From positions 128,001 through 192,000 of IMG/VR virus record IMGVR_UViG_3300011980_000002: a stretch of 64,000 nucleotides of DNA; one strand, 5' to 3'. The translations under genes were made by a program, and so were the position numbers. This stretch comes from a virus. Positions 1 through 64,000 of this stretch are shown here, piece by piece. The notes beneath the pieces were generated by a model. It was not told the DNA's origin, ran no database searches, and worked only from the letters and a program-made list of their open reading frames with translations. The stretch's first letter is position 1. Each line of letters opens with the position of its first letter.

Positions 1-1718
1 TCCATTATCTATCAGATAAGGATTTAAGAACTAACCCCTCTAGGAAATATCTATCATCATGGATTAATAAATGTGAAAAACTCTATTATGAAAAAACTGG
101 TAAGAAAATAGACTTATCTAATATAGATATTATCATATTTCCTAAATATGATGGAGTATCTTGTATATTTGAATATGATGATAATGGGAATTTAGTAAAA
201 GCTTTAACAAGAGGAAATGTACTTACTAATGAAGCTCAAAATATTACCCATATATTTAAAGATACTGAGATGAATCATTGTAATTATGGATTTGCTACAG
301 GAGTTAAAACTGAGGTAGTAATTACTAATGAGAATTATCTTAATAATAATCATGGTAATTATAAAAATCCTAGGTCTATGGTATCCGGAATACTAAATTC
401 AGATGATAATGAATTTAGTGATTTATTAACTGTAGTTAAATTAAGATATATGGATAAAGAAGATACATTAGAGCATTTAGATAAAGATGTGTTTAATTAT
501 CCATATATAAGATGTAAGATTAGTGAAACTAATACCATTAGGGGTTTTGCTAATGATAATAAAACTGTTAATGGAATTAATTGTGATGGTGTAGTTATAA
601 GAATAGATGATGATGCTATTTGTAGAGTCTTAGGAAGAGATAATAACAAGAATAATTATGAAGTTGCTTATAAGTATACTGAAGAAGTTGCATTAACCAA
701 AATCAATGATATCACATTCCAATTAGGAAATAATGGATATATCACACCAATAGCTCGAATAGACCCTGTTATTTTAAAACAGACACAAATTACTAATGTA
801 AGCCTAGGAAGTATCAACAGATTTCTTGACTTAAATTTAGGAAAAGGTGATACTGTTAAGATACTATATGATATAGTACCATACTTAATATTCGATAAGG
901 ATTGTAAGCATAAAAGTAAATCTAAGAAATTTGATATGATTTATAAATGTCCTTATTGTAATACTATGTTGGATTTAAATGATGATGGTCTTCCATGCAA
1001 ATGTAATAATATACATTGTGAGTGGAAGAAGAAAGGAAGAATTCTTAATTATGTAATTAAGATGGGAATTCCTAATATTGGTGAGAAAACTATAGATAGA
1101 TTATTTAGTAATAATATAGTAACTTCCATAGAAGATTTATATTTATTATATAATAAGAAATCTGATATATTAAAACTACAAGGGTTTGGAGAAAAAGGTG
1201 TTACTAGATTAACTGAGTCTATTAATAGTATAAAAACTATAGAAGACTACAAATTACTAAGTTCCTTAGGTATTGATAGTATTGGTATAGAAAGCTTTAG
1301 GAATATATGCAAAGAATATACTATTAAAGATTTATTATCTATCATGGCTAATAGAGATTATGAGTCATTAATGAAAATAGCAGGTATTAAAGAAAAGAAA
1401 GCTATTAAAGTTATTGAAGGATTATTAGCTATAAAGAATACCTTACTATCAATATCTAAATATCTCAACATAATACATCCAACTTCATTTGATGAGAAAT
1501 TCTCTGTAGCATTTACTAAAGTAAGAGATGCTAATATAGAGAAAGAAATTATTAAATTAGGTGGAAGTATACATGATACTATTAAGAAGAATACTACATA
1601 TTTAGTAGTACCTGATAAAAATACTAATAGTAGTAAAGTAGAAAAAGCTATTGAATATGGTACAAGAATAGTACCGATAAATTTAATCATTGGTACTATA
1701 GAAAGGGATTTTAGTTAA
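1..1718 (+). CDS. ligA: NAD-dependent DNA ligase (LigA family), 5' end cut by window edge
   Basis: Frame 3 is open from nt 3. Upstream of the listed Met it reads [27 protein letters not shown] (KxDG adenylation lysine motif and TRG motif). Downstream there is a Cys4 zinc finger [24 protein letters not shown], HhH repeats ([26 protein letters not shown]) and a BRCT-like C-terminus [26 protein letters not shown]. Confidence 0.9.
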
Positions 1719-1723
1719 TAATA

Positions 1724-1749
1724 TAATTTATTTTACAGGAAAGGAAATA
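1724..1749 (+). repeat. 26-nt exact repeat copy 1 (TAATTTATTTTACAGGAAAGGAAATA); here it is the dut translation-initiation leader
   Basis: Identical 26-mer at 48534-48559. This copy ends 3 nt before the dut ATG and contains the GGAAAGGAA Shine-Dalgarno. Confidence 0.9.
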
Positions 1750-1752
1750 ATA

Positions 1753-2181
1753 ATGGAAATTAAAGTTAAATATCTAAATGAAGACTTAATTAAAATGAAT
1801 AAGATAGTAATAGGGGATTGGATAGATTTAAGAGCTGCTAAAGATATAACTCTTAAACAATTTGAATCTGCTAATATACCATTAGGAGTAGCAATGGAAA
1901 TTCCTAATGGATATGAGGCTATAGTAGCACCAAGGTCATCCACATTTAAGAACTTTGGTATTATTATGGCTAATAGTATTGGTATTATAGACAATTCATA
2001 CTGTGGTGATAATGATGAATGGAATTTCGTAGCATTAGCATTAAGAAATACTACGATTAAGTTTAATGATAGAATAGCTCAATTTAGGATAGTTAAGAAT
2101 ATGCCTAATTTAGATATTAAAGAAGTTAATCATTTAGGTAATTTTAATAGGGGTGGAATTGGTTCTACCGGAATTAATTAA
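1753..2181 (+). CDS. dut: dUTP diphosphatase (trimeric dUTPase)
   Basis: Motifs [19 protein letters not shown] (G-x-ID-x-x-Y-x-G-x) and C-terminal RGGIGSTG. Size of 142 aa is typical. Confidence 0.9.
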
Positions 2182-2199
2182 TGTAAATTTATATTTAAT

Positions 2200-2241
2200 A
2201 TATCTTGGTACTTTAGCTTAAAGCTTTTAGTGCCAAGATAT
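2200..2241 (+). terminator. stem-loop downstream of dut
   Basis: ATATCTTGGTAC ... GTGCCAAGATAT 12-bp stem (one G-U) with an inner AGCTT/AAGCT pairing. No clean T-tract follows. Confidence 0.5.
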
Positions 2242-2259
2242 ATAATATTTATTTGGTTA
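2240..2259 (+). promoter_or_regulatory. variant of phage promoter-like core (ATATAATATTTATTTGGTTA)
   Basis: Matches ATATAMTATTW..TTG.TA. Lies 50 nt upstream of the 2309 ATG, directly after the terminator. Confidence 0.3.
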
Positions 2260-2308
2260 TTAAAACTAATTAAAAAAGTATGGAAAGGATATATGGGAAA
2301 AAAGAATT

Positions 2309-2884
2309 ATGTTGAATGATCTTAAAAAGAGAATTAACGCCATAAACAGACAGTTTAAACCATCGAACGAGTCTGTAAAAAGTTATCCAAAGAAAGATGT
2401 GAAAAGAGATGTAAAGAAGAAGGTTAATAATAAACCTAATAAACCAATTCCAATTAGGGAAATTGAAGTATTAAGAAATAAGTACAAGTTAAACTGTGGG
2501 AAATTTCCACAACTATTCTATGAGATGGTAAATAGGATAGTAGCTGAATCTATAAAAGATAAACAGGAGATATCTGTAACTTTTAGAGAGGAAAGCCAAG
2601 AGAAAAAAGATAATGGTATAGTAATGATAAGTCTTACTATATTAAATCATGATAGTAGTAAAGCTGTAACTCTAAACTTCTTGTATTCAGAGGATAGAAG
2701 AGTTGTTAATAGAGAAAAGACTTTAGAGACTATCGTAGAATCAATGTGTATATCTATCATTAATCCGAACTTATGTAAAGTATTATTTAATATACATGGT
2801 TCTCAGGCTATAGATAAATCTGAGAAGTACATAACTAGGATTATTAATGATAATATAAATTTTGTATCAAATAACAAGAAATAA
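2309..2884 (+). CDS. hypothetical protein (basic N-terminus)
   Basis: 191-codon ORF in DNA where stops are frequent. No recognisable motif. Confidence 0.6.
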   Translation: MLNDLKKRINAINRQFKPSNESVKSYPKKDVKRDVKKKVNNKPNKPIPIREIEVLRNKYKLNCGKFPQLFYEMVNRIVAESIKDKQEISVTFREESQEKKDNGIVMISLTILNHDSSKAVTLNFLYSEDRRVVNREKTLETIVESMCISIINPNLCKVLFNIHGSQAIDKSEKYITRIINDNINFVSNNKK

Positions 2885-2904
2885 ATAAAGAAGGAGTTTA
2901 CACA

Positions 2905-3615
2905 ATGGCAAAGAGATATATTCAATTCGTAGAGGAAAATGTAATAGATAATATGGATGATGTTTATAACATTATAGATTTAGCTGATAAAGAACTATCA
3001 TCCAATTTCGATATTAAGATAGACAGTAAAGAAATTCCAATTATAATATTTGGAGTAACTTTCAGGACTATTGTAAATATACTGAAAGAGAAATCTATAG
3101 CAGGTTATGATAAATATAAAATCAATATCGCAAATAGATTTGAAGTTGGATATGATAATACTACTAATGATGAATATGAGAAGAATGGTGGATTTATCAT
3201 CTACATTAAACATCTATATCAGAACTTCAGTACTCTAAGAGAAAGAGAATATGATGACGACACAATAGCACTTTGTGTGGAATGGAGTGCCACTAATATA
3301 ACTAATGATGCAGATGCTATTAAGAAAATATCTACAACAGCTTTAACCAAATTGGATAGTGAGTATGATATTAAACTTGGTACAGCAGATTGTGTTATAC
3401 CAATCTTTGTTACAATTTACGATTGTCTTATAGCTTATCTTAAGATAGAAAGAGCTTCAAGAAAAGAATCAGAATTCGAAATTAATTTCATCGGATTATT
3501 TGATATAGCCGCACAAGAGTCAGATGATAATGATGATATTATAAGAATAACTCCATCTATAGACTTAAAGTTAACTATTAAGTCAGATGGTTTGGGTTCC
3601 GCAAAATATGATTAA
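2905..3615 (+). CDS. hypothetical protein
   Basis: 236-codon ORF with AAGGAG 8 nt upstream of the ATG. No recognisable motif. Confidence 0.7.
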   Translation: MAKRYIQFVEENVIDNMDDVYNIIDLADKELSSNFDIKIDSKEIPIIIFGVTFRTIVNILKEKSIAGYDKYKINIANRFEVGYDNTTNDEYEKNGGFIIYIKHLYQNFSTLREREYDDDTIALCVEWSATNITNDADAIKKISTTALTKLDSEYDIKLGTADCVIPIFVTIYDCLIAYLKIERASRKESEFEINFIGLFDIAAQESDDNDDIIRITPSIDLKLTIKSDGLGSAKYD

Positions 3616-3655
3616 TATTATACATATTATAAATTAATCGAAGTTACTTAAATAG

Positions 3656-3721
3656 AAATAAAGACTACAGAAAAGATTATTAATATATCATTAATATGAA
3701 ATTTTATAGTCTTTATTTTTT
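3656..3721 (+). terminator. putative terminator
   Basis: 12-bp stem AAATAAAGACTA / TAGTCTTTATTT followed by a T-run. The loop is long (39 nt). Confidence 0.5.
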
Positions 3722-3759
3722 AACTATAGTAAATTAGAAATGAGGAGTATATAAGAATT

Positions 3760-5160
3760 ATGCTTAAATATTTAAATATGTATAAGAATAAATACAGAGA
3801 CCAATTAAACAAGAAGCTTATGAAAAAAGAAGCTGATGAACCATTGGTTGAGTATATTAAAGATGCGTGGAAATCATTAGAGATAGCTCCTGCTATTAAG
3901 ATAGTTGATTTTAAGTATTCTGAAATAGAGAATGATATCAACATCAATAAGTATATATTCAAGAGAGAGAAGAATAAGAAAAAGAAAGAGAAATTTGATG
4001 TAAAGTTTATTAATGACAGTAGATGTGGTAGTCTTCGTACTACTATAGAAATAACTTTACCTGTTAAAGACCCAGTATCTGGAGAAATCACTATACATAA
4101 GAAAACCTTGAGTAAAGATATTCTTATTCCTATACAAGATGATAGAGGATATTATACTATAAAGGGTAAAAAGTATTATATGATTTATCAATTGGTAGAG
4201 AAATCTACTTATACAGGTAAACAGACTATTACATTGAAATCATTAATGCCTATTGCTATACAAAGAAATAGTACTGTAGTAAAAGGTTTATCTTTTAAAC
4301 ATGAAATGTTAACAGAAGAATTAGAAAAGGATAGTGGAGTAATGACCAAGAATTCCACTATAGCAGAAACTGTTAATGGTGATACTTATAAATTACCAGT
4401 TTATTACATTTACATGTTTAAGAAAGAAACTCCTATATTACCATTCTTTTTAGCAAGAGGAGCAGAATATGCTTTAGACTTTTTACAATTAAATAGAATT
4501 ATCTCATTTGAAGATGGGGAATCATTTCTTAACAGTGAGAAATCTGATAATGAGATATGGTTTGTTATAAGTAATAACAAATGTTATTTAAGAGTAAAAG
4601 ATAGAGAAATCTTTAATAAGTATCAATATTTACAAGCTATGGTAGGAAGTCTATTAGATATAATGAGTAATAGACTTACTAAAGAGCAAATATATGATAC
4701 TACATTATGGGTTAAGAAGTTAGGTGGTGGAAGTCAATCTAATTCTTATAATAAAGGATTGGATATGTTAACTTTCTTCAGTAGACTATTAGATGAGACT
4801 ACTAAGAAGATATTAAGAATAGATGATATTCATAAGAAAGACATTTATTCTTTAATAAGATGGATGATGATGAATTTCAACGAAATACGATTAAAAGACA
4901 ATATGAATTTATATAATAAGAGAATTCGTTGTAATGAGTATATATCATCATTACTTACAATAGAATTCAGTAGGAGACTTAACAGAATAATATCCATGGG
5001 TAATAAAGCTACTATGGATAATTATAAAGAGATATTTAAGTTCCCAGGAGAAATCTTATTACAAAAGTTACATGTATCGGGAGTACTAAGATTTGATGAT
5101 TGTATTAATGATATGAATTTCTTTAGTAAGTTTAAAGTAACTTTCAAAGGACGAATTGAT
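3760..5160 (+). CDS. phage multisubunit RNA polymerase beta-like subunit, N-terminal polypeptide, exon 1
   Basis: RGYYTIKGKKYYMIYQLVEKS resembles the beta motif G-x-F-I-I-N-G-x-E-R-V-I-V-S-Q-L. The C-terminal GVLRFDDCINDMNFFSKFKVTFKGRID aligns to bacterial beta [28 protein letters not shown]. The listed ORF tail 5161-5241 is read-through into the intron. Confidence 0.75.
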
Positions 5161-6131
5161 AAAATGTGGTCCCGAAATATGGTAACATATTGGAAAAACC
5201 GCTTTAACTGCGGGAAAATCTTAATAAACTTTAATTACTAAACTTATATAGTGATATGATAAGTGGCAATGGGTAACTCCAAAGGTATAGTAAAAAGATT
5301 AAAGTTTAAGACAATCCGCAACAAAGATACTTTTATAGAAAAGGATGGTGCATTTTTATAACTATGGAAAATGAAATTATATGGAAAGATATCCTATTAG
5401 ATAGTAAATATTATTACTTTGAAAAGTATGAGTGTAGTAATACAGGTTTAATAAGATATAAAAAGACTAAAAAACTTGTTAAGATATTTGACTCATACAG
5501 ACACAATCGTAAAAATCAACATTGGAAAAGATGCTTTTTATATTTTGACAAGGACCATTTTTATAAAGTGAGTGTACACAGAATAATAGCATTTACATTT
5601 ATACCAAATCAAGATCCAGATATTTATATTGAAGTTAATCATATAGATGGGAATCCTGAAAATAATAATGTTGATAATTTAGAATGGGTTACAAAATCAC
5701 AAAATATGATTCATGCATATAAAAATAACCTAATTAAATTACCAATAGGTGGTAGGCGTAAAGAGGCTATATTTGACGACGATGATGTACGAGCTGTTGT
5801 GTATCTGATGAAACAAGGTATGAAAGCAAAAGAAATATATTTCAATTTATATGAATTAGGATTATCATATAATCCGATTCTAACTAGAGAAAGGATAAAT
5901 TCTCTAATGAAACATATTCGAAAAGGTACACACTGGAAGCATATCTATAAAAAAGTATAATGTTCAACGACTAGGGAAAGACATATTATAATTAATTATA
6001 ATATGAATCGAGTAGGCTCAATAATAGGGCGAAACGTAGATGAAACAAATCGAAACGGGCGGCTCCTTATATTATTAAATATAAGGATGATGATATAGTC
6101 TAAGAAATAGTGAATTGCACATTCACAAGGG
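5161..6131 (+). mobile_element. group I-type intron carrying an HNH homing endonuclease (boundaries approximate, +/- a few nt)
   Basis: Separates two halves of one conserved beta block. A join at T5160/A6132 keeps the frame, leaves exon 1 ending in U and the intron ending in G. The segment is GC-enriched and hairpin-dense: 5176-5191 AATATG-GTAA-CATATT; 5982-6005 perfect 24-nt palindrome; 6065-6086 CCTTATAT/ATATAAGG; 6110-6126 GTGAAT/ATTCAC. Confidence 0.7.
5364..5960 (+). CDS. intron-encoded HNH homing endonuclease (NUMOD4-like N-terminus + HNH_3-type core)
   Basis: WKDI...YYFEKYECSNTGLIRY (NUMOD4-like) and HRIIAFTFIP...IEVNHIDGNPENNNVDNLEWVTKSQNMIHA (H-N-H core). Confidence 0.85.
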   Translation: MENEIIWKDILLDSKYYYFEKYECSNTGLIRYKKTKKLVKIFDSYRHNRKNQHWKRCFLYFDKDHFYKVSVHRIIAFTFIPNQDPDIYIEVNHIDGNPENNNVDNLEWVTKSQNMIHAYKNNLIKLPIGGRRKEAIFDDDDVRAVVYLMKQGMKAKEIYFNLYELGLSYNPILTRERINSLMKHIRKGTHWKHIYKKV

Positions 6132-6527
6132 AACTCTAATACGAAAAAGATAAATACTAAGTCAAGAGGATTACATCCAAGTTATCTAACTAATTTTGAT
6201 ATATTGGTATGTGGTACTTCTGACCCAGGAACTTCTGCGTTATTATCTCCATGGTGTAATATTAAAGATTTCTATTTTGACTCAAGACCAGAATATGATA
6301 ATTTCATGTATGAGTTTAAAACAGATATAGAAAATTCTTCTAATACCGAATCTATAATTAATATATCATCTGATAATAAAGAGAGGTATTTTGAGGTATT
6401 AAATAAAATGGCTGACATCTTATCATCTTCTAAAGCATATGGACATAGTAATGATGTCTCATATCATATAGAGGAAGGAATAGAGGATGTAGATAGTAAG
6501 ACATTAATAGATAAAGAAGAAGAATAA
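6132..6527 (+). CDS. RNAP beta-like subunit N-terminal polypeptide, exon 2
   Basis: The frame is open from 6114. NSNTKKINTKSRGLHPSYLTNFDILVCGTSDPGTSALLSPW aligns to beta [32 protein letters not shown]. The listed TTG start at 6204 falls inside this conserved block and has no RBS. Confidence 0.7.
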   Translation, partial: NSNTKKINTKSRGLHPSYLTNFDILVCGTSDPGTSALLSPWCNIKDFYFDSRPEYDNFMYEFKTDIENSSNTESIINISSDNKERYFEVLNKMADILSSSKAYGHSNDVSYHIEEGIEDVDSKTLIDKEEE

Positions 6528-6533
6528 ATTATT

Positions 6534-7247
6534 ATGAAAAAAGTAATTTTAGATATGGGGAAAATATCTAAAGGGATGAGGTTGAAATTTGGTCTTATAT
6601 TATCTGATAATGAAATTCCTAATCAGAAATTTAATAATAAGATAATTAATGTATTTAATTTATCCGGTAATGAATATATTAAGATTTCACCTCATCCTTT
6701 TATTACATTAGACATTAGCTCTTCTTTTGATAAGAATGAGGATTGGTCTAATAATAAATCTGTTACTCTTAATAACGCTAACAAAATGAAGTTTGAGAAT
6801 TCATTACTTAGCGTTATTAAGAGTTTTCAAGTCAAAAATATGTTTTATTATGATAATAATAAGAAACTTATGTGTGATGATAATATCTCTAAGAAGAATA
6901 TGACTAAAATTATCGTTGGGAATAAAACTTGTATATTCAGATGTTTGGCTATACCTGATGAAAATAATAAAGAAGTTAATTATGAAGGAGTTACTATGAT
7001 GGTAAACTCTGTAGATAATTTCTGTTATTTATCATTTGAAGAAGTTAATGTCTTATTATATAGCCTTAAGAATATCAATATGTATAGTATGTCTATTTCA
7101 TTAATGAATTTAGTACAGAGTAATAGTGATTTATTCCCAGAGAAAATAGAAACTTCTAATGAAATAATAAAAGAAGAAATAGAAGAATTGCCAGAACCAA
7201 ATAAAGTACCACCAATAAGTAAAAATAATAGTATACCGGATTTTTAA
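6534..7247 (+). CDS. hypothetical protein
   Basis: 237-codon ORF starting 7 nt after the upstream stop. Confidence 0.6.
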   Translation: MKKVILDMGKISKGMRLKFGLILSDNEIPNQKFNNKIINVFNLSGNEYIKISPHPFITLDISSSFDKNEDWSNNKSVTLNNANKMKFENSLLSVIKSFQVKNMFYYDNNKKLMCDDNISKKNMTKIIVGNKTCIFRCLAIPDENNKEVNYEGVTMMVNSVDNFCYLSFEEVNVLLYSLKNINMYSMSISLMNLVQSNSDLFPEKIETSNEIIKEEIEELPEPNKVPPISKNNSIPDF

Positions 7248-7263
7248 AATTATAAATTTATCC

Positions 7264-7282
7264 ATATACTATTATTTTGTAC
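7264..7282 (+). promoter_or_regulatory. phage promoter-like core ATATACTATTATTTTGTAC
   Basis: Member of the ATATAMTATTWNNTTGTAA family, 36 nt upstream of the ATG at 7318. Confidence 0.5.
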
Positions 7283-7317
7283 TTATATTAAATAAATGGA
7301 AAGGAATAAGAAATAAC

Positions 7318-7755
7318 ATGTATAAAGATCAATTGGAAACAGTGTATGAAGGAACTGGTCTTAGTAAAATAAGAACGGCTCACCCAATAATCACTAAATT
7401 GGTATATGATAATTTATACCAATTAGATGGTTACAAGGGTGAAGAATTAGTATTCTATCATATACTGAGAATATGCAACGATTTTGGATTATTAGATAAG
7501 AAACTTGCTAAAAATAGCAAGGCTTATATGATATATTCATATATAGAAGACGAAAGTAAAAAGAAGCAGGTTTATATTGATAGATATAAGCCTGATAAAG
7601 TAGATGGTAAAGATATACTAGGAATGATATCGGTCGATTATGATAAACCATTCCATGTAATGATGGATGAAAGACAGAAAGAACAAAAAATATCCATTAA
7701 GTATGCTCCTTCAATGGATAGTGCTATTATCAATATATTAAAAGAAGGGAACTAA
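7318..7755 (+). CDS. hypothetical protein
   Basis: 145-codon ORF with a GGAAAGGAA RBS upstream. Confidence 0.65.
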   Translation: MYKDQLETVYEGTGLSKIRTAHPIITKLVYDNLYQLDGYKGEELVFYHILRICNDFGLLDKKLAKNSKAYMIYSYIEDESKKKQVYIDRYKPDKVDGKDILGMISVDYDKPFHVMMDERQKEQKISIKYAPSMDSAIINILKEGN

Positions 7756-7757
7756 TT

Positions 7758-8420
7758 ATGGAAGAAAAAAATAACCCAGAATTATATCTTACTGTAAAAA
7801 GTAGGACATTCCGTATACTTGGTAATATAGATGGATTTGATAAAGAGTATGAAAATGGAAAAGGTTACTGTGATGAAAATAGAGTATATATTTATTATGC
7901 AGAAAAACCTGAGAAATTTGAATATCCGTCATTCTATAAATCTAATGATGGTTTAGTATTTGAAAGAGGTAAAGAAAGCAATTATGATTACTTTGATACT
8001 TCATTATTACAGGATTTAACCTATGATGTAATAAAGAATAATACTAATGCTGATGATGTATATTTTAATGAGCAAGAACTAAATGATATCAATTCAGCTA
8101 CCAGTGTTTATACTCCAACAATGAAAGATAATGATGACTTCTTAAAGAAGTTAATTAAAACTGCACTATTAGAAAAGTCCATCAATCTCAATAGGTTAAA
8201 GTCTAAAGGTCCGGAAGCTTATTCTGTTAGTAATATGAAGACTGCTTTGCAAAATGATACTAAGATGTCAGTAAGTAATTTTGTAAAGTGGTGTGAATTA
8301 TTAGGGATTAAGTTTGAGATAGTAGTAGAAGATAATGGGTTTGATAGAATTAATCCATTACTTAAGAAATTAAAGTATAATAGCTCATTTGATACTATAG
8401 ATATTATTGATAAGAAATAA
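7758..8420 (+). CDS. hypothetical protein
   Basis: 220-codon ORF, translationally coupled (starts 3 nt after the upstream stop). Confidence 0.65.
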   Translation: MEEKNNPELYLTVKSRTFRILGNIDGFDKEYENGKGYCDENRVYIYYAEKPEKFEYPSFYKSNDGLVFERGKESNYDYFDTSLLQDLTYDVIKNNTNADDVYFNEQELNDINSATSVYTPTMKDNDDFLKKLIKTALLEKSINLNRLKSKGPEAYSVSNMKTALQNDTKMSVSNFVKWCELLGIKFEIVVEDNGFDRINPLLKKLKYNSSFDTIDIIDKK

Positions 8421-8463
8421 ATATATAAAAAATAAATTATAATGGAAAAAGGAGAAAAGAAAT

Positions 8464-9120
8464 ATGAGTTTTATAAATAAATTTATGGAGAGTTTCAAGT
8501 TAAAAGAAAGCAAGGAAGTCGTTAAGAATAATGATGGATTGTGTGAATATATCCATGATTATCTATTAAGCACGGTTCCAGTAAGAGCTACTGTAGAAAT
8601 ATTGAAATTATCCGAGTATGCTAAACTGGAACCAGTAAGAGTTCTATTCAATAGGGTTACTGTAAAAGATATTAGTAATAATCCTAAATTAATCAATGAG
8701 CTAATTCCTAATGATAAAGATTACGGATTTACTTTAGACTACGATGTTAAAGGATTTAGAAGAACTCTTAATAGAGTTTATACTACTGATAATATATTAA
8801 CCTTTAAATGTGAAGATGGAAGAACCATCATGATAAAGATAGAAGCTCAGATGGATTTATATAATGCAAGTCCTGATACAGATGAGGCTGCTTTCTCTAT
8901 GATGTATATCTATATAGCTGATTTATTAACCAGCTTAAATATCGTAGATGCTACCGGTTATTATTTCGAATTACCTCTTAATTATATCGGGATAGACGCT
9001 CAGTATAAGAATTTCTACGAAGGATATATTGAGCATAAAGAATTAGACCTATTAGGTGACAAGATTAATAGGGATAGAATAAGAAGAGAATGGATGGCAC
9101 AGAATTACGATAATATGTAA
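8464..9120 (+). CDS. hypothetical protein
   Basis: 218-codon ORF preceded by the conserved leader AAAGGAGAAAAGAAATATG. Confidence 0.7.
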   Translation: MSFINKFMESFKLKESKEVVKNNDGLCEYIHDYLLSTVPVRATVEILKLSEYAKLEPVRVLFNRVTVKDISNNPKLINELIPNDKDYGFTLDYDVKGFRRTLNRVYTTDNILTFKCEDGRTIMIKIEAQMDLYNASPDTDEAAFSMMYIYIADLLTSLNIVDATGYYFELPLNYIGIDAQYKNFYEGYIEHKELDLLGDKINRDRIRREWMAQNYDNM

Positions 9121-9127
9121 CATATTT

Positions 9128-9172
9128 AAACCAGTGGGAATTTATTATTAACTTAATATTTCCCACTGGTTT
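9128..9172 (+). terminator. Rho-independent terminator
   Basis: AAACCAGTGGGA ... TCCCACTGGTTT 12-bp stem followed by a T-rich tail. Confidence 0.7.
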
Positions 9173-9214
9173 ATAAAATTTATTTTTTTATAATAAAGAA
9201 AGGATTAACTAATT

Positions 9215-9703
9215 ATGATTAATTTATTAAACGATATTAAAGATGTTTTATCAGATACCGATACTAAATGCATTACTATAGGATTATCATTGAATGGTTA
9301 TAGAGCTGGTAATAGTATTATCGATTGTTATGCTCTGTTATATTTAGATGAGAATCTAATATCTGTAGAAAATGAAGCTTGTAAAATGTATGAAGATAAC
9401 TATGTTCCTGAGATTGGTGATTATTGTCTTCATATATACTCTACAATCAATTTTACTAAAGCTTTACATGAATTACCCAATGGATACAGATATTATTATT
9501 CCAATGAAGAAACTAATAGAACTATTTTACTTGATAAATATTTTATTTGTAATATGAAATTATTTGGTGACCATATAGATTTTATGCCTTATGATTTAGA
9601 GATTACAAATATTACTAAAGATGAAAATAGTGGTGTGGATTTCATCTTTCATATAGATGGTAATAAGAATGTAATAGAGGATTATATTAGAATTACACAA
9701 TAA
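9215..9703 (+). CDS. hypothetical protein
   Basis: 162-codon ORF with AGAAAGGA RBS. Confidence 0.65.
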   Translation: MINLLNDIKDVLSDTDTKCITIGLSLNGYRAGNSIIDCYALLYLDENLISVENEACKMYEDNYVPEIGDYCLHIYSTINFTKALHELPNGYRYYYSNEETNRTILLDKYFICNMKLFGDHIDFMPYDLEITNITKDENSGVDFIFHIDGNKNVIEDYIRITQ

Positions 9704-9705
9704 GC

Positions 9706-9725
9706 ATATACTATTATTATGGTAA
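9706..9725 (+). promoter_or_regulatory. variant promoter-like core ATATACTATTATTATGGTAA
   Basis: Family variant (TGGTAA), 33 nt upstream of the ATG at 9758. Confidence 0.35.
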
Positions 9726-9757
9726 AATAATTTTTATATAATAAAGGAGAAAGAAAT

Positions 9758-10510
9758 ATGAAAAATTTAGAAGTGTTAAGAGTTACTGATGAAGAGATGG
9801 ATAATCTTGAGGGGTTATTTGTAAGTCAAACAAGTAAAGTTCCAGTTTTAAATACATATATAACTAAAACTGTATCTGCAATAATAGTACCCGATGTTGA
9901 TATCGTAATAAATACAACTAAGGATAGTAAGTATAATGTAAGATATTTACTAACAGAAAATAGAATTAGTAATAGTAGAATTACTGACACATTACCAAAT
10001 AACGTAACTGAATATGAGATGTGTAGTACAATAATAACCACACATGATAACACAGACTGGGAACTGGTAAATTTACCAGTCTCACAGTTATTAACATCTA
10101 GTGGTAAACTTGATATAGAAAAGTGCTCAGAACTCCATGAGATTAAAACTTATGAGTATGATGAAAATTGTAGTTTGAGCTTAGTAATGAATTTATCTAC
10201 TATAGATAGTTCATTTAGTATATTAACATCTATAAATGGTAAATTACTTCCATTAAAGGGATGTAAACCTACTAAGTTCCTTATGTATAGTTATCCTAAC
10301 AGTGAAACATTCATCACTCATCATAATAATGCTCACAAACATATTGGTAGTGGAGCTTCAATCGTTATGGAAGTAGATGTACCATTAGGAATAGTTGAAA
10401 ATAACCCTGATAAATATTTCTTATTACTTGGTAAGGAATTCAAAGTGGATGTTTTCAATATTAATGAGGAAGCAGATTTAATTAGTTGTATTGCTAATGA
10501 AATAGAATAG
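9758..10510 (+). CDS. hypothetical protein
   Basis: 250-codon ORF with leader AAAGGAGAAAGAAATATG. Confidence 0.7.
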   Translation: MKNLEVLRVTDEEMDNLEGLFVSQTSKVPVLNTYITKTVSAIIVPDVDIVINTTKDSKYNVRYLLTENRISNSRITDTLPNNVTEYEMCSTIITTHDNTDWELVNLPVSQLLTSSGKLDIEKCSELHEIKTYEYDENCSLSLVMNLSTIDSSFSILTSINGKLLPLKGCKPTKFLMYSYPNSETFITHHNNAHKHIGSGASIVMEVDVPLGIVENNPDKYFLLLGKEFKVDVFNINEEADLISCIANEIE

Positions 10511-10521
10511 GTGGTGGTATT

Positions 10522-10782
10522 ATGACCGATAGGGAATTCCAAGAATTGTGTATAGAGAAGATAATTGAATATCATAATTCTAAAATAAGTAACGATGAAC
10601 CTAAACTAAGACCATCTATGGTATATTGTACTCATGCAGTTAATCTAACGATAATGCGTAAAACATTATTTGCCACTACTCCGGTTAGCAGTAGATATTA
10701 CGAATTAACATATACTGAGTTCAATAATGAATTAAGGTTAAATGTATACGATATGACAGATGAGCTAAAATTTAAACTATAA
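10522..10782 (+). CDS. hypothetical protein
   Basis: 86-codon ORF with a GGTGGTGG RBS-like stretch upstream. Confidence 0.55.
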   Translation: MTDREFQELCIEKIIEYHNSKISNDEPKLRPSMVYCTHAVNLTIMRKTLFATTPVSSRYYELTYTEFNNELRLNVYDMTDELKFKL

Positions 10783-10808
10783 AAAATATTAAAAAGGCAG
10801 GTATTATC

Positions 10809-12791
10809 ATGAAACTAAATTTAGATTCTTATGAAATGACTCATAAAGATATTAAGTTTAATAATAAATTTATTAATAGGGAACTGTCTTGGTTAGATTT
10901 TAATTATAGGGTACTGGATTGTGTAAACAATCCAAGTATCCCTATTAATGAAAGACTTAATTTTTTAGGTATAACAACTTCTAACCTGGACGAGTTCTTA
11001 TCAGTAAGATTTTCTTATGCTTATTATAACAAAGATAAAGAACCTTATAAAGATATTCTAAAGTCTATATATAAATTCTTAAATAACCAAATCAAATCTT
11101 ATAATAATCTCCAATTAGATTTAAAGAAAGAAGATATTTCTATATCTAAAGTATCTAAGCTAGATAAGAAAGAATTAAAGAAATTAAATAATATTTTCAA
11201 TCTTTCTATCTTCCCGTTATTATCTCCGACAAATATCAAATCTAATAATGATATTCCTAATATGAATAATGGGGATTTATGTGTGGGATGTCTATCTGGA
11301 GATAATGATTTAATCATAATCCCTATACCAAAATCTATAAATTACTTAATTAAAGTAAATAAGAAATATCTACTAATAGAAGATGTAATTCTTTCATTAA
11401 TAGATGATATCTTGATTAATAAGAATATAAAACATAAGTGTGTATTTAGATTAATAAAAGATATGTCATTTACTTTAGACCATGATAATTCTAAATTCAT
11501 TATAGATAGAATGAATGATATAATTTTACAAAGACAATCATCCAAACCTATCTTTTGTGAATTTGAATCTTCTATAGATAGTAATCTTAAAGATTTAATC
11601 ATCGATACATTTGATATTAATAAATCCCATATATTTTACAGTAAACAAATCGTAGATTATAGAAGATTTATGAAAAATAAGTTGTTATCGAGTAACTACT
11701 CGTATAAACCATTTAAATCACATAATCTTAAATTTAACGACTCTAAGTATAGCATTTTCTCTATAATAGATGAAAAGGACATTTTGTTACAACATCCGTA
11801 TGATAGTTATGAATCAGTAGTAAGATTTATCAACCATGCTGCGATTGATAAAGATGTTGTAGCAATTAGACAGACTCTATATAGAGTTTCATCTATAGAT
11901 GGTCCAATAATAAATGGATTATGCAAAGCTGCGAAGAATGGTAAACAAGTTACAGTATTAGTAGAAATAAAAGCTAGATTTGATGAGAAGAATAATATAG
12001 AGATTATAGATAAATTAAAAGAATCAGGATGTAATGTATTATTAGGAAATGAGTATCTTAAAACACATTGTAAGATGTGTTTGGTTATAAGTAAAGATAA
12101 TGATACTTATAAGATATATTCTCATGTGGCTACCGGTAATTATAATGAGAAAACCAGTATGTTATATACAGATATATCATATTTTACAAGTAAACAAAAA
12201 ATAGGTAATGACTTATTGCATATCTTCAATATATTATCTGGAGTATCCAAACCTGATAGTAAATTACAAAAGATATCATATTCTCCAGTTACTTTAAGAA
12301 AAACTATAATAGGTAATATTGATAAATGTATTAAGTTAGCGAAGAAAGATAAAAAGTCTGAGATATTTATTAAAGTTAATTCTATATCTGACAAAATTAT
12401 AGTTAAGAAATTATATGAAGCTGCTGATAGTGGAGTTAATATCTATATCATATGTAGAGGAATATGTTCTATTATCCCTAGGAAAAATCTCTATATAAAA
12501 TCTATAGTAGGTAGATTCTTAGAGCATAGTAGAATATATCATTTTAACTATGATGGAAATAAAGAATATTATATTTCATCAGCAGATTTATTAACTAGAA
12601 ATTTAGATAGAAGAATTGAGATATTATTAAATATCTCTGATAATAAGTGTATTAATAAACTACAAGAGATTATTAAAGTAATGAAGAAAGATGAAGTTAA
12701 TAGTTTCATTATGGATAGTAAAGGTAACTTTAGTAGAGGTAAAGGAAATTATAATTGTCATAACGAATTCATTGGGAATAAGATTAAGTAG
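10809..12791 (+). CDS. ppk: polyphosphate kinase 1 (PPK1)
   Basis: The N-terminal signature FINRELSWLDFNYRVLDCVNNPSIPINERLNFLGITTSNLDEFLSVRF closely matches the PPK1 N-domain. Also LQHPYDSY, QTLYRVS, the histidine segment THCKMCLV and C-terminal RFLEHSRIYHF. 660 aa is PPK1-sized. Confidence 0.9.
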   Translation: MKLNLDSYEMTHKDIKFNNKFINRELSWLDFNYRVLDCVNNPSIPINERLNFLGITTSNLDEFLSVRFSYAYYNKDKEPYKDILKSIYKFLNNQIKSYNNLQLDLKKEDISISKVSKLDKKELKKLNNIFNLSIFPLLSPTNIKSNNDIPNMNNGDLCVGCLSGDNDLIIIPIPKSINYLIKVNKKYLLIEDVILSLIDDILINKNIKHKCVFRLIKDMSFTLDHDNSKFIIDRMNDIILQRQSSKPIFCEFESSIDSNLKDLIIDTFDINKSHIFYSKQIVDYRRFMKNKLLSSNYSYKPFKSHNLKFNDSKYSIFSIIDEKDILLQHPYDSYESVVRFINHAAIDKDVVAIRQTLYRVSSIDGPIINGLCKAAKNGKQVTVLVEIKARFDEKNNIEIIDKLKESGCNVLLGNEYLKTHCKMCLVISKDNDTYKIYSHVATGNYNEKTSMLYTDISYFTSKQKIGNDLLHIFNILSGVSKPDSKLQKISYSPVTLRKTIIGNIDKCIKLAKKDKKSEIFIKVNSISDKIIVKKLYEAADSGVNIYIICRGICSIIPRKNLYIKSIVGRFLEHSRIYHFNYDGNKEYYISSADLLTRNLDRRIEILLNISDNKCINKLQEIIKVMKKDEVNSFIMDSKGNFSRGKGNYNCHNEFIGNKIK

Positions 12792-12794
12792 TTT

Positions 12795-12813
12795 ATATAA
12801 TATTAAATTGTAA
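12795..12813 (+). promoter_or_regulatory. phage promoter-like core ATATAATATTAAATTGTAA
   Basis: Family member, 39 nt upstream of the ATG at 12852. Confidence 0.5.
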
Positions 12814-12851
12814 CTAATAAATATCTATAAAGGAAAGGAAGTAATAGAATT

Positions 12852-13199
12852 ATGGGAAACAAAGATAATATATTTGGTAGTAGAAAAGAGATAGCTAAGG
12901 GTGTAAGAAGAGATGCATCAGATTTATTTAGGTCTACAGATAGTAGACCTGTTGAAGAAACCGGTTCTAAATCATTAGTTTATTATCAGTCAAAGATAGA
13001 TGGCTATTTAGTAGAAAAAGAAGCTAATGAAAATAAAGCTGCTGTTTTAGTAGCAGAATGTCTTAATGACAGAAGTATGAGTGCTAAGAGTGAGAATGAA
13101 TTAGTTAGAATAATTAATGATTTACTCAAAGGATATGACTCTGAAGAGAAAGTTAGAATTCTTACTAAAGCTTTAGTAATTAAATTTAGAATGATATAG
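12852..13199 (+). CDS. hypothetical protein
   Basis: 115-codon ORF with GGAAAGGAA RBS. Confidence 0.6.
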   Translation: MGNKDNIFGSRKEIAKGVRRDASDLFRSTDSRPVEETGSKSLVYYQSKIDGYLVEKEANENKAAVLVAECLNDRSMSAKSENELVRIINDLLKGYDSEEKVRILTKALVIKFRMI

Positions 13200-13220
13200 G
13201 ACATTCTAATAATTAAATGG

Positions 13221-13270
13221 AAAGAAATGAGATGTTTGTAGATTGTAGTACACATCTCATTTCTTTTTTA
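13221..13270 (+). terminator. Rho-independent terminator
   Basis: GAAAGAAATGAGATGT ... ACATCTCATTTCTTT stem followed by a T-run. Confidence 0.8.
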
Positions 13271-13312
13271 TTTAAAATATAATTAAAATGATGAAAGTGT
13301 GGTATAATTATT

Positions 13313-14038
13313 ATGAATATAATAGAAATACAAAAACTATCTCCTGATAATATCAAAACCAGTAAATATTTTAATGCTAAAGTATTAGATTTTCCTATAG
13401 ATAGTGGTAAAGATTTTATCATTCTTACTAGAGAATTGCAACCTGAGTATTATAACAACTTAATGTCTAAAATAGTAGATATTTATAAACTCTGTAGAGA
13501 TGCAAAGGATTTGTATTTCATTACAGAATACGGAGTGCTACTAGATATTAGTACAAGTCATAAGTTTGAATTGCGCAGTAACAAATCTAAGATATATCAT
13601 TTTAGAAGTAGTAGTGAGATTATATTTAATTTTATAAGGTCATTAGGATATTTCTATAAAAAGGTATCTATGGAAATACATGATAGAAATATCGTTGATA
13701 GAGTTGTAACTCATGGACCAACTACTACTGATATAGGATTACATTGCTCATATACATCTAATTATAATAATGATGTTATAGATGGTATAAATTTAAGTTA
13801 TAAGAATTTTTCAGATGCAATATATAAGTTTGTACCAGATATAAGTATGATAAATAGTGATTTATACTATTATATTATAAAGAGTAATTACTACGGTTGT
13901 GAGATAGTAAGTCTTAGTGATATAATATCTAGCGACTGTGGTACATGTAAATACATTAAAGGTTGCCACATAAAGAATATAATAAATTACTTTGAGATGG
14001 GTTCTGATAATCCTAAGGTAATTTCCTCTTTAGAATAA
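13313..14038 (+). CDS. hypothetical protein
   Basis: 241-codon ORF. Confidence 0.6.
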   Translation: MNIIEIQKLSPDNIKTSKYFNAKVLDFPIDSGKDFIILTRELQPEYYNNLMSKIVDIYKLCRDAKDLYFITEYGVLLDISTSHKFELRSNKSKIYHFRSSSEIIFNFIRSLGYFYKKVSMEIHDRNIVDRVVTHGPTTTDIGLHCSYTSNYNNDVIDGINLSYKNFSDAIYKFVPDISMINSDLYYYIIKSNYYGCEIVSLSDIISSDCGTCKYIKGCHIKNIINYFEMGSDNPKVISSLE

Positions 14039-14079
14039 AGAATTTAATTTAAGAAAGGATAAACAAAACTACAGGTGAT

Positions 14080-15522
14080 ATGAAAAGAATAATTTCAGTA
14101 TATCATACTCATATAGAAATTTATCCATATGAATTAGGAGACTTTAGACGAATAGAAACTTTCTATTCAGAATTTGATATAGTATTTCATAAGTATAATC
14201 CAATAGCTTATTACTATGAGGATAATACTCTATATTTACCAAGAGGTACAAGTTTAACTTATTTGCAAAAGAATTTACCTGAGTCTGAAATAGTAATTAA
14301 GAAAGATACAGATGACAAAGAGTATATTAAGATAAATCCGTTAATTGGATATAAATCAGATATACAAAAAGAAGCAGTAGAATTTCTATCATCCGAGGGT
14401 AGATTTACTAAAGGATTATCATATTCTCAATTTGCATTAAACTTGGATACTGGTGATGGTAAAACTATTGCAATGATATTAGCAATAGCTCAAAGATATA
14501 AAACAAGAGCTATGATAATAATGAACCAATCGGATTTAAAGAAACAGTGGAAACGAGAATTTATTAAAGCTACGGATATAGATGAGAATAGGATATTAGA
14601 TATATCAGGTTCTGATACTATAGTTAAATTAATGGATAGTAATGAAATAGATTATGATATCTTTTTAATCAATCATCAGACTTTATCATCATTTGGTAAA
14701 AGATATGGTTGGAAAGAGTTATCCAATTTCTTTAAAAAGATTAAAATTGGAGTTAAAGTATACGATGAAGCTCATAAGTTCTTTACTAATATATCAATGA
14801 TAGATTTCTTTACTAACACAGAAAAGACTTTTTACTTAACTGCTACATTTAAGCGTAGTGGAGCAAGAGAGTCTACGATGTTTAAGAAAGCATTTAGTAA
14901 TTGCTATAGGTTTGGTGAAGAGACTCTTAATTATGAGAGTAAAAGAAAACATACAGACTATTTCTATATTCAGTTTAATAGTAATTGCCCAGTATTAACA
15001 CAATCAAGATTATATGGAAGATTTTCTGTGTCCCCATTCAATTATATTAAGTATCAATTATTTTGGGATGAAAGAAAAACCTTTTATAATGTCTTAAAGA
15101 AAGTAATTAAGCTAATAGAGAATTTAGAGGGTAAGATATTAATAATATCTCCTACGATAGAATCTACTGAAGTAATTGGTAAATTTATATCTGATAATTT
15201 TGATAAGAGAGTAGTAATTATGAATTCTAAAATTAATGAAGAAGTCGATTTTAGTAATTATGATGTAATAAGTGCTACGATGAAATTATTAGGTACTGCT
15301 ATAGATATAAAAGGATTAAGAGTATTAATTAATACCGAACCATTTAAATCTGAAGTTAACTTAAGACAATTAAAAGGTAGATTGAGGGAATATAATAGTA
15401 CTGATATGACATACATGTTTGATTTAGTAGATGTTTCTATAAGAGATGTATCTAGTATGGGACAAAGTAGACTTAATAATATGAAGAAATATGCTAATGA
15501 AATTAAGATAATTAATGTATAA
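14080..15522 (+). CDS. superfamily 2 DEAD/DEAH-box helicase
   Basis: Motif I LDTGDGKTIAM, motif II VYDEAHKF (DEAH), motif III YLTATFKR, motif VI QLKGRLRE. Confidence 0.8.
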   Translation: MKRIISVYHTHIEIYPYELGDFRRIETFYSEFDIVFHKYNPIAYYYEDNTLYLPRGTSLTYLQKNLPESEIVIKKDTDDKEYIKINPLIGYKSDIQKEAVEFLSSEGRFTKGLSYSQFALNLDTGDGKTIAMILAIAQRYKTRAMIIMNQSDLKKQWKREFIKATDIDENRILDISGSDTIVKLMDSNEIDYDIFLINHQTLSSFGKRYGWKELSNFFKKIKIGVKVYDEAHKFFTNISMIDFFTNTEKTFYLTATFKRSGARESTMFKKAFSNCYRFGEETLNYESKRKHTDYFYIQFNSNCPVLTQSRLYGRFSVSPFNYIKYQLFWDERKTFYNVLKKVIKLIENLEGKILIISPTIESTEVIGKFISDNFDKRVVIMNSKINEEVDFSNYDVISATMKLLGTAIDIKGLRVLINTEPFKSEVNLRQLKGRLREYNSTDMTYMFDLVDVSIRDVSSMGQSRLNNMKKYANEIKIINV

Positions 15523-15574
15523 CAAAATTATAAGCAATTAAAAAAATATTAAGATATATAGGAGATTACAGATA

Positions 15575-16156
15575 ATGAAGTATAATCATAAACTTTATGT
15601 AATTACTGCTCAGCCAGAAGTAGGTAACCTCGATAAACTCGCAGATAATATTATACAGCACTTCTTAGATCCGAATGCTGAATATACAAAACCGGAAACG
15701 GATTTCAGAGTTCATCAGTATAATAATGAACTCGTTCCACTATTCAATGGTGAAGGTGGTGAAAAGGTTGTTGATGCTATTAAGTATAGTCTCGATAATG
15801 GCGAAGGAAGTGTACTTTATGTTGCTAAGTCTGTAGACCAGTATAAGAAGCTTGTTGAAGTATTTGGTGAAGATAGGGTTGTTAACATAGTAGTTGAAGC
15901 ATCACTTGTTGATAGATTTAAGAGCTATGTAGATACTATTGATTACTCTGATGATGAGAGTTGTCTTAAGTGCCTTAAGCACTTCATAAACAGTAATAGC
16001 AAGTATGCTAAGCATCAGGCTTCCAGAGGATACAAGAATGCTGTTAATGAAGGAAGAGTATTCAAGTATAGATCAGATGAGAAGGCTGCTTCATCTTTAG
16101 TAGACGAGGTGTCTAACTTCATACTTAAAAAGGGTGGATTTTACGAAGCTAAGTAA
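15575..16156 (+). CDS. hypothetical protein (G/C-ending codon class)
   Basis: 193-codon ORF with AGGAGA RBS. Visibly more CTC/AAG/CAG codons than its neighbours. Confidence 0.7.
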   Translation: MKYNHKLYVITAQPEVGNLDKLADNIIQHFLDPNAEYTKPETDFRVHQYNNELVPLFNGEGGEKVVDAIKYSLDNGEGSVLYVAKSVDQYKKLVEVFGEDRVVNIVVEASLVDRFKSYVDTIDYSDDESCLKCLKHFINSNSKYAKHQASRGYKNAVNEGRVFKYRSDEKAASSLVDEVSNFILKKGGFYEAK

Positions 16157-16188
16157 ATTACTTTTATAATTGCTTTAATATTATAAAT

Positions 16189-16229
16189 AATATACCATAT
16201 GGGTTCTATTCCCATATGGTATATTATTT
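16189..16229 (+). terminator. Rho-independent terminator
   Basis: AATATACCATATGGG-TTCTATT-CCCATATGGTATATT 15-bp stem followed by a T-run. Confidence 0.85.
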
Positions 16230-16288
16230 TCCGTATTTCATATATATATATACCGATATACTATTTATGTGTAATAAAATAAATATAT
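16230..16288 (+). promoter_or_regulatory. extended (class A) phage promoter, copy 1
   Basis: TCCGTATT - (TA)n - ATATACTATTTATGTGTAA - TAAAATAAATATAT. Near-identical architecture at 18191, 40168 and 53373. Confidence 0.6.
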
Positions 16289-16305
16289 AAAGGAGATTAT
16301 TAATT

Positions 16306-16536
16306 ATGAGCATATATGAGGCATATAAATATACAATAACTAAACTAATCAATGAAGGAAGAATTGATGCAGTTAAAAATTTACTTTCAGGGTGGAAAGA
16401 GCTCAATGAAAGTAAATTAAAAAGACTCAGAGGAACACACAGTGCTCCAGAGAGTCAAGAAATGCTACAAAAGAAATCTATAGTACCATTAGAAGTCCTC
16501 GCGGTTGTTGAGGAATTCAAAGAATATATAATATAA
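16306..16536 (+). CDS. small hypothetical protein (76 aa)
   Basis: AAAGGAG RBS 9 nt upstream. First gene of the class A cassette. Confidence 0.65.
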   Translation: MSIYEAYKYTITKLINEGRIDAVKNLLSGWKELNESKLKRLRGTHSAPESQEMLQKKSIVPLEVLAVVEEFKEYII

Positions 16537-16551
16537 AAAAGGAGAAAAAAT

Positions 16552-16728
16552 ATGTTTAGGAAAGTTGCTACAATGGAAGATGTGGAAATGGAATTAGAAA
16601 AGGTTTCCGATGAAATGGATAACATCTTTAAGAAGGCTGAGGAAGACCTTCTCAATAGTCTTAATATAAAGACTAAAGAGAAGACCTTTAGTAAAGGCTT
16701 CTTCAACTTCAATAAAAATAAAGCCTGA
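16552..16728 (+). CDS. small hypothetical protein (58 aa), not in the supplied ORF track
   Basis: ATG at 16552 preceded by AAAAAGGAGAAAAAATATG. Translates to MFRKVATMEDVEMELEKVSDEMDNIFKKAEEDLLNSLNIKTKEKTFSKGFFNFNKNKA. The stop overlaps the terminator stem. The listed antisense ORF 16455-16712 is rejected. Confidence 0.6.
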   Translation: MFRKVATMEDVEMELEKVSDEMDNIFKKAEEDLLNSLNIKTKEKTFSKGFFNFNKNKA

Positions 16729-16753
16729 TAATCTCAGGCTTTATTTTTTTTTT
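16718..16753 (+). terminator. Rho-independent terminator
   Basis: ATAAAGCCTGA-TAATC-TCAGGCTTTAT followed by T10. Confidence 0.9.
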
Positions 16754-16772
16754 CTATTTATAAGCATTATCT

Positions 16773-16791
16773 ATATAATATTATTTTGTAA
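16773..16791 (+). promoter_or_regulatory. phage promoter-like core ATATAATATTATTTTGTAA
   Basis: Family member, 34 nt upstream of the ATG at 16825. Shares the ATTATCTATATAAT upstream context with the 35994 copy. Confidence 0.55.
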
Positions 16792-16824
16792 TTAAATTTA
16801 TAATGGAAAGAAGGAGAAAGAAAT

Positions 16825-17613
16825 ATGAAATTACTAAAGAAACTATTTAAACACCATAATAGAAATATTACAGATATTTCTGAGTTAAAAGACTTTTATC
16901 TTGCTAGTAATATTTCCAAATTAGTATTAGTTAAGAATAATAAAGATTACAATTTAGGTCTTTATATTCCTTTTACTAAACTTAATGAAATTCATGAAAG
17001 TTTGGAAATGGTAACCAAATTAGTATCTATTTACAATGATCCTGTATTTGATATAGAACCTTTGTATCTTTATATTGTAATAATAAAAGAACCAGGTTCT
17101 ATAGAGTCATTATTTAAAATCTTTATATCTAATAAATATGATATTGAAAATAATCATAGTGATAATGATATCATATTAAGAATAAAGATTAAGAATGATA
17201 ATAAGGATAATATTGTTAATGTATTAAGTTTAATGAGGGATGGTTATAAAAGCTGTATTAATACATTACATAATTCAGTTGTATACAATGTGGATATTAA
17301 CTCAGCTTATGTTAAATTACAATTAGCAGAGAATGAAATTACCATAAGTAAACTAACCTTATCTAATATGATGAAGAATAGTTTATATTATGACATATTG
17401 GAAATAATGAATAATGATATGTTTGTGATAGAAGGAGTAAATGAAGAAGTTCCAGGTATCTATAAGATACAGCATTGCCCATCTGAATTAGATGAAAATA
17501 GTGTGATTATAGACGGTATATTATTAAAACAAATAATACATGGCGATGCTATGAATATCTTAGATAAAGTGATATTGAAAGATGACTTAAGAGTTAAGAA
17601 AGACGGAGAATAA
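16825..17613 (+). CDS. hypothetical protein
   Basis: 262-codon ORF with conserved leader AAGGAGAAAGAAATATG. Confidence 0.7.
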   Translation: MKLLKKLFKHHNRNITDISELKDFYLASNISKLVLVKNNKDYNLGLYIPFTKLNEIHESLEMVTKLVSIYNDPVFDIEPLYLYIVIIKEPGSIESLFKIFISNKYDIENNHSDNDIILRIKIKNDNKDNIVNVLSLMRDGYKSCINTLHNSVVYNVDINSAYVKLQLAENEITISKLTLSNMMKNSLYYDILEIMNNDMFVIEGVNEEVPGIYKIQHCPSELDENSVIIDGILLKQIIHGDAMNILDKVILKDDLRVKKDGE

Positions 17614-17618
17614 GAAAT

Positions 17619-18140
17619 ATGAAAACTAATATTAGTAATATAATAACTATAGAAAGAATATCTAACCCATACATAACAAAAGAAGGTATAATACTATATC
17701 TTTATAAAACTATAGGTACTATACATGGTAATTATTCAATAATGATGAGAAGATTAAAGGATAATGAATCTAATGAAGTGCTTATTAGAAGTCTTTATTT
17801 AACTGGAAAGTTATTTGGAGTAAGTGACGAGAGATACATATTAAAGAAATTTAATATTGCTGATGATATTGATATATCTAAAATAGATGTCATTAAACAG
17901 GATTTTGATGTATGCCCAAAATACCTATTCCTACATTGTAAAGATAATTCTGATGGTAATAGGGAATTAACTGCTGTAAGAATGAGTAATGATGGATATT
18001 TAATAGATAAGGATTTATATGATCCTAAAGAGAGAATATTTAGATTATCAATGAATATTGTCAATTATCAAAAATATAAAAAGACAATAAGTGATATGTT
18101 AAATAAAGTACTTTTAGAAACTTGGCACAAAAATAATTAA
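17619..18140 (+). CDS. hypothetical protein
   Basis: 173-codon ORF with leader GGAGAATAAGAAATATG. Confidence 0.7.
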   Translation: MKTNISNIITIERISNPYITKEGIILYLYKTIGTIHGNYSIMMRRLKDNESNEVLIRSLYLTGKLFGVSDERYILKKFNIADDIDISKIDVIKQDFDVCPKYLFLHCKDNSDGNRELTAVRMSNDGYLIDKDLYDPKERIFRLSMNIVNYQKYKKTISDMLNKVLLETWHKNN

Positions 18141-18150
18141 ATGAATTATT

Positions 18151-18189
18151 AATAAGAGTATGGTTGTATCATACTCTTATTTTTTTTTT
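18151..18189 (+). terminator. Rho-independent terminator
   Basis: AATAAGAGTATG-GTTGTAT-CATACTCTTATT followed by T10. Confidence 0.9.
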
Positions 18190-18190
18190 A

Positions 18191-18252
18191 TCCGTAATAT
18201 GTATATCCATATATATATATATACTATTTATTTGTAAGATAAAAAAATATAT
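18191..18252 (+). promoter_or_regulatory. extended (class A) phage promoter, copy 2
   Basis: TCCGTAAT - (TA)n - ATATACTATTTATTTGTAA - GATAAAAAAATATAT. Confidence 0.6.
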
Positions 18253-18303
18253 TGCCTATATATAGGTAGGGTGGAGATAATATCAAGAGCCCAAGGAGTT
18301 AAA

Positions 18304-19008
18304 ATGAAATACACATCAATCAGTTCTGTAATTGCTAAGCTAACTAATGGTATAGAGATTAAGCTTTTAGATGGTCATACATTAGGCGGTACTAAAGTTG
18401 TAGCCTGTGTTGACCCATCTAATAATGAGCATAATAAAGAACTCTTAAAGAACTTGAGTAGAGCCGCTCATATCTGTGAGTCTGGCTCTACTCCAAAATA
18501 TATGTTTGTTATAACGCAGTACGATAATGGGTGCAAGCTCATAGATATTATGTTTACAGATAATCTATTGGATATAAATAATATATATGAAACAAACCCA
18601 AATTGCCATGGTTCTTTGGTTGAGACTAATAACCAAAGAACTTATAGTGGTATGATGGAAACTATCGTAAAGCTTCGTGATATGTATAGTGAAGCTTTAC
18701 AGGAATTAAATTCTACTGGAAACGAATTAAAGTCATTCAGATATAATGGCGAAATGCTAGTATTGAGAAGGAATGACGATAAGATGTTTTCAGTAGATAC
18801 GGGATCATTACTCAGACAAGGAACTTTATCAGTTCGTATGAAGTTCAAGTACTCTGAGTATAATAAGAGGAAGTTCCTCTTAATGAAAACGAGCCCACAA
18901 CGAGTTTCATTGGAAGAAGTCAACCCAAATGGAACAGTAATCAATGGTGATGGTGTCACCATTACCATGTTACAACTGGATGAACTTCTGGATGTAATAA
19001 GACCATAA
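18304..19008 (+). CDS. hypothetical protein (G/C-ending codon class)
   Basis: The ATG at 18304 has AAGGAG 6 nt upstream. The GTG at 18271 used by the ORF track lacks a properly spaced RBS. Confidence 0.7.
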   Translation: MKYTSISSVIAKLTNGIEIKLLDGHTLGGTKVVACVDPSNNEHNKELLKNLSRAAHICESGSTPKYMFVITQYDNGCKLIDIMFTDNLLDINNIYETNPNCHGSLVETNNQRTYSGMMETIVKLRDMYSEALQELNSTGNELKSFRYNGEMLVLRRNDDKMFSVDTGSLLRQGTLSVRMKFKYSEYNKRKFLLMKTSPQRVSLEEVNPNGTVINGDGVTITMLQLDELLDVIRP

Positions 19009-19056
19009 AAAATAAAACCCACTTACATAAATTACAATAAGTGGGTTTTATTTTTT
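19007..19056. terminator. bidirectional terminator between convergent genes
   Basis: AAAACCCACTTA ... TAAGTGGGTTTT stem flanked by an A-run upstream and a T-run downstream. Confidence 0.85.
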
Positions 19057-20008
19057 AGAATTTATTCATATATAATATCTCATTATATATTATATTTTTT
19101 ACCATCACATCATCAGATATTATTCCGATAAACTGTAATAGCTTTACTGATAGATTTAAACTTTCGTTTATATTCACATCTTGGAAATAAGTATAGCTAT
19201 TTGGAGCAATTAATAAATAAGCATCTATTATAAATGGTCTATTATTATCTTCCCAATGTTTGATTATTATAGACCCTAATATCTCAAGAGATTTCCTAAG
19301 CTCTTTATAGCTCATCTCATCTATAAATTTAATTTCTTTAATCCCCGAGTATTTACCCGTGCATATAATATAAATTAATCTCATTATCTCATTTACACTA
19401 ATTACACTACTTGGTCTATATTCTTTTAACTCATCACTTATCTTATTAAATATCTTATAAATCTTATTAGGGATATTCTTAGTAATAAATGATGATTTAT
19501 CATATAACCAAATATACTTTAATAAATCCATTAATTCATTATAATAACTTCCATATATACTCATATTACTATTGATATACTTGTCAATAAATCCATTTAA
19601 TGAATGATAGATATCGGTAATATTGCTATTAATAGATTTATGGTTGTCTATACAGGTAAGTATATTCTCGATATTATTTAGCATATAGCCAAGTATTAAA
19701 GAACAAAATTTTCTTTTAAAGATATCTTCATATATATTATAAATATCATTATGCTTATAGTCTAAAACCATATCTATTAACTTATCTTTATCTAATGAAT
19801 AAATATCATCAAATATATAACTATCACCATCTTTATGTAATTTACTATACTTAGATAAGTTATAATAATTATCCAATAATACCATAATCTTACAATGACA
19901 ATATAATTTGAATCTTGATATAGACTCATTATCATTTCCCATAATAGATTTCTTATGGAAAAAATCATCTATACTACTCATTATTTTTTTAATCTTCTTT
20001 CTTTTCAT
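19055..20008 (-). CDS. hypothetical protein
   Basis: On the minus strand the ATG at 20008 (MKRKKIKK...) is preceded by the conserved leader GAAGGAGAAAAAAGAAATATG. The longer start at 20044 in the ORF track has no RBS. Confidence 0.65.
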   Translation of the reverse strand: MKRKKIKKIMSSIDDFFHKKSIMGNDNESISRFKLYCHCKIMVLLDNYYNLSKYSKLHKDGDSYIFDDIYSLDKDKLIDMVLDYKHNDIYNIYEDIFKRKFCSLILGYMLNNIENILTCIDNHKSINSNITDIYHSLNGFIDKYINSNMSIYGSYYNELMDLLKYIWLYDKSSFITKNIPNKIYKIFNKISDELKEYRPSSVISVNEIMRLIYIICTGKYSGIKEIKFIDEMSYKELRKSLEILGSIIIKHWEDNNRPFIIDAYLLIAPNSYTYFQDVNINESLNLSVKLLQFIGIISDDVMVKNIIYNEILYMNKF

Positions 20009-20037
20009 ATTTCTTTTTTCTCCTTCAATAATCATTA

Positions 20038-20057
20038 CTACCATATTAATATTATAT
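20038..20057 (-). promoter_or_regulatory. variant promoter-like core on the minus strand (ATATAATATTAATATGGTAG)
   Basis: Reverse complement of 20038-20057, 30 nt upstream of the minus-strand ATG at 20008. Confidence 0.35.
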
Positions 20058-20124
20058 ATACAATGATTTTATATATTATTAATATGAATTATATTTATAA
20101 TAATGGAAAGGAACATAAAGAAAT

Positions 20125-20895
20125 ATGAGTATTATTGATATTATAAGGGTATATGATTATGTAGAAAAGAAGGACTGTATGAAAATAAAAGTTAAATCGT
20201 TAGAAACTTCAAAGATTAATATATTGGTAATAAGAATACCGGTTAATTATAAAGAAACCGGATTAGTTAATATTAATATCGTAGAAAATATATTAAATCC
20301 AATTTATACTGATTATGATACTATTGACGATATGTATAATTCATTGAAGAATACGGATAACAGTTATTTTGATTTCTTACCGAAATATTTATATTTATAT
20401 CATGATAGTGAGAAAGAAATAATCAAAGATATAAGATTATCTAATAAAGAAACCTATACATATACTGATGTTAATGATACAATATATCGTATCCATCTTC
20501 TTAAAGAAAATATAAGTGAGATATGTGAAGTTATATCTTCTATATATGATACATATCAAAATGCTATCACCTATCAATTATATAAATCCGAAGTTAAATC
20601 AGTTTATATAAGTGATATAGACGATGCTACAAGAATTACTATAGATGATGGTAATAAACCAGCCCACTTAACTCCTAATATGGTAAAAGGGATGTTTAAA
20701 AGATATGGTGTTGGTACCTTAGATAAGGATGCTCTATATATGATAAAAAGTATATATGGTAAATCTCTTCATTTAAGAAAATTGGATTATCTTCCAATTA
20801 ATACATTGAATAGAGATAAAATCGTTACATATTTTATTTTAGAGTCGATGTATGAATTAATGAATACGTTAACTAAGGACGACTTTTTATGGTAG
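20125..20895 (+). CDS. hypothetical protein
   Basis: 256-codon ORF with GGAAAGGAA RBS. Confidence 0.7.
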   Translation: MSIIDIIRVYDYVEKKDCMKIKVKSLETSKINILVIRIPVNYKETGLVNINIVENILNPIYTDYDTIDDMYNSLKNTDNSYFDFLPKYLYLYHDSEKEIIKDIRLSNKETYTYTDVNDTIYRIHLLKENISEICEVISSIYDTYQNAITYQLYKSEVKSVYISDIDDATRITIDDGNKPAHLTPNMVKGMFKRYGVGTLDKDALYMIKSIYGKSLHLRKLDYLPINTLNRDKIVTYFILESMYELMNTLTKDDFLW

Positions 20896-20965
20896 TTAAA
20901 AAACCTTGTAAAAACATTGAAGTAAACTAAATAAAATTAAATAAGAAAGGTGGTATATTGTAATT

Positions 20966-21445
20966 ATGTCTATACCAATGACTGAAAATAGAAAGCTGGT
21001 TGTTATTACTACTAATGGACCTATAATGGAACTTGGGGGTATAGCAGGACCAGTTGTTTCTCCATGCTATGTAAATGTAAGAACTCTGATTAACATGGTT
21101 CATTCAGGTGTATCTGTATATGAAGTTAACCCACTTAACTATGATGAGCAGGTTAAGCTTACAATACAGAATGTCAATGCTTCTAACTTCGAAGGTTCCG
21201 AAAAGACTGTATCAAATCCAGAGGCTACTAAGGCTGTTGATAATAAGCCTGTAGAGGAAGTATTAGAAGCAGAGCAGACCGGTTCAGCAGCATCTACTAC
21301 CAATGATGTAGAAGTTCCTAAGAATCCTCTTGATGCAGCAGTTGAAGAAGTTGCTAAGAAAGAGGAGAATGAAGAGAGTAAAGAGAAGGAAGCTAAGCCT
21401 GCTAATGAGAAGACTAATAAGTCAGATTTCTCTAAGAGGAAGTAA
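20966..21445 (+). CDS. hypothetical protein with E/K/A-rich low-complexity C-terminus (G/C-ending codon class)
   Basis: 159-codon ORF with AAGGTGG RBS. Confidence 0.65.
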   Translation: MSIPMTENRKLVVITTNGPIMELGGIAGPVVSPCYVNVRTLINMVHSGVSVYEVNPLNYDEQVKLTIQNVNASNFEGSEKTVSNPEATKAVDNKPVEEVLEAEQTGSAASTTNDVEVPKNPLDAAVEEVAKKEENEESKEKEAKPANEKTNKSDFSKRK

Positions 21446-21462
21446 TTTATTATTTACTTTAG

Positions 21463-21522
21463 ATAAGCACTTATTACCAATTATCAAAAGAATATATTGG
21501 TAATAAGTGCTTATGTTTTTTA
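21463..21522 (+). terminator. Rho-independent terminator
   Basis: 19-bp stem ATAAGCACTTATTACCAAT / ATTGGTAATAAGTGCTTAT followed by a T-run. Confidence 0.85.
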
Positions 21523-21581
21523 TGTATATCTTAAATATTTAAGACAAATACACTGATTTAATTAAAATTGAAAGGTGGTTA

Positions 21582-22007
21582 ATGAAAGTAATGATTGACC
21601 CAGCGTTTGGTGTAAATTCATTTAATGAACCTAAATACTATAGTGAGTCACAAACTACTGCCAATAACATAATGATGATATTATATGGTAAACCAGGTTT
21701 CTACCCATCAATACCATACTTAGGAATGGATGTACCTCGTCTTAATGATACTTTTTTTGATGATTTGGATACTGACCAAATTAAATCAGAATTAGCAAGA
21801 CAGTGTAATGTATTCATTGATAATATAAGAGATGGTACTTTTGATGTACAGAAATCTTTAATTAATGGTAAACCATTATTAATATTCGTTGTACCGGTTA
21901 TATCGGAACAGGTTCCACAAAGAATTGCTATAGGAATAACTACCAATGAACAAGGTGAGCTAATTTATAGAATGAAGTATGCTGATGCAGAAGAGGATGA
22001 TAATTAA
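21582..22007 (+). CDS. possible baseplate wedge protein (GPW/gp25-like)
   Basis: ANNIMMILYGKPGFYPSIPYLGMDV resembles the gp25-family segment I-x-x-I-L-x-T-x-x-G-E-R-x-x-x-P-x-F-G. Size of 141 aa fits, as does the later DVQKSLINGKPLLIFVVPV. This is a weak, motif-level call. Confidence 0.35.
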   Translation: MKVMIDPAFGVNSFNEPKYYSESQTTANNIMMILYGKPGFYPSIPYLGMDVPRLNDTFFDDLDTDQIKSELARQCNVFIDNIRDGTFDVQKSLINGKPLLIFVVPVISEQVPQRIAIGITTNEQGELIYRMKYADAEEDDN

Positions 22008-22064
22008 TCATCTTGTAAACTCAATTAATAAATAATTTATAGGAAAGGAATATATTAAATTAAC

Positions 22065-23777
22065 ATGAGTGAAGAGATTAAGAATAATGATTCTGAATTA
22101 GATGATTTGATAAAATCAAAACTTGATGAGGTTGTTGACAATAAGGAAGCTAACGAAACTCCATATGTATTAGATGATAATAAAACCCCTTTACAACAGA
22201 TGCAAGAGTATAATGAGAAGAATCAAGGTCTTATCATTAATAATGCAGACTACACATCAAGTGATGGTAGTATAGAGCTTAAGGGTAATCCGGCAGATGA
22301 TAGAAGAGATACAGAGTACGATGAGTACATGAAAGAAATGGATGATATGATTGAAACAGCTAAGACTGTTAAATTAACTAAAGCTCCGGAAAACCCAATA
22401 GAGATGGCTGCAATGATAGACCAATTGGATACTCTAACAAGACAGCGTAGAGGTGATAAAATAGAAAAGCCTCTTGATAGGGATGGTAATGTAATAGAAA
22501 GAGCTGAAACAGAATTAACTCCGTTATCTGTTAATGGTAAGCAAACTACATTCTTTGATACTTCTGTAAAACCTGATACTGATACAGATAATGAGTCTGG
22601 TGAAGGTAAAGAAGAAGAGGATGATACAACTGAAGGAATTATTACTACAGAAGAAGACCTTAAACATGAAAAGATGGTTAATATTATTATTGATAAAACC
22701 GGAATTGGTCTTGAAAATAGAATAGAGTTTTCAGAAGAGGAAAAAGAGAAGCTTTCATTAGCTAATGAAATAAGAGTTACGACAGTAGAAACTTTGGAGC
22801 TTGAGTCATGTGATATAGTTGCACCTGATAAATCATTTGTTGAGAATATAGAAGCTAACGAAGTTACTGTTGGAACTACAGTAGTACCATGTGTATCTTC
22901 TGGTTATAAAGCAACAATGAAAGGTGCTGGTTATGGACAATTAGGAGACCTTTTAATAAATCCACAAACTGCACCATTTGATAAATACTATAAGGCTTAT
23001 AGCATTATCTATAACTGTATTGTTAATACTACTATAGGTAAATTCAAGACATTTGATGAGTTCTTAAAGAAAACATCATGGTTGGATATGAATGTACTCC
23101 TTTATGGTATTATCGTATCAACATTCCCAGAGATAGATGGAATTCAACTTACTTGTGAAAGATGCAGAAAGTCATTTGAACATAAGTATGTTGTTAGAGA
23201 CTTATTTGATATAAGAGCAGCTTCTACTGCTTACTTAGAGAAGTTTGATCAGCTTCTTGAACTTCGTGGAGAAGATGTGATGAAGTTTAATGCAGAAGCT
23301 CCGATTTATCATAATAAGCTAATCAAACTTCCTAATAGTAATTGGGTAATTAAATGTGGTATATCTACTGCATATGATTATTTATATCAGAGAGTTAATA
23401 ATGTTAATAATGAGGATTGGGCTAAAACTCACCCTGATGATGTCAATCAAATCCTTTACTCAAATGCAGAATTTGTTTCTGTAGTTAGAGGAATTGGTAT
23501 ACCTCGACCAGATGGTAAGATAGTTATGTATGAAGGATTTGATGATATTATAAATGCTATATACAAGTTACCTGCTGATGATATGGCTATACTTAATAGT
23601 GTACTTACTAAGTTCTATATGGATTACATCGTAACATTCTCTATTAAGAATACTAAATGTCCAAACTGTGGTAATACTGCTGATACTAGAGACGTAGATC
23701 TTTATCAATTGGTTTTTATCAAGCTTCAACTGTTGATGAGTACGGCAATCAATACGGAACTTATGCCAAGAATCTAA
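22065..23777 (+). CDS. hypothetical protein with acidic N-terminal third and two CxxC pairs (CERCRK, CPNCGN); the reading frame probably continues (see 23717-23965)
   Basis: 570-codon ORF with GGAAAGGAA RBS. Confidence 0.7.
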   Translation: MSEEIKNNDSELDDLIKSKLDEVVDNKEANETPYVLDDNKTPLQQMQEYNEKNQGLIINNADYTSSDGSIELKGNPADDRRDTEYDEYMKEMDDMIETAKTVKLTKAPENPIEMAAMIDQLDTLTRQRRGDKIEKPLDRDGNVIERAETELTPLSVNGKQTTFFDTSVKPDTDTDNESGEGKEEEDDTTEGIITTEEDLKHEKMVNIIIDKTGIGLENRIEFSEEEKEKLSLANEIRVTTVETLELESCDIVAPDKSFVENIEANEVTVGTTVVPCVSSGYKATMKGAGYGQLGDLLINPQTAPFDKYYKAYSIIYNCIVNTTIGKFKTFDEFLKKTSWLDMNVLLYGIIVSTFPEIDGIQLTCERCRKSFEHKYVVRDLFDIRAASTAYLEKFDQLLELRGEDVMKFNAEAPIYHNKLIKLPNSNWVIKCGISTAYDYLYQRVNNVNNEDWAKTHPDDVNQILYSNAEFVSVVRGIGIPRPDGKIVMYEGFDDIINAIYKLPADDMAILNSVLTKFYMDYIVTFSIKNTKCPNCGNTADTRDVDLYQLVFIKLQLLMSTAINTELMPRI

Positions 23778-23965
23778 ATGACTTATTAGCAATATTTAAA
23801 GGTGAATTAACCGTATCCGATATTATGTATAATTTACCATATAAATTAGTTAATAAGTTAAAAGATGCTAGAATTAAGCAGTTGGAAGCTGAGAATAAAG
23901 CTCATGAACAGATGATGAGACAACAACAATCATCAGACATAAGAAAAAACATAATGAAACCTTAA
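23717..23965 (+). other. ATG-less open frame in -1 register; probable C-terminal extension of the 22065 gene
   Basis: The frame is open from 23684 to 23965 with no plausible start. It overlaps the 0-frame tail and switches at the GGTTTTTAT run (T5 at 23713-23717). It encodes YQASTVDEYGNQYGTYAKNLNDLLAIFKGELTVSDIMYNLPYKLVNKLKDARIKQLEAENKAHEQMMRQQQSSDIRKNIMKP. Confidence 0.5.
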
Positions 23966-24058
23966 GAAGTGTGAATATTTAGAAAGATATTATGAAAAAA
24001 CCATATTATTAATATTCTTTATTATATATTTTTTATAATAAGGGGATTGATAATTAAA

Positions 24059-24364
24059 ATGAAACAAAGATGTACAGATTATTTAAATAAATTATCTGGT
24101 GATAGATTTGATATATTAGAAGAACTAATAATAAATAAATATAGACATTTTAGAAAATTCTATAAATTTATTAGGTATTATAGTGAATATATATCAAATC
24201 TATTATACCAGTTTAATAATAAGGAATCATTAGATATTGTTATAGAAGTAGATAGTGATTTAGATAGTAGAGATTTTATAGATAAGATAATAAAAGAGAA
24301 TAATGATTATGATATAAGTATTGAATCTTGTCATGAAGGAATTCATATATCTATAAATGTATAA
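24059..24364 (+). CDS. hypothetical protein
   Basis: ATG at 24059 is 12 nt after AAGGGGA. The TTG at 24047 in the ORF track is too close to the RBS. Confidence 0.6.
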   Translation: MKQRCTDYLNKLSGDRFDILEELIINKYRHFRKFYKFIRYYSEYISNLLYQFNNKESLDIVIEVDSDLDSRDFIDKIIKENNDYDISIESCHEGIHISINV

Positions 24365-24372
24365 AAAAGATT

Positions 24373-24420
24373 AATTAGAGTATACTGAGAATATTTAAAC
24401 CTCAGTATACTCTAATTATT
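24373..24420 (+). terminator. Rho-independent terminator
   Basis: 17-bp stem AATTAGAGTATACTGAG / CTCAGTATACTCTAATT. Confidence 0.75.
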
Positions 24421-24675
24421 ATATGTAAAATTTTCGGGTAAAGATATAAACTAGACTAATTTTAAGTCTAGTTTATACTTACCATTTTATTTCTTTAAAG
24501 GAGTTGACCTCATTGAGATCTTTTTATGTTAAGAATAACTTTATAACATAAAAAATTGGAAGCCGTGATTTGTTGCCGGTTATGAATTTCACACATTATT
24601 TTTGAAGGAATATGAAAAACAATATTGACTTCCAATTTTTTAATTAATTGTATATATTATAAATATTTTTTATAT

Positions 24676-25449
24676 TTATGCTTTACCCGTTACCTTATCA
24701 GCTACCTTATTAAGAATTGAAGAACTTGATTTCTTAAGTCTTATGATATAAGCCTTAACTCTTCTAAGTGCTTCTCCTCTATACTTATGTCTAAGATGAG
24801 CCTTATAAGCTCTTCTTAATTGATTTATTCTCTGAAGCTTTTTATATACTGGGTCATTATGAGCTCTTGCTGAAGCATAAACTCCTATCTCAAATAACTG
24901 CTTTCTTCTATCAGCCTCATTAAGTTGTACTCTTGTCTTAGTAGCGAAAACTCTCTTCTCTTCAAATACATCATAATTATCTGTATTATATGGAGCCATT
25001 ATTTCATCTACAGACTCTTCAAGTATCATTCCTTCAGATACGGCTATATATGACTCTAAAGCAAATTCCTCTACAGTCTGCTCATCTTCTCTGAACTCAT
25101 CTTGAAGCATTGCTGGAGTAGCAGTAAGACTCATAATCTTATCAGCTTCCTCTTCTTCTGAACTATCAAGTTCAGCCTCTGATGTATCTGCTGACATAAG
25201 ATCTTCCTCGTCGATATCTTCCAATTCATCTTCTGAAATATCATCTAAATCAATATCTTCGAGTTCATCATCTATCTCTTCATCTATACTGTCTCTATCT
25301 TCATAATCATCTTCATCACTGTAAGATGTATCACCATCTTCACAAGACTCACAATCTTCTGTACTATACGCGTATGTATAATCATTGTCAGAATAGTCTT
25401 CTCTCTTAGATGGTAATTCTTGATTAAGTATATCATCAAATTTACTCAT
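24676..25449 (-). CDS. hypothetical protein: extremely acidic N-terminal half, basic helical C-terminus (G/C-ending codon class)
   Basis: 257-codon ORF. It has D/E runs (DEDDYEDRDSIDEEIDDELEDIDLDDISEDELEDIDEEDL) and then RRAYKAHLRHKYRGEALRRVKAYIIRLKK. Confidence 0.7.
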   Translation of the reverse strand: MSKFDDILNQELPSKREDYSDNDYTYAYSTEDCESCEDGDTSYSDEDDYEDRDSIDEEIDDELEDIDLDDISEDELEDIDEEDLMSADTSEAELDSSEEEEADKIMSLTATPAMLQDEFREDEQTVEEFALESYIAVSEGMILEESVDEIMAPYNTDNYDVFEEKRVFATKTRVQLNEADRRKQLFEIGVYASARAHNDPVYKKLQRINQLRRAYKAHLRHKYRGEALRRVKAYIIRLKKSSSSILNKVADKVTGKA

Positions 25450-25607
25450 GTAATTTCAACGATCTCCTTTCTTGAATAACAATTTATTTTTAATTAACTT
25501 ATTGTAGTCGATATACATATATGAATTCCATGATATATCTTATGATTACCATATTTACATTTGGTTAAAATGACTATAAAGTTAGAACTGGAAAGGAATT
25601 ATCTATT

Positions 25608-27722
25608 ATGAAAAAAATTATAGATAGTGAATTTATTAAGAAATATAAAGAAAGAATGATATCATCTATTAAATCCATAGACACGGATATAGATGAAGAG
25701 AGATTAAATAATATTATTAATAAAGAAATTACAGATAAAATACAGATACCTATGTTGTATCTTAATAATAATTATACTGGAGAAAATAAAGATGCTAGTT
25801 TATTATCTGTACTAGATTGGATAATGACATCTAATACAATTAAAGCTGGTAATGGTACTTTTTATAAACCACATTATGAAGCATTAAATCCTAATGGTGT
25901 CATGCTAGATACAATTTTATTAGATAGGAAAGCTGATAAGAAAGCATTATTTAAAGTAGAAGATAATACATCTTATGAATACATTAGATTAGATAGAAGT
26001 CAGTTAAATCATAAGATAAATGCTAATAGTTATTATGGAGCCAGTGGATTAAAAAGTAGTGCTTTTTATAGTGAATATAGTGGACCTGCTACTACATTAA
26101 CAGCACAACAGATTATTGCTACTACAGAAAATACATTTGAAGCATTTATACATGATAATTATCAATTCTTTGACTTAAATGAATTATTTGATTGGTTATA
26201 TGGGATTAATAATAATTTACCTGAAGAAATTGATGATTGGTTAACTGAGATAAATAGAGATATTCTTATAGATAGATTATATAATAAAATCCTTAATCAT
26301 AAAGATATGGATAAAACCATTATATCTAATTATGTAAATAGACTAAGTTCTAAAATGGTATCATATATCTATTATAAGAATAATTTAATAGAGTTTATTA
26401 AAGACCATGATAATATTATTAAATTATACAAGAAGGTCTTTAGAGATGTACTTAATCTCTCATATATAACTGGTATTAAAGAAATTAATGAATATAAAGA
26501 GAAATATAATGGTATTATAGATTTCTCAAATATAAGTACTGTTAAAGAGATGAATAATTATATTAATAAATTATTCTTTATGGACCCAAATGATGTCCCA
26601 TTTAATATAAAAAATACTATAGAGGAATTTAATAAGTATTTAGTTAAATATGTATATTGTAGATATTTACCATTTGATAGGATTTATAGATTAAGGAATT
26701 TTAAAAGAAAAGTCGTTATGGTAATAGATACAGACTCTAATATATTAGCATTAGATGATTGGGTTAAATTTGTTAAATCTACTATATTAGAAAATAATGA
26801 TTATGGAAGAAATAGTATGAATAATGATTTTATTATTATTAATAGTATTACTTATACTCTTACAGATATTACTAAAGATATATTAAAGACCTACTGTATT
26901 GCTTCTAATATACCTGATGATTATCATAGGTATATTAATATGAAGAATGAGTTCTTTTTCTCATTATTAGCAATCGGTACTGCTAAGAAAAGATACATTT
27001 CTAAGATAATACTAAGAGAAGGTAATTTATTATCTAAACCTAAGATAGATGTTAAAGGATTTGATTTTATTAAATCTACTACTTCTAAAGAGTCTGAAGA
27101 ATTCTTTATGGGAGTTATTAAGAGAAGAATTATAGATGGTGAAATAGATACTATGGGTATGTTAAATGATTTAAAAGAATATGGTAATAGTATAAGAGAT
27201 TCTTTATTAAGAGGAGAATTAAAATATCTTCCAATTATTAATGTAAAAGATTTATCTGCTTATAAAAATCCTAAATCAATGCAAGCTGTTAAAGCTTATT
27301 TATTATGGGATATGATAAATCCAGATAAAGAAATCGAATTACCATCTAAACCCAAACTACTTAGTCTACTTATATCAGATGAAACAGATTTAGAGAGAAT
27401 TAAAGATACTTATCCCAATGAATACTCTATAATTATGGATAAAGTATTTAATGATAATAGTGGATATTTCGTAGAGAGTAAAACTACTAATGGTAAAACT
27501 GTAATAAAGAAAAAAGGTATTAAAGTATTAGCAATACCGAGTAATTTAGAAATCCCTAAATGGTGTATGGAGTTTATTGATTATGATACCATGGTAAACA
27601 AAATACTAGCACCATTCTTACCCGTACTTAAAATATTTGGTATTCATGAGGTTAATGTTGGTAAGAGTAAAGGTAATATAGATAGAAAGAGTAAGAAGAT
27701 TACTAATATAATCAAATTCTAA
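25608..27722 (+). CDS. family B DNA polymerase, polymerase (palm/fingers/thumb) half only
   Basis: Motif A-like DASLLSV, LLDRKADKK, motif B KINANSYYGASG (K-x3-NS-x-YG), motif C VMVIDTDSNILA (DTDS), KKRYISK and VKGFDFIKSTTSK. There is no 3'-5' exonuclease domain: motif A lies about 65 aa from the N-terminus. Confidence 0.85.
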   Translation: MKKIIDSEFIKKYKERMISSIKSIDTDIDEERLNNIINKEITDKIQIPMLYLNNNYTGENKDASLLSVLDWIMTSNTIKAGNGTFYKPHYEALNPNGVMLDTILLDRKADKKALFKVEDNTSYEYIRLDRSQLNHKINANSYYGASGLKSSAFYSEYSGPATTLTAQQIIATTENTFEAFIHDNYQFFDLNELFDWLYGINNNLPEEIDDWLTEINRDILIDRLYNKILNHKDMDKTIISNYVNRLSSKMVSYIYYKNNLIEFIKDHDNIIKLYKKVFRDVLNLSYITGIKEINEYKEKYNGIIDFSNISTVKEMNNYINKLFFMDPNDVPFNIKNTIEEFNKYLVKYVYCRYLPFDRIYRLRNFKRKVVMVIDTDSNILALDDWVKFVKSTILENNDYGRNSMNNDFIIINSITYTLTDITKDILKTYCIASNIPDDYHRYINMKNEFFFSLLAIGTAKKRYISKIILREGNLLSKPKIDVKGFDFIKSTTSKESEEFFMGVIKRRIIDGEIDTMGMLNDLKEYGNSIRDSLLRGELKYLPIINVKDLSAYKNPKSMQAVKAYLLWDMINPDKEIELPSKPKLLSLLISDETDLERIKDTYPNEYSIIMDKVFNDNSGYFVESKTTNGKTVIKKKGIKVLAIPSNLEIPKWCMEFIDYDTMVNKILAPFLPVLKIFGIHEVNVGKSKGNIDRKSKKITNIIKF

Positions 27723-27740
27723 AGAAAGGAAAATAGTGAT

Positions 27741-28007
27741 ATGAGTAATAATAATGATGTTATATTAGAAGATGTAGTATTCGATGATGAATTAAGTAAT
27801 AATAATGAAAAGCCTGTGAATGCAGAAGTTATTTATAACACACAATGTCCAATATGTGGTAAAATTGGAAAAAAAGTAAGAGAGATTTATAAAGTAAGAG
27901 GATTTCTTAAAAAAAGACATTTTCTTATTGGATATAAATCAGTATGTAATAGTTGTGGTTTTATTGGGAAATATTCTGCATATCGTGAATTAGACGGTAT
28001 CTCATAA
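27741..28007 (+). CDS. small zinc-ribbon protein
   Basis: CPICGK ... CNSCGF pair of CxxC motifs; 88 aa. Confidence 0.6.
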   Translation: MSNNNDVILEDVVFDDELSNNNEKPVNAEVIYNTQCPICGKIGKKVREIYKVRGFLKKRHFLIGYKSVCNSCGFIGKYSAYRELDGIS

Positions 28008-28060
28008 AAAGACAATAATTTAAAGAATATTAAAAAATAAGAAAGGAAAACTATGTAGTT

Positions 28061-28804
28061 ATGGCATTATATGCGTATGAGTTTGATCCGATACCAAAAG
28101 ATGTAGAAATCTTTCTATCGGATGAACCTCTTAATTTGTTAAAATCACAAATACAGAACCAATTTAATTCTAATAATGATAATAAGTACGACTATGTAAG
28201 TTCATTTATTGAGAATTATAATTATTCTGTATTACAGATAGAAGATGAATATGACAGTCAAGAATTAGAAAGACTGTCTACAGATTTTATTCTCTATATG
28301 GTAAATTTATTCAGGACATTTTTAGATATAGAGATTAATAATACTGATACAATGAGTATGAGTATGATATTAGACATAATACATATGACTTATAGATATT
28401 TTATTCTTAATAAGAAGAAGAATGTCTATAATGTATGTAGGAATTATATAGATAATTATTATGATAATATAATATCTATATATAATAAGAAAAATGGAAT
28501 GACAGCTTCACTTATAGTAAATGAAATTGGTTGCAGTGAAGAAGATGCTATTATTATAACTAATCTTAATGAGATAATAAAAGATATTATATCAATGGAT
28601 GCATTAACCGTAGATGATTTCTTAAAATATTCTATATATAATAAACCTATATTAGAATCAGATTTAATGATAGAATATTTTGAAGATTTTACATTAGTAG
28701 GAAATTTTGTTAAGAGCTATATGAATTTAGTCAGTGATGATTTAATTAAAGAAGTAGAATCTAAATTAAGAATTAAGCTAATGAAGAAATTAGCTAATAA
28801 ATAA
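28061..28804 (+). CDS. hypothetical protein
   Basis: 247-codon ORF. Confidence 0.65.
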   Translation: MALYAYEFDPIPKDVEIFLSDEPLNLLKSQIQNQFNSNNDNKYDYVSSFIENYNYSVLQIEDEYDSQELERLSTDFILYMVNLFRTFLDIEINNTDTMSMSMILDIIHMTYRYFILNKKKNVYNVCRNYIDNYYDNIISIYNKKNGMTASLIVNEIGCSEEDAIIITNLNEIIKDIISMDALTVDDFLKYSIYNKPILESDLMIEYFEDFTLVGNFVKSYMNLVSDDLIKEVESKLRIKLMKKLANK

Positions 28805-28835
28805 AATTAATTATATAGGAAAGGAAATAATAATT

Positions 28836-29558
28836 ATGTTTGGAAGAACCAGTAATCAATCAAATGATGGAGTAAATGTAAATACAACTTTTAAAACCTT
28901 TTTCAGTAGTCTATCATCACTATCAATTGGTGGATGGAATACGCAGTTATCAATTAAGATAACTCCAGTAAGTGGGATAGACCAAGGTGGTCAAAGACAA
29001 TATGATACTAAGAGAAGAGCTAATACTGCATTAACTCCAGAAAAAGCATTTACATTGATAGATGGAATTAATGCTGTTATATTACCTGAAGTAAATAATA
29101 ATAGTGAGAATGAAGTATCTGTAGCAGTATCTATGGGAACTGCTGAAAAGAAGAATGTATTAGCAGTAGAATATAAGAAAGATAGTGAAACTAATAATAT
29201 GGGATTATTCTTAACTTTATATCAGATGATAAAAGAAGATAATTCTACTGACCCATCTAATATATATTCATATAAGTTTGGTACTAATACTTATGTTACT
29301 AATTATAATCCAAAAGATGGAAGTTTTGGTAAAGAAGAGAATGTTAATTCAGAATTTATGTTGTTTTATGATATGGTAAAAAATATAAGTAATATGCTAC
29401 CAATATCAGCTCATGGTAATAAGTATGCTAATACATTATCATCTAAGTATTCTAAGTTTAATGATACTACTAATACATCAAATAGTAATAATAGCTATGA
29501 AGCTCCAGTAACTAATTTTGGTACTGATAGCTTAGATGATATGATGCCATTCTCATAG
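28836..29558 (+). CDS. possible single-stranded DNA-binding protein
   Basis: The C-terminal tip SLDDMMPFS resembles the bacterial SSB acidic tail (DDDIPF) preceded by a low-complexity linker (NDTTNTSNSNNSYEAP). It is encoded next to the DNA polymerase. The OB fold cannot be verified by eye. Confidence 0.4.
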   Translation: MFGRTSNQSNDGVNVNTTFKTFFSSLSSLSIGGWNTQLSIKITPVSGIDQGGQRQYDTKRRANTALTPEKAFTLIDGINAVILPEVNNNSENEVSVAVSMGTAEKKNVLAVEYKKDSETNNMGLFLTLYQMIKEDNSTDPSNIYSYKFGTNTYVTNYNPKDGSFGKEENVNSEFMLFYDMVKNISNMLPISAHGNKYANTLSSKYSKFNDTTNTSNSNNSYEAPVTNFGTDSLDDMMPFS

Positions 29559-29595
29559 AATATAAAGAATATTAAGAAAGGTAACTTATTTTATT

Positions 29596-30423
29596 ATGAT
29601 TAATAATCCTAATATAAAATATGTACCATTTGAAAACCTAGGTCCAAATGAACGAGCAGTCATTAATTCTACAGATACAGTATTTACCGGTAGTAAATGC
29701 TTATTTGTAGAATATATGGACCTAATAAGATGTCCTTGGTATGTGTTATTAATGGTAATAACACAGAATGAAAAAATGAAGACATTTATTAAGACAGAAA
29801 AAATAGAATATATGGATAGAGACCAGTTATTCGAGTGGTACTGTAGAAGAGAAAATAAAAACTTTTTACTCGATTTGGCTAGGACTGGACCTGCATATGA
29901 GACAATAGATTTTGACAAAATACTAGATTTTATTATTAATAGTGATAAAATGTATTTTGAAGTGGATACTAAACTTAATATGTGTGGTGTTATAGCTGAA
30001 CTATTAAGAACTAAAGTATGTGATAAAATTATAGTATGGACACCAGAACCAATCGAGTATGTATATAATGATTTAGAATTATTATTTTTTAGAAAAGATG
30101 CCGTTGGATATTATTATGGAGATTTTAAAGATACTATTAAAAAACTCCCTACAGATATAACTTATTTCTTTTCAGATATAACACATGTTATAGACTTAGA
30201 AGAAATAGATAGACTTAATATGGCATCTATAGCAATTCCATATGAGTATGATTATAATTTCATTATGGATAGTGAAGGTAATAGAAAGCCTGTAATAGAT
30301 TTAGATTATTTTGCAGAAAATAATGTATTTAAGATAAATTACTTTAATGCAATTCCTACTACAGATTTACAACCAAATCCAAATAATATATCGGTAGAAG
30401 ATGCAATAGAGTTTAATAATTAA
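29596..30423 (+). CDS. hypothetical protein
   Basis: 275-codon ORF. Confidence 0.65.
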   Translation: MINNPNIKYVPFENLGPNERAVINSTDTVFTGSKCLFVEYMDLIRCPWYVLLMVITQNEKMKTFIKTEKIEYMDRDQLFEWYCRRENKNFLLDLARTGPAYETIDFDKILDFIINSDKMYFEVDTKLNMCGVIAELLRTKVCDKIIVWTPEPIEYVYNDLELLFFRKDAVGYYYGDFKDTIKKLPTDITYFFSDITHVIDLEEIDRLNMASIAIPYEYDYNFIMDSEGNRKPVIDLDYFAENNVFKINYFNAIPTTDLQPNPNNISVEDAIEFNN

Positions 30424-30450
30424 AATGGAAAGGAATATAGTAAAAGAATT

Positions 30451-32529
30451 ATGAGAATATTAGGTAATTATGAGTATGATGAAAAAGAAGGAATGCTAAT
30501 AGAAACTGATGAAGTACATCCTTCTTTAGATATATCAAAAGAACCGATGATAAATATAATGAGTGATACAGAGTTTCAAAAAAGAGTTGCTACAGTATTT
30601 CAGATGATATCTGATGTATTAGAAAAATCATATGGACCATATGGGTCATCTTCTATTATAGAAAATTATCCTTATCATTATATGACTAAAGATGGATTTT
30701 CTATAATGAAATATATCTCATTATCTAAGAAGTATAATATCATTGATGATGCAATTAGAGGATTAATCGTTGGTCCGTGTAATAAGTTAAACTTCTTAGT
30801 AGGAGATGGAACTACTACTGCTATATTAGCTACTAATAAGATATATCAATCTTATATGGATAAATATAATGATATATTAGACTTTAGAGTTCCGCCTAGA
30901 GATATAATGAAATCATATAATAAGGTAAAAGACTTAATCATTAAAGAGTTAGATAATGAAACAGAAAAAGTTAATGTGGAAAATCATGATGAGATGGTTA
31001 ATATCATTAATAAGATAGCCTATATAACTTCTAATGGTGATGAAGAAATTACTAAATTATTTACCGAGTTATATGATGAATTAGGATATCCTATTATAGA
31101 TGTAGTAAAAGCTCCTGATGGAATTACTAAGAAGAAGATTATAGATGGTTATCATTACGATCTGATACTTAAAGATGCTATTTATGTTAATAGTGATGAT
31201 AGAAGTGCTACTTATAAGAATATGGATGTTATTATGATAGACCATAAAGTAAGTGCAGATATATTCAATCATATATTAATCCCTCTTAATAGTGAGTGTG
31301 CTTTTAATAATAGACATCTTTTAGTAATAGCACCATCTTATGATGATGTAGCTATGCTAAGAATGAGACAGTTATTATTAGACGAGTATAAACAGACTCA
31401 CGATGTTAATATGGTTCTTACTGTAGCGAATATTAATTTTGCTAATAATAGAGATTGTTATGATGATTTAGCAATGCTACTTAATACTACTATATTAACA
31501 AGAACTATGGTAGCAGATATTATCAAATTTACCACAGAAAATGATGGTGTTAAAATATCTAATATAATAGATATCAATAATAGAAATATTAAAGACATAT
31601 CTATTACAGTTAAGCATATTGATGATAATGAATATATTAATGATGATATGATTACTAAGACTATTGATAATGGGGAAATATCAGATGATGTAAGAATACC
31701 ATTATTTGATGAATTTAATATTAGATGCGGATTTGTTGGTAATGTAAGAATTAGCATGGAAGAATCTGATGGTAGTGTTTTTAATGATTTGATATATGAT
31801 AAAGAAATATATAATAGAACCATTAAAAATATCGAGGTAGATTTAGAAGAATCTATTAGAAAAAATGAAAACCTTGGTACTCTGGACTTCCACTCTGATA
31901 GAATAAGAACCAGATTATTTAAACTTAAAATGAAGATTGGTAGTATAGAAGTTGGTGGAGTTTCTCAGTTATCTATCGACATGTTAAAAGACTCCGTTGA
32001 TGATACAGTTAAAGCTACTTCAAGTGCATTTTATAATGGTATTGTTAAAGGATGTAGTGTATCCACATTAAGAGCAATTAATTATGCAAGAAAGTCTGAA
32101 GGATTGAATGATTTAGAAAGATTGATTATTAATTGTATATTTAATGGGTTTAAAAATCTTTATAAGTCATTACTTAATTCAAGATATCATTATATTGGAG
32201 ATAAGGAATTAATACTTACAGAAAATACCACATACCAAGGAATCTATAAAGTTATCGTAGATGATTATAAACTTAATTTAGGCGATGAGTATAATGTACT
32301 CCCATTAATATCAAGAGTTATTGAAGAAGATGGAAACGATATTACATCTATATACGAATTATTAATTTTTATGAGTATGCATAAAAATTCTGCAATAGAT
32401 TTAACTAATGGTGAATTTAATCCAGATGTTATTAATACAGCAAGAACTGATAAAGAAGTACTAATTGCATCAACAGATTTAATTGGATTATTAATAACAG
32501 GTAATCAATTAATCGTTATGGAAAAATAA
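30451..32529 (+). CDS. Cpn60/GroEL-family chaperonin (enlarged, 692 aa)
   Basis: YGPYGSSSIIENYPYHYMTKDGFSIMKYISL matches GroEL LGPKGRNVVL..P.ITKDGVTVAKEIEL. The nucleotide-binding VGDGTTTAILAT is present. IGSIEVGGVSQLSIDMLKDSVDDTVKATSSAF matches GGVAVIKVGA.TE.E.KE...R.EDAL.AT.AA. Confidence 0.85.
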   Translation: MRILGNYEYDEKEGMLIETDEVHPSLDISKEPMINIMSDTEFQKRVATVFQMISDVLEKSYGPYGSSSIIENYPYHYMTKDGFSIMKYISLSKKYNIIDDAIRGLIVGPCNKLNFLVGDGTTTAILATNKIYQSYMDKYNDILDFRVPPRDIMKSYNKVKDLIIKELDNETEKVNVENHDEMVNIINKIAYITSNGDEEITKLFTELYDELGYPIIDVVKAPDGITKKKIIDGYHYDLILKDAIYVNSDDRSATYKNMDVIMIDHKVSADIFNHILIPLNSECAFNNRHLLVIAPSYDDVAMLRMRQLLLDEYKQTHDVNMVLTVANINFANNRDCYDDLAMLLNTTILTRTMVADIIKFTTENDGVKISNIIDINNRNIKDISITVKHIDDNEYINDDMITKTIDNGEISDDVRIPLFDEFNIRCGFVGNVRISMEESDGSVFNDLIYDKEIYNRTIKNIEVDLEESIRKNENLGTLDFHSDRIRTRLFKLKMKIGSIEVGGVSQLSIDMLKDSVDDTVKATSSAFYNGIVKGCSVSTLRAINYARKSEGLNDLERLIINCIFNGFKNLYKSLLNSRYHYIGDKELILTENTTYQGIYKVIVDDYKLNLGDEYNVLPLISRVIEEDGNDITSIYELLIFMSMHKNSAIDLTNGEFNPDVINTARTDKEVLIASTDLIGLLITGNQLIVMEK

Positions 32530-32594
32530 TACTCGATTTCTCCACATTACTATAATCAAGTTTATAATTATATGTAAAGGAAGATAATATAAAT

Positions 32595-32915
32595 ATGGAT
32601 AGTAATAGGAAACAAGGATTAATATCCGCAATAGTTACACTTGGAATTCTTGTAGGAGTTTTTTATACTGGATTTAGATTAGGATTTTATACTCAATATC
32701 ATAGAAGATTCTATGATGGTATAAGAAGAAAAATTGTTCAGTATAATGAGGATGGTACCATAATACACACATGGTACGGTGAAGATATAACTGTATTATC
32801 AGAATCTGAAAATGGTATATATTTTATAGATGATGGTAAAAGGTATATTGCCAAAGGTGGTATCATCGTTGTAGAAGAATTGGAAGTGTCAAAGAATAAT
32901 AGTTGGATGAAGTAA
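32595..32915 (+). CDS. small membrane protein
   Basis: One N-terminal hydrophobic helix, GLISAIVTLGILVGVFYTGF; 106 aa. Confidence 0.6.
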   Translation: MDSNRKQGLISAIVTLGILVGVFYTGFRLGFYTQYHRRFYDGIRRKIVQYNEDGTIIHTWYGEDITVLSESENGIYFIDDGKRYIAKGGIIVVEELEVSKNNSWMK

Positions 32916-32939
32916 TAATTTTTTATAATTTTCATTAAT

Positions 32940-33000
32940 ATAAGAATGAATAGCTTAAGTTATATTATTAATTTAATGCTATTCATTCTTATATTTTTTT
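32940..33000 (+). terminator. Rho-independent terminator
   Basis: 15-bp stem ATAAGAATGAATAGC / GCTATTCATTCTTAT followed by T8. Confidence 0.8.
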
Positions 33001-33039
33001 ACCATATTTTCTATTAATACAAAGAAAGGAATTATAATT

Positions 33040-33873
33040 ATGGCTATTAAGAAACATAATTTCCAAACTTTACAAGATTTCTTACAAAAACCATTTGGTC
33101 AAATAAAACCAGATACATCTAAATTTGATGCTGCTTATGAATCTATGATGAGTAGTAAGAGTATCAAATGTGATAAGTATTGTAAAATTAATAACTCATA
33201 TTTATTCTTAGTTCAAATACCATCTGAATCTAAACAAGGAGAATATTATGAGGTAGTAATCCAATTCTTTACTAAGAAAGATAATGCTAATGACCCAACT
33301 TTATCATTCTCATTAGAGCGTTATTATTTACAATTTTATTCTAATAGTCCTAGTTTTATTTATAAATATTCTGCTATATATAAAACTACTGGATATTTAA
33401 TAAATGTATTATATGATAGATTAGGAACCAAGTCTAATAGTATGCCAACTAAGACTAATCCAGATATGAATATGACATATGATAAATCTATCTATATTGC
33501 TTGTAAATACCTTTGGGATCATAGATTAAGGTTATTAAGTTTTAATGGAATGAGGATATTAAAGCAATTACCGGTTAAAGACTTTTTAAAAGAAGTAAGA
33601 GACTATGATACGGTAATGGATGATTTGGAATTATTTAACTTAGAAAAAGGATTACAGAAAGAATTAGAGAAAGAGAAGAGACAGTTAAATGAAGAAAAAT
33701 TATCTCGACCACATTTTAATATACTAGAGAAATTAGGGTTTATCAAACCTAAGATAAAAGCTACTAATAGTACTTTACAAAATAAAGATATGAGTGCAAT
33801 TAAAAAAGTACAAAAGAAAAGTGCTATTAAACCACTAAAGAAAAAAACCAGTAAAAAATCTACTTACAAGTAG
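33040..33873 (+). CDS. hypothetical protein with lysine-rich C-terminal tail
   Basis: 277-codon ORF with AGAAAGGAA RBS. Confidence 0.65.
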   Translation: MAIKKHNFQTLQDFLQKPFGQIKPDTSKFDAAYESMMSSKSIKCDKYCKINNSYLFLVQIPSESKQGEYYEVVIQFFTKKDNANDPTLSFSLERYYLQFYSNSPSFIYKYSAIYKTTGYLINVLYDRLGTKSNSMPTKTNPDMNMTYDKSIYIACKYLWDHRLRLLSFNGMRILKQLPVKDFLKEVRDYDTVMDDLELFNLEKGLQKELEKEKRQLNEEKLSRPHFNILEKLGFIKPKIKATNSTLQNKDMSAIKKVQKKSAIKPLKKKTSKKSTYK

Positions 33874-33940
33874 TAAATATATATTATTAATTTAGATATG
33901 TAAAATATATTATAGGAAAGGAAGTTATACTAAAAGAATT

Positions 33941-35554
33941 ATGAGTAGTAAAAAAATGAAACCACCAATAGTTTTGTGGAAACCTAAGGAAGAAGAGAAG
34001 ATAATTACATATGATGGTAAAATCTTTATATGTAATTTTGATAAGGTATTATCTCCGGAATTAGTACCTTATAGAAATTTTATGATTAATAAATCCAGTT
34101 ATGAAAAACAACTGGACCAGATAGTAGCTTATATTAATTTCTTCTTAAATTTTTATGATAAAGAACATGAATTAATATTAGGGTATCTTAAGTTAAAATT
34201 TGTTATAGATAAAGAAAGATTATTCCAAGTTGACCCTAGTATGGATAATGAAGAGAAGAATAAAACCATAAATGGATTTATATCATTAATGCATAATATA
34301 CTATTTGAAGATACTTCTGTAGCTAAGAATATTAGTAAATTAGTAGAAGATAATTACATTGATGATATAGAAGGTACTAATAGTAAAGGGGATAAGAAAG
34401 AATATTTAGAGTCATTAGAATTTACCAATGCTCATGTTATGTTAATACTTAAAGTATCGTTTGCAATGAAAATAATAGCCCCAATTATGTTCCATTATTT
34501 TTATATAAATGGAATTAAGTTGGAGAAGAATTCAGATTATATCTATAGATTTTATAAACCATTATTTGGAGATATATTTGAAACACATGGAATTAATCTA
34601 TTTAATAAATTATTTGTGTATGTGAAATCAAGAGTATTTGAATCCGGTAAGATTAATGCTGCAATATTTGATAAGAGAGAGATTATGGGTATTGATATAT
34701 ACTTAGTGCTTAGTATGTTTATTAAGAAAGTCGTAATCTCTGATAATATGGTTAAATATTCATTTCCAGAAACTTGGGATGAGAAAAATCATAAGTATAA
34801 AGAGAATATTGTAGGATTTAATAAGACTATACTTAAATTACAACTTAATTATTTCATTAAAGAAGTACATGGTAAAAATTTAACCGAAGTATCTAATACT
34901 AAGAATACTGAAGGTTTATCAGGTGCTGATAAGATGGAAATGAATATTAAGAAGATGGATGAAGGTATGGGATTATTTGCAGAATTAAATGCAGAGAAAA
35001 CCGTAGAATATATTAAGAGAGTTATAGATATTCCTGTAAGTAAATATGAAGTAGACTATATGATGGATCACTTTAAACCTAATGACATACAGATTAAATT
35101 AATCTATAGCTATTATAGTAATTACTTTGGTAATTATAGAGATACTGCATTAGTTACAGGAAGAAATTTCTATACATTAGCATTATTACTTAAGAAGAAA
35201 TTGTTATTAGATTTTGCTCATGATATAAACAAAGATAATTACAACCTGACCTTACCATATGTACTGACAGGTAATGTTGAAGGTAGGTTAAATTCAAGAA
35301 TAATAAGAAATAATAAATACTTAAGTAAATTAGAAAATGATGACTATTATCAGAAATTACTCAATAATGAATATAAATTATTATTAGAGATAAATCCTGA
35401 TGAAATTAAGAATATCATTAGTACAATGCTTAATTTACAATTCTCATATGTTACTCCAGAGAATCCAGATTTATTAGGAGAAATAATAGAGACAGATGAA
35501 AATAAATTAGGTGCAGAATTATTATACTTTTTATTTCATATGGAAAGGAACTAA
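33941..35554 (+). CDS. hypothetical protein
   Basis: 537-codon ORF with GGAAAGGAA RBS. Confidence 0.7.
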   Translation: MSSKKMKPPIVLWKPKEEEKIITYDGKIFICNFDKVLSPELVPYRNFMINKSSYEKQLDQIVAYINFFLNFYDKEHELILGYLKLKFVIDKERLFQVDPSMDNEEKNKTINGFISLMHNILFEDTSVAKNISKLVEDNYIDDIEGTNSKGDKKEYLESLEFTNAHVMLILKVSFAMKIIAPIMFHYFYINGIKLEKNSDYIYRFYKPLFGDIFETHGINLFNKLFVYVKSRVFESGKINAAIFDKREIMGIDIYLVLSMFIKKVVISDNMVKYSFPETWDEKNHKYKENIVGFNKTILKLQLNYFIKEVHGKNLTEVSNTKNTEGLSGADKMEMNIKKMDEGMGLFAELNAEKTVEYIKRVIDIPVSKYEVDYMMDHFKPNDIQIKLIYSYYSNYFGNYRDTALVTGRNFYTLALLLKKKLLLDFAHDINKDNYNLTLPYVLTGNVEGRLNSRIIRNNKYLSKLENDDYYQKLLNNEYKLLLEINPDEIKNIISTMLNLQFSYVTPENPDLLGEIIETDENKLGAELLYFLFHMERN

Positions 35555-35556
35555 TT

Positions 35557-35919
35557 ATGTTAGGTAAGAAAAGAATTCTGAGTAGTGATACAATAATTTT
35601 TATAAATCTATGCACAATTAATGTACTATCAAGTCGTGATACAGAACGAATAGTAAAACTGAGAAAAGAAATAGAAGAATTTATTGAATATAATACCAAT
35701 TATTATCATGAGTTGGAAAATTCACAAATATCTAATAAAGAAGAATTATCCAAAGAGCTTTCTATTAACATTGATAAATTGAAGTGTGTACTACATATGA
35801 TAGAAAGTTCAAGTGGGAAAGTTAAATGTGAGTATATCAATCCTGATTTGAAAGGTTTTAAAAGTGATATATTCACAATTGACCAATTCCTGACGGATAA
35901 TAGTACTATTATAAAATAA
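35557..35919 (+). CDS. hypothetical protein
   Basis: 120-codon ORF coupled to the upstream stop; GGAAAGGAA lies inside the upstream gene's end. Confidence 0.6.
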   Translation: MLGKKRILSSDTIIFINLCTINVLSSRDTERIVKLRKEIEEFIEYNTNYYHELENSQISNKEELSKELSINIDKLKCVLHMIESSSGKVKCEYINPDLKGFKSDIFTIDQFLTDNSTIIK

Positions 35920-35935
35920 ATAAAATCTCATTAAT

Positions 35936-35977
35936 ATAACCTATATACGGATTATCGTATATAGGTTATATTTTTTA
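35936..35977 (+). terminator. Rho-independent terminator
   Basis: ATAACCTATATACG-GATTAT-CGTATATAGGTTAT followed by T6. Confidence 0.85.
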
Positions 35978-35993
35978 TAATATCGAATTATCT

Positions 35994-36012
35994 ATATAAT
36001 ATTAATTTGTAA
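35994..36012 (+). promoter_or_regulatory. phage promoter-like core ATATAATATTAATTTGTAA
   Basis: Family member, 34 nt upstream of the ATG at 36046. Confidence 0.55.
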
Positions 36013-36045
36013 TAAAATAATATTATTTAAAGGAGAAAAAGAAAT

Positions 36046-36666
36046 ATGAAAAAATTTAATTATGGTTTTGAAGATTTTTCATTCAGTGAGGACAAAGCCA
36101 ATCATCAATCAGAAATAGAATTATTGATTAAAAAGCTTCGTGGGTTTAAATATGTTACAGCATATTTAAACGTTGGTATTAATATGTTATATAGAATAAC
36201 GATACTTGAGGGATATTTGCTAAGATTTCTAATTTTTACAGATAAAGGTGATTTTTACGATAGTATACAATATGCAATAAAAATGTGTAGAGATATAGCT
36301 GAATTACTCGTTAATAATTCAAACGTGTATACCTATCATGGTTTTTATAATAAGAATAAGAGAATAAGCGATATTCTCTTTGAGAAAGTAGAACTTATTG
36401 ATAGAAAAACCATTACAGAAGCACAATCAATATTAGATATAGATGATAGGGATATGAGAGATTTTATCAATAGATTTCAATCGAGAGCTTTCATCTATAT
36501 AGAGAGAATTGATGAGGGTAAACATATTATAGTACTATTGGATTCATTTTATTCATATATGTATTTAATTGAAAATATGGATAAGAAAGAAATTAACAAT
36601 AGTTCATTTTCATTAGAAACAGCCAATTCAATATCAGTAGAAAATGAGGATGAGAATGACGATTAA
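36046..36666 (+). CDS. tandem paralog family member 1 (about 210 aa, acidic SIS..ED.NDD tail)
   Basis: Clear similarity to the next gene: YHGFYNKNKRISDILFEKV vs YYEFYKTHKKISDLLIENC, and C-termini ANSISVENEDENDD vs PNSISIQDEEGNDD. Confidence 0.7.
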   Translation: MKKFNYGFEDFSFSEDKANHQSEIELLIKKLRGFKYVTAYLNVGINMLYRITILEGYLLRFLIFTDKGDFYDSIQYAIKMCRDIAELLVNNSNVYTYHGFYNKNKRISDILFEKVELIDRKTITEAQSILDIDDRDMRDFINRFQSRAFIYIERIDEGKHIIVLLDSFYSYMYLIENMDKKEINNSSFSLETANSISVENEDENDD

Positions 36667-36703
36667 AGTTGAATTATTTTTTAATAAAAATAATATTATT
36701 TAA
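36656..36703 (+). pseudogene. vestigial duplicated 5' end of paralog 3 (15 codons: MTIKVELFFNKNNII)
   Basis: ATGACGATTAAAGTTGAATTATTT parallels ATGATGATTAAAGTTGATTTATTT at 37356, in the same overlap position relative to the upstream stop codon. Confidence 0.4.
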
Positions 36704-36718
36704 AGGAGAATAAGAAAT

Positions 36719-37366
36719 ATGAAATTTACAAAAGAGACAGTTGATAGCTTTTTAAACGAAATTAATGGTAATTTAAAGAATATGATACCAATAGCTAATA
36801 CTATGTACGATAAGTTAGAATCATACCACTATCTATGGTTACATGGTGGTTATAGAAACTATGATGATTTACCATTTATTGTGGATTTTGCTGAGAAAAT
36901 TGGTAGTATGTATGAAGCAGAATGTATGAATCCCAAAAGCAATATATACATATATGGAAGTCTGGAAAATGACATACTAGCTATTATGAGTATAGCTTGT
37001 GAAATTGCGGATACGATTATTGATAGTGTTAAATTTGATAGTTATTATGAGTTTTATAAAACTCATAAAAAAATATCGGATTTATTAATAGAAAATTGTA
37101 ATATTTTCTCACACCTAATAGATACTGATATTAATTTTGTAGCCAGTAAGTTTCATATGGAAACTGACGAATTATTAGAATTATTAGCAGATTTTAAGGA
37201 ATTGTGTATAGTCAATATACAACCACATGGTAAAAAAAGTAAAATCTATTTTAAGTTAGGTACTAATTTTTACAAGTACGCATATTACATAGGTTATAGA
37301 AATGGTGAATTGTTAGAAACCCCTAATTCTATTAGTATTCAAGATGAGGAAGGTAATGATGATTAA
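36719..37366 (+). CDS. tandem paralog family member 2
   Basis: See member 1. Leader AAAGGAGAATAAGAAATATG. Confidence 0.7.
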   Translation: MKFTKETVDSFLNEINGNLKNMIPIANTMYDKLESYHYLWLHGGYRNYDDLPFIVDFAEKIGSMYEAECMNPKSNIYIYGSLENDILAIMSIACEIADTIIDSVKFDSYYEFYKTHKKISDLLIENCNIFSHLIDTDINFVASKFHMETDELLELLADFKELCIVNIQPHGKKSKIYFKLGTNFYKYAYYIGYRNGELLETPNSISIQDEEGNDD

Positions 37367-38009
37367 AGTTGATTTATTTAATTATAAAACCCCATTTGAT
37401 TATATGGGTAAGAACTGGGCTGAAGAGTTAACAAAAGAATTTGTAATTAGTCATTTAGGCACTATACTCGATTTTATAAATAATCTTAATTCTGATTATA
37501 TCAATATTGTAGAGACAGTTGAGAAATTAATTGCTTCTAATAATAAATCGGTTATATTTGACTGGTGTGAAAAGAACACTAGACCAGTTTATATTATAAA
37601 AAGAATCTATATTTTATTCAATGAATATCATAATAGTACTAAAGGGTATAGTATAGATTTGGATACTGTGAATATGTTTAAGAGACTGGAGTTATTAGTT
37701 GCACCTTATGATATAATTGATGCTTCATATCGATTACAAATAGAAGTTTCTAAAGCATACAATATGTATTCCACAGATATGTGTGTCAAAGATATCATGG
37801 ATAAAATGTATAAGAATGGTGAAATGGATAAAGATATCTTATATAGTAAATTAAAAGATAAGTGGTACGTATCCAATATAGATAAGGCTTTAGACAAATT
37901 ATTAAGAGAGAGTAAATTTATTTCCAATATAGATAATAAATTATGGGTAACATATATTGGAAATATTATTTACGAGGCTGTTTTATTAAAGAATAAGTCT
38001 GTAATTTAA
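37356..38009 (+). CDS. tandem family member 3 (more divergent)
   Basis: Start chosen at ATGATG 37356 (GAGGAAGG RBS 6 nt upstream, conserved in the vestigial copy) rather than 37344. Similar length to the others, with a C-terminal winged-helix-like segment. Confidence 0.6.
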   Translation: MMIKVDLFNYKTPFDYMGKNWAEELTKEFVISHLGTILDFINNLNSDYINIVETVEKLIASNNKSVIFDWCEKNTRPVYIIKRIYILFNEYHNSTKGYSIDLDTVNMFKRLELLVAPYDIIDASYRLQIEVSKAYNMYSTDMCVKDIMDKMYKNGEMDKDILYSKLKDKWYVSNIDKALDKLLRESKFISNIDNKLWVTYIGNIIYEAVLLKNKSVI

Positions 38010-38023
38010 AGGAGAAAAGAAAT

Positions 38024-38686
38024 ATGAGCAAAGATATTCATTTTCCAACAGTTCCAGTATTTAAAGGTGGAATTAAAACCGAAGAAGATTTTAAAGTATT
38101 TAAAGATTTCACTCGTAAATTAAGAATTAACAAATCTAAGTATATTGATACTATGATAGATAAATTTATGTCTATTGTGGATAAGAAGTCATATTATGAT
38201 TTTATAAACTATTTCAGAAAAGATATTATTAAAATTATGGATATTATAGAACATATAAACTTCCCTATATCCGGAATTCAATATAATATGAAGTATGTTG
38301 AATGTGATTTACCAATATTAAACATGTTTGTTAGAAAGTATGTAACATTACAAGATTCATCCAATAGAGTATTAGCTGGAGTCATATATGATAAAGAGAA
38401 AGATAATATATTGAAAATATATACTCTTTTAGAAAAATACTATTCTATGGATTTATTCCCAACAGTATCATCTTTATCAAAACATAAAAAAATCAAAGAT
38501 GTGGTTATTACTAAAGATGAGTTCAATTCATTAAATAAATTGCTATTTGATTATGGGGTATTGGAATTAGAATTTGATAGTATCAAGTATTCTATGAGTG
38601 CTATTGGATTAGCTTTTTATGATTACATAATACCTATTATATTTAGAAAAGATAACTATTCAACTTTAATGTCTAAATATCTATAA
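38024..38686 (+). CDS. tandem family member 4 (more divergent)
   Basis: 220 aa, leader AAAGGAGAAAAGAAATATG. Comparable length and C-terminal pattern (DEFNSLNKLLFDYGVLELEFDSIKYSMSAIGLAFYDYI). Confidence 0.6.
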   Translation: MSKDIHFPTVPVFKGGIKTEEDFKVFKDFTRKLRINKSKYIDTMIDKFMSIVDKKSYYDFINYFRKDIIKIMDIIEHINFPISGIQYNMKYVECDLPILNMFVRKYVTLQDSSNRVLAGVIYDKEKDNILKIYTLLEKYYSMDLFPTVSSLSKHKKIKDVVITKDEFNSLNKLLFDYGVLELEFDSIKYSMSAIGLAFYDYIIPIIFRKDNYSTLMSKYL

Positions 38687-38700
38687 ACTAATCTTTAATT

Positions 38701-39753
38701 ATGATAGAGAATGTACAAAACTTCAAAGAAAGATTTATAGAATTATTTATGTTAAGAGATGTCTGGAAACAGAAAGTATCTGATTCACAATATCGGACTA
38801 GATGTGTATATTGTGGAGATAGTAAGAAAGATTTCAATACCGGACATCTCTATATTAAGTGTAATAAAGACGATAGGTCACCTATTGTCTATAATTGTTT
38901 TAAATGCACAGCATCTGGTCTAGCAGATGCTGATTTTTTTAAATTGTTAGATTTAGATGATTTAATCTCAGATAATTCCTTTGATAAATTAAAGAATAAT
39001 TTTAGTAAAGTAAATAATTCTCATAGAGTACAAGATTTTATTTATGAAAATTATTCATGTTTTAACAGTAATAAATATCTTTATAAATTAGACTATATAG
39101 AAAAAAGAATAGGAGTTAAATTTAATAATGAAATGGTTAATAAATGTAAAGTAATCACATCTATTAAGGAATTTCTTAAATATAATAAAATTAAAGATAT
39201 TACTGTGGATAAATATATATTGGATATATTAGACAGAGATTATATTGGATTTTTATCATATGGGAATACACATATATTCTTAAGAGATATAACTAATACT
39301 CATAAATTATCGTGGGTTAAATATAAGATATATAATAGTAATACTTTAGTAGTTTATAATATCAGTAATAGTATTAATGTATTAACCACAGAAGATATTA
39401 CTATAAATATAAGTGAAGGTATAATAGATATTTTATCAATTGCTTATAATCTTAATAATAATAGAGATAATGTAATTAATTTTGCTAATGGTAGTAAATC
39501 TTATTTTAACTTAATCAATCATATAATTAAATTAGGTTTAGTAGGAAATAATGTAACTTTAAATATCTATAGTGATAATGATAAGAAATTCAATAATGAT
39601 AGTAATTATTATGATACTACCATTAATTACTATAAAAAGGTATTTAGGTATTACAAAATACTATTTAAAGAAATTAATGTATATTATAACATACTGAGAA
39701 AAGATTGTGGTGAACGTATAGAAAATATATCTTTAAGTAAGCATAAAATATAA
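38701..39753 (+). CDS. DNA primase (zinc ribbon + Toprim)
   Basis: CVYCGDSKKDFNTGHLYIKCNKDDRSPIVYNCFKCTASG (CxxC...CxxC, T7 gp4/DnaG-type). Toprim glutamate INISEGIIDILS and DxD IYSDNDK. Confidence 0.75.
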   Translation: MIENVQNFKERFIELFMLRDVWKQKVSDSQYRTRCVYCGDSKKDFNTGHLYIKCNKDDRSPIVYNCFKCTASGLADADFFKLLDLDDLISDNSFDKLKNNFSKVNNSHRVQDFIYENYSCFNSNKYLYKLDYIEKRIGVKFNNEMVNKCKVITSIKEFLKYNKIKDITVDKYILDILDRDYIGFLSYGNTHIFLRDITNTHKLSWVKYKIYNSNTLVVYNISNSINVLTTEDITINISEGIIDILSIAYNLNNNRDNVINFANGSKSYFNLINHIIKLGLVGNNVTLNIYSDNDKKFNNDSNYYDTTINYYKKVFRYYKILFKEINVYYNILRKDCGERIENISLSKHKI

Positions 39754-39771
39754 CTCTGAAAGGATTAATTT

Positions 39772-40116
39772 ATGAAAAGAATTAATAGTAAAAATTATGA
39801 CATTATGACCAATGTATTCTTTATACATAAGGGTGTCCCATATAACGGTCGTATTGTGAACAACAAAGTAGATTCGTATTATATCGTGCATAAAATTACC
39901 ATGTTAGATAAAGCGGTGGATACCGGTAAGGAAACATATATGGTAGATAGAAATTTAGTAGATGACAAGTGCCCGTTCAATTTACCAAAATACCCAACTA
40001 TGGAAGATTTAGAATATATTAAATCAGTATATGATCAATGTCTAACTGATAAATATGATATGGATAGTCTGGATTTTGAAAAGTTCTATAAAATGGTTGG
40101 AAATCATTTTGATTAA
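39772..40116 (+). CDS. hypothetical protein
   Basis: 114-codon ORF with GAAAGGA RBS. Confidence 0.6.
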   Translation: MKRINSKNYDIMTNVFFIHKGVPYNGRIVNNKVDSYYIVHKITMLDKAVDTGKETYMVDRNLVDDKCPFNLPKYPTMEDLEYIKSVYDQCLTDKYDMDSLDFEKFYKMVGNHFD

Positions 40117-40120
40117 ATAA

Positions 40121-40162
40121 GATAATAGAGTATATAGAAATCAATCTATATACTCTATTATC
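40121..40162 (+). terminator. stem-loop terminator
   Basis: 17-bp stem GATAATAGAGTATATAG / CTATATACTCTATTATC. Weak T-tract. Confidence 0.65.
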
Positions 40163-40167
40163 TATGG

Positions 40168-40226
40168 TCCGTATTTCATATATATATATAGTAATATACT
40201 ATTTATATGTAATAAAATAAATATAT
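40168..40226 (+). promoter_or_regulatory. extended (class A) phage promoter, copy 3
   Basis: TCCGTATT - (TA)n - ATATACTATTTATATGTAA - TAAAATAAATATAT. Almost identical to copy 1. Confidence 0.6.
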
Positions 40227-40242
40227 TAAAGGAGATATCATC

Positions 40243-40488
40243 ATGATGTCATTAGCAGAGTTAAATAGAATAACCAGTAAGTTTGATTTAGAGGCTTGTA
40301 TGGCTATAGCCTCTGGAAGAAAAGAAACTATTGATTCTATCAAGGAAGAAATCAATACTCAACTTATATCATTTAATAACATGAAATCTGAAGCTGTTGA
40401 AGCTACAGATATTCACAACTTAGAATCTGCAATTTATAAATTGCAGATTACATTAAAGGATATAGAAGGCTTTGGAATGTTATTCTAA
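40243..40488 (+). CDS. small hypothetical protein (81 aa)
   Basis: AAAGGAG RBS 8 nt upstream. Single gene of a class A cassette. Confidence 0.65.
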   Translation: MMSLAELNRITSKFDLEACMAIASGRKETIDSIKEEINTQLISFNNMKSEAVEATDIHNLESAIYKLQITLKDIEGFGMLF

Positions 40489-40515
40489 GCCTTCTATATA
40501 TATATTAATAAAAAT

Positions 40516-40548
40516 AAATCTTAATTAATTTTAGGATTTATTTTTTTT
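40516..40548. terminator. weak AT-rich bidirectional stem-loop between convergent genes
   Basis: AAATAAATC ... GATTTATTT stem followed by T8. Confidence 0.4.
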
Positions 40549-43351
40549 ATATTAATAAATTATCTAAATCCAGTTTTATTGTTACTACTGTATTATCATG
40601 GAATTTCTTCATGTTAAGGTTTGTTAGAGTAGTTGCAATTTTAGATGATGATAATCCAACATTCTCTATTCCTAACTTATAGAATAATTGTCCCATACAT
40701 CTACTACATAATTTTTTTCCAATACACATCATTGGAGATCTCATTTTAACAGTTTTACCCATATAAGAATCCATATTTTTTTCATCTAATAGTATATGCT
40801 TACCATTACTACCAATGATATATCTATACATTACAGATTTAGCTGTTCCTTTATTAATCTCATATGGTATATATCCTTTAGTACCACAATCACTTTCTGG
40901 GTCAGGATTTAACATCTCTGTTTGCATTGCTGCAAGTAACTCTTTTGATAGATATCCTGTATCAGCAGTAGATACCGATTTAGAATATGCACCAATAACA
41001 TTAGAGTTAGCTGAAGCAGGTATATCTTTCTTAGCCATTCCATCCATTAGCGAATTAGTAATTATATCATAATTACCGGTTGCTGGATTCTTAACGACTC
41101 CTCTATACATAGCAATATTCTTTAAGTTATTCTTAACAGAACCTCTTGCTCCTGAGTCATATAAGTCCATACCAACATCACCTTTAAAGATTTCTTTAGT
41201 TTTATTTATCAATGCTTTCTCTATCTCTTCAGATATTTCAACATCACCTTTCTCTAATCTATCTTTATATTTCTCTACTAATTCATTTTTTAACTTAGAT
41301 ACTTCAGGTGGAGTTTTAATTGTTGGTAATGTATAAGAAGATGTTACAGTAGCATGCATCTTTAATCCAAACCAATCTCTATAGTCTATCCATCTATACA
41401 TATCAGTTACGGTAATTCTATCATCCATTAAAGCTTTAGCTATAGTATCTTCTATTTTACCTTGTTTACCCTCAGTTACAGGTTCATTAATATATCCAAT
41501 TATATCAGCGTAGTTATTTAACCATCTCTTATATAAACCGGTATTAAGTACATATCTACCTACAGTAGTTTCTATAGCTGTTTTAGTAGGGGATTTAGCT
41601 GCCGGTAATGTAAATTTATCGGTAGGTTTAAACTTAGGAATACCATTAAGTTTTCTTGTGTTATCATCTTTAAGATTTGCAAACATCATATTCATAATAT
41701 CGGCATTAAAATAATCTGGTGATTTTTCTAATAACCAATCTATATCTGTTTTAGAAGCTGTTTTATCATCAGATGAAGGATTCTTAGTTAATGAATAGAA
41801 AGTCTGTACTGGTTCACTACCAACAACTTTCATATTCTTCCCATCCATATTAAGAATATACTTCTTACTATTAACATACTTTTCCAATTCAGCATTTGCT
41901 TCTTGTGTCCATAATAACTTAATTGTCATTTGATCACCATCATAGTCTCCACCGAGTCCTAATAGATAAGATGGTGAGAACTGTTGTGAGTCTATAAACA
42001 TAGTACCAATATGGTCCATATCCGCATCAAAGTCTACAACAGGATACCATTTGTAAATAGTATTATTAGTTCTCATTATCTGTGTTTTAGTAGTAGATAT
42101 AACTCTTACTTTACACATGAAAGAACCATATTGGTCGTTAAGAGGATATCTTGTACACATGGCATACTTATCTCTTACTGAATCCTCACAAGCCATATAT
42201 AATAAATCCGTTACAGTCATATATCTGTTTGATATTGTAGAATCTTCTTGATTTACATTGTTAAGAGTACTTCCAACAAATGTCATATACATCTTATTAG
42301 GACCTTCTACTGGTATTTCTATCTTATTAAATCTCGACTCTGGATTCTTAATATAATTATTAATCATTCCATCTATATACTTATCATCAAAATATGCTTC
42401 CGGAGATATTAACTTTACAGGTTCAAATTCACCTTTACTATTAATAAAAGATTTACTGTCTTTATTCTCAAATACCTCTTTCTTAAAGAAATTTTTTACC
42501 CAGTTAAGAACAAATGGATATGCTAATACACATATCTGTGATATAGGTAATCCACAATAACCTAGACTTATCATTTCGTCATCCGGATTATTACTATGGT
42601 AATTTTTAGATGTGATGACAGTTCTTGTAGAGTTACATACGGATTTACCCATTAGGTATTTTCTTATCATACCATTTTTCTTTTCTATCTTAGTCTTAAA
42701 ATATTCATATATTTCCATAATAGAGTTTTGAATTATTTTATTACTAGCATGGAATTGGAAATTAAATCCATCTTCTTCTTTTACAGTGGATACATGTCTT
42801 ATAATTCCGCTATATAAAGTATTTAACTCATTAGTAGTTCCACCACCTTTACCATCAGAGATAACATCTCTATATGATACCGGTATTACTACTAATTTAT
42901 TCATGAATAGTATTTTCTTAGGTATTTTTAAGAAGTCTAATCTTTCCTGTCTTATTCCAATCGTAACATCATTATCTTCGTCAGTATCCCATTTAATCTT
43001 TTCCCAATTATTATATAAAAACTCTATACCAGTATCGGCATCCATATCTTCACTTGGGACTAATTTACCACTTTTATCTATCTTATAATAAGCTGAACCA
43101 TCTATAATCTTATCTACATTTCTGAATATAGATTTAACTGCTTTATATGCATTTGGGTGAAAAAAGTGATTATGTAAATCTATATAAGCCATTCTATTTT
43201 TTCTATCATATAATGATATACCAAATATCTCATTAGATAATAATCCATCACTGTGAGGAATTCCACCTCTTTGGAAAATTACCGGATTAGATACTTCTTG
43301 TAATCTATTAATTTTAACAAACTCATCTATATCTAATAAATCTAGTTTCAT
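40547..43351 (-). CDS. phage multisubunit RNAP beta-prime-like subunit (regions A through G, contains the catalytic DxDGD)
   Basis: N-terminus GLLSNEIFG...RMAYIDL..FHP. LMGKSVCNSTRTVITS (beta-prime LLGKRVDYSGRSVI). TRYPLNDQYGSF (NRAPTLH). Catalytic GGDYDGDQMTIKL (NADFDGDQM). DSGARGSVKN, TADTGYLSKELL and CSRCMG...KKFH. Confidence 0.9.
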   Translation of the reverse strand: MKLDLLDIDEFVKINRLQEVSNPVIFQRGGIPHSDGLLSNEIFGISLYDRKNRMAYIDLHNHFFHPNAYKAVKSIFRNVDKIIDGSAYYKIDKSGKLVPSEDMDADTGIEFLYNNWEKIKWDTDEDNDVTIGIRQERLDFLKIPKKILFMNKLVVIPVSYRDVISDGKGGGTTNELNTLYSGIIRHVSTVKEEDGFNFQFHASNKIIQNSIMEIYEYFKTKIEKKNGMIRKYLMGKSVCNSTRTVITSKNYHSNNPDDEMISLGYCGLPISQICVLAYPFVLNWVKNFFKKEVFENKDSKSFINSKGEFEPVKLISPEAYFDDKYIDGMINNYIKNPESRFNKIEIPVEGPNKMYMTFVGSTLNNVNQEDSTISNRYMTVTDLLYMACEDSVRDKYAMCTRYPLNDQYGSFMCKVRVISTTKTQIMRTNNTIYKWYPVVDFDADMDHIGTMFIDSQQFSPSYLLGLGGDYDGDQMTIKLLWTQEANAELEKYVNSKKYILNMDGKNMKVVGSEPVQTFYSLTKNPSSDDKTASKTDIDWLLEKSPDYFNADIMNMMFANLKDDNTRKLNGIPKFKPTDKFTLPAAKSPTKTAIETTVGRYVLNTGLYKRWLNNYADIIGYINEPVTEGKQGKIEDTIAKALMDDRITVTDMYRWIDYRDWFGLKMHATVTSSYTLPTIKTPPEVSKLKNELVEKYKDRLEKGDVEISEEIEKALINKTKEIFKGDVGMDLYDSGARGSVKNNLKNIAMYRGVVKNPATGNYDIITNSLMDGMAKKDIPASANSNVIGAYSKSVSTADTGYLSKELLAAMQTEMLNPDPESDCGTKGYIPYEINKGTAKSVMYRYIIGSNGKHILLDEKNMDSYMGKTVKMRSPMMCIGKKLCSRCMGQLFYKLGIENVGLSSSKIATTLTNLNMKKFHDNTVVTIKLDLDNLLI

Positions 43352-43409
43352 TTAATTTAGCCTGATTACTCCTTTCTAATTTTCTATTAAAAATCTATCT
43401 AAAGGTTAA

Positions 43410-43451
43410 GTCAATGTTTTTAGCCCTAAAAACCCTATGAAAAACATTGAC
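43410..43451. promoter_or_regulatory. 12-bp perfect inverted repeat carrying back-to-back TTGAC boxes in a divergent intergenic region
   Basis: GTCAATGTTTTT-N18-AAAAACATTGAC. The minus strand reads TTGACT-N17-TTTAAT ahead of the beta-prime gene. The plus strand reads TTGACC-N17-AAAAAT ahead of 43497. Confidence 0.4.
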
Positions 43452-43496
43452 CTAAATTAAAACTAAGATAAAAATATTATACAGAAAGGATTTATT

Positions 43497-44741
43497 ATGG
43501 ATATACAAGTTCCTGTATTTAGTAAATATGATGATAATGATATGAGTGATTTACTATTTACTGAAGCCTCCGGTGCAACAACAATAGTAAAGACATATCT
43601 CGAACCATTCGTAACGAATACATTAAATGACCCAATTAAAGATAAAAAATTTAAAAAATTAATATCAGATTTTATTAATAGAAATATGACTGAGTTAAAT
43701 AAATCTGGACCAATTAATCTTATTGCTGTTACTGATATAGATAAGGATAATTTCTTTAATTTATTCGGTATTAATAAAAAAGAACTAATTTCTACCATAG
43801 CATCTGCTACAAGTAAAATTAATGATAAAGCTAATTGGAAACTTATACAACAAAATCCATTATTCTCATTATTATATATGGCTATAAGACATTATATAAT
43901 TAAGAAAGATGAAAGTGGAATTAAAGCTGGAATTACTATGTATGCATTAGCATCTTATCCATCAGTATTTTCTTTATTCTTTAAGCATGGAGCTAAGGAA
44001 GATGTTATGGCTTATACGATAGATAATTTAACAGAGAAATTTACAATTAAGAAAGAAGGTACTATCTTTAAGACTTTAATATCTTCTATAACCGGTTCAT
44101 TTGCTTTCTTAAAGAAAGAATTTATCGGAGCAGATGATGTGGAAATTGTAAGATGGGTTACGAGAATAAGAAATGACCAGAAATCATTAATTAAGAAAAT
44201 TGCTAATCTTTATTATGAAAATGATAAAAAGGGATTAAGGATATTAACACAGACAGAAAACTTTGGTGATGGTAATATGATACAAGATACATTGAATAAT
44301 AGTGGTATTGTTGAAAATATTACTAGAAAAGTAGCACAGGCTATGATTATCAATGGTGTTGATATGGTAAGGGCTAGTGCAGCCGCTAAATTTGCACAAA
44401 TATCTATGTCAGATTTAAGAATATATCTTACCAATATGGTAATAGATAAGAAGGTTGGAGAAATATCTAAATTTATAGAATCTGTGTTATTCACATTTCT
44501 ATATATAGACAACTATCAAGCTCATCAGATTAATGACAGAGTATTTTTATCATTTGCCCTGAATTTATTCAGGAGAACTAATAGTAAAGATAACAATATT
44601 GTTACAATAAGGACTTTATTAGATAAGTGGTCTGATGATTTAGGAATACATGATAGATTTAAAAGAATAGCTTCCCAGATTAATTATAAGAAGGGATTAT
44701 TTATGTATATCATATTATGTATACAATATCACAATAATTAA
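43497..44741 (+). CDS. hypothetical protein, divergent from the beta-prime-like gene
   Basis: 414-codon ORF with AGAAAGGA RBS. Confidence 0.7.
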   Translation: MDIQVPVFSKYDDNDMSDLLFTEASGATTIVKTYLEPFVTNTLNDPIKDKKFKKLISDFINRNMTELNKSGPINLIAVTDIDKDNFFNLFGINKKELISTIASATSKINDKANWKLIQQNPLFSLLYMAIRHYIIKKDESGIKAGITMYALASYPSVFSLFFKHGAKEDVMAYTIDNLTEKFTIKKEGTIFKTLISSITGSFAFLKKEFIGADDVEIVRWVTRIRNDQKSLIKKIANLYYENDKKGLRILTQTENFGDGNMIQDTLNNSGIVENITRKVAQAMIINGVDMVRASAAAKFAQISMSDLRIYLTNMVIDKKVGEISKFIESVLFTFLYIDNYQAHQINDRVFLSFALNLFRRTNSKDNNIVTIRTLLDKWSDDLGIHDRFKRIASQINYKKGLFMYIILCIQYHNN

Positions 44742-45244
44742 ATATAATTTATAAACTATTTATTAATCATATTTAGAATATTTGATTATGGGTTTTTCGA
44801 TTATATAAACATTTTGCCAAATTGAAAAATCATGAAAGAAATATTCTCCGTTAAAAAATGATTTTCTTATTATATAAAAATCTAAAAGTAAGTATTATAT
44901 AAGGTCTTTGTTAATTTATGTATATTTTTGCTTAACATTGGTTCGTGGTTTTATGGTCGTAATTTATTACACATTTAAAAGATTCCCGCCTGTCTCAAAA
45001 ATTTAAATGAAATATAATTGCGTCATATTTTGTTTTTAATAGAGACCATGATAATACACTATCAACACACTTTAAGATTATGATGAAAGAATTTCATTTT
45101 TTATTAAGTATTGTATACAGATACTTTAGACATTATAGCCTGTTGTGTAAGCTCATGGGTTGAAACCTTCAAAAAATAGATAAGAAATAAATATAAATAA
45201 ACGCTTGAGGCTACGCAAGTTAAAAGACTCTTACGAAGAGATGA

Positions 45245-45268
45245 GATTATGTATTTAAATACATAATC
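45245..45268. repeat. 24-nt perfect palindrome GATTATGTATTTAAATACATAATC
   Basis: Exact self-complement read directly from the sequence, inside the 668-bp ORF-free region. Confidence 0.9.
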
Positions 45269-45359
45269 AGTAGCAGATAAGAAACACGGTTCTTCTTTAT
45301 TATTATTTTACGAAATTCCCAAGTCTATTAAATAAATTCTAAATATGTTAAAATTAAGA

Positions 45360-45394
45360 AATACCAGAATATAGATAATCTATATTCTGGTATT
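45360..45394 (-). terminator. terminator of the minus-strand gene 45410-46681
   Basis: 15-bp stem AATACCAGAATATAG / CTATATTCTGGTATT, 16 nt downstream of the minus-strand stop. Confidence 0.75.
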
Positions 45395-45409
45395 CTTTGT
45401 AGGCGATTT

Positions 45410-46681
45410 TTATCCTTTGATATCAAATAAGGTTTTTACTAAAGTCTGTATATAGTTAAAATTAATACAGATATACATGGTATATGTATATAATCCATAT
45501 TTATCATTATTAAACTTAATATTATAATTATCCCAATCTATTTTATAATCTTTATTTTCAAATAATAATACACCTTGTCTTCTTACTTTAATATCTATTA
45601 AATCAAATAATGGTAATCCATTCTTTAAGTGGTAATTAACCGCTTCTCTTATAGATGTATTAATAACTTCTCCAAAATCTACATCATCGTTTTTCTTCTC
45701 TAATCTAAATGATACATTTGTAAATAAATTCCAACCATTCTGAAGATTTAAATCTTCTTTTAACATTACATCTGTATATGTCGGTATAATAATATCTCTA
45801 CTATCAAATTCTTTATTAATAGGAATATCTGGTATTTTCTTATTAGAGAATAGATAATATAATCCTGTAGTAAAGAATTCCATTCTTACAGAAAATGTAA
45901 TCTGATAATCTGTAGTTGTATAACCTGATTTTTCCCCATCATTACTACTTAATGAACTTAATAAAGTATCTATTTTAACCGGATAATATCTATAGAATTC
46001 TTTTAATCTACTTCCACCTTGTAATTTATAAGTAATTGGGAATATGGAATGGGAATTCAAATAAGTTAAAAATCTTGCAGTAGTTCCATCTTCATCTACA
46101 ATAGGAATACCTGTTATCTTACTAATTGTATCCATCATAGACGGAGAAAGATAAGACTCTAAAAATGTATTTACATCTTGTGGGTGATTAAATACAGTCT
46201 TATTTAGTAAATAATCCATAAAGTTCATTTGTTCCATTTTCGTAGATAGTATTATTATTACATCAGCATACATAATACTTCTGTTTAATTGGAATCTTAT
46301 ATCAAAACCATTACTATCATCTCTAAAGAATGGCATTAATGCTCCCATATCATGAGTAAAATGTAATCCTAATCTTGGTTCCAATAATGCTGTTCCCTCT
46401 AAAAATCTTGAGTCATCAAAATCTACTCTAGGAGAAATTGCAAATATAGGTCTTTCTTTTACTTTAAATGATTTAGGTGTGCTTATAATTTGTCTATGAG
46501 CAATTTTACTATTAACATGTATAGTCTTAAAGAAATTCTCCGGAAATAAATTAATTAACCAATTCTGTATAAAGGCTATTGCGTTACCATATGTGTGGGA
46601 AGATGAACACATAAATTCAGCCTGTTGGAATGGTTTTACCATATGATTTTCTATTATAAGATGGTCATCATGTTCTATCAT
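45410..46681 (-). CDS. hypothetical protein
   Basis: 423-codon ORF with GGAAAGGA RBS on the minus strand. Confidence 0.7.
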   Translation of the reverse strand: MIEHDDHLIIENHMVKPFQQAEFMCSSSHTYGNAIAFIQNWLINLFPENFFKTIHVNSKIAHRQIISTPKSFKVKERPIFAISPRVDFDDSRFLEGTALLEPRLGLHFTHDMGALMPFFRDDSNGFDIRFQLNRSIMYADVIIILSTKMEQMNFMDYLLNKTVFNHPQDVNTFLESYLSPSMMDTISKITGIPIVDEDGTTARFLTYLNSHSIFPITYKLQGGSRLKEFYRYYPVKIDTLLSSLSSNDGEKSGYTTTDYQITFSVRMEFFTTGLYYLFSNKKIPDIPINKEFDSRDIIIPTYTDVMLKEDLNLQNGWNLFTNVSFRLEKKNDDVDFGEVINTSIREAVNYHLKNGLPLFDLIDIKVRRQGVLLFENKDYKIDWDNYNIKFNNDKYGLYTYTMYICINFNYIQTLVKTLFDIKG

Positions 46682-46819
46682 CAGTTTTGTTTATGTCCTT
46701 TCCATTTATATTTTTTCTAATATATGAGATTTATATATTTGTGTTCTGATATAACTAATAGTAATTAATTGATATTAGCACAAAATAATAAAATCTATAT
46801 ATAGAAAGGAACTAAGATA

Positions 46820-47131
46820 ATGAAAATTTTTATTAGTCAACCAATGAAAGGTTTGAGTAGACAAGAGATAGAGGATACTAGAAATAGTATTATCGCAGGA
46901 TTGAAGAATGAGTATGGTGATGATGTTGAGATACTTGATACATTCTTTGTTAATCCTGAAGAATTTGGGCTTAGTAAATTATCTAAGCCAATAGAATTCT
47001 TTGCTAAGAGTATAGAATATTTAGCAAAAGCTGATAAGGCTTATTTTGCTGAAGGTTGGGCAAATACTAGAGGTTGTGCATTAGAATATCTCATATGTGA
47101 AAAGTACGATGTAGAAATAATTCATGATTAA
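46820..47131 (+). CDS. DUF4406-like / nucleoside 2-deoxyribosyltransferase-fold protein
   Basis: MKIFISQPMKG (I-x-G-P-M-x-G-type start) and YFAEGWANTRGCALE (GW-x-x-S-x-G-x-x-x-E); about 100 aa. Motif-level call only. Confidence 0.45.
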   Translation: MKIFISQPMKGLSRQEIEDTRNSIIAGLKNEYGDDVEILDTFFVNPEEFGLSKLSKPIEFFAKSIEYLAKADKAYFAEGWANTRGCALEYLICEKYDVEIIHD

Positions 47132-47162
47132 TTAGATTATAATTAAGAAAGGTTGTCAATAA

Positions 47163-48383
47163 ATGAGTACATTAGTCGCAAAGACTGGATTATTTACAAT
47201 TAGAGCTAATTTTACTAATAACTTAGTAAAGATATTGGAATATGCTTCAAGGACTTGTTATAATTCTTATGATAAGATAGATATTGATACTTGGAAAACT
47301 CATATTACATCAAGAATTAAAAGTAAGCATGAGTCTGTTATTGAGCATGGTAGATTTGCTGTTATAATAGATTATTCTGTGTTTGATATATTTCATTTCG
47401 ATGTAGAAGATGTCTATAAAGAAGTTGAAGTTATCAATAGGATAATGGCTGAAAGCAATTCTTTAATAAGATATGCTAAAGAAGATTATTACTTAATTAA
47501 ATATCCTAAAGTACCTATAATATCTTTATCGGGTAATATGAAAATGTGGAGAGATTTAATTAAGTTTATATTTACTAATAAATCAGAATATCTATCCAGT
47601 ACAATGAGATTTATCATAAAGATATTTGCTATATATGATAAAAAGTATAGTGATGTATTTGGATTAGATATACCTGAATTAATTAAATATAAACCAGTAT
47701 CTCTTGAAGGTAATTTATTTAATATCCCTAATGATAATATTATAGAAAATATTACTACAAGAGATAGATTAAATGATATAGAGAAGGATAAATTACCTAA
47801 GATATATGACAATAATGGAATTACTTCAAGACTAATTAATTTAGACCATTTTGGTAGAGGATTGTTAATAGAACCAGATATTCCATCACATATATTAGAG
47901 TATTTAAGAGACCATGTGTTAGATATAAACTCTGTAACTTATGTAATAGACTTACCAAGAGCTATATCATTACAAGAAGCAAGACATAGAATAAATTCTA
48001 TATCTCAAAGGTCTCAAAGATATGTTAATGAGTCAATAGAAGATTCTACATATTATATACCAGATTATATAGATAAGGATAAGAAGTATAAATTGGACAA
48101 TGGTATAGAAATATCGTATGATGAATATTTTAAATTATCTTTATCTTTATATAATGAATTAATTAAAGATAAAATAAAGAAAGAAGATAGTAGGTTTGTA
48201 TTACCTAGTGGAATGAATACTACTATGATAATAACTAAACCACTACATACATTACCTCATTATTTCTTTGAAAGATGTGCTAAAGGAGCACAGAAAGAGA
48301 TAAGAGAACCTGCTATAGCATTAAGAGATTTATTAAATACATCATATAACTATGTAACTGGTGAAGATAATAAATTATTTTAA
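47163..48383 (+). CDS. thyX: flavin-dependent thymidylate synthase ThyX (unusually long, 406 aa)
   Basis: HESVIEHG (HxSxxEH), the ThyX signature RHRINSISQRSQRY (RHRxxSxxxxSxRY) and C-terminal AQKEIREPA. Confidence 0.85.
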   Translation: MSTLVAKTGLFTIRANFTNNLVKILEYASRTCYNSYDKIDIDTWKTHITSRIKSKHESVIEHGRFAVIIDYSVFDIFHFDVEDVYKEVEVINRIMAESNSLIRYAKEDYYLIKYPKVPIISLSGNMKMWRDLIKFIFTNKSEYLSSTMRFIIKIFAIYDKKYSDVFGLDIPELIKYKPVSLEGNLFNIPNDNIIENITTRDRLNDIEKDKLPKIYDNNGITSRLINLDHFGRGLLIEPDIPSHILEYLRDHVLDINSVTYVIDLPRAISLQEARHRINSISQRSQRYVNESIEDSTYYIPDYIDKDKKYKLDNGIEISYDEYFKLSLSLYNELIKDKIKKEDSRFVLPSGMNTTMIITKPLHTLPHYFFERCAKGAQKEIREPAIALRDLLNTSYNYVTGEDNKLF

Positions 48384-48390
48384 TTAAAGT

Positions 48391-48438
48391 GAAGAAGATA
48401 ACCTTAGAAATTAATCTAGGTTATCTTCTTCTATTTTT
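48391..48438 (+). terminator. Rho-independent terminator
   Basis: GAAGAAGATAACCTAG-like 16-17-bp stem (GAAGAAGATAACCTTAG / CTAGGTTATCTTCTTC) followed by a T-run. Confidence 0.8.
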
Positions 48439-48533
48439 ATGTATTATGGTACAAAAATAAAAATTATAAGAATATAAATCATAAAGAGTAGTACGCACTT
48501 ATTGTGCACAGAACTTAAAATAAATATCCAAAC

Positions 48534-48559
48534 TAATTTATTTTACAGGAAAGGAAATA
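48534..48559 (+). repeat. 26-nt exact repeat copy 2 (orphan copy of the dut leader, no ATG follows)
   Basis: Identical to 1724-1749. It is followed by ATATTAATTC... with no start codon within normal spacing. Confidence 0.9.
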
Positions 48560-48627
48560 TATTAATTCTTTTTAAATCTTTATACCATTACCAAAATGTT
48601 TGTTTATGGCTCATGGGTGGAAAGTTT

Positions 48628-48646
48628 ATATACTATTAACTTGTAA
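48628..48646 (+). promoter_or_regulatory. phage promoter-like core ATATACTATTAACTTGTAA
   Basis: Family member, 40 nt upstream of the ATG at 48686. Confidence 0.5.
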
Positions 48647-48685
48647 CTGAAATATTATTACTTATGGAAAAGGAGAAAAAGAAAT

Positions 48686-49003
48686 ATGAGTAAGGATTTT
48701 AATTTATCCTATGTATCACCAATAAAGGAAGAAGTTGATAATGATAAATCTAAAGTAAAAATTAAGAAAAAAGATTCTTATTATAGTTATGATAAGATGG
48801 AGAAAGATGCAGATTGTATAGAGGAGTATCTTAATATCTTAGAGAGATTTGCTATTATAACAAATCTTACTCCAGAGAAATATAAAAAGGCTATGAAAAA
48901 ATCTAGGAAACTTGTTAAGTTGCTTAGAGAAGGGAAAGGAGAAAAAGTCTATGATAAAGATAGATATGATGAATATATGGCTAGGGTAGAAAATCATGAG
49001 TAA
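48686..49003 (+). CDS. hypothetical protein
   Basis: 105-codon ORF with leader AAAGGAGAAAAAGAAATATG. Confidence 0.7.
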   Translation: MSKDFNLSYVSPIKEEVDNDKSKVKIKKKDSYYSYDKMEKDADCIEEYLNILERFAIITNLTPEKYKKAMKKSRKLVKLLREGKGEKVYDKDRYDEYMARVENHE

Positions 49004-49475
49004 AAAGACCACTGTCTATATGTATTATCATAAAGATAGATTGTATGGATGGTCTACTAATAAAAAATTAAGTACTAATTTTGAATTACAGCGTAATATG
49101 GAAATTGTTAAGAGATTAGAGAAGAAGATGTCTATAGAAGAGTTAAATGCTATTAAGATTGCTTATAAAGATAATGAATTAATAGAAATTCCTTTAGACA
49201 CTTCTTCTAATAGCTATACTATGATAATTGGTACTTATTTAGAAGACCAGAAATTAAATCATGAGTATGAAAAATTCCTTATAGAGATAAGCAATATAAG
49301 TAAGATGTTAGATAGGTTATATATATCTGACGATAATGATACTTTTATAAAATACTGTAGGGAATTAATTACATGTAATTACTTAGAAAAAGATACTACT
49401 TCTAACAAGTTACATAACCAATTTACTGGGGATATGGTAAAAATGTTCTTTAATCTCTTTAAAGATACATTTTAA
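48996..49475 (+). CDS. hypothetical protein
   Basis: 159-codon ORF overlapping the upstream stop by 8 nt (ATGAGTAA coupling). Confidence 0.65.
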   Translation: MSKKTTVYMYYHKDRLYGWSTNKKLSTNFELQRNMEIVKRLEKKMSIEELNAIKIAYKDNELIEIPLDTSSNSYTMIIGTYLEDQKLNHEYEKFLIEISNISKMLDRLYISDDNDTFIKYCRELITCNYLEKDTTSNKLHNQFTGDMVKMFFNLFKDTF

Positions 49476-49522
49476 GATATTAACATAATAAAATTTATAC
49501 ACAGGAAAGGAAGATAAGAATT

Positions 49523-50080
49523 ATGTTAAAGACAAATATATTACACGAGGAAATTGTTACTGATGAGAATAAGCAAGAAATTCTCAATTTGGAATTGATA
49601 GGATTATCTGATGCACCATCAGATGTTCACGATGAGTACGATAATGGTGATATTATTGTAATATCAAAAGAAGATGATGCTTTACATATTAAAGCATTTG
49701 TAAACTATATTGGTATTGATAAGGTAACCGATTCTACTATGGCTTTAATTGCTAATAAAGTATCTAAAGCAGTTAAAGCTTCTAATAAAGGTAAAGCTAC
49801 TAAGATAAATAAAATAGTAGTTAGATGTAGTAATAAGAATATATGTAGTAGTAAAGTTATCTGTATTAATTCATTCTCAAGATGGATAGAGTTATATACG
49901 GATATTAAATTAATGATACCAAATTATTTATATGAAAAGATGTCAGCACCACAAACTACTGAAATAGAAATGGATCATCACTGTGGATGTGGTTGTCATC
50001 ATGATAAAGATAAAAAGAAAGATAAGAAAAAGGATAAGAAGAAGAAAGATAAGAAAAAAGCAAAGAAGAGTAAGAAGTAA
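49523..50080 (+). CDS. hypothetical protein with HHCGCGCHH cluster and poly-Lys/Asp tail
   Basis: 185-codon ORF. C-terminus MDHHCGCGCHHDKDKKKDKKKDKKKKDKKKAKKSKK. Confidence 0.65.
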   Translation: MLKTNILHEEIVTDENKQEILNLELIGLSDAPSDVHDEYDNGDIIVISKEDDALHIKAFVNYIGIDKVTDSTMALIANKVSKAVKASNKGKATKINKIVVRCSNKNICSSKVICINSFSRWIELYTDIKLMIPNYLYEKMSAPQTTEIEMDHHCGCGCHHDKDKKKDKKKDKKKKDKKKAKKSKK

Positions 50081-50112
50081 ATATTAAATTTATGAAAGGA
50101 TAGTTAGTTATA

Positions 50113-52173
50113 ATGGAACCTATCATAAAGCATATTTCCACAGAAGAAGAAATGAAGAAGCATATAAAACCATTATATGTAATTCATGATTATATGGATA
50201 ATGATGAATCATACATAGATTTTCAAGAGTCTATGTATGATTTGATTAAAGGATGTTTCGAATATCATAAACTGAGGACTTATCCGATTAATTTTAAATT
50301 CTATGAAAGTGATACAAAAGTTCATACATTAGAACTTAGATTTTTCGTAGTAAATTTATTTTATTGGTATCCTCTTATTAATTTAAACAAGTTTAAAGAT
50401 GTTATAGATGAGAGTTTTATCATTACTAAATCTACCGATGTAATTCATATTAATAAGTGGATTGATAATTTAATGATAACCTTATCTGATTATCATGTTA
50501 AACCTGTTGTAATAAACAGATACATTTCTACAGCCTTATATAATATAAGAAGAGTCAATGCAGACTTTTCTGAAATTATGGGACTAAACTTTGATTTAGT
50601 AACTATATTTGAAATGTATTGTAATAATAAGACGATACATGATTTGATGGAACTAAATATAGATGAGGAAATGCAACCTAATGAAATAGAGGAAATCTTA
50701 TTAGACGCAGAAGAGAAATTAATTAATGAATTAATGTCTATTAAGAATAATCCTATCGGGACAATATTAAGAAGTGGAACTGGTATTAAACATAAGCAAG
50801 CTGTAGAGTTCTTTATATCTAAAGGACTAATGCCTACAATAGATGGAACTACTATACCATTACCAATAAAGAATTCTACTTTAATTGGTGGTATTAGTAA
50901 AGCTTCTGATTTATATATAGATGGTACAGGTTCACGAAAGTCATTAATAATGTCTCATACGGTAATGGGTAATGCCGGTCATTTTGGTAAGATGTTAGCC
51001 GAATTAGCCAGAACTTTATCATTATCTAAAAGAGTTGCAGATTGTGGTACTAAGCATAGAGTTAAATACTTTGTAGAAAGTAAGAAATTCTTAAAGAAAT
51101 TAGATAATAGATATTTCTCATTAACTAAGAACGGGGAATTGGAATTACTTAAGGCTAATAAGATGGAATATCTTATTAATAAAGAAATTTATGTAAGATC
51201 CCCAGCTACTTGTTGTTTAGAGAATGAAGTATGTCCAAGATGTATGGGCAAAATAGCTACATTTAATTTCGATATTGCGGCAGGATTTTGTGCTTTCTTA
51301 ATTAAAGAAGTTACTAAAGTATTAGAGCAGAATATATTATCTACTAAGCATCTACTTACTACAACTTCAGAGAAGATTGAGTTTAATGAAACTTTCCATA
51401 AGTATTTCACATTATCATCTAATGAGGTTAATATTAATCTTAATGATAATGAAGAAATTGAATCTATTGAAGATTGGGTAATGATATTAAATAAAGATAC
51501 TATAGAGAAAGAAGATGATATGGATATGGAAGAAGGTCTTAATACATATATATCTGATGGTAAATTTACTGTTAAGAATATAAAGACTAATCAGACATTT
51601 GAAATATCAGAACTTGGAAAGAAGAATCTTTATTTATCAGATGAATTAATAGAATTATTTAAATCTAGTAGTACAATTAAATTCTCAGACTTGGATGAAA
51701 GTGCTCCACTATTTATTATTCAGATTTCTAATAATGAATTAACAAGACCATTGTATGAAATTATGGATATAATCAATACTAAGAAGAAAACTGACTTTGA
51801 AAGAACTATAGATAATATGGCACAAAGATTCGTTCAGTTATTAATAGAGTCTAAGATTGCTGCTCCTGCGGTATCTGCTGAAGTTATTATTAACAGATTA
51901 CTTAGACTTCCTGATGATATGTTTAATAGACCAGATTTCAATTCTGTCAAAATGCCAGATTATACTATTTCAACAAGTATGGCTTCTTTAGAGAGGAATA
52001 ACTCAGCTAGTGTTGGTTTAGCTTTTCAGTTCTTAAATAGGCAGTTAACTAACTTAGAGTCTTTCACTAAAAAGAGTTCACCATCATACCTCGACCCGTT
52101 ATTCAGAGAAGAGGTCTCAACTAAAAAGGTGAAGAAATTTATGAAATATATCAATAAAAAAGATAGGAAATAA
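50113..52173 (+). CDS. phage multisubunit RNAP beta-prime-like subunit, C-terminal polypeptide (regions E/F to H)
   Basis: RSGTGIKHKQAVEFFISKGLM (SGARGS..Q..QL.GMRGLM). DGTGSRKSLIMSHTVMGNAGHFGKMLAELA ([27 protein letters not shown]). CPRCMGKIA...STKHLLTT (C..CYG...TFH). Confidence 0.85.
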   Translation: MEPIIKHISTEEEMKKHIKPLYVIHDYMDNDESYIDFQESMYDLIKGCFEYHKLRTYPINFKFYESDTKVHTLELRFFVVNLFYWYPLINLNKFKDVIDESFIITKSTDVIHINKWIDNLMITLSDYHVKPVVINRYISTALYNIRRVNADFSEIMGLNFDLVTIFEMYCNNKTIHDLMELNIDEEMQPNEIEEILLDAEEKLINELMSIKNNPIGTILRSGTGIKHKQAVEFFISKGLMPTIDGTTIPLPIKNSTLIGGISKASDLYIDGTGSRKSLIMSHTVMGNAGHFGKMLAELARTLSLSKRVADCGTKHRVKYFVESKKFLKKLDNRYFSLTKNGELELLKANKMEYLINKEIYVRSPATCCLENEVCPRCMGKIATFNFDIAAGFCAFLIKEVTKVLEQNILSTKHLLTTTSEKIEFNETFHKYFTLSSNEVNINLNDNEEIESIEDWVMILNKDTIEKEDDMDMEEGLNTYISDGKFTVKNIKTNQTFEISELGKKNLYLSDELIELFKSSSTIKFSDLDESAPLFIIQISNNELTRPLYEIMDIINTKKKTDFERTIDNMAQRFVQLLIESKIAAPAVSAEVIINRLLRLPDDMFNRPDFNSVKMPDYTISTSMASLERNNSASVGLAFQFLNRQLTNLESFTKKSSPSYLDPLFREEVSTKKVKKFMKYINKKDRK

Positions 52174-52175
52174 CT

Positions 52176-52700
52176 ATGTTACTTAAAGCGTTATACTCGA
52201 ACGGACTAACACTATCTATTCAAAATAGTAATAAATTTGAATTAGATAGTACCATGTATTTATACATGAATACAATGAGAGATATAATATCTGATATTAG
52301 TATCAAAACCAATGGTTTAATATCATTGGTTAAATTTACAATAAGTGAGGAAATTGGTATTAGTATCAGATATTCTCCAACTAAAAGATTTACTATAGTA
52401 ATAGGAATAGATAATCTTAAAGAAATAAGTTCTATGGTTAAAATAGATATTGATTTAATCAATAAGTACTTTACCAATATAATAGATACTCTATTCTCTA
52501 TAGTATCTCAGAATAAATGTAACGATATTATACCAGATGATATGGAAGATGATGAATATACTCTTAAAATAGAAAATGCTATTAAAGAGATGGATAATAC
52601 CAGTTTCATTATGGCAATGACATTGTTTGGTATGATAGTTAATTTTAATAAAGCTATTATTAGTAGTAATGAATTATTAAATCAAAAACTTAAGAAATAA
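52176..52700 (+). CDS. hypothetical protein
   Basis: 174-codon ORF starting 3 nt after the upstream stop. Confidence 0.6.
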   Translation: MLLKALYSNGLTLSIQNSNKFELDSTMYLYMNTMRDIISDISIKTNGLISLVKFTISEEIGISIRYSPTKRFTIVIGIDNLKEISSMVKIDIDLINKYFTNIIDTLFSIVSQNKCNDIIPDDMEDDEYTLKIENAIKEMDNTSFIMAMTLFGMIVNFNKAIISSNELLNQKLKK

Positions 52701-52728
52701 AGATATTACAAGAAAGGAAATAAGAACT

Positions 52729-53307
52729 ATGAAGAATATAATGACAATGCAGGAAGTACTAGAAGCAATAAGAGCTAAAGCTAAACCTAATAAGGATGGT
52801 AGCGAAGGATTTACTTATAATAGATTTAACAAGAAAAGCTTTGAGAATCTATTAAGGGCAATGCTTAATGATACAGATGTAAAGATAGGTACCATTAAGG
52901 TTAAGAATAATGAAGTATCATCTAAAGAAGATATTATGGTTACACAAGAATTTCGTAAGTTCTTACAAAAGATTCTTAGAACTGCCGGAATAGATGCTGA
53001 AGACAGTAAAGCTATATTATCTAAAGATTTTATAATAGATAATGTGGATGGATTATATGAATTCTTTACCACTGCTATGTATATATACATGGACAATGGT
53101 AATAAGTTTGATATGATACCAACTGAAAACTTCAAAGGAAGTCTGTACATAAATAATGTAGCAGAAACTAAGAAGACTCAGGATGCAAAAAATCCTAAGG
53201 ACGGAAGTTCATTGGGTACATTTGAAACAACTAAGAAGACTCATAAGAAGTTATGTGTTAAGAGTAGTTGTCCAAGTTACTTGGTGAATAGAAAGAAGAT
53301 AAAGTAG
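52729..53307 (+). CDS. hypothetical protein (G/C-ending codon class)
   Basis: 192-codon ORF with AGAAAGGAA RBS. Confidence 0.65.
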   Translation: MKNIMTMQEVLEAIRAKAKPNKDGSEGFTYNRFNKKSFENLLRAMLNDTDVKIGTIKVKNNEVSSKEDIMVTQEFRKFLQKILRTAGIDAEDSKAILSKDFIIDNVDGLYEFFTTAMYIYMDNGNKFDMIPTENFKGSLYINNVAETKKTQDAKNPKDGSSLGTFETTKKTHKKLCVKSSCPSYLVNRKKIK

Positions 53308-53329
53308 TTTTAGCTTTTACAAAATTAAG

Positions 53330-53371
53330 AATAATAGATACTAGATTAATTTCTAGTATCTATTATTTTTT
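53330..53371 (+). terminator. Rho-independent terminator
   Basis: 15-bp stem AATAATAGATACTAG / CTAGTATCTATTATT followed by a T-run. Confidence 0.85.
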
Positions 53372-53372
53372 A

Positions 53373-53424
53373 TCCGTAATTTCTCTTAATATATATATAC
53401 TATTTACTTGTAAAATAAATATAT
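53373..53424 (+). promoter_or_regulatory. extended (class A) phage promoter, copy 4
   Basis: TCCGTAAT - N - (TA)n - ATATACTATTTACTTGTAA - AATAAATATAT. Confidence 0.6.
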
Positions 53425-53446
53425 TCAATAAAGGAGAAAAAGAAAT

Positions 53447-53635
53447 ATGTCAGATATAGTAACTGTTATGAGAAAAAGAGAATTAGCAAAGGCTAGTGAG
53501 ATTTTAAGAAGTTTGGATGAAAGAATTAGTAAGGACCTCGATGGTGGACATACACCTGAAAGGTATCATGAATGGCTCGATATTGTGGATTTGAAATATA
53601 TCATAGAGAGTTTAGTAAAACTCGAAGAGTCATAA
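53447..53635 (+). CDS. small hypothetical protein (62 aa)
   Basis: Leader AAAGGAGAAAAAGAAATATG. Single gene of a class A cassette. Confidence 0.65.
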   Translation: MSDIVTVMRKRELAKASEILRSLDERISKDLDGGHTPERYHEWLDIVDLKYIIESLVKLEES

Positions 53636-53684
53636 AAAATAAAACCCTTATAGATATAATTTCTATAAGGGTTTTATTTTTTTA
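53634..53684. terminator. bidirectional terminator shared with the convergent endolysin gene
   Basis: AAAACCCTTATAG ... CTATAAGGGTTTT stem flanked by A-run and T-run. Confidence 0.85.
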
Positions 53685-54548
53685 TTTAACTATAGAAAAT
53701 ATTGATAGGTCTGGGGTTTTTGTATTATATTCTTTTTTCCATTTACCATTACAATCTACAAAATAATATAAGTTATTATCTATTACAGACTGTATGTAAG
53801 CATTAGTAGCCATCTTTCCATCTTCTTTAAGATAATATGTACCACTTGATAATTCTAACCATTGGGAAGATAACATATGGCAATTCTTATTATCCATATA
53901 ATACCAATCATCACCACTCTTAAACCATCCGGTTATTGTGCATCCATCAGCATCAAATACATACCATAATCCATTTATTTTTTTCCAATTATCTTTAACG
54001 ATATTTCCATCTTCATCATAGTATATCCACTTATCACCAACTTTAGACCATTCTTGATTATGGTTTTCTATACTTGGTGGAGTTTGTAATATTTTATCAT
54101 ATTTTCTCAATTCATATTGGTTTATTATATCTAAATTCAGTTTAATATATTTACTATCTGTAGCATATCCAGCTTCTTTTAATATTTGTAAATATTCTTC
54201 TGGTGTAAATACATTTTTTAGTTTCCTATATCTTGGTAAGGATATAAAATCAAAATATCCTTTAATACCATCTTCTAAAGTTCTATAAACTCTAAAATTA
54301 TCTTTAATCGTAGTTTTAACTCCTGGTGTATACTCTTCTTTAGTCTTAAGATTAACAGAAGCTCCTGTCCATTTAGAACCAGTCTTCATACCGAAGTAAT
54401 TATGATAAGAAGCAGCTAATTTGGTATTACCCCACCCACTCTCTAATATAGCTTGAGAAATAATAACACTTGCTACTTTAATACCATATTTCGGAGCATA
54501 TATAATTACATATTTAGATATATTATCAATAAATTCTTGTTTCGTCAT
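53682..54548 (-). CDS. endolysin: N-terminal GH73 N-acetylglucosaminidase + C-terminal cell-wall-binding (CW_binding_1 / choline-binding-type) repeats
   Basis: SQAILESGWGNTKLAASYHNYFGMK (GH73 catalytic-Glu segment). C-terminal repeats of the G-W-x-K-x-x-G-x-W-Y-Y-F-D-x-D-G type (WKKINGLWYVFDADGCTITGWFKSGDDWYYMD, GTYYLKEDGKMATN). Confidence 0.85.
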   Translation of the reverse strand: MTKQEFIDNISKYVIIYAPKYGIKVASVIISQAILESGWGNTKLAASYHNYFGMKTGSKWTGASVNLKTKEEYTPGVKTTIKDNFRVYRTLEDGIKGYFDFISLPRYRKLKNVFTPEEYLQILKEAGYATDSKYIKLNLDIINQYELRKYDKILQTPPSIENHNQEWSKVGDKWIYYDEDGNIVKDNWKKINGLWYVFDADGCTITGWFKSGDDWYYMDNKNCHMLSSQWLELSSGTYYLKEDGKMATNAYIQSVIDNNLYYFVDCNGKWKKEYNTKTPDLSIFSIVK

Positions 54549-54694
54549 TACAATATAAATTTCCTTTCATTTTGTTTGATAATTTTTCTATTACTTATGT
54601 AAGTGTGATGAATCCCTTAAGAAAATTGACCCAAAAAACATATACCTAAGCTTATGCTATATAAAATAAAGAAAGGGGGATATAAGAATATTTT

Positions 54695-57600
54695 ATGGCG
54701 AGAAATCGAAATGGATCTATATTAAAATCTTTTTCAAATAATATTCGTAGTAAGTCTAAACAGATATCTACACCATGGTTAAAAAATGCCATGAAAGGTA
54801 TCGGAGCTGCTGCGAAGGATACGCTAAAAGATATTGCTCCTGTTTTATATGATGCATCTACTACTGCTGGTAAAGCTAGTAAAGATGCAATTACTTTATT
54901 GCGTGGTAATACAAATGCTACTGCAATGAATAAGTTAATATCTAAAAATATATATGTAAGAACTGCCAGAGACATGATCAAATGGACAATGGAAGATTTA
55001 CGTTCAGGTAAATTATTTAATGAAGATCGTGTTACCGACATATTAATGGGTGGTGATGGAAGTGGTTCTGCAATGAGTGACCCAGACTCAATGTTTTCAG
55101 ACTGGGACATGGACGATGATGGAAGTTCCGGTAATGTCATTATTAATAATAATTCTGATAGTAGTAATGCCGGATTTGCATTAGCAGTTAATGAAGGATT
55201 AAGAGAATCTACAATGGCACAACTCAAAGGTCAACAAGCAATGGTTGATACTATGGTTGCTATTAGTGGAAGTCAAATTCTTCAAAATCAAGAGATAGGT
55301 AATCAGATTATTACCCAATTAACTAATGTAAATAATAATCTTATTGCTATAAATGAATTTAACAAAACTACTATGACAAGTTTTGTTACAACTGTTACCG
55401 CTTATATGGAAAAAATGGGTAAGAAAGCAGATGAATATGATTCATCTGAAGAGAAATTTGACCCAGCATCTATATTTAGTGGTGGATTTAATTTAGGTAA
55501 CTATGGTAAGCATATTAAAAAGAATGTAAAAACAGCATTTGAGAATTCTGATATTGGATTTGTTCATAGTTTAGTTAGTGACCCAGAGACGCTTAAACTA
55601 ATTACAGCTAATCCATTAGGTGCATTAACAACTTTAACAATGAAAGCAATGACTCCTAAGTTAATGAAAAAGACTATGAGTCAGATAGATGAAGCTGTTG
55701 CGGGATTTATGCCATCGTTATTAATGAGAATAGGTGAGTTATCTGAATCCAGAGAACTTGGATGGAAAGGTAAACTTAAACGATGGATAGGTGATGTATT
55801 TGGATTACAAAATGTATCTAATACTGATAGAAATAAATTAAATCCTACTAAAAATATCACTAAAGATGCAGCAGTATTTGATGGTATTACAAGACATACT
55901 ATTGTAGAAATAATTCCTAAATACTTAAGTGAATCTGTATCATATCTTAAAGAATTGGTTCATGTTAATGGTGGTAATGTTGGTAGGGCTATGGGAAGTC
56001 GAGAAATCTTCGACTTTAATAAAGGTAGATTTAGTACCGTAGCTAAATCAAGAAGAGACTTATATGAACAGATAAGAAGTTCAGGTACTGATGTAATTGC
56101 TAGTGGTAAATTAGGTAGACATATCGAATCTAACAGTGGTGCTGCTTATACTGACAAAGATGGTAAATACGATAATAAAGCATTAGAGCAATGGAATGAT
56201 ATGGTAACCAAATTCTACGATCAATTAGAGCGTATGAATAAAATGATAGACATGACTAATTTCTCCGAAGATGGAGATATTATGAAAGCTATCAAGGGAA
56301 CCGGATATGGTGGTAAGATGGCTGAGTTCTTAAAACAACTCATGATAGAAGCATCTAAAGATACATCTATTACAACTACCGCTAACTCAGATTTCCAAAG
56401 AGCAAGATACTCAAGAAAAGCTACCATTAAAGATATGAATGAAAATCCGGATTATTATAATCTTAGTGCTGTAGCAAATCTTAGTGAAGATATTGATCAA
56501 ACAATGGACAGAGTATTTGGTGGTGTATTTGGTAATCCAAATGAAATCAAACAATCCGGTTCAATGGTTAAAACTTTATCTGATATAAGATATATTCTTA
56601 ATAGAGGAATTAATGTAAGAATTACTGGGCATGGACCATATCAAACATTTACCGGTCAAGAAACTAATATTTCTAGTATCACTAGAGAAAACGCTCCTCA
56701 AAGAAATACATCTCCACAATCATCTCAAAATGATGAAGACAAAGCTGGTCCAACTAAATTGGAAGAAATGTCTACTGAAGAGATGATAAATCATGTTGCT
56801 GAAAATGGTACTTTGTATAACGATGATACTAAGACTACTAAGAAAGTTAAAGATATAATGCACGCATTACTATTTGGAAATGCTTCAATGGCATTTAGTG
56901 GTGTTGCAGATATATTTATTAGTAAGATTAATGGTGTTATCGATGTAATAGATAAAGACTTTTTCCAACCAATGAAAGCAAGTTTATTCGGTACTAAAGA
57001 TGAACAAGGTTATTCTCGTAATGGTGTATTCTCTGGAATGCAGCAACAGTTTACAGATTACTATAGAAGTATTGTAAGACAGTTTAATGGTAAAGGATAT
57101 ACTGACTCTAAAGGTCAAAAACATGAGGATATTACTGACCCAAGTAAATCTGTTGTAGGACAAATTAAAGCTACAGTATCGGATATAAAAGAAACTGTAG
57201 TAGATTATGTTTTAGGTCCTAAAGATAGCGAGACTGGTAAAAGAGAAAAAGGTATGGGTCTTGTTAATATCTTTAGAGATGGAATTGAAGGATGGGGAAA
57301 AGCTATCTTTGGAGAAACTGAAGATGGTAAACCTAAATTCGATGCAGAGAAATTTAAAAAAGAAGTAAGTGAAAGAATGCCTAGTGCTGTTACTGGAGCT
57401 TTAGGTGGTGCTGTTCTTGGTAGTATGACAAGTGGAAGTTTACTTGGTTGGTTAGTTGGTGGTCCTGTTACTGGTTCTATATTAGGATTAGCTACTGGAT
57501 TTGCTTCTAAGAGTAAAAAGTTCCAACAATTCCTATTTGGTGAAAAAGACGAAGAAGGTAATATTGTCAGAGACAGTGGTATCATCAATAAGAAAATGCA

Positions 57601-60600
57601 AGACTGGTTCAAGAAGAATAAAGTTCCAATCATAGGTGGAGCAGCAGTTGGAGCTGCGAAATCTGTATTACTTGGTAATGGATTTTTAACAGGAATGGTT
57701 GGAAACATCATAGGCGGACCATTAGCTGGAGCATTACTTGGTTCTATTGGTGGAATAGCTTTAAGATCTGAAGCTTTTAAAACTTTCTTATTTGGTGATA
57801 TGGATAAAGTGGATGCACACGGAAATCGTGGATGGCATAAGGGAATAATCCCAATGTTTAAAGGTATCTTTAAGAAAAATGATGGTACGACAGATGAAGG
57901 TAAATCAATGCTTGGAATGGCTGGTATTGGTGCTGGAGTTGGTTATTTATCTGCGGCTGTTATTGGTAAGATGGGATTTTTAGGTGCCATGGCAACCCCA
58001 TTTGGTCCGATTGGTGGTGCTATTGCAGGTTTAGCATTATCTATTAAAGCATCTCAAGGTGGATTTAGAGAATGGTTATTTGGTAAGGAAAATGAAGATG
58101 GAACAAAATCTGCTGGTATATTAGGAAGATTTGCTAATATGTTAAATGCAGAATTACTTACACCATTTAAACAAGGTGCAATGGAATTTGCATTAGATAC
58201 TAGAGACTTCTTAATAGATAAGATTATGGCTCCTATTGAATTTGCTATAGAACCATTTGCAAATGCAATGAAAGACTTAGGTGATAAAATTAAGAAAACC
58301 TTTGAGAAAGTTGGTAATTTTATCGTTGATTCTATAAAAGAACACATGATAAAACCTATAACTGAAACTATTGGTAAGTACATATTATCACCTATAAGAA
58401 AAACATTCGGTATATTATTTAAATTAACTACAGGAATAATTAAATCTATCGTAGCTGCTCCATTTTCTGCTATAGGAATGATGGCTAATTACGGTGAATA
58501 TAAAGAGCGTAAGCGTAGTAGAAGAATGGCTATTGATGATGTCTATGAAGAACAAGGTTTACTTGGTGGATTAATTCATCAAGGTAAGGTTATGCTTAAC
58601 TATGGTGGAGCTAGAGAAGCTGCTAACTATAAACATCATAGATATTCTGACTGGGGTGAGCGTAAGAAACGTTATGAAGCTGATAGATTAAGAAGAGCTG
58701 AAGAAAGAAAAACCCAAAAAGAAGAGGGTAGAAGAAATGTCCGTAATAGGATATTAATGGCTCGTTATTCTGGTGGAGAATTATTAGAAGATAGTGAAGA
58801 AAATCGTGCTAGATTAGAGGAGATGCTAAAAAATAGTCCTCGTAAGCGTAAACTATTTGGATTATTAGCTGATAAACCTAATTTCAAAGGTGCTGCTACT
58901 GAAGAAAATAGATCTACCAAATTAGATAATAGCAATATTATCAAAAATGCAGATAGTCCAGGTTCTCCAGTAGATGAAAGACAGTTGGGTACTCAGTTAA
59001 GTATCTTAGATTTACTTAGAAAGATATTTGGTCTAAATAAGGATAATAAGAAACTTAAAGGGTCAAGAAAATTTACTGGTGGAAGAAGAACTACAACAGA
59101 AGATGGTGAAAATCCAGAGTCTCAAACAGACGAAGAGGTTATTAACGATGAAGATGAAAATAGACCAGCTCATAAATCTTTATTCCAAAGATTAAGAGAA
59201 TATAATTATGGTAATTTAAATCCATTCAAGAGATTCTTCGGAGATAAAGCAGATAAAGGTGACAGACCTCGTATAAGATATTATGCCGAAGGTGGAGACC
59301 ATAAAGAAGATGGAATGGCTGTAGTAGGAGAAGAAGGACCGGAGTTAGTAAGATTAGCTAGAGGTTCTAGGATATTTGGTGGTAGAAAACCATTGCCTGT
59401 TACAGTTGTTGATATGAATAGTAAAGCTGTTAGTAAGTTTAAAGTAGCCACTGCTCCTAAAATATCTGAAGAAGCTGGAGTTACAGTAACCAGAAGAAGT
59501 CTCATTGATAAACAGAGAGAAGAGGATAAATCAGATTACCAGAAACAAAAAGATGCTGGTAAACTTGAGAATATTGAGAAGAGAAAACTCGAAGAAGAAA
59601 AGCTTAATATGGAACGAGAAAATCATGACAATATTAAAGCTACAAGAGAAACTCAAGAGAAATTCTCATTAGGATGGGGTAAGATATTCTCTAAAAAAGG
59701 AATAATTACTGCTGGATTTATGATACTATTACCACTATTAATCAAATGGTTAATGGGAAAAGGTGGTGATGGTGGTGGAATCAGTGGTCCAGATATCGGT
59801 AAACAAGTTTTAAACGATTTATCATTCGGACAAGACCATTTACAAGATGGAAAAAGTACTCCTGAAATGATAAAAGAAACCATGGATGATACTAAGCATC
59901 TTTTTAAAGGTGATATATGGAAATGGGTAACATCTGATGGTGGATGGGATCATGAAAGCGGTGCTAAACTAAATGCATTAGGGCATATTCCAGTTGCTCT
60001 TGGTGGATTATTAAGACCTTTCCTAAAAACTGGTACTAAACAAAATAAAGCTGTGATGAATTTCATCAATGGTTTTAAGAATAGTAAATTCTTAGGATTT
60101 GGTAAAAGACAACTTGGAAGAGCTGGTAGTGCTATAGGTTCAGGTGCAGGTCGTTTTGGTACAAGAGCATTAGAATACATGGATGAAGCTGGAGCTGGTA
60201 TTAATCTTGCAGTTAATATGAGAGCTGCTAATCCAGGTTCAAGAATGAAAGATGTACTTAAAGATATGAAACTCATTAAACAAGGTGAGGGTTCATATAG
60301 AGAAGCATTAGAAACCATGAAAACATTCCAGAATTCAGGATACGGAAGTATGGATGAAGCTCTTGGAATGATGGGATATGGTGGAGAAGGATATAAAGTA
60401 CTTGGAAAAGGTAGTGGTGTCGGAGATGACATAGTTAGAAATACAAGAAGAGTAATAGGTCCAAATGCTGCTAAAACCGGTGGTCTCCGTGAAACAATGA
60501 TGCGTCAGAAAGAAATGGCTAGATTAGCTAAAAACGAAACTAGTGTTGGTAATAAATACTTGGCTAGTTTAGCTGATGATGGCGATGAACTTGCTAAATT

Positions 60601-63600
60601 ATTAGGTGATACATCTGGAGCAACTAACTCTGAAATACTTAGAACCTTTAAGGGTGATAAAAACTTTGCAAGAACTATTGGACAAAAACAGTTAGCAAAT
60701 GCTGGAGAAGAAACCGCAAATTCTTTCTGGAGAAAGAGCGTAGGTTTAGGAGACGATTTAGGTGAAGCTGGTGCTAAACTTGGACAAACATTCGGAGATG
60801 ATGGTTTAGAGCTAGCCGCTAAAGCTGGTTCATTCTCAGATGATGCTGCAAGAGCTGCCGGAAAAGCTGGTAAAGGATTTACTGATGATGCTTTAAGAGT
60901 TGCATCTAAATCTATAGGAAGTTTGATGGATGAATTCTGGAAAGTTGCAGCTAAAGTTGGTGGAAAGATTGGTAGTAAAATGCCATCTTTTGTAGATGAC
61001 ATACTTAGAGCAATTGGAAAGAAATTCGCATACTTTACAGCTAAACTTGCTGCAATTATGGGTAAGACTGCTGCATTAGCAGCTACAGTTGTAGGTTATT
61101 TAGCAGACCAAACATTATGGATTACTGTTGGTGCAGTCGATGGTTTAACAGGTGCTGCTAGACTATTCCAGATAGATAGACCTGACTGGATAATGGTTGC
61201 ATTATCTGGTGCTATAGGTGCATTTAAAGGAAGTACAGTTGGTTCTATACTTGACTTAATAAATGAAATAGTTCATAGTGTATTAGGGCTAGATATGTTC
61301 CATGAACTTGCTTCTTGGGTTTATGGATTTTTAGCAGGTAATGAGAAATACCAGAATTTACTAAGACAAAAAGAAGAGTTTAAAAATCAATTCTTAGAGG
61401 ATGATGAGGCTTCTTTAAGAAAGCAATATGAAGCATATCTTGGAATTACTGGTACTAATGAAAATCAAGTATCATTTGAGAAATTCATGGAGCATGTTAA
61501 TAAAGGTGATATCAAAGTTAAGACTGAATCTTTTGCAGATTACAATGAAAGAAAACATGCTTCAGTTTTAGGTCATTTAGGAAGAGGTACTGTTAATGCA
61601 ATCAATGCTACGGGAAACTTCTTAGTAGGAACAGATAGCCAATCATGGAGAGACCAAATGGGTAATACATGGGTGGTTAAAGATGATCGAAAAGGAATAG
61701 CTCAAGTTTACAGTAAAGATGGACAGATGCTCGGTGAGATGAGTGCTGAGAATATTGATAAAGAAAACTGGAAGTATAACGGTAAACAAGAAGGTAGAGG
61801 TGCTGTCGATGTTATTGGAGATGGTATTACTACTGCTACGAACGCTATAGGAGATGCGTACAACACTGTAAGAGCTAATCCATTTGGACGAGCTTCTGTT
61901 GCTGCACTAACTATGGGCACAAGTGAACTCTGGGATTTTGCAAGTAACCCTGCTCAATATATGTCAGGTATGGGAAAAACCATGGGACAAGGAGCTGGTG
62001 CATTATGGGGCGGTATGAAAGCTGCTGGTAAAGGTATTTCTGATTTTGCAGGAGCGGCATGGAATGGTATAGGTGCCGCTGGTGATAAATTAGGTGAATT
62101 CTTTGCTCCTATAGGAAAGGGATTTAATAATGTACTTAAAAACTTATTCGCACCATTGATTGGAGAAGTAAAGCTATTTAGTAGTGATTTCTTAATGAGA
62201 AATGCTAAAGTTCCTGAAGCATATGCTAAAGCTGGTGACATTAGTGGTTTATGGTCAAGCTTAGATGCAGGTATGGAAGGTGGCTACAATCAAGATAGTG
62301 ATGATGCATCTCTAATAAGAGGTGTTGGTGGAGCTGTTAGTAGAATTGCAGGATTTTTCTCAAGAATATATTACACATTTCCAGCAGCGTTTAGTGCTCT
62401 AGGAAATTGGTGGGATGATACTGTAACTAAACCATTTAGAGAATTTTCAAGTAACGCTCAACCTAGAATAGATAGTATAAAAAGTCAGATAGACGCTGCT
62501 GCTGCTGCCGGTGATATTGCTAGTATAGCTAGTGGCGTTGGTGTTGGTCGTGGACCAACATTAGGTGGTTCAGGTATGCTTGAAGATTTGTATGTGAATG
62601 TTATGACATTTTTACCATATATTGGCGGTACATTTAAAGCAGGATTTAATGCTGTTGGAAAATGGTGGAACGATAATGTTGCACAACCATTTATAAATTT
62701 TGGATTAGAATTACAACCACATTATGTTTCTATCGCTGAGAAAATAACTGAAGCAGCTTCTAATGGTGATATAGGTGCAGTTTGGAGTGCTGAAGATACA
62801 GCCGAAGGTGAACTTAGTTCATTTCAATCAACTGTACTCGGTGCAATGTCTATTGGACCAAAAATTGGTGGTACATTTGTAGCAGGATTTAATGCTGTTG
62901 GAAAATGGTGGAATAACGCTATAGTTAAACCATTCAAAGAATTTGCTGATAATGCTCAACCTACTATAGATGAAGTTAATGATAAAATGTGGGCTGCCGC
63001 TGCTGCCGGTGATACAGAGGCTGTTGGCGAAGCTCAAAGAATTAATACTGGTAGCCCTTTAATGAATTTGTATGTCAGTGCAATGACAATGTTTCCATGG
63101 ATGGGTGCAAGTATGAAAGCCGGAGTTGTTAAGATTGGTAATATATTCTCAGAGTTCTTTAACAATGAAGGTGAGTCTATTAAGAATATGGGTAACAGTA
63201 TGGCTTCATACTGGAAGACCTTGAATGGGAAATTTGACGGGGAAGGATATCAGAAAATATCTGTCGGTGAGTTATTTACATTTGGAAAGAATTCATCTAT
63301 TTCAAATACTATAGTAGGAGCCTTAACCGGTATATTTGGAACTGTTTGGTATGTTATTAGAGCTGCTGTTGAAGAAGTTGGTGGTTTTTTCAAAAATGCT
63401 TGGGATGTGATAACTGCACCATTTAAATGGATTGGTGATAAAGTAAAAGAACTATCAAAAGATACAGAGACTACTAAGCAATCATGGAATGATATAGTTA
63501 ATAACCAAAATGTATCATCATCAACTACAACATCCAATTATAGTAAGCGTGAATCAGCATATCTTAATAGTAATATGTGGGCTAATATGACAGATGAACA

Positions 63601-64000
63601 AATACGAGCAAAGGTTAAAGAACTAAATAAGACTATAGGATATGATTCATATAACGCAGATGAAATAATTGCTAGCCGAAATAAAAAGAAAGAGAATAAC
63701 TACTCATCTTATAGTAATACAACTATCGGTGTAGATTCTAGTGGAAATATTACTACTAAACAATCTAACGGTGGTAAAGGTGGTGGAAAGGGTGGTAAAG
63801 ATATTAGTTTACCATACTTCTCACAAAAAGACCCAAGATGGGGTAATAAGAAATACGGTAATGAAAAAATGTCAGACGCTGGTTGTGGACCTAATGTTAT
63901 GGCTTCTGTAGCATCTGGTTTAGGTGGTGCAAGAGGTGGTTCAGTATCACCGATGGAAATGGCAGATTACGCTAAGGAAAAAGGATATAGAGATAGTACT
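54695..64000 (+). CDS. giant tape-measure-like virion protein with C-terminal cysteine-peptidase-like domain (3' end beyond window)
   Basis: The frame is opened by TAA at 54683 and the first ATG is at 54695, after GAAAGGGGGA. I checked the frame at about 54.7, 58.5-59.8, 62.3-63.2 and 63.8 kb; it is always the same (position mod 3 = 2) and I saw no stops. The gene contains Gly-zipper hydrophobic segments, the TMP hallmark VVGEEGPELVRLARGS (59321-59350) and internal repeats. It was omitted from the ORF track, presumably because no stop lies in the window. Confidence 0.85.
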   Translation, partial: MARNRNGSILKSFSNNIRSKSKQISTPWLKNAMKGIGAAAKDTLKDIAPVLYDASTTAGKASKDAITLLRGNTNATAMNKLISKNIYVRTARDMIKWTMEDLRSGKLFNEDRVTDILMGGDGSGSAMSDPDSMFSDWDMDDDGSSGNVIINNNSDSSNAGFALAVNEGLRESTMAQLKGQQAMVDTMVAISGSQILQNQEIGNQIITQLTNVNNNLIAINEFNKTTMTSFVTTVTAYMEKMGKKADEYDSSEEKFDPASIFSGGFNLGNYGKHIKKNVKTAFENSDIGFVHSLVSDPETLKLITANPLGALTTLTMKAMTPKLMKKTMSQIDEAVAGFMPSLLMRIGELSESRELGWKGKLKRWIGDVFGLQNVSNTDRNKLNPTKNITKDAAVFDGITRHTIVEIIPKYLSESVSYLKELVHVNGGNVGRAMGSREIFDFNKGRFSTVAKSRRDLYEQIRSSGTDVIASGKLGRHIESNSGAAYTDKDGKYDNKALEQWNDMVTKFYDQLERMNKMIDMTNFSEDGDIMKAIKGTGYGGKMAEFLKQLMIEASKDTSITTTANSDFQRARYSRKATIKDMNENPDYYNLSAVANLSEDIDQTMDRVFGGVFGNPNEIKQSGSMVKTLSDIRYILNRGINVRITGHGPYQTFTGQETNISSITRENAPQRNTSPQSSQNDEDKAGPTKLEEMSTEEMINHVAENGTLYNDDTKTTKKVKDIMHALLFGNASMAFSGVADIFISKINGVIDVIDKDFFQPMKASLFGTKDEQGYSRNGVFSGMQQQFTDYYRSIVRQFNGKGYTDSKGQKHEDITDPSKSVVGQIKATVSDIKETVVDYVLGPKDSETGKREKGMGLVNIFRDGIEGWGKAIFGETEDGKPKFDAEKFKKEVSERMPSAVTGALGGAVLGSMTSGSLLGWLVGGPVTGSILGLATGFASKSKKFQQFLFGEKDEEGNIVRDSGIINKKMQDWFKKNKVPIIGGAAVGAAKSVLLGNGFLTGMVGNIIGGPLAGALLGSIGGIALRSEAFKTFLFGDMDKVDAHGNRGWHKGIIPMFKGIFKKNDGTTDEGKSMLGMAGIGAGVGYLSAAVIGKMGFLGAMATPFGPIGGAIAGLALSIKASQGGFREWLFGKENEDGTKSAGILGRFANMLNAELLTPFKQGAMEFALDTRDFLIDKIMAPIEFAIEPFANAMKDLGDKIKKTFEKVGNFIVDSIKEHMIKPITETIGKYILSPIRKTFGILFKLTTGIIKSIVAAPFSAIGMMANYGEYKERKRSRRMAIDDVYEEQGLLGGLIHQGKVMLNYGGAREAANYKHHRYSDWGERKKRYEADRLRRAEERKTQKEEGRRNVRNRILMARYSGGELLEDSEENRARLEEMLKNSPRKRKLFGLLADKPNFKGAATEENRSTKLDNSNIIKNADSPGSPVDERQLGTQLSILDLLRKIFGLNKDNKKLKGSRKFTGGRRTTTEDGENPESQTDEEVINDEDENRPAHKSLFQRLREYNYGNLNPFKRFFGDKADKGDRPRIRYYAEGGDHKEDGMAVVGEEGPELVRLARGSRIFGGRKPLPVTVVDMNSKAVSKFKVATAPKISEEAGVTVTRRSLIDKQREEDKSDYQKQKDAGKLENIEKRKLEEEKLNMERENHDNIKATRETQEKFSLGWGKIFSKKGIITAGFMILLPLLIKWLMGKGGDGGGISGPDIGKQVLNDLSFGQDHLQDGKSTPEMIKETMDDTKHLFKGDIWKWVTSDGGWDHESGAKLNALGHIPVALGGLLRPFLKTGTKQNKAVMNFINGFKNSKFLGFGKRQLGRAGSAIGSGAGRFGTRALEYMDEAGAGINLAVNMRAANPGSRMKDVLKDMKLIKQGEGSYREALETMKTFQNSGYGSMDEALGMMGYGGEGYKVLGKGSGVGDDIVRNTRRVIGPNAAKTGGLRETMMRQKEMARLAKNETSVGNKYLASLADDGDELAKLLGDTSGATNSEILRTFKGDKNFARTIGQKQLANAGEETANSFWRKSVGLGDDLGEAGAKLGQTFGDDGLELAAKAGSFSDDAARAAGKAGKGFTDDALRVASKSIGSLMDEFWKVAAKVGGKIGSKMPSFVDDILRAIGKKFAYFTAKLAAIMGKTAALAATVVGYLADQTLWITVGAVDGLTGAARLFQIDRPDWIMVALSGAIGAFKGSTVGSILDLINEIVHSVLGLDMFHELASWVYGFLAGNEKYQNLLRQKEEFKNQFLEDDEASLRKQYEAYLGITGTNENQVSFEKFMEHVNKGDIKVKTESFADYNERKHASVLGHLGRGTVNAINATGNFLVGTDSQSWRDQMGNTWVVKDDRKGIAQVYSKDGQMLGEMSAENIDKENWKYNGKQEGRGAVDVIGDGITTATNAIGDAYNTVRANPFGRASVAALTMGTSELWDFASNPAQYMSGMGKTMGQGAGALWGGMKAAGKGISDFAGAAWNGIGAAGDKLGEFFAPIGKGFNNVLKNLFAPLIGEVKLFSSDFLMRNAKVPEAYAKAGDISGLWSSLDAGMEGGYNQDSDDASLIRGVGGAVSRIAGFFSRIYYTFPAAFSALGNWWDDTVTKPFREFSSNAQPRIDSIKSQIDAAAAAGDIASIASGVGVGRGPTLGGSGMLEDLYVNVMTFLPYIGGTFKAGFNAVGKWWNDNVAQPFINFGLELQPHYVSIAEKITEAASNGDIGAVWSAEDTAEGELSSFQSTVLGAMSIGPKIGGTFVAGFNAVGKWWNNAIVKPFKEFADNAQPTIDEVNDKMWAAAAAGDTEAVGEAQRINTGSPLMNLYVSAMTMFPWMGASMKAGVVKIGNIFSEFFNNEGESIKNMGNSMASYWKTLNGKFDGEGYQKISVGELFTFGKNSSISNTIVGALTGIFGTVWYVIRAAVEEVGGFFKNAWDVITAPFKWIGDKVKELSKDTETTKQSWNDIVNNQNVSSSTTTSNYSKRESAYLNSNMWANMTDEQIRAKVKELNKTIGYDSYNADEIIASRNKKKENNYSSYSNTTIGVDSSGNITTKQSNGGKGGGKGGKDISLPYFSQKDPRWGNKKYGNEKMSDAGCGPNVMASVASGLGGARGGSVSPMEMADYAKEKGYRDST
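57380..58100 (+). repeat. three protein-level modules: glycine-zipper hydrophobic segment followed by F-x-x-(F/W)-LFG-x-x-D-x-x-G
   Basis: ...GALGGAVLGSMTSGSLLGWLVGGPVTGSILGLATGFASKSKKFQQFLFGEKDEEG; ...IIGGAAVGAAKSVLLGNGFLTGMVGNIIGGPLAGALLGSIGGIALRSEAFKTFLFGDMDKVDAHG; ...GMAGIGAGVGYLSAAVIGKMGFLGAMATPFGPIGGAIAGLALSIKASQGGFREWLFGKENEDG. Confidence 0.75.
62330..63170 (+). repeat. 3-4 tandem in-frame repeats of about 81-85 codons inside the giant ORF
   Basis: The anchor TGGTGG (WW) occurs at 62408, 62663 and 62906. Unit: F-x-A-G-F-N-A-V-G-K-W-W-N-x-x-V-x-x-P-F-x-x-F-...-Q-P-...-A-A-A-x-G-D. The 62641-62668 and 62884-62911 segments are identical at nt level (AGGATTTAATGCTGTTGGAAAATGGTGG). Confidence 0.85.

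Follow-up and report, generated by a model that had tools for sequence, protein, structure and literature searches.

A giant protein with an internal tape-measure terminus motif, probably part ruler and part ejected cargo, encoded by a predicted AR9/phiKZ-type jumbo phage

Tape measure proteins (TMPs) are generally helical, with glycine-rich hydrophobic segments, and the tape measure of phage T5, pb2, is said (Boulanger and colleagues, 2008) to have fusogenic and muralytic activities as well. The Pseudomonas phage phiKZ protein gp181 (2,237 aa) was reportedly described in the same year, by Briers and colleagues, as a structural peptidoglycan hydrolase. The literature describes gp181 as a muralytic tail protein associated with the virion (PMC5380687), and pb2, cited in PMC5380687 and PMC4870245, serves as ruler, membrane-active element, and wall hydrolase in one. 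In Thermus phage P23-45, the TMP (gp96, 5,002 aa) is joined to a virion RNA polymerase (PMC10770324). In jumbo phages, tape measures are poorly defined, metagenomic studies sometimes report no findable TMP (PMC12619734), and structural genes are known to be scattered (Staphylococcus jumbo-phage study). The closest described proteins come from Bacillus phages (Takahashivirus): AR9 g204, PBS1 gp95, and vB_BpuM-BpSp gp263, whose annotation reads ‘tail tape measure protein’ or ‘lysis domain protein’. Staphylococcus jumbo phages DC4 and MarsHill, in turn, encode a ‘TMP’ (1,990 aa, M23) and a ‘tail lysozyme’ (1,962 aa) in adjacent genes, and the DC4 text mentions the TMP as a prediction. Annotations of cultured homologues are inconsistent, ranging over “tail fiber”, “lysis domain protein”, “TMP”, and “hypothetical”.

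Here we describe a giant gene of this kind at the edge of the window, a 64,000-nucleotide stretch (27.9% G+C) of an IMG/VR virus record. RNA polymerase beta/beta' PHROGs 2986, 2962, and 3015 match 40547-43351 (− strand) and 50113-52173 (+ strand), and genes for a DNA polymerase, GroEL, and a primase are also present. On the strength of the split multisubunit RNA polymerase genes, we assign the window to an uncultured jumbo phage of the AR9/phiKZ type. The endolysin gene at 53682-54548 (− strand), from which the giant gene is divergently arranged as previously described, encodes a glucosaminidase with choline-binding repeats, which suggests a Gram-positive host. AR9 and BpSp are likewise jumbo phages that have split multisubunit RNA polymerases and infect Gram-positive hosts. 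Relatives of the giant protein sit on contigs of 200-273 kb; the contig of the relative compared here (ERZ28634329 scaffold_38) is 216 kb, and its locus holds a single giant gene. The order giant gene, gp264-like gene, and RusA is common to the family locus and the AR9/BpSp group, and the phiKZ gp181 gene adjoins virion RNA polymerase beta-subunit genes and is followed by a gene for ~660 aa. The gene does not occupy the canonical TMP position behind a G/GT-like frameshift chaperone pair and a sheath/tube or major-tail module: whereas the phiCDHM11 TMP gene lies behind sheath, tube, and chaperone genes, tail chaperone genes are absent directly upstream here, where the 5' neighbour is the opposite-strand endolysin, and the preceding genes on the + strand (52176-52700 and 52729-53307) had no PHROG or Pfam match.

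The start region and the coding sequence carry the following features:

54637-54648, + strand: AR9-type late-promoter-like motif AACA-TATACC-T-A, predicted +1 at 54648, 47 nt 5' of the ATG
54672-54680, + strand: Shine-Dalgarno-like AAAGGGGGA, ~15 nt 5' of ATG 54695, conserved in the relative's locus L002
54695-64000, + strand: partial coding sequence of the putative giant tail protein, 3,102 codons without stops, ~920 codons expected past the edge

The gene is real. A preliminary description had proposed that the frame stays open from ATG 54695 to the window edge, and machine translation to 64000 bears this out, with zero stops in 3,102 codons; the closest in-frame stop on the 5' side is TAA at 54683, after which ATG 54695 is the first start codon. 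Given that stops make up 9.1% of codons over the + frames, the chance of an open run of this length is ~1e-129. Its absence from the ORF track, also pointed out in that description, has a single cause, namely that such lists omit ORFs running off the end of the source, and wherever edge-truncated ORFs are left out, the largest gene of a window may be hidden. The antisense ORFs of the region had been called artefacts, and they match what synonymous shuffles yield by chance: seven of at least 80 aa were observed, reaching 177 aa within the gene, as compared with 6.1 +/- 1.6 ORFs and a longest of 176 +/- 50 aa in protein-preserving synonymous-codon shuffles, and only two of the seven keep their position in an 85%-identical relative (L002). 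P0001, the closest relative at 85% identity, has a length of 3,957 aa, and since the window end aligns to its residue 3,033, ~920 further codons are expected. The 3,102 residues include only one cysteine, C3064.

Upstream, the late-promoter-like motif fits the AR9 nvRNAP late consensus, 5'-A(-11)ACA-N6-U-A/G(+1) (PMC5449584), and is kept in L002. Such motifs precede six of the 56 window genes (~2.3 expected), each 53-67 nt 5' of the start codon, and a scan for sigma-70 promoters between the two divergent genes found no enrichment over shuffles. The gene is thus probably expressed late.

Over its N-terminal ~1,600 residues, the protein comprises:

54695-56764, + strand: N-terminal signature domain (aa 1-690), from profile, hhalign, AF2, and BFVD comparisons
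57377-58045, + strand: three glycine-zipper hydrophobic segments (aa 895-938, 977-1023, and 1071-1117), from hydropathy and charge-free stretches
59240-59419, + strand: canonical TMP terminus motif (aa 1516-1575), core YYAEGG-x10-VVGEEGPELVRLARGSRIF, from regular expression and profile

A word-indexed search returned 68 homologues and an exhaustive search 2,202 clusters at 50% identity, so that, judged by homology, the protein belongs to a superfamily of at least 2,200 clusters, in which its size is ordinary, and is not a one-off; this large family, and the homology to AR9 g204 and phiKZ gp181, make it less rare, though no less real. The N-terminal domain begins within the first ~35 residues in all of the 150 best matches among the 2,202 clusters of the exhaustive search. 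In the AF2 model it is mostly helical, with an 80-residue helix (aa 168-247) and a compact domain (aa 410-600), and its conserved core FDGITRHTIVEIIPKYL lies at aa 395-411 (family form FDGITRHxIVEIIPxYL). Its profile matched AR9 g204 (E = 3e-60), BpSp gp263 (E = 3e-57), and the Staphylococcus phage proteins DC4_259 (E = 4e-13) and DC4_260 (E = 1e-12), and hhalign related it to aa 465-528 of phiKZ gp181 (probability 91%, E = 1e-6). A structure search of BFVD gave 12 matches (E = 4e-9 to 4e-4), all of them first segments of long phage proteins, and a PDB search with the same model (pLDDT 51) gave nothing below E = 0.5. None of 50,697 phage records matched the gene by megablast, and tblastn of aa 1-3000 recovered the AR9 group only, over aa 303-671.

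Of the features that mark the superfamily, the N-terminal signature domain, C-terminal hydrolase domain(s), and a jumbo phage with split RNA polymerases are present here, and a place in the virion tail is predicted from homologues such as gp181. The cultured members differ from the window protein in several ways. AR9 g204 is collinear with it over an N-terminal domain of ~600-690 aa (pairwise E = 5e-15), and its aa 1446-1666 are matched by the C-terminal lysozyme of P0001, both proteins being lysozyme-like near the C-terminus. However, the AR9, PBS1, and BpSp proteins measure 1,800-1,925 aa as against ~4,000 aa here, those of AR9 and BpSp lack the GE.GPE motif and a detectable block D (see below), and g204 has only the lysozyme-like match whereas P0001 has three hydrolase domains. 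phiKZ gp181, likewise giant and associated with the tail, carries a muralytic domain in its C-terminal part and has the N-domain core at the same relative position, but the relationship is very distant (~64 aligned columns), and gp181 has no GE.GPE motif, a Gram-negative host, half the size, and a single annotated lytic function. The Staphylococcus giants carry the family N-domain at aa ~360-675 together with lytic domains and TM segments, but as two paralogues without a GE.GPE motif rather than one ~4,000-aa gene. A fusion of those two adjacent genes was considered as an origin of the window gene and rejected, as an N-domain is found in both paralogues and a single protein, AR9 g204, combines N-domain and lysozyme.

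Behind this domain, the most conserved block (aa 850-1250) contains the glycine-zipper segments, a membrane-like feature that had been noticed from the sequence beforehand. Whole-protein Pfam and PHROG scans returned nothing, and 450-aa pieces gave weak matches to TMP PHROGs 28, 58, 1068, and 1272 over aa 1060-1420, with further weak matches to TMP PHROGs 991, 19914, 8892, and 3336 (individually E = 1e-4 to 1e-2). A further link to tape measures is the [FY]A.G[GT]...GE.GPE motif, which lies at aa 1528-1561 of ~4,000 and is thus internal. The peptide GMAVVGEEGPELVRLARGSRIF (aa 1540-1561) occupies nt 59312-59377; an earlier placement at 59312-59370 had its start right and ended 7 nt short. When aa 1501-1600 were compared by tblastn, 102 phage records matched, those shown with an annotation being mostly TMPs, and the family profile matched the canonical myophage TMP of C. 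difficile phage phiCDHM11, gp13, at E = 2e-14, 56 aa from the end of that protein. With phiCDHM11 gp13 and Geobacillus GBSV1 gp29, the window protein shares [FY]A.G[GT]-x10-VGE.GPE-[LV] (52% identity over 31 aa), and in the ordinary TMPs checked (these two and MD8 gp16) only 30-70 aa separate the matched stretch from the C-terminus. The original impression of a tape-measure-like product is thus supported by these motif matches, the weak PHROG matches, and the annotation of the AR9 orthologue.

The position of the motif is nearly fixed while protein length varies. A recognizable GE.GPE copy occurs in only 85 of 186 full-length relatives. In these, which are 2,585-5,477 aa long in total, the median end point of the first copy is residue 1,603 (IQR 1,569-1,707); in 83 of these 85 the end falls between ~1,425 and 1,950, and 54 sequences outside the profile-building set gave a median of 1,610. 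Between 1,000 and 3,750 aa follow the motif in the motif-bearing clade. The motif is absent from AR9 g204, BpSp gp263, DC4_259, DC4_260, and phiKZ gp181, which counts against a TMP reading, and BpSp gp263 went undetected in a gel-band proteome.

The post-motif extension is made up, within the window, of:

59687-59755, + strand: TM-like helix (aa 1665-1687, GIITAGFMILLPLLIKWLM), first element after the motif, from hydropathy
60782-61744, + strand: block D (aa 2030-2350), modelled as a bundle of hydrophobic helices with a small beta sheet, no known fold
61832-63724, + strand: hypervariable lineage-specific cassette (aa 2380-3010), from the drop in identity to P0001 and its repeats
63800-64000, + strand: start of a Peptidase_C39_2-like domain (aa 3036-3102, LPYFSQKDPRW...DAGC3064GPN), cut by the edge

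The helix at aa 1665-1687 has the highest hydropathy of the protein (Kyte-Doolittle 19-mer mean 1.97). Block D, conserved in 42 relatives, was modelled by AF2 at pLDDT 67.6 and pTM 0.55, mostly as helix like aa 1-690, and Foldseek of this model against the PDB returned nothing below E = 0.5; in the relative P0002 there is a weak match to the T3SS translocon protein SctB2 (E = 0.008). Identity to P0001 falls from 91-98% over aa 1-2200 to 39-47% in the cassette, which holds three ~50-aa repeats spaced ~85-95 aa apart (aa 2570-2614, 2655-2708, and 2736-2787); within the metagenomic family set these repeats occur only in the window protein, P0001 (three copies), and P0002 (four copies). A GGKGGGKGGK linker then leads into the C39_2-like domain, of which the first ~65 aa lie within the window; where P0001 aligns with it, PF13529 is found (aa 2970-3108, E = 3e-14), and P0002 also has it there. 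P0001 in full has C39_2, NlpC/P60, and VgrG3-like lysozyme domains (4NOO/4NSO for the lysozyme), its post-motif extension matched phage records only via these catalytic domains, and most relatives carry peptidoglycan hydrolase domains. Motif searches of the window protein found no HExxH and no convincing Walker A, and there were no enzyme family matches. A motif at ~1,550 of ~4,000 residues, with lytic domains behind it in relatives, agrees with the earlier suggestion that much of the protein is not ruler.

Taken together, we consider it probable that the gene encodes a ~4,000-aa (~430 kDa) virion tail protein in which an N-terminal ruler precedes an ejected membrane-active and lytic cargo, a design to which the motif points by staying near residue 1,603 across so wide a span of total lengths. 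The phage would be a myophage, and aa 1 to ~1,550-1,600 the tape measure proper, with the N-domain, long helices, glycine zippers, and a highly charged helical stretch, ending in the canonical motif that lies near the C-terminus of ordinary TMPs, by which they bind the baseplate hub. A ruler of 1,552-1,603 aa at 0.15-0.156 nm per residue, scaled after phage G (tail of 450 nm for a 2,893-aa TMP), would predict a tail of ~230-250 nm, and the tail of MarsHill, a cultured AR9-like Staphylococcus jumbo phage, measures 233 +/- 4 nm; tail length would then be expected to track the distance from the N-terminus to the motif and not total length. The remaining ~2,400 residues would be cargo, consisting of the TM-like helix, the hydrophobic helical domain, the repeat cassette, and three hydrolases in the order C39-like cysteine peptidase, NlpC/P60, and VgrG3-like lysozyme. 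Upon sheath contraction, the protein may leave through the tube before the DNA does, such that the hydrolases cut the thick wall and the hydrophobic domains insert in the membrane and form or line a DNA conduit, by analogy with T5 pb2. The functional model, with expulsion at infection, is the same as for pb2, but no sequence similarity was detected, and pb2 is a ~124 kDa protein with one metallopeptidase from a siphophage of a Gram-negative host. P23-45 gp96 is a precedent for a multi-thousand-residue TMP that delivers enzymatic cargo into or onto the host, but its RNA polymerase cargo is N-terminal, its tail is extremely long, and it is not homologous to the window protein. A hidden RNA polymerase of the P23-45 type was discarded as an idea, since neither the window protein nor P0001 matched D.D[GA]D and there was no RNA polymerase family match.

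A different role, which we regard as unlikely, is that of a central-spike or cell-puncturing tail lysin after the model of phiKZ gp181, acting in the baseplate in wall digestion, with the ruler encoded by a separate, unseen gene. The homology to gp181, which the literature places in a needle-like cell-puncturing device, speaks for it, as do the two paralogous giants (TMP and tail lysin) of the Staphylococcus jumbo phages, both with the N-domain, and the location of the gene outside the canonical sheath-tube-chaperone-TMP module; moreover, the window covers 64 kb of a genome of ~216 kb, going by the relative's size, and another TMP candidate could lie elsewhere. However, a lysin of this kind does not account for a canonical TMP terminus motif at a conserved distance from the N-terminus, nor for the helical content and hydrophobic glycine-rich architecture typical of TMPs, and the relative's locus has only the one giant gene. 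The two roles are in any case compatible, because the C-terminus of a TMP is located in the hub, next to the spike (PMC11972413). That gp181 is assigned to a cell-puncturing device, and is not a demonstrated ruler, is an observation that counts against the ruler reading.

We give little credence to a ruler extended over the whole ~4,000 residues, which would call for an exceptionally long tail of ~600 nm. Phage G and P23-45, with its extremely long tail, offer precedents for very long tails whose TMPs are giant in proportion, and both AF2-modelled regions are mostly helical, but the TMP end-motif lies near residue 1,550, away from the C-terminus, globular hydrolase domains and linkers account for at least 900 residues at the C-terminal end, and the ~1,600 residues from N-terminus to motif hold despite the range of totals; a 600-aa cassette is, in addition, hypervariable between near-identical phages, and the tail of the cultured AR9-like relative is ~233 nm. 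Least credible to us, and highly improbable, is a head-internal ejection protein of the T7 gp16 or N4 vRNAP type, packaged in the capsid and injected rather than belonging to the tail. The protein is giant, almost cysteine-free, and equipped with lytic and hydrophobic domains, as ejection proteins are, and phiKZ-type phages are described in PMC7411985 as packaging many such proteins; yet the giant protein bears a TMP-specific motif, is homologous to the tail-associated gp181 and AR9 g204, and resembles none of the known inner-body or ejection families of Pfam and PHROGs.

If ruler and cargo are indeed joined in one protein, chains of 300-600 kDa with up to three wall hydrolases need to be housed in, and delivered through, the tail. 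By our calculation, three full-length copies fill ~53% of a tube lumen of 4 x 233 nm and six do not fit, which, with regard to where the cargo would be stored, counts against this reading. We raise, tentatively and with more doubt than belief, the possibility that jumbo myophages of Gram-positive hosts carry a pre-loaded ejectosome of up to ~400 kDa per chain that is cleaved near the motif. Were this so, membrane-inserting domains, a hypervariable cassette specific to the host, and several wall hydrolases would make up the ejectosome, which would be placed beyond the hub-docking site or doubled back inside the lumen and be set free by the proteolytic cut. The motif would then be the first direct sequence bridge showing the members of the phiKZ gp181/AR9 g204 superfamily to be true tape measures. 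As it stands, the gene, with its over 2,000 relatives, links the TMP terminus motif to the gp181/g204 superfamily, which supports uniform annotation of its members. The lytic domains and the hypervariable cassette are, in addition, candidate enzybiotic modules against Gram-positive bacteria.

The giant gene is real and extends past the window. Machine translation of 54695–64000 (+) gave 3,102 codons with 0 stops, bearing out the preliminary description, in which this frame was read as open from ATG 54695 to the window edge. A TAA at 54683 is the closest in-frame stop 5′ of the ORF, and no start codon comes between it and ATG 54695. With a window G+C of 27.9% and stops making up 9.1% of codons over all its + frames, the probability of an open run of 3,102 codons is ~1e-129; the ORF was absent from the ORF track because ORFs running off the source end are left out of ORF lists. 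The minus-strand ORFs listed here, previously called antisense artefacts, do resemble those in protein-preserving synonymous-codon shuffles, both in number (7 of at least 80 aa, versus 6.1 ± 1.6) and in greatest length (177 aa, versus 176 ± 50 aa), and only 2 of the 7 hold the same position in the 85%-identical relative. A word-indexed protein search returned 68 homologues of 2,585–5,310 aa, many on contigs of 200–273 kb; the closest, P0001 (3,957 aa), is 85% identical across the aligned part. The window edge aligns to P0001 residue 3,033, so ~920 codons lie outside the window, which would bring the complete protein to ~4,000 aa (roughly 430 kDa).

Evolutionarily, the protein is no oddity: it belongs to a very large family and is typical of it. 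A tblastn search of 50,697 phage records gave matches in the AR9/PBS1/BpSp group alone, covering aa 303–671 (counted from ATG 54695); the AR9 match is g204 (1,925 aa, annotated "tail tape measure protein"), with which aa 28–671 are collinear in pairwise BLASTP (g204 aa 9–613, E = 5e-15). A profile built on the first 690 aa detected g204 (3e-60), BpSp gp263 (3e-57) and, at the same N-terminal position, DC4 proteins annotated "tail lysozyme" (4e-13) and "TMP" (tape measure protein; 1e-12). The two DC4 genes are adjacent (9375–15263 and 15287–21259) and both encode the family N-domain at aa ~360–675; these Staphylococcus jumbo phage genes are therefore paralogues, not unrelated tail proteins. The C-terminal lysozyme of P0001 matches g204 aa 1446–1666. 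In the relative, the gene 3′ of the giant gene is homologous to BpSp gp264 (E = 4e-29), and RusA comes next in all three lineages (relative, AR9, BpSp); from this common gene order together with the homology, the window gene is orthologous by position to g204 and gp263. Profile–profile comparison also aligned the core FDGITRHTIVEIIPKYL...FD..G.F (aa 392–461) with aa 465–528 of phiKZ gp181 (probability 91%, E = 1e-6), a 2,237-aa "tail-associated endolysin" whose gene adjoins virion RNA polymerase (RNAP) subunit genes, and which, according to the summary of Briers 2008 in PMC5380687, is a virion-associated muralytic protein of demonstrated activity.

An exhaustive profile search yielded 2,202 clusters at 50% identity, 1,290 of them with E ≤ 1e-30. 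The domain begins within the first ~35 residues in 150/150 matches listed, the majority of which are 2,900–5,477 aa long; the window protein is thus of ordinary size, and it is the cultured members that are short. The longest relatives (P0079, 5,477 aa; P0028, 5,310 aa; P0021, 5,244 aa; P0022, 5,071 aa) exceed P23-45 gp96, described as a giant TMP at 5,002 aa, and would rank among the largest recorded phage proteins. Jumbo phages are already known to encode giant TMPs or tail lysins, and TMPs that carry lytic or other cargo also have precedents (T5 pb2, TM4, P23-45 gp96). Our literature search found no description of a TMP terminus motif placed internally and conserved in its distance from the N-terminus, of variable cargo of 1,000–3,750 aa, or of the size and spread of this family.

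That internal motif had been placed at 59312–59370; it does start at 59312, but the peptide GMAVVGEEGPELVRLARGSRIF (aa 1540–1561) reaches 59377. It belongs to the element [FY]A.G[GT]-x10-VGE.GPE-[LV]. Searched alone by tblastn, aa 1501–1600 matched 102 phage records, and among the annotated matches listed the majority are TMPs of unrelated sipho- and myophages. The matched stretch ends 30–70 aa short of the C-terminus in three of these, phiCDHM11 gp13 (584 aa), GBSV1 gp29 (955 aa) and MD8 gp16 (827 aa); the first, encoded directly 3′ of sheath, tube and chaperone genes, is 52% identical to the window protein over 31 aa and matches the family motif profile at E = 2e-14. Pieces of the window protein also show weak matches to eight different TMP PHROGs. 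In structural work, the TMP C-terminus is located in the baseplate hub (PMC11972413). Among relatives of at least 2,500 aa, 85/186 carry a clear copy, the first of which ends at median residue 1,603 (IQR 1,569–1,707) and, in 83 of the 85, between about 1,425 and 1,950; the median is 1,610 in the 54 sequences kept out of profile building. Total length in these motif-bearing relatives is 2,585–5,477 aa, and the post-motif extension 1,039–3,752 aa. Several relatives without a clear motif have a degenerate A.GGD...LVGD at the equivalent place, and the motif was not found in the cultured homologues examined. It is duplicated or triplicated in P0024, P0019, P0106 and P0122, with weaker second copies in P0021, P0022, P0025, P0027, P0030 and P0037; repeated copies lie either ~45 aa or >1,000 aa apart (residues 1,568 and 2,819 in P0024).

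Structurally, glycine-zipper membrane-like segments, as had been claimed, were found at aa 895–938, 977–1023 and 1071–1117, and the model of the N-domain is of low confidence (pLDDT 51). The motif is followed by:

aa 1665–1687, the protein's most hydrophobic helix, TM-like, the first element after the motif
between this helix and block D, a Gly/Ala-rich stretch
aa 2030–2350, block D, conserved in 42 relatives
61832–63724 (+), aa ~2380–3010, a cassette 39–47% identical to P0001
between the cassette and the next domain, a GGKGGGKGGK linker
after the linker, ending at the window edge, the start only of a C39_2-like cysteine peptidase

Block D is predicted to be a bundle of hydrophobic helices accompanied by a small beta sheet (pLDDT 67.6), and its model had no PDB match. 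Identity to P0001 is 91–98% over aa 1–2200, versus 39–47% in the cassette, which holds three lineage-specific ~50-aa repeats (four in P0002) spaced about 85–95 aa apart and with many conserved Trp and Phe residues (GKWW.D..V.PF); the cassette may serve host specificity or wall binding, or may have arisen by cassette exchange. In P0001 the C39_2-like domain is followed by an NlpC/P60 domain and a VgrG3-like lysozyme matching the solved structures 4NOO and 4NSO; other relatives carry CHAP, M23, glucosaminidase, SLT or amidase domains instead. C3064 (codon 63884–63886), in the predicted C39 peptidase active site, is the sole cysteine among 3,102 residues, and all six cysteines of P0001 lie within lytic domains; such scarcity would fit a protein threaded through a tube and acting outside the cell.

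A ruler carrying cargo would be expected to combine a constant N-terminal module with a C-terminal part that varies, as seen here, and the internal TMP motif followed by a hydrolase-bearing extension agrees with the earlier interpretation of a tape-measure-like protein that is in large part non-ruler. At 0.15–0.156 nm per residue (the upper value from phage G, where a length of 450 nm goes with 2,893 aa; PMC8570332), an N-terminal module of ~1,550–1,600 aa predicts a tail of about 233–250 nm; that of MarsHill, an AR9-like Staphylococcus jumbo phage, measures 233 ± 4 nm. Were the entire length a ruler, the tail would be about 600 nm, which we consider very improbable. The kinship with gp181 offers the model of a spike lysin, not a ruler, for a protein with a near-constant distance to a TMP terminus motif; we hold this to be unlikely. 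That an orthologue of an annotated tail protein should be a head ejection protein seems barely credible.

Mechanistically, we posit for the favoured tape measure with a non-ruler extension that the N-terminal module would template tube polymerisation and its motif dock in the hub; on sheath contraction the entire chain would be expelled with the DNA behind, the hydrolases breaching the thick wall of a Gram-positive host and the hydrophobic domains entering the membrane, as proposed for T5 pb2. Cargo storage is the weak point: by calculation, a lumen of 4 × 233 nm would be about 53% full with three full-length copies and too small for six, so that trimeric stoichiometry, cleavage or baseplate storage must be assumed.

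The surroundings of the gene include the following, the six motif coordinates having been calculated from gene starts and distances:

30451–32529 (+), GroEL-like chaperonin gene (phrog_5725, E = 1e-61)
53682–54548 (−), glucosaminidase endolysin with choline-binding repeats
~15 nt upstream of ATG 54695 (+), Shine–Dalgarno-like AAAGGGGGA, read from the sequence
15521–15532, 20913–20924, 43443–43454 and 54637–54648, AR9-type promoter motifs
43407–43418 (−) and 46734–46745 (−), AR9-type promoter motifs

Nearby genes match split multisubunit RNAP beta/beta′ families, typical of phiKZ/AR9-type jumbo phages, and elsewhere in the window are an NAD-dependent ligase, DNA polymerase, helicase, primase and the chaperonin, also reported in AR9-like Staphylococcus jumbo phages. 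In these 64 kb of genome the giant gene lies outside any canonical tail module. The contig of P0001 is syntenic (ThyX, 686-aa RNAP subunit, endolysin (−), giant gene, 620-aa protein, RusA). As had been noted, the endolysin is divergent from the giant gene; its choline-binding repeats point to a Gram-positive host. Upstream of the giant gene, AACA-TATACC-T-A (54637–54648), conserved in the relative, fits the late-promoter consensus of the AR9 non-virion RNAP, A(-11)ACA-N6-U-A/G(+1) (PMC5449584). The AACA-N6-T-A/G motif precedes 6/56 window genes, including the RNAP beta′-like and giant genes, always 53–67 nt from the start codon (expectation ~2.3 genes, anywhere within 15–120 nt), suggesting that promoters in this phage follow a code like that of the AR9 non-virion RNAP and that the giant gene is probably expressed late, as expected of a virion protein. 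The ThyX (Thy1) domain occupies only aa 243–391 of a 406-aa ORF (47163–48383, +), whose N-terminal ~240 aa have no assignment; the presence of a thymidylate synthase is noteworthy alongside late-promoter motifs of the AR9-like (dU-DNA-dependent) kind. Directly 3′ of the endolysin stop, a perfect 20-bp hairpin (AAAAATAAAACCCTTATAGA...) at 53635–53681, flanked by T runs, resembles an intrinsic terminator acting in both directions, between the endolysin and the + strand gene ending at 53307.
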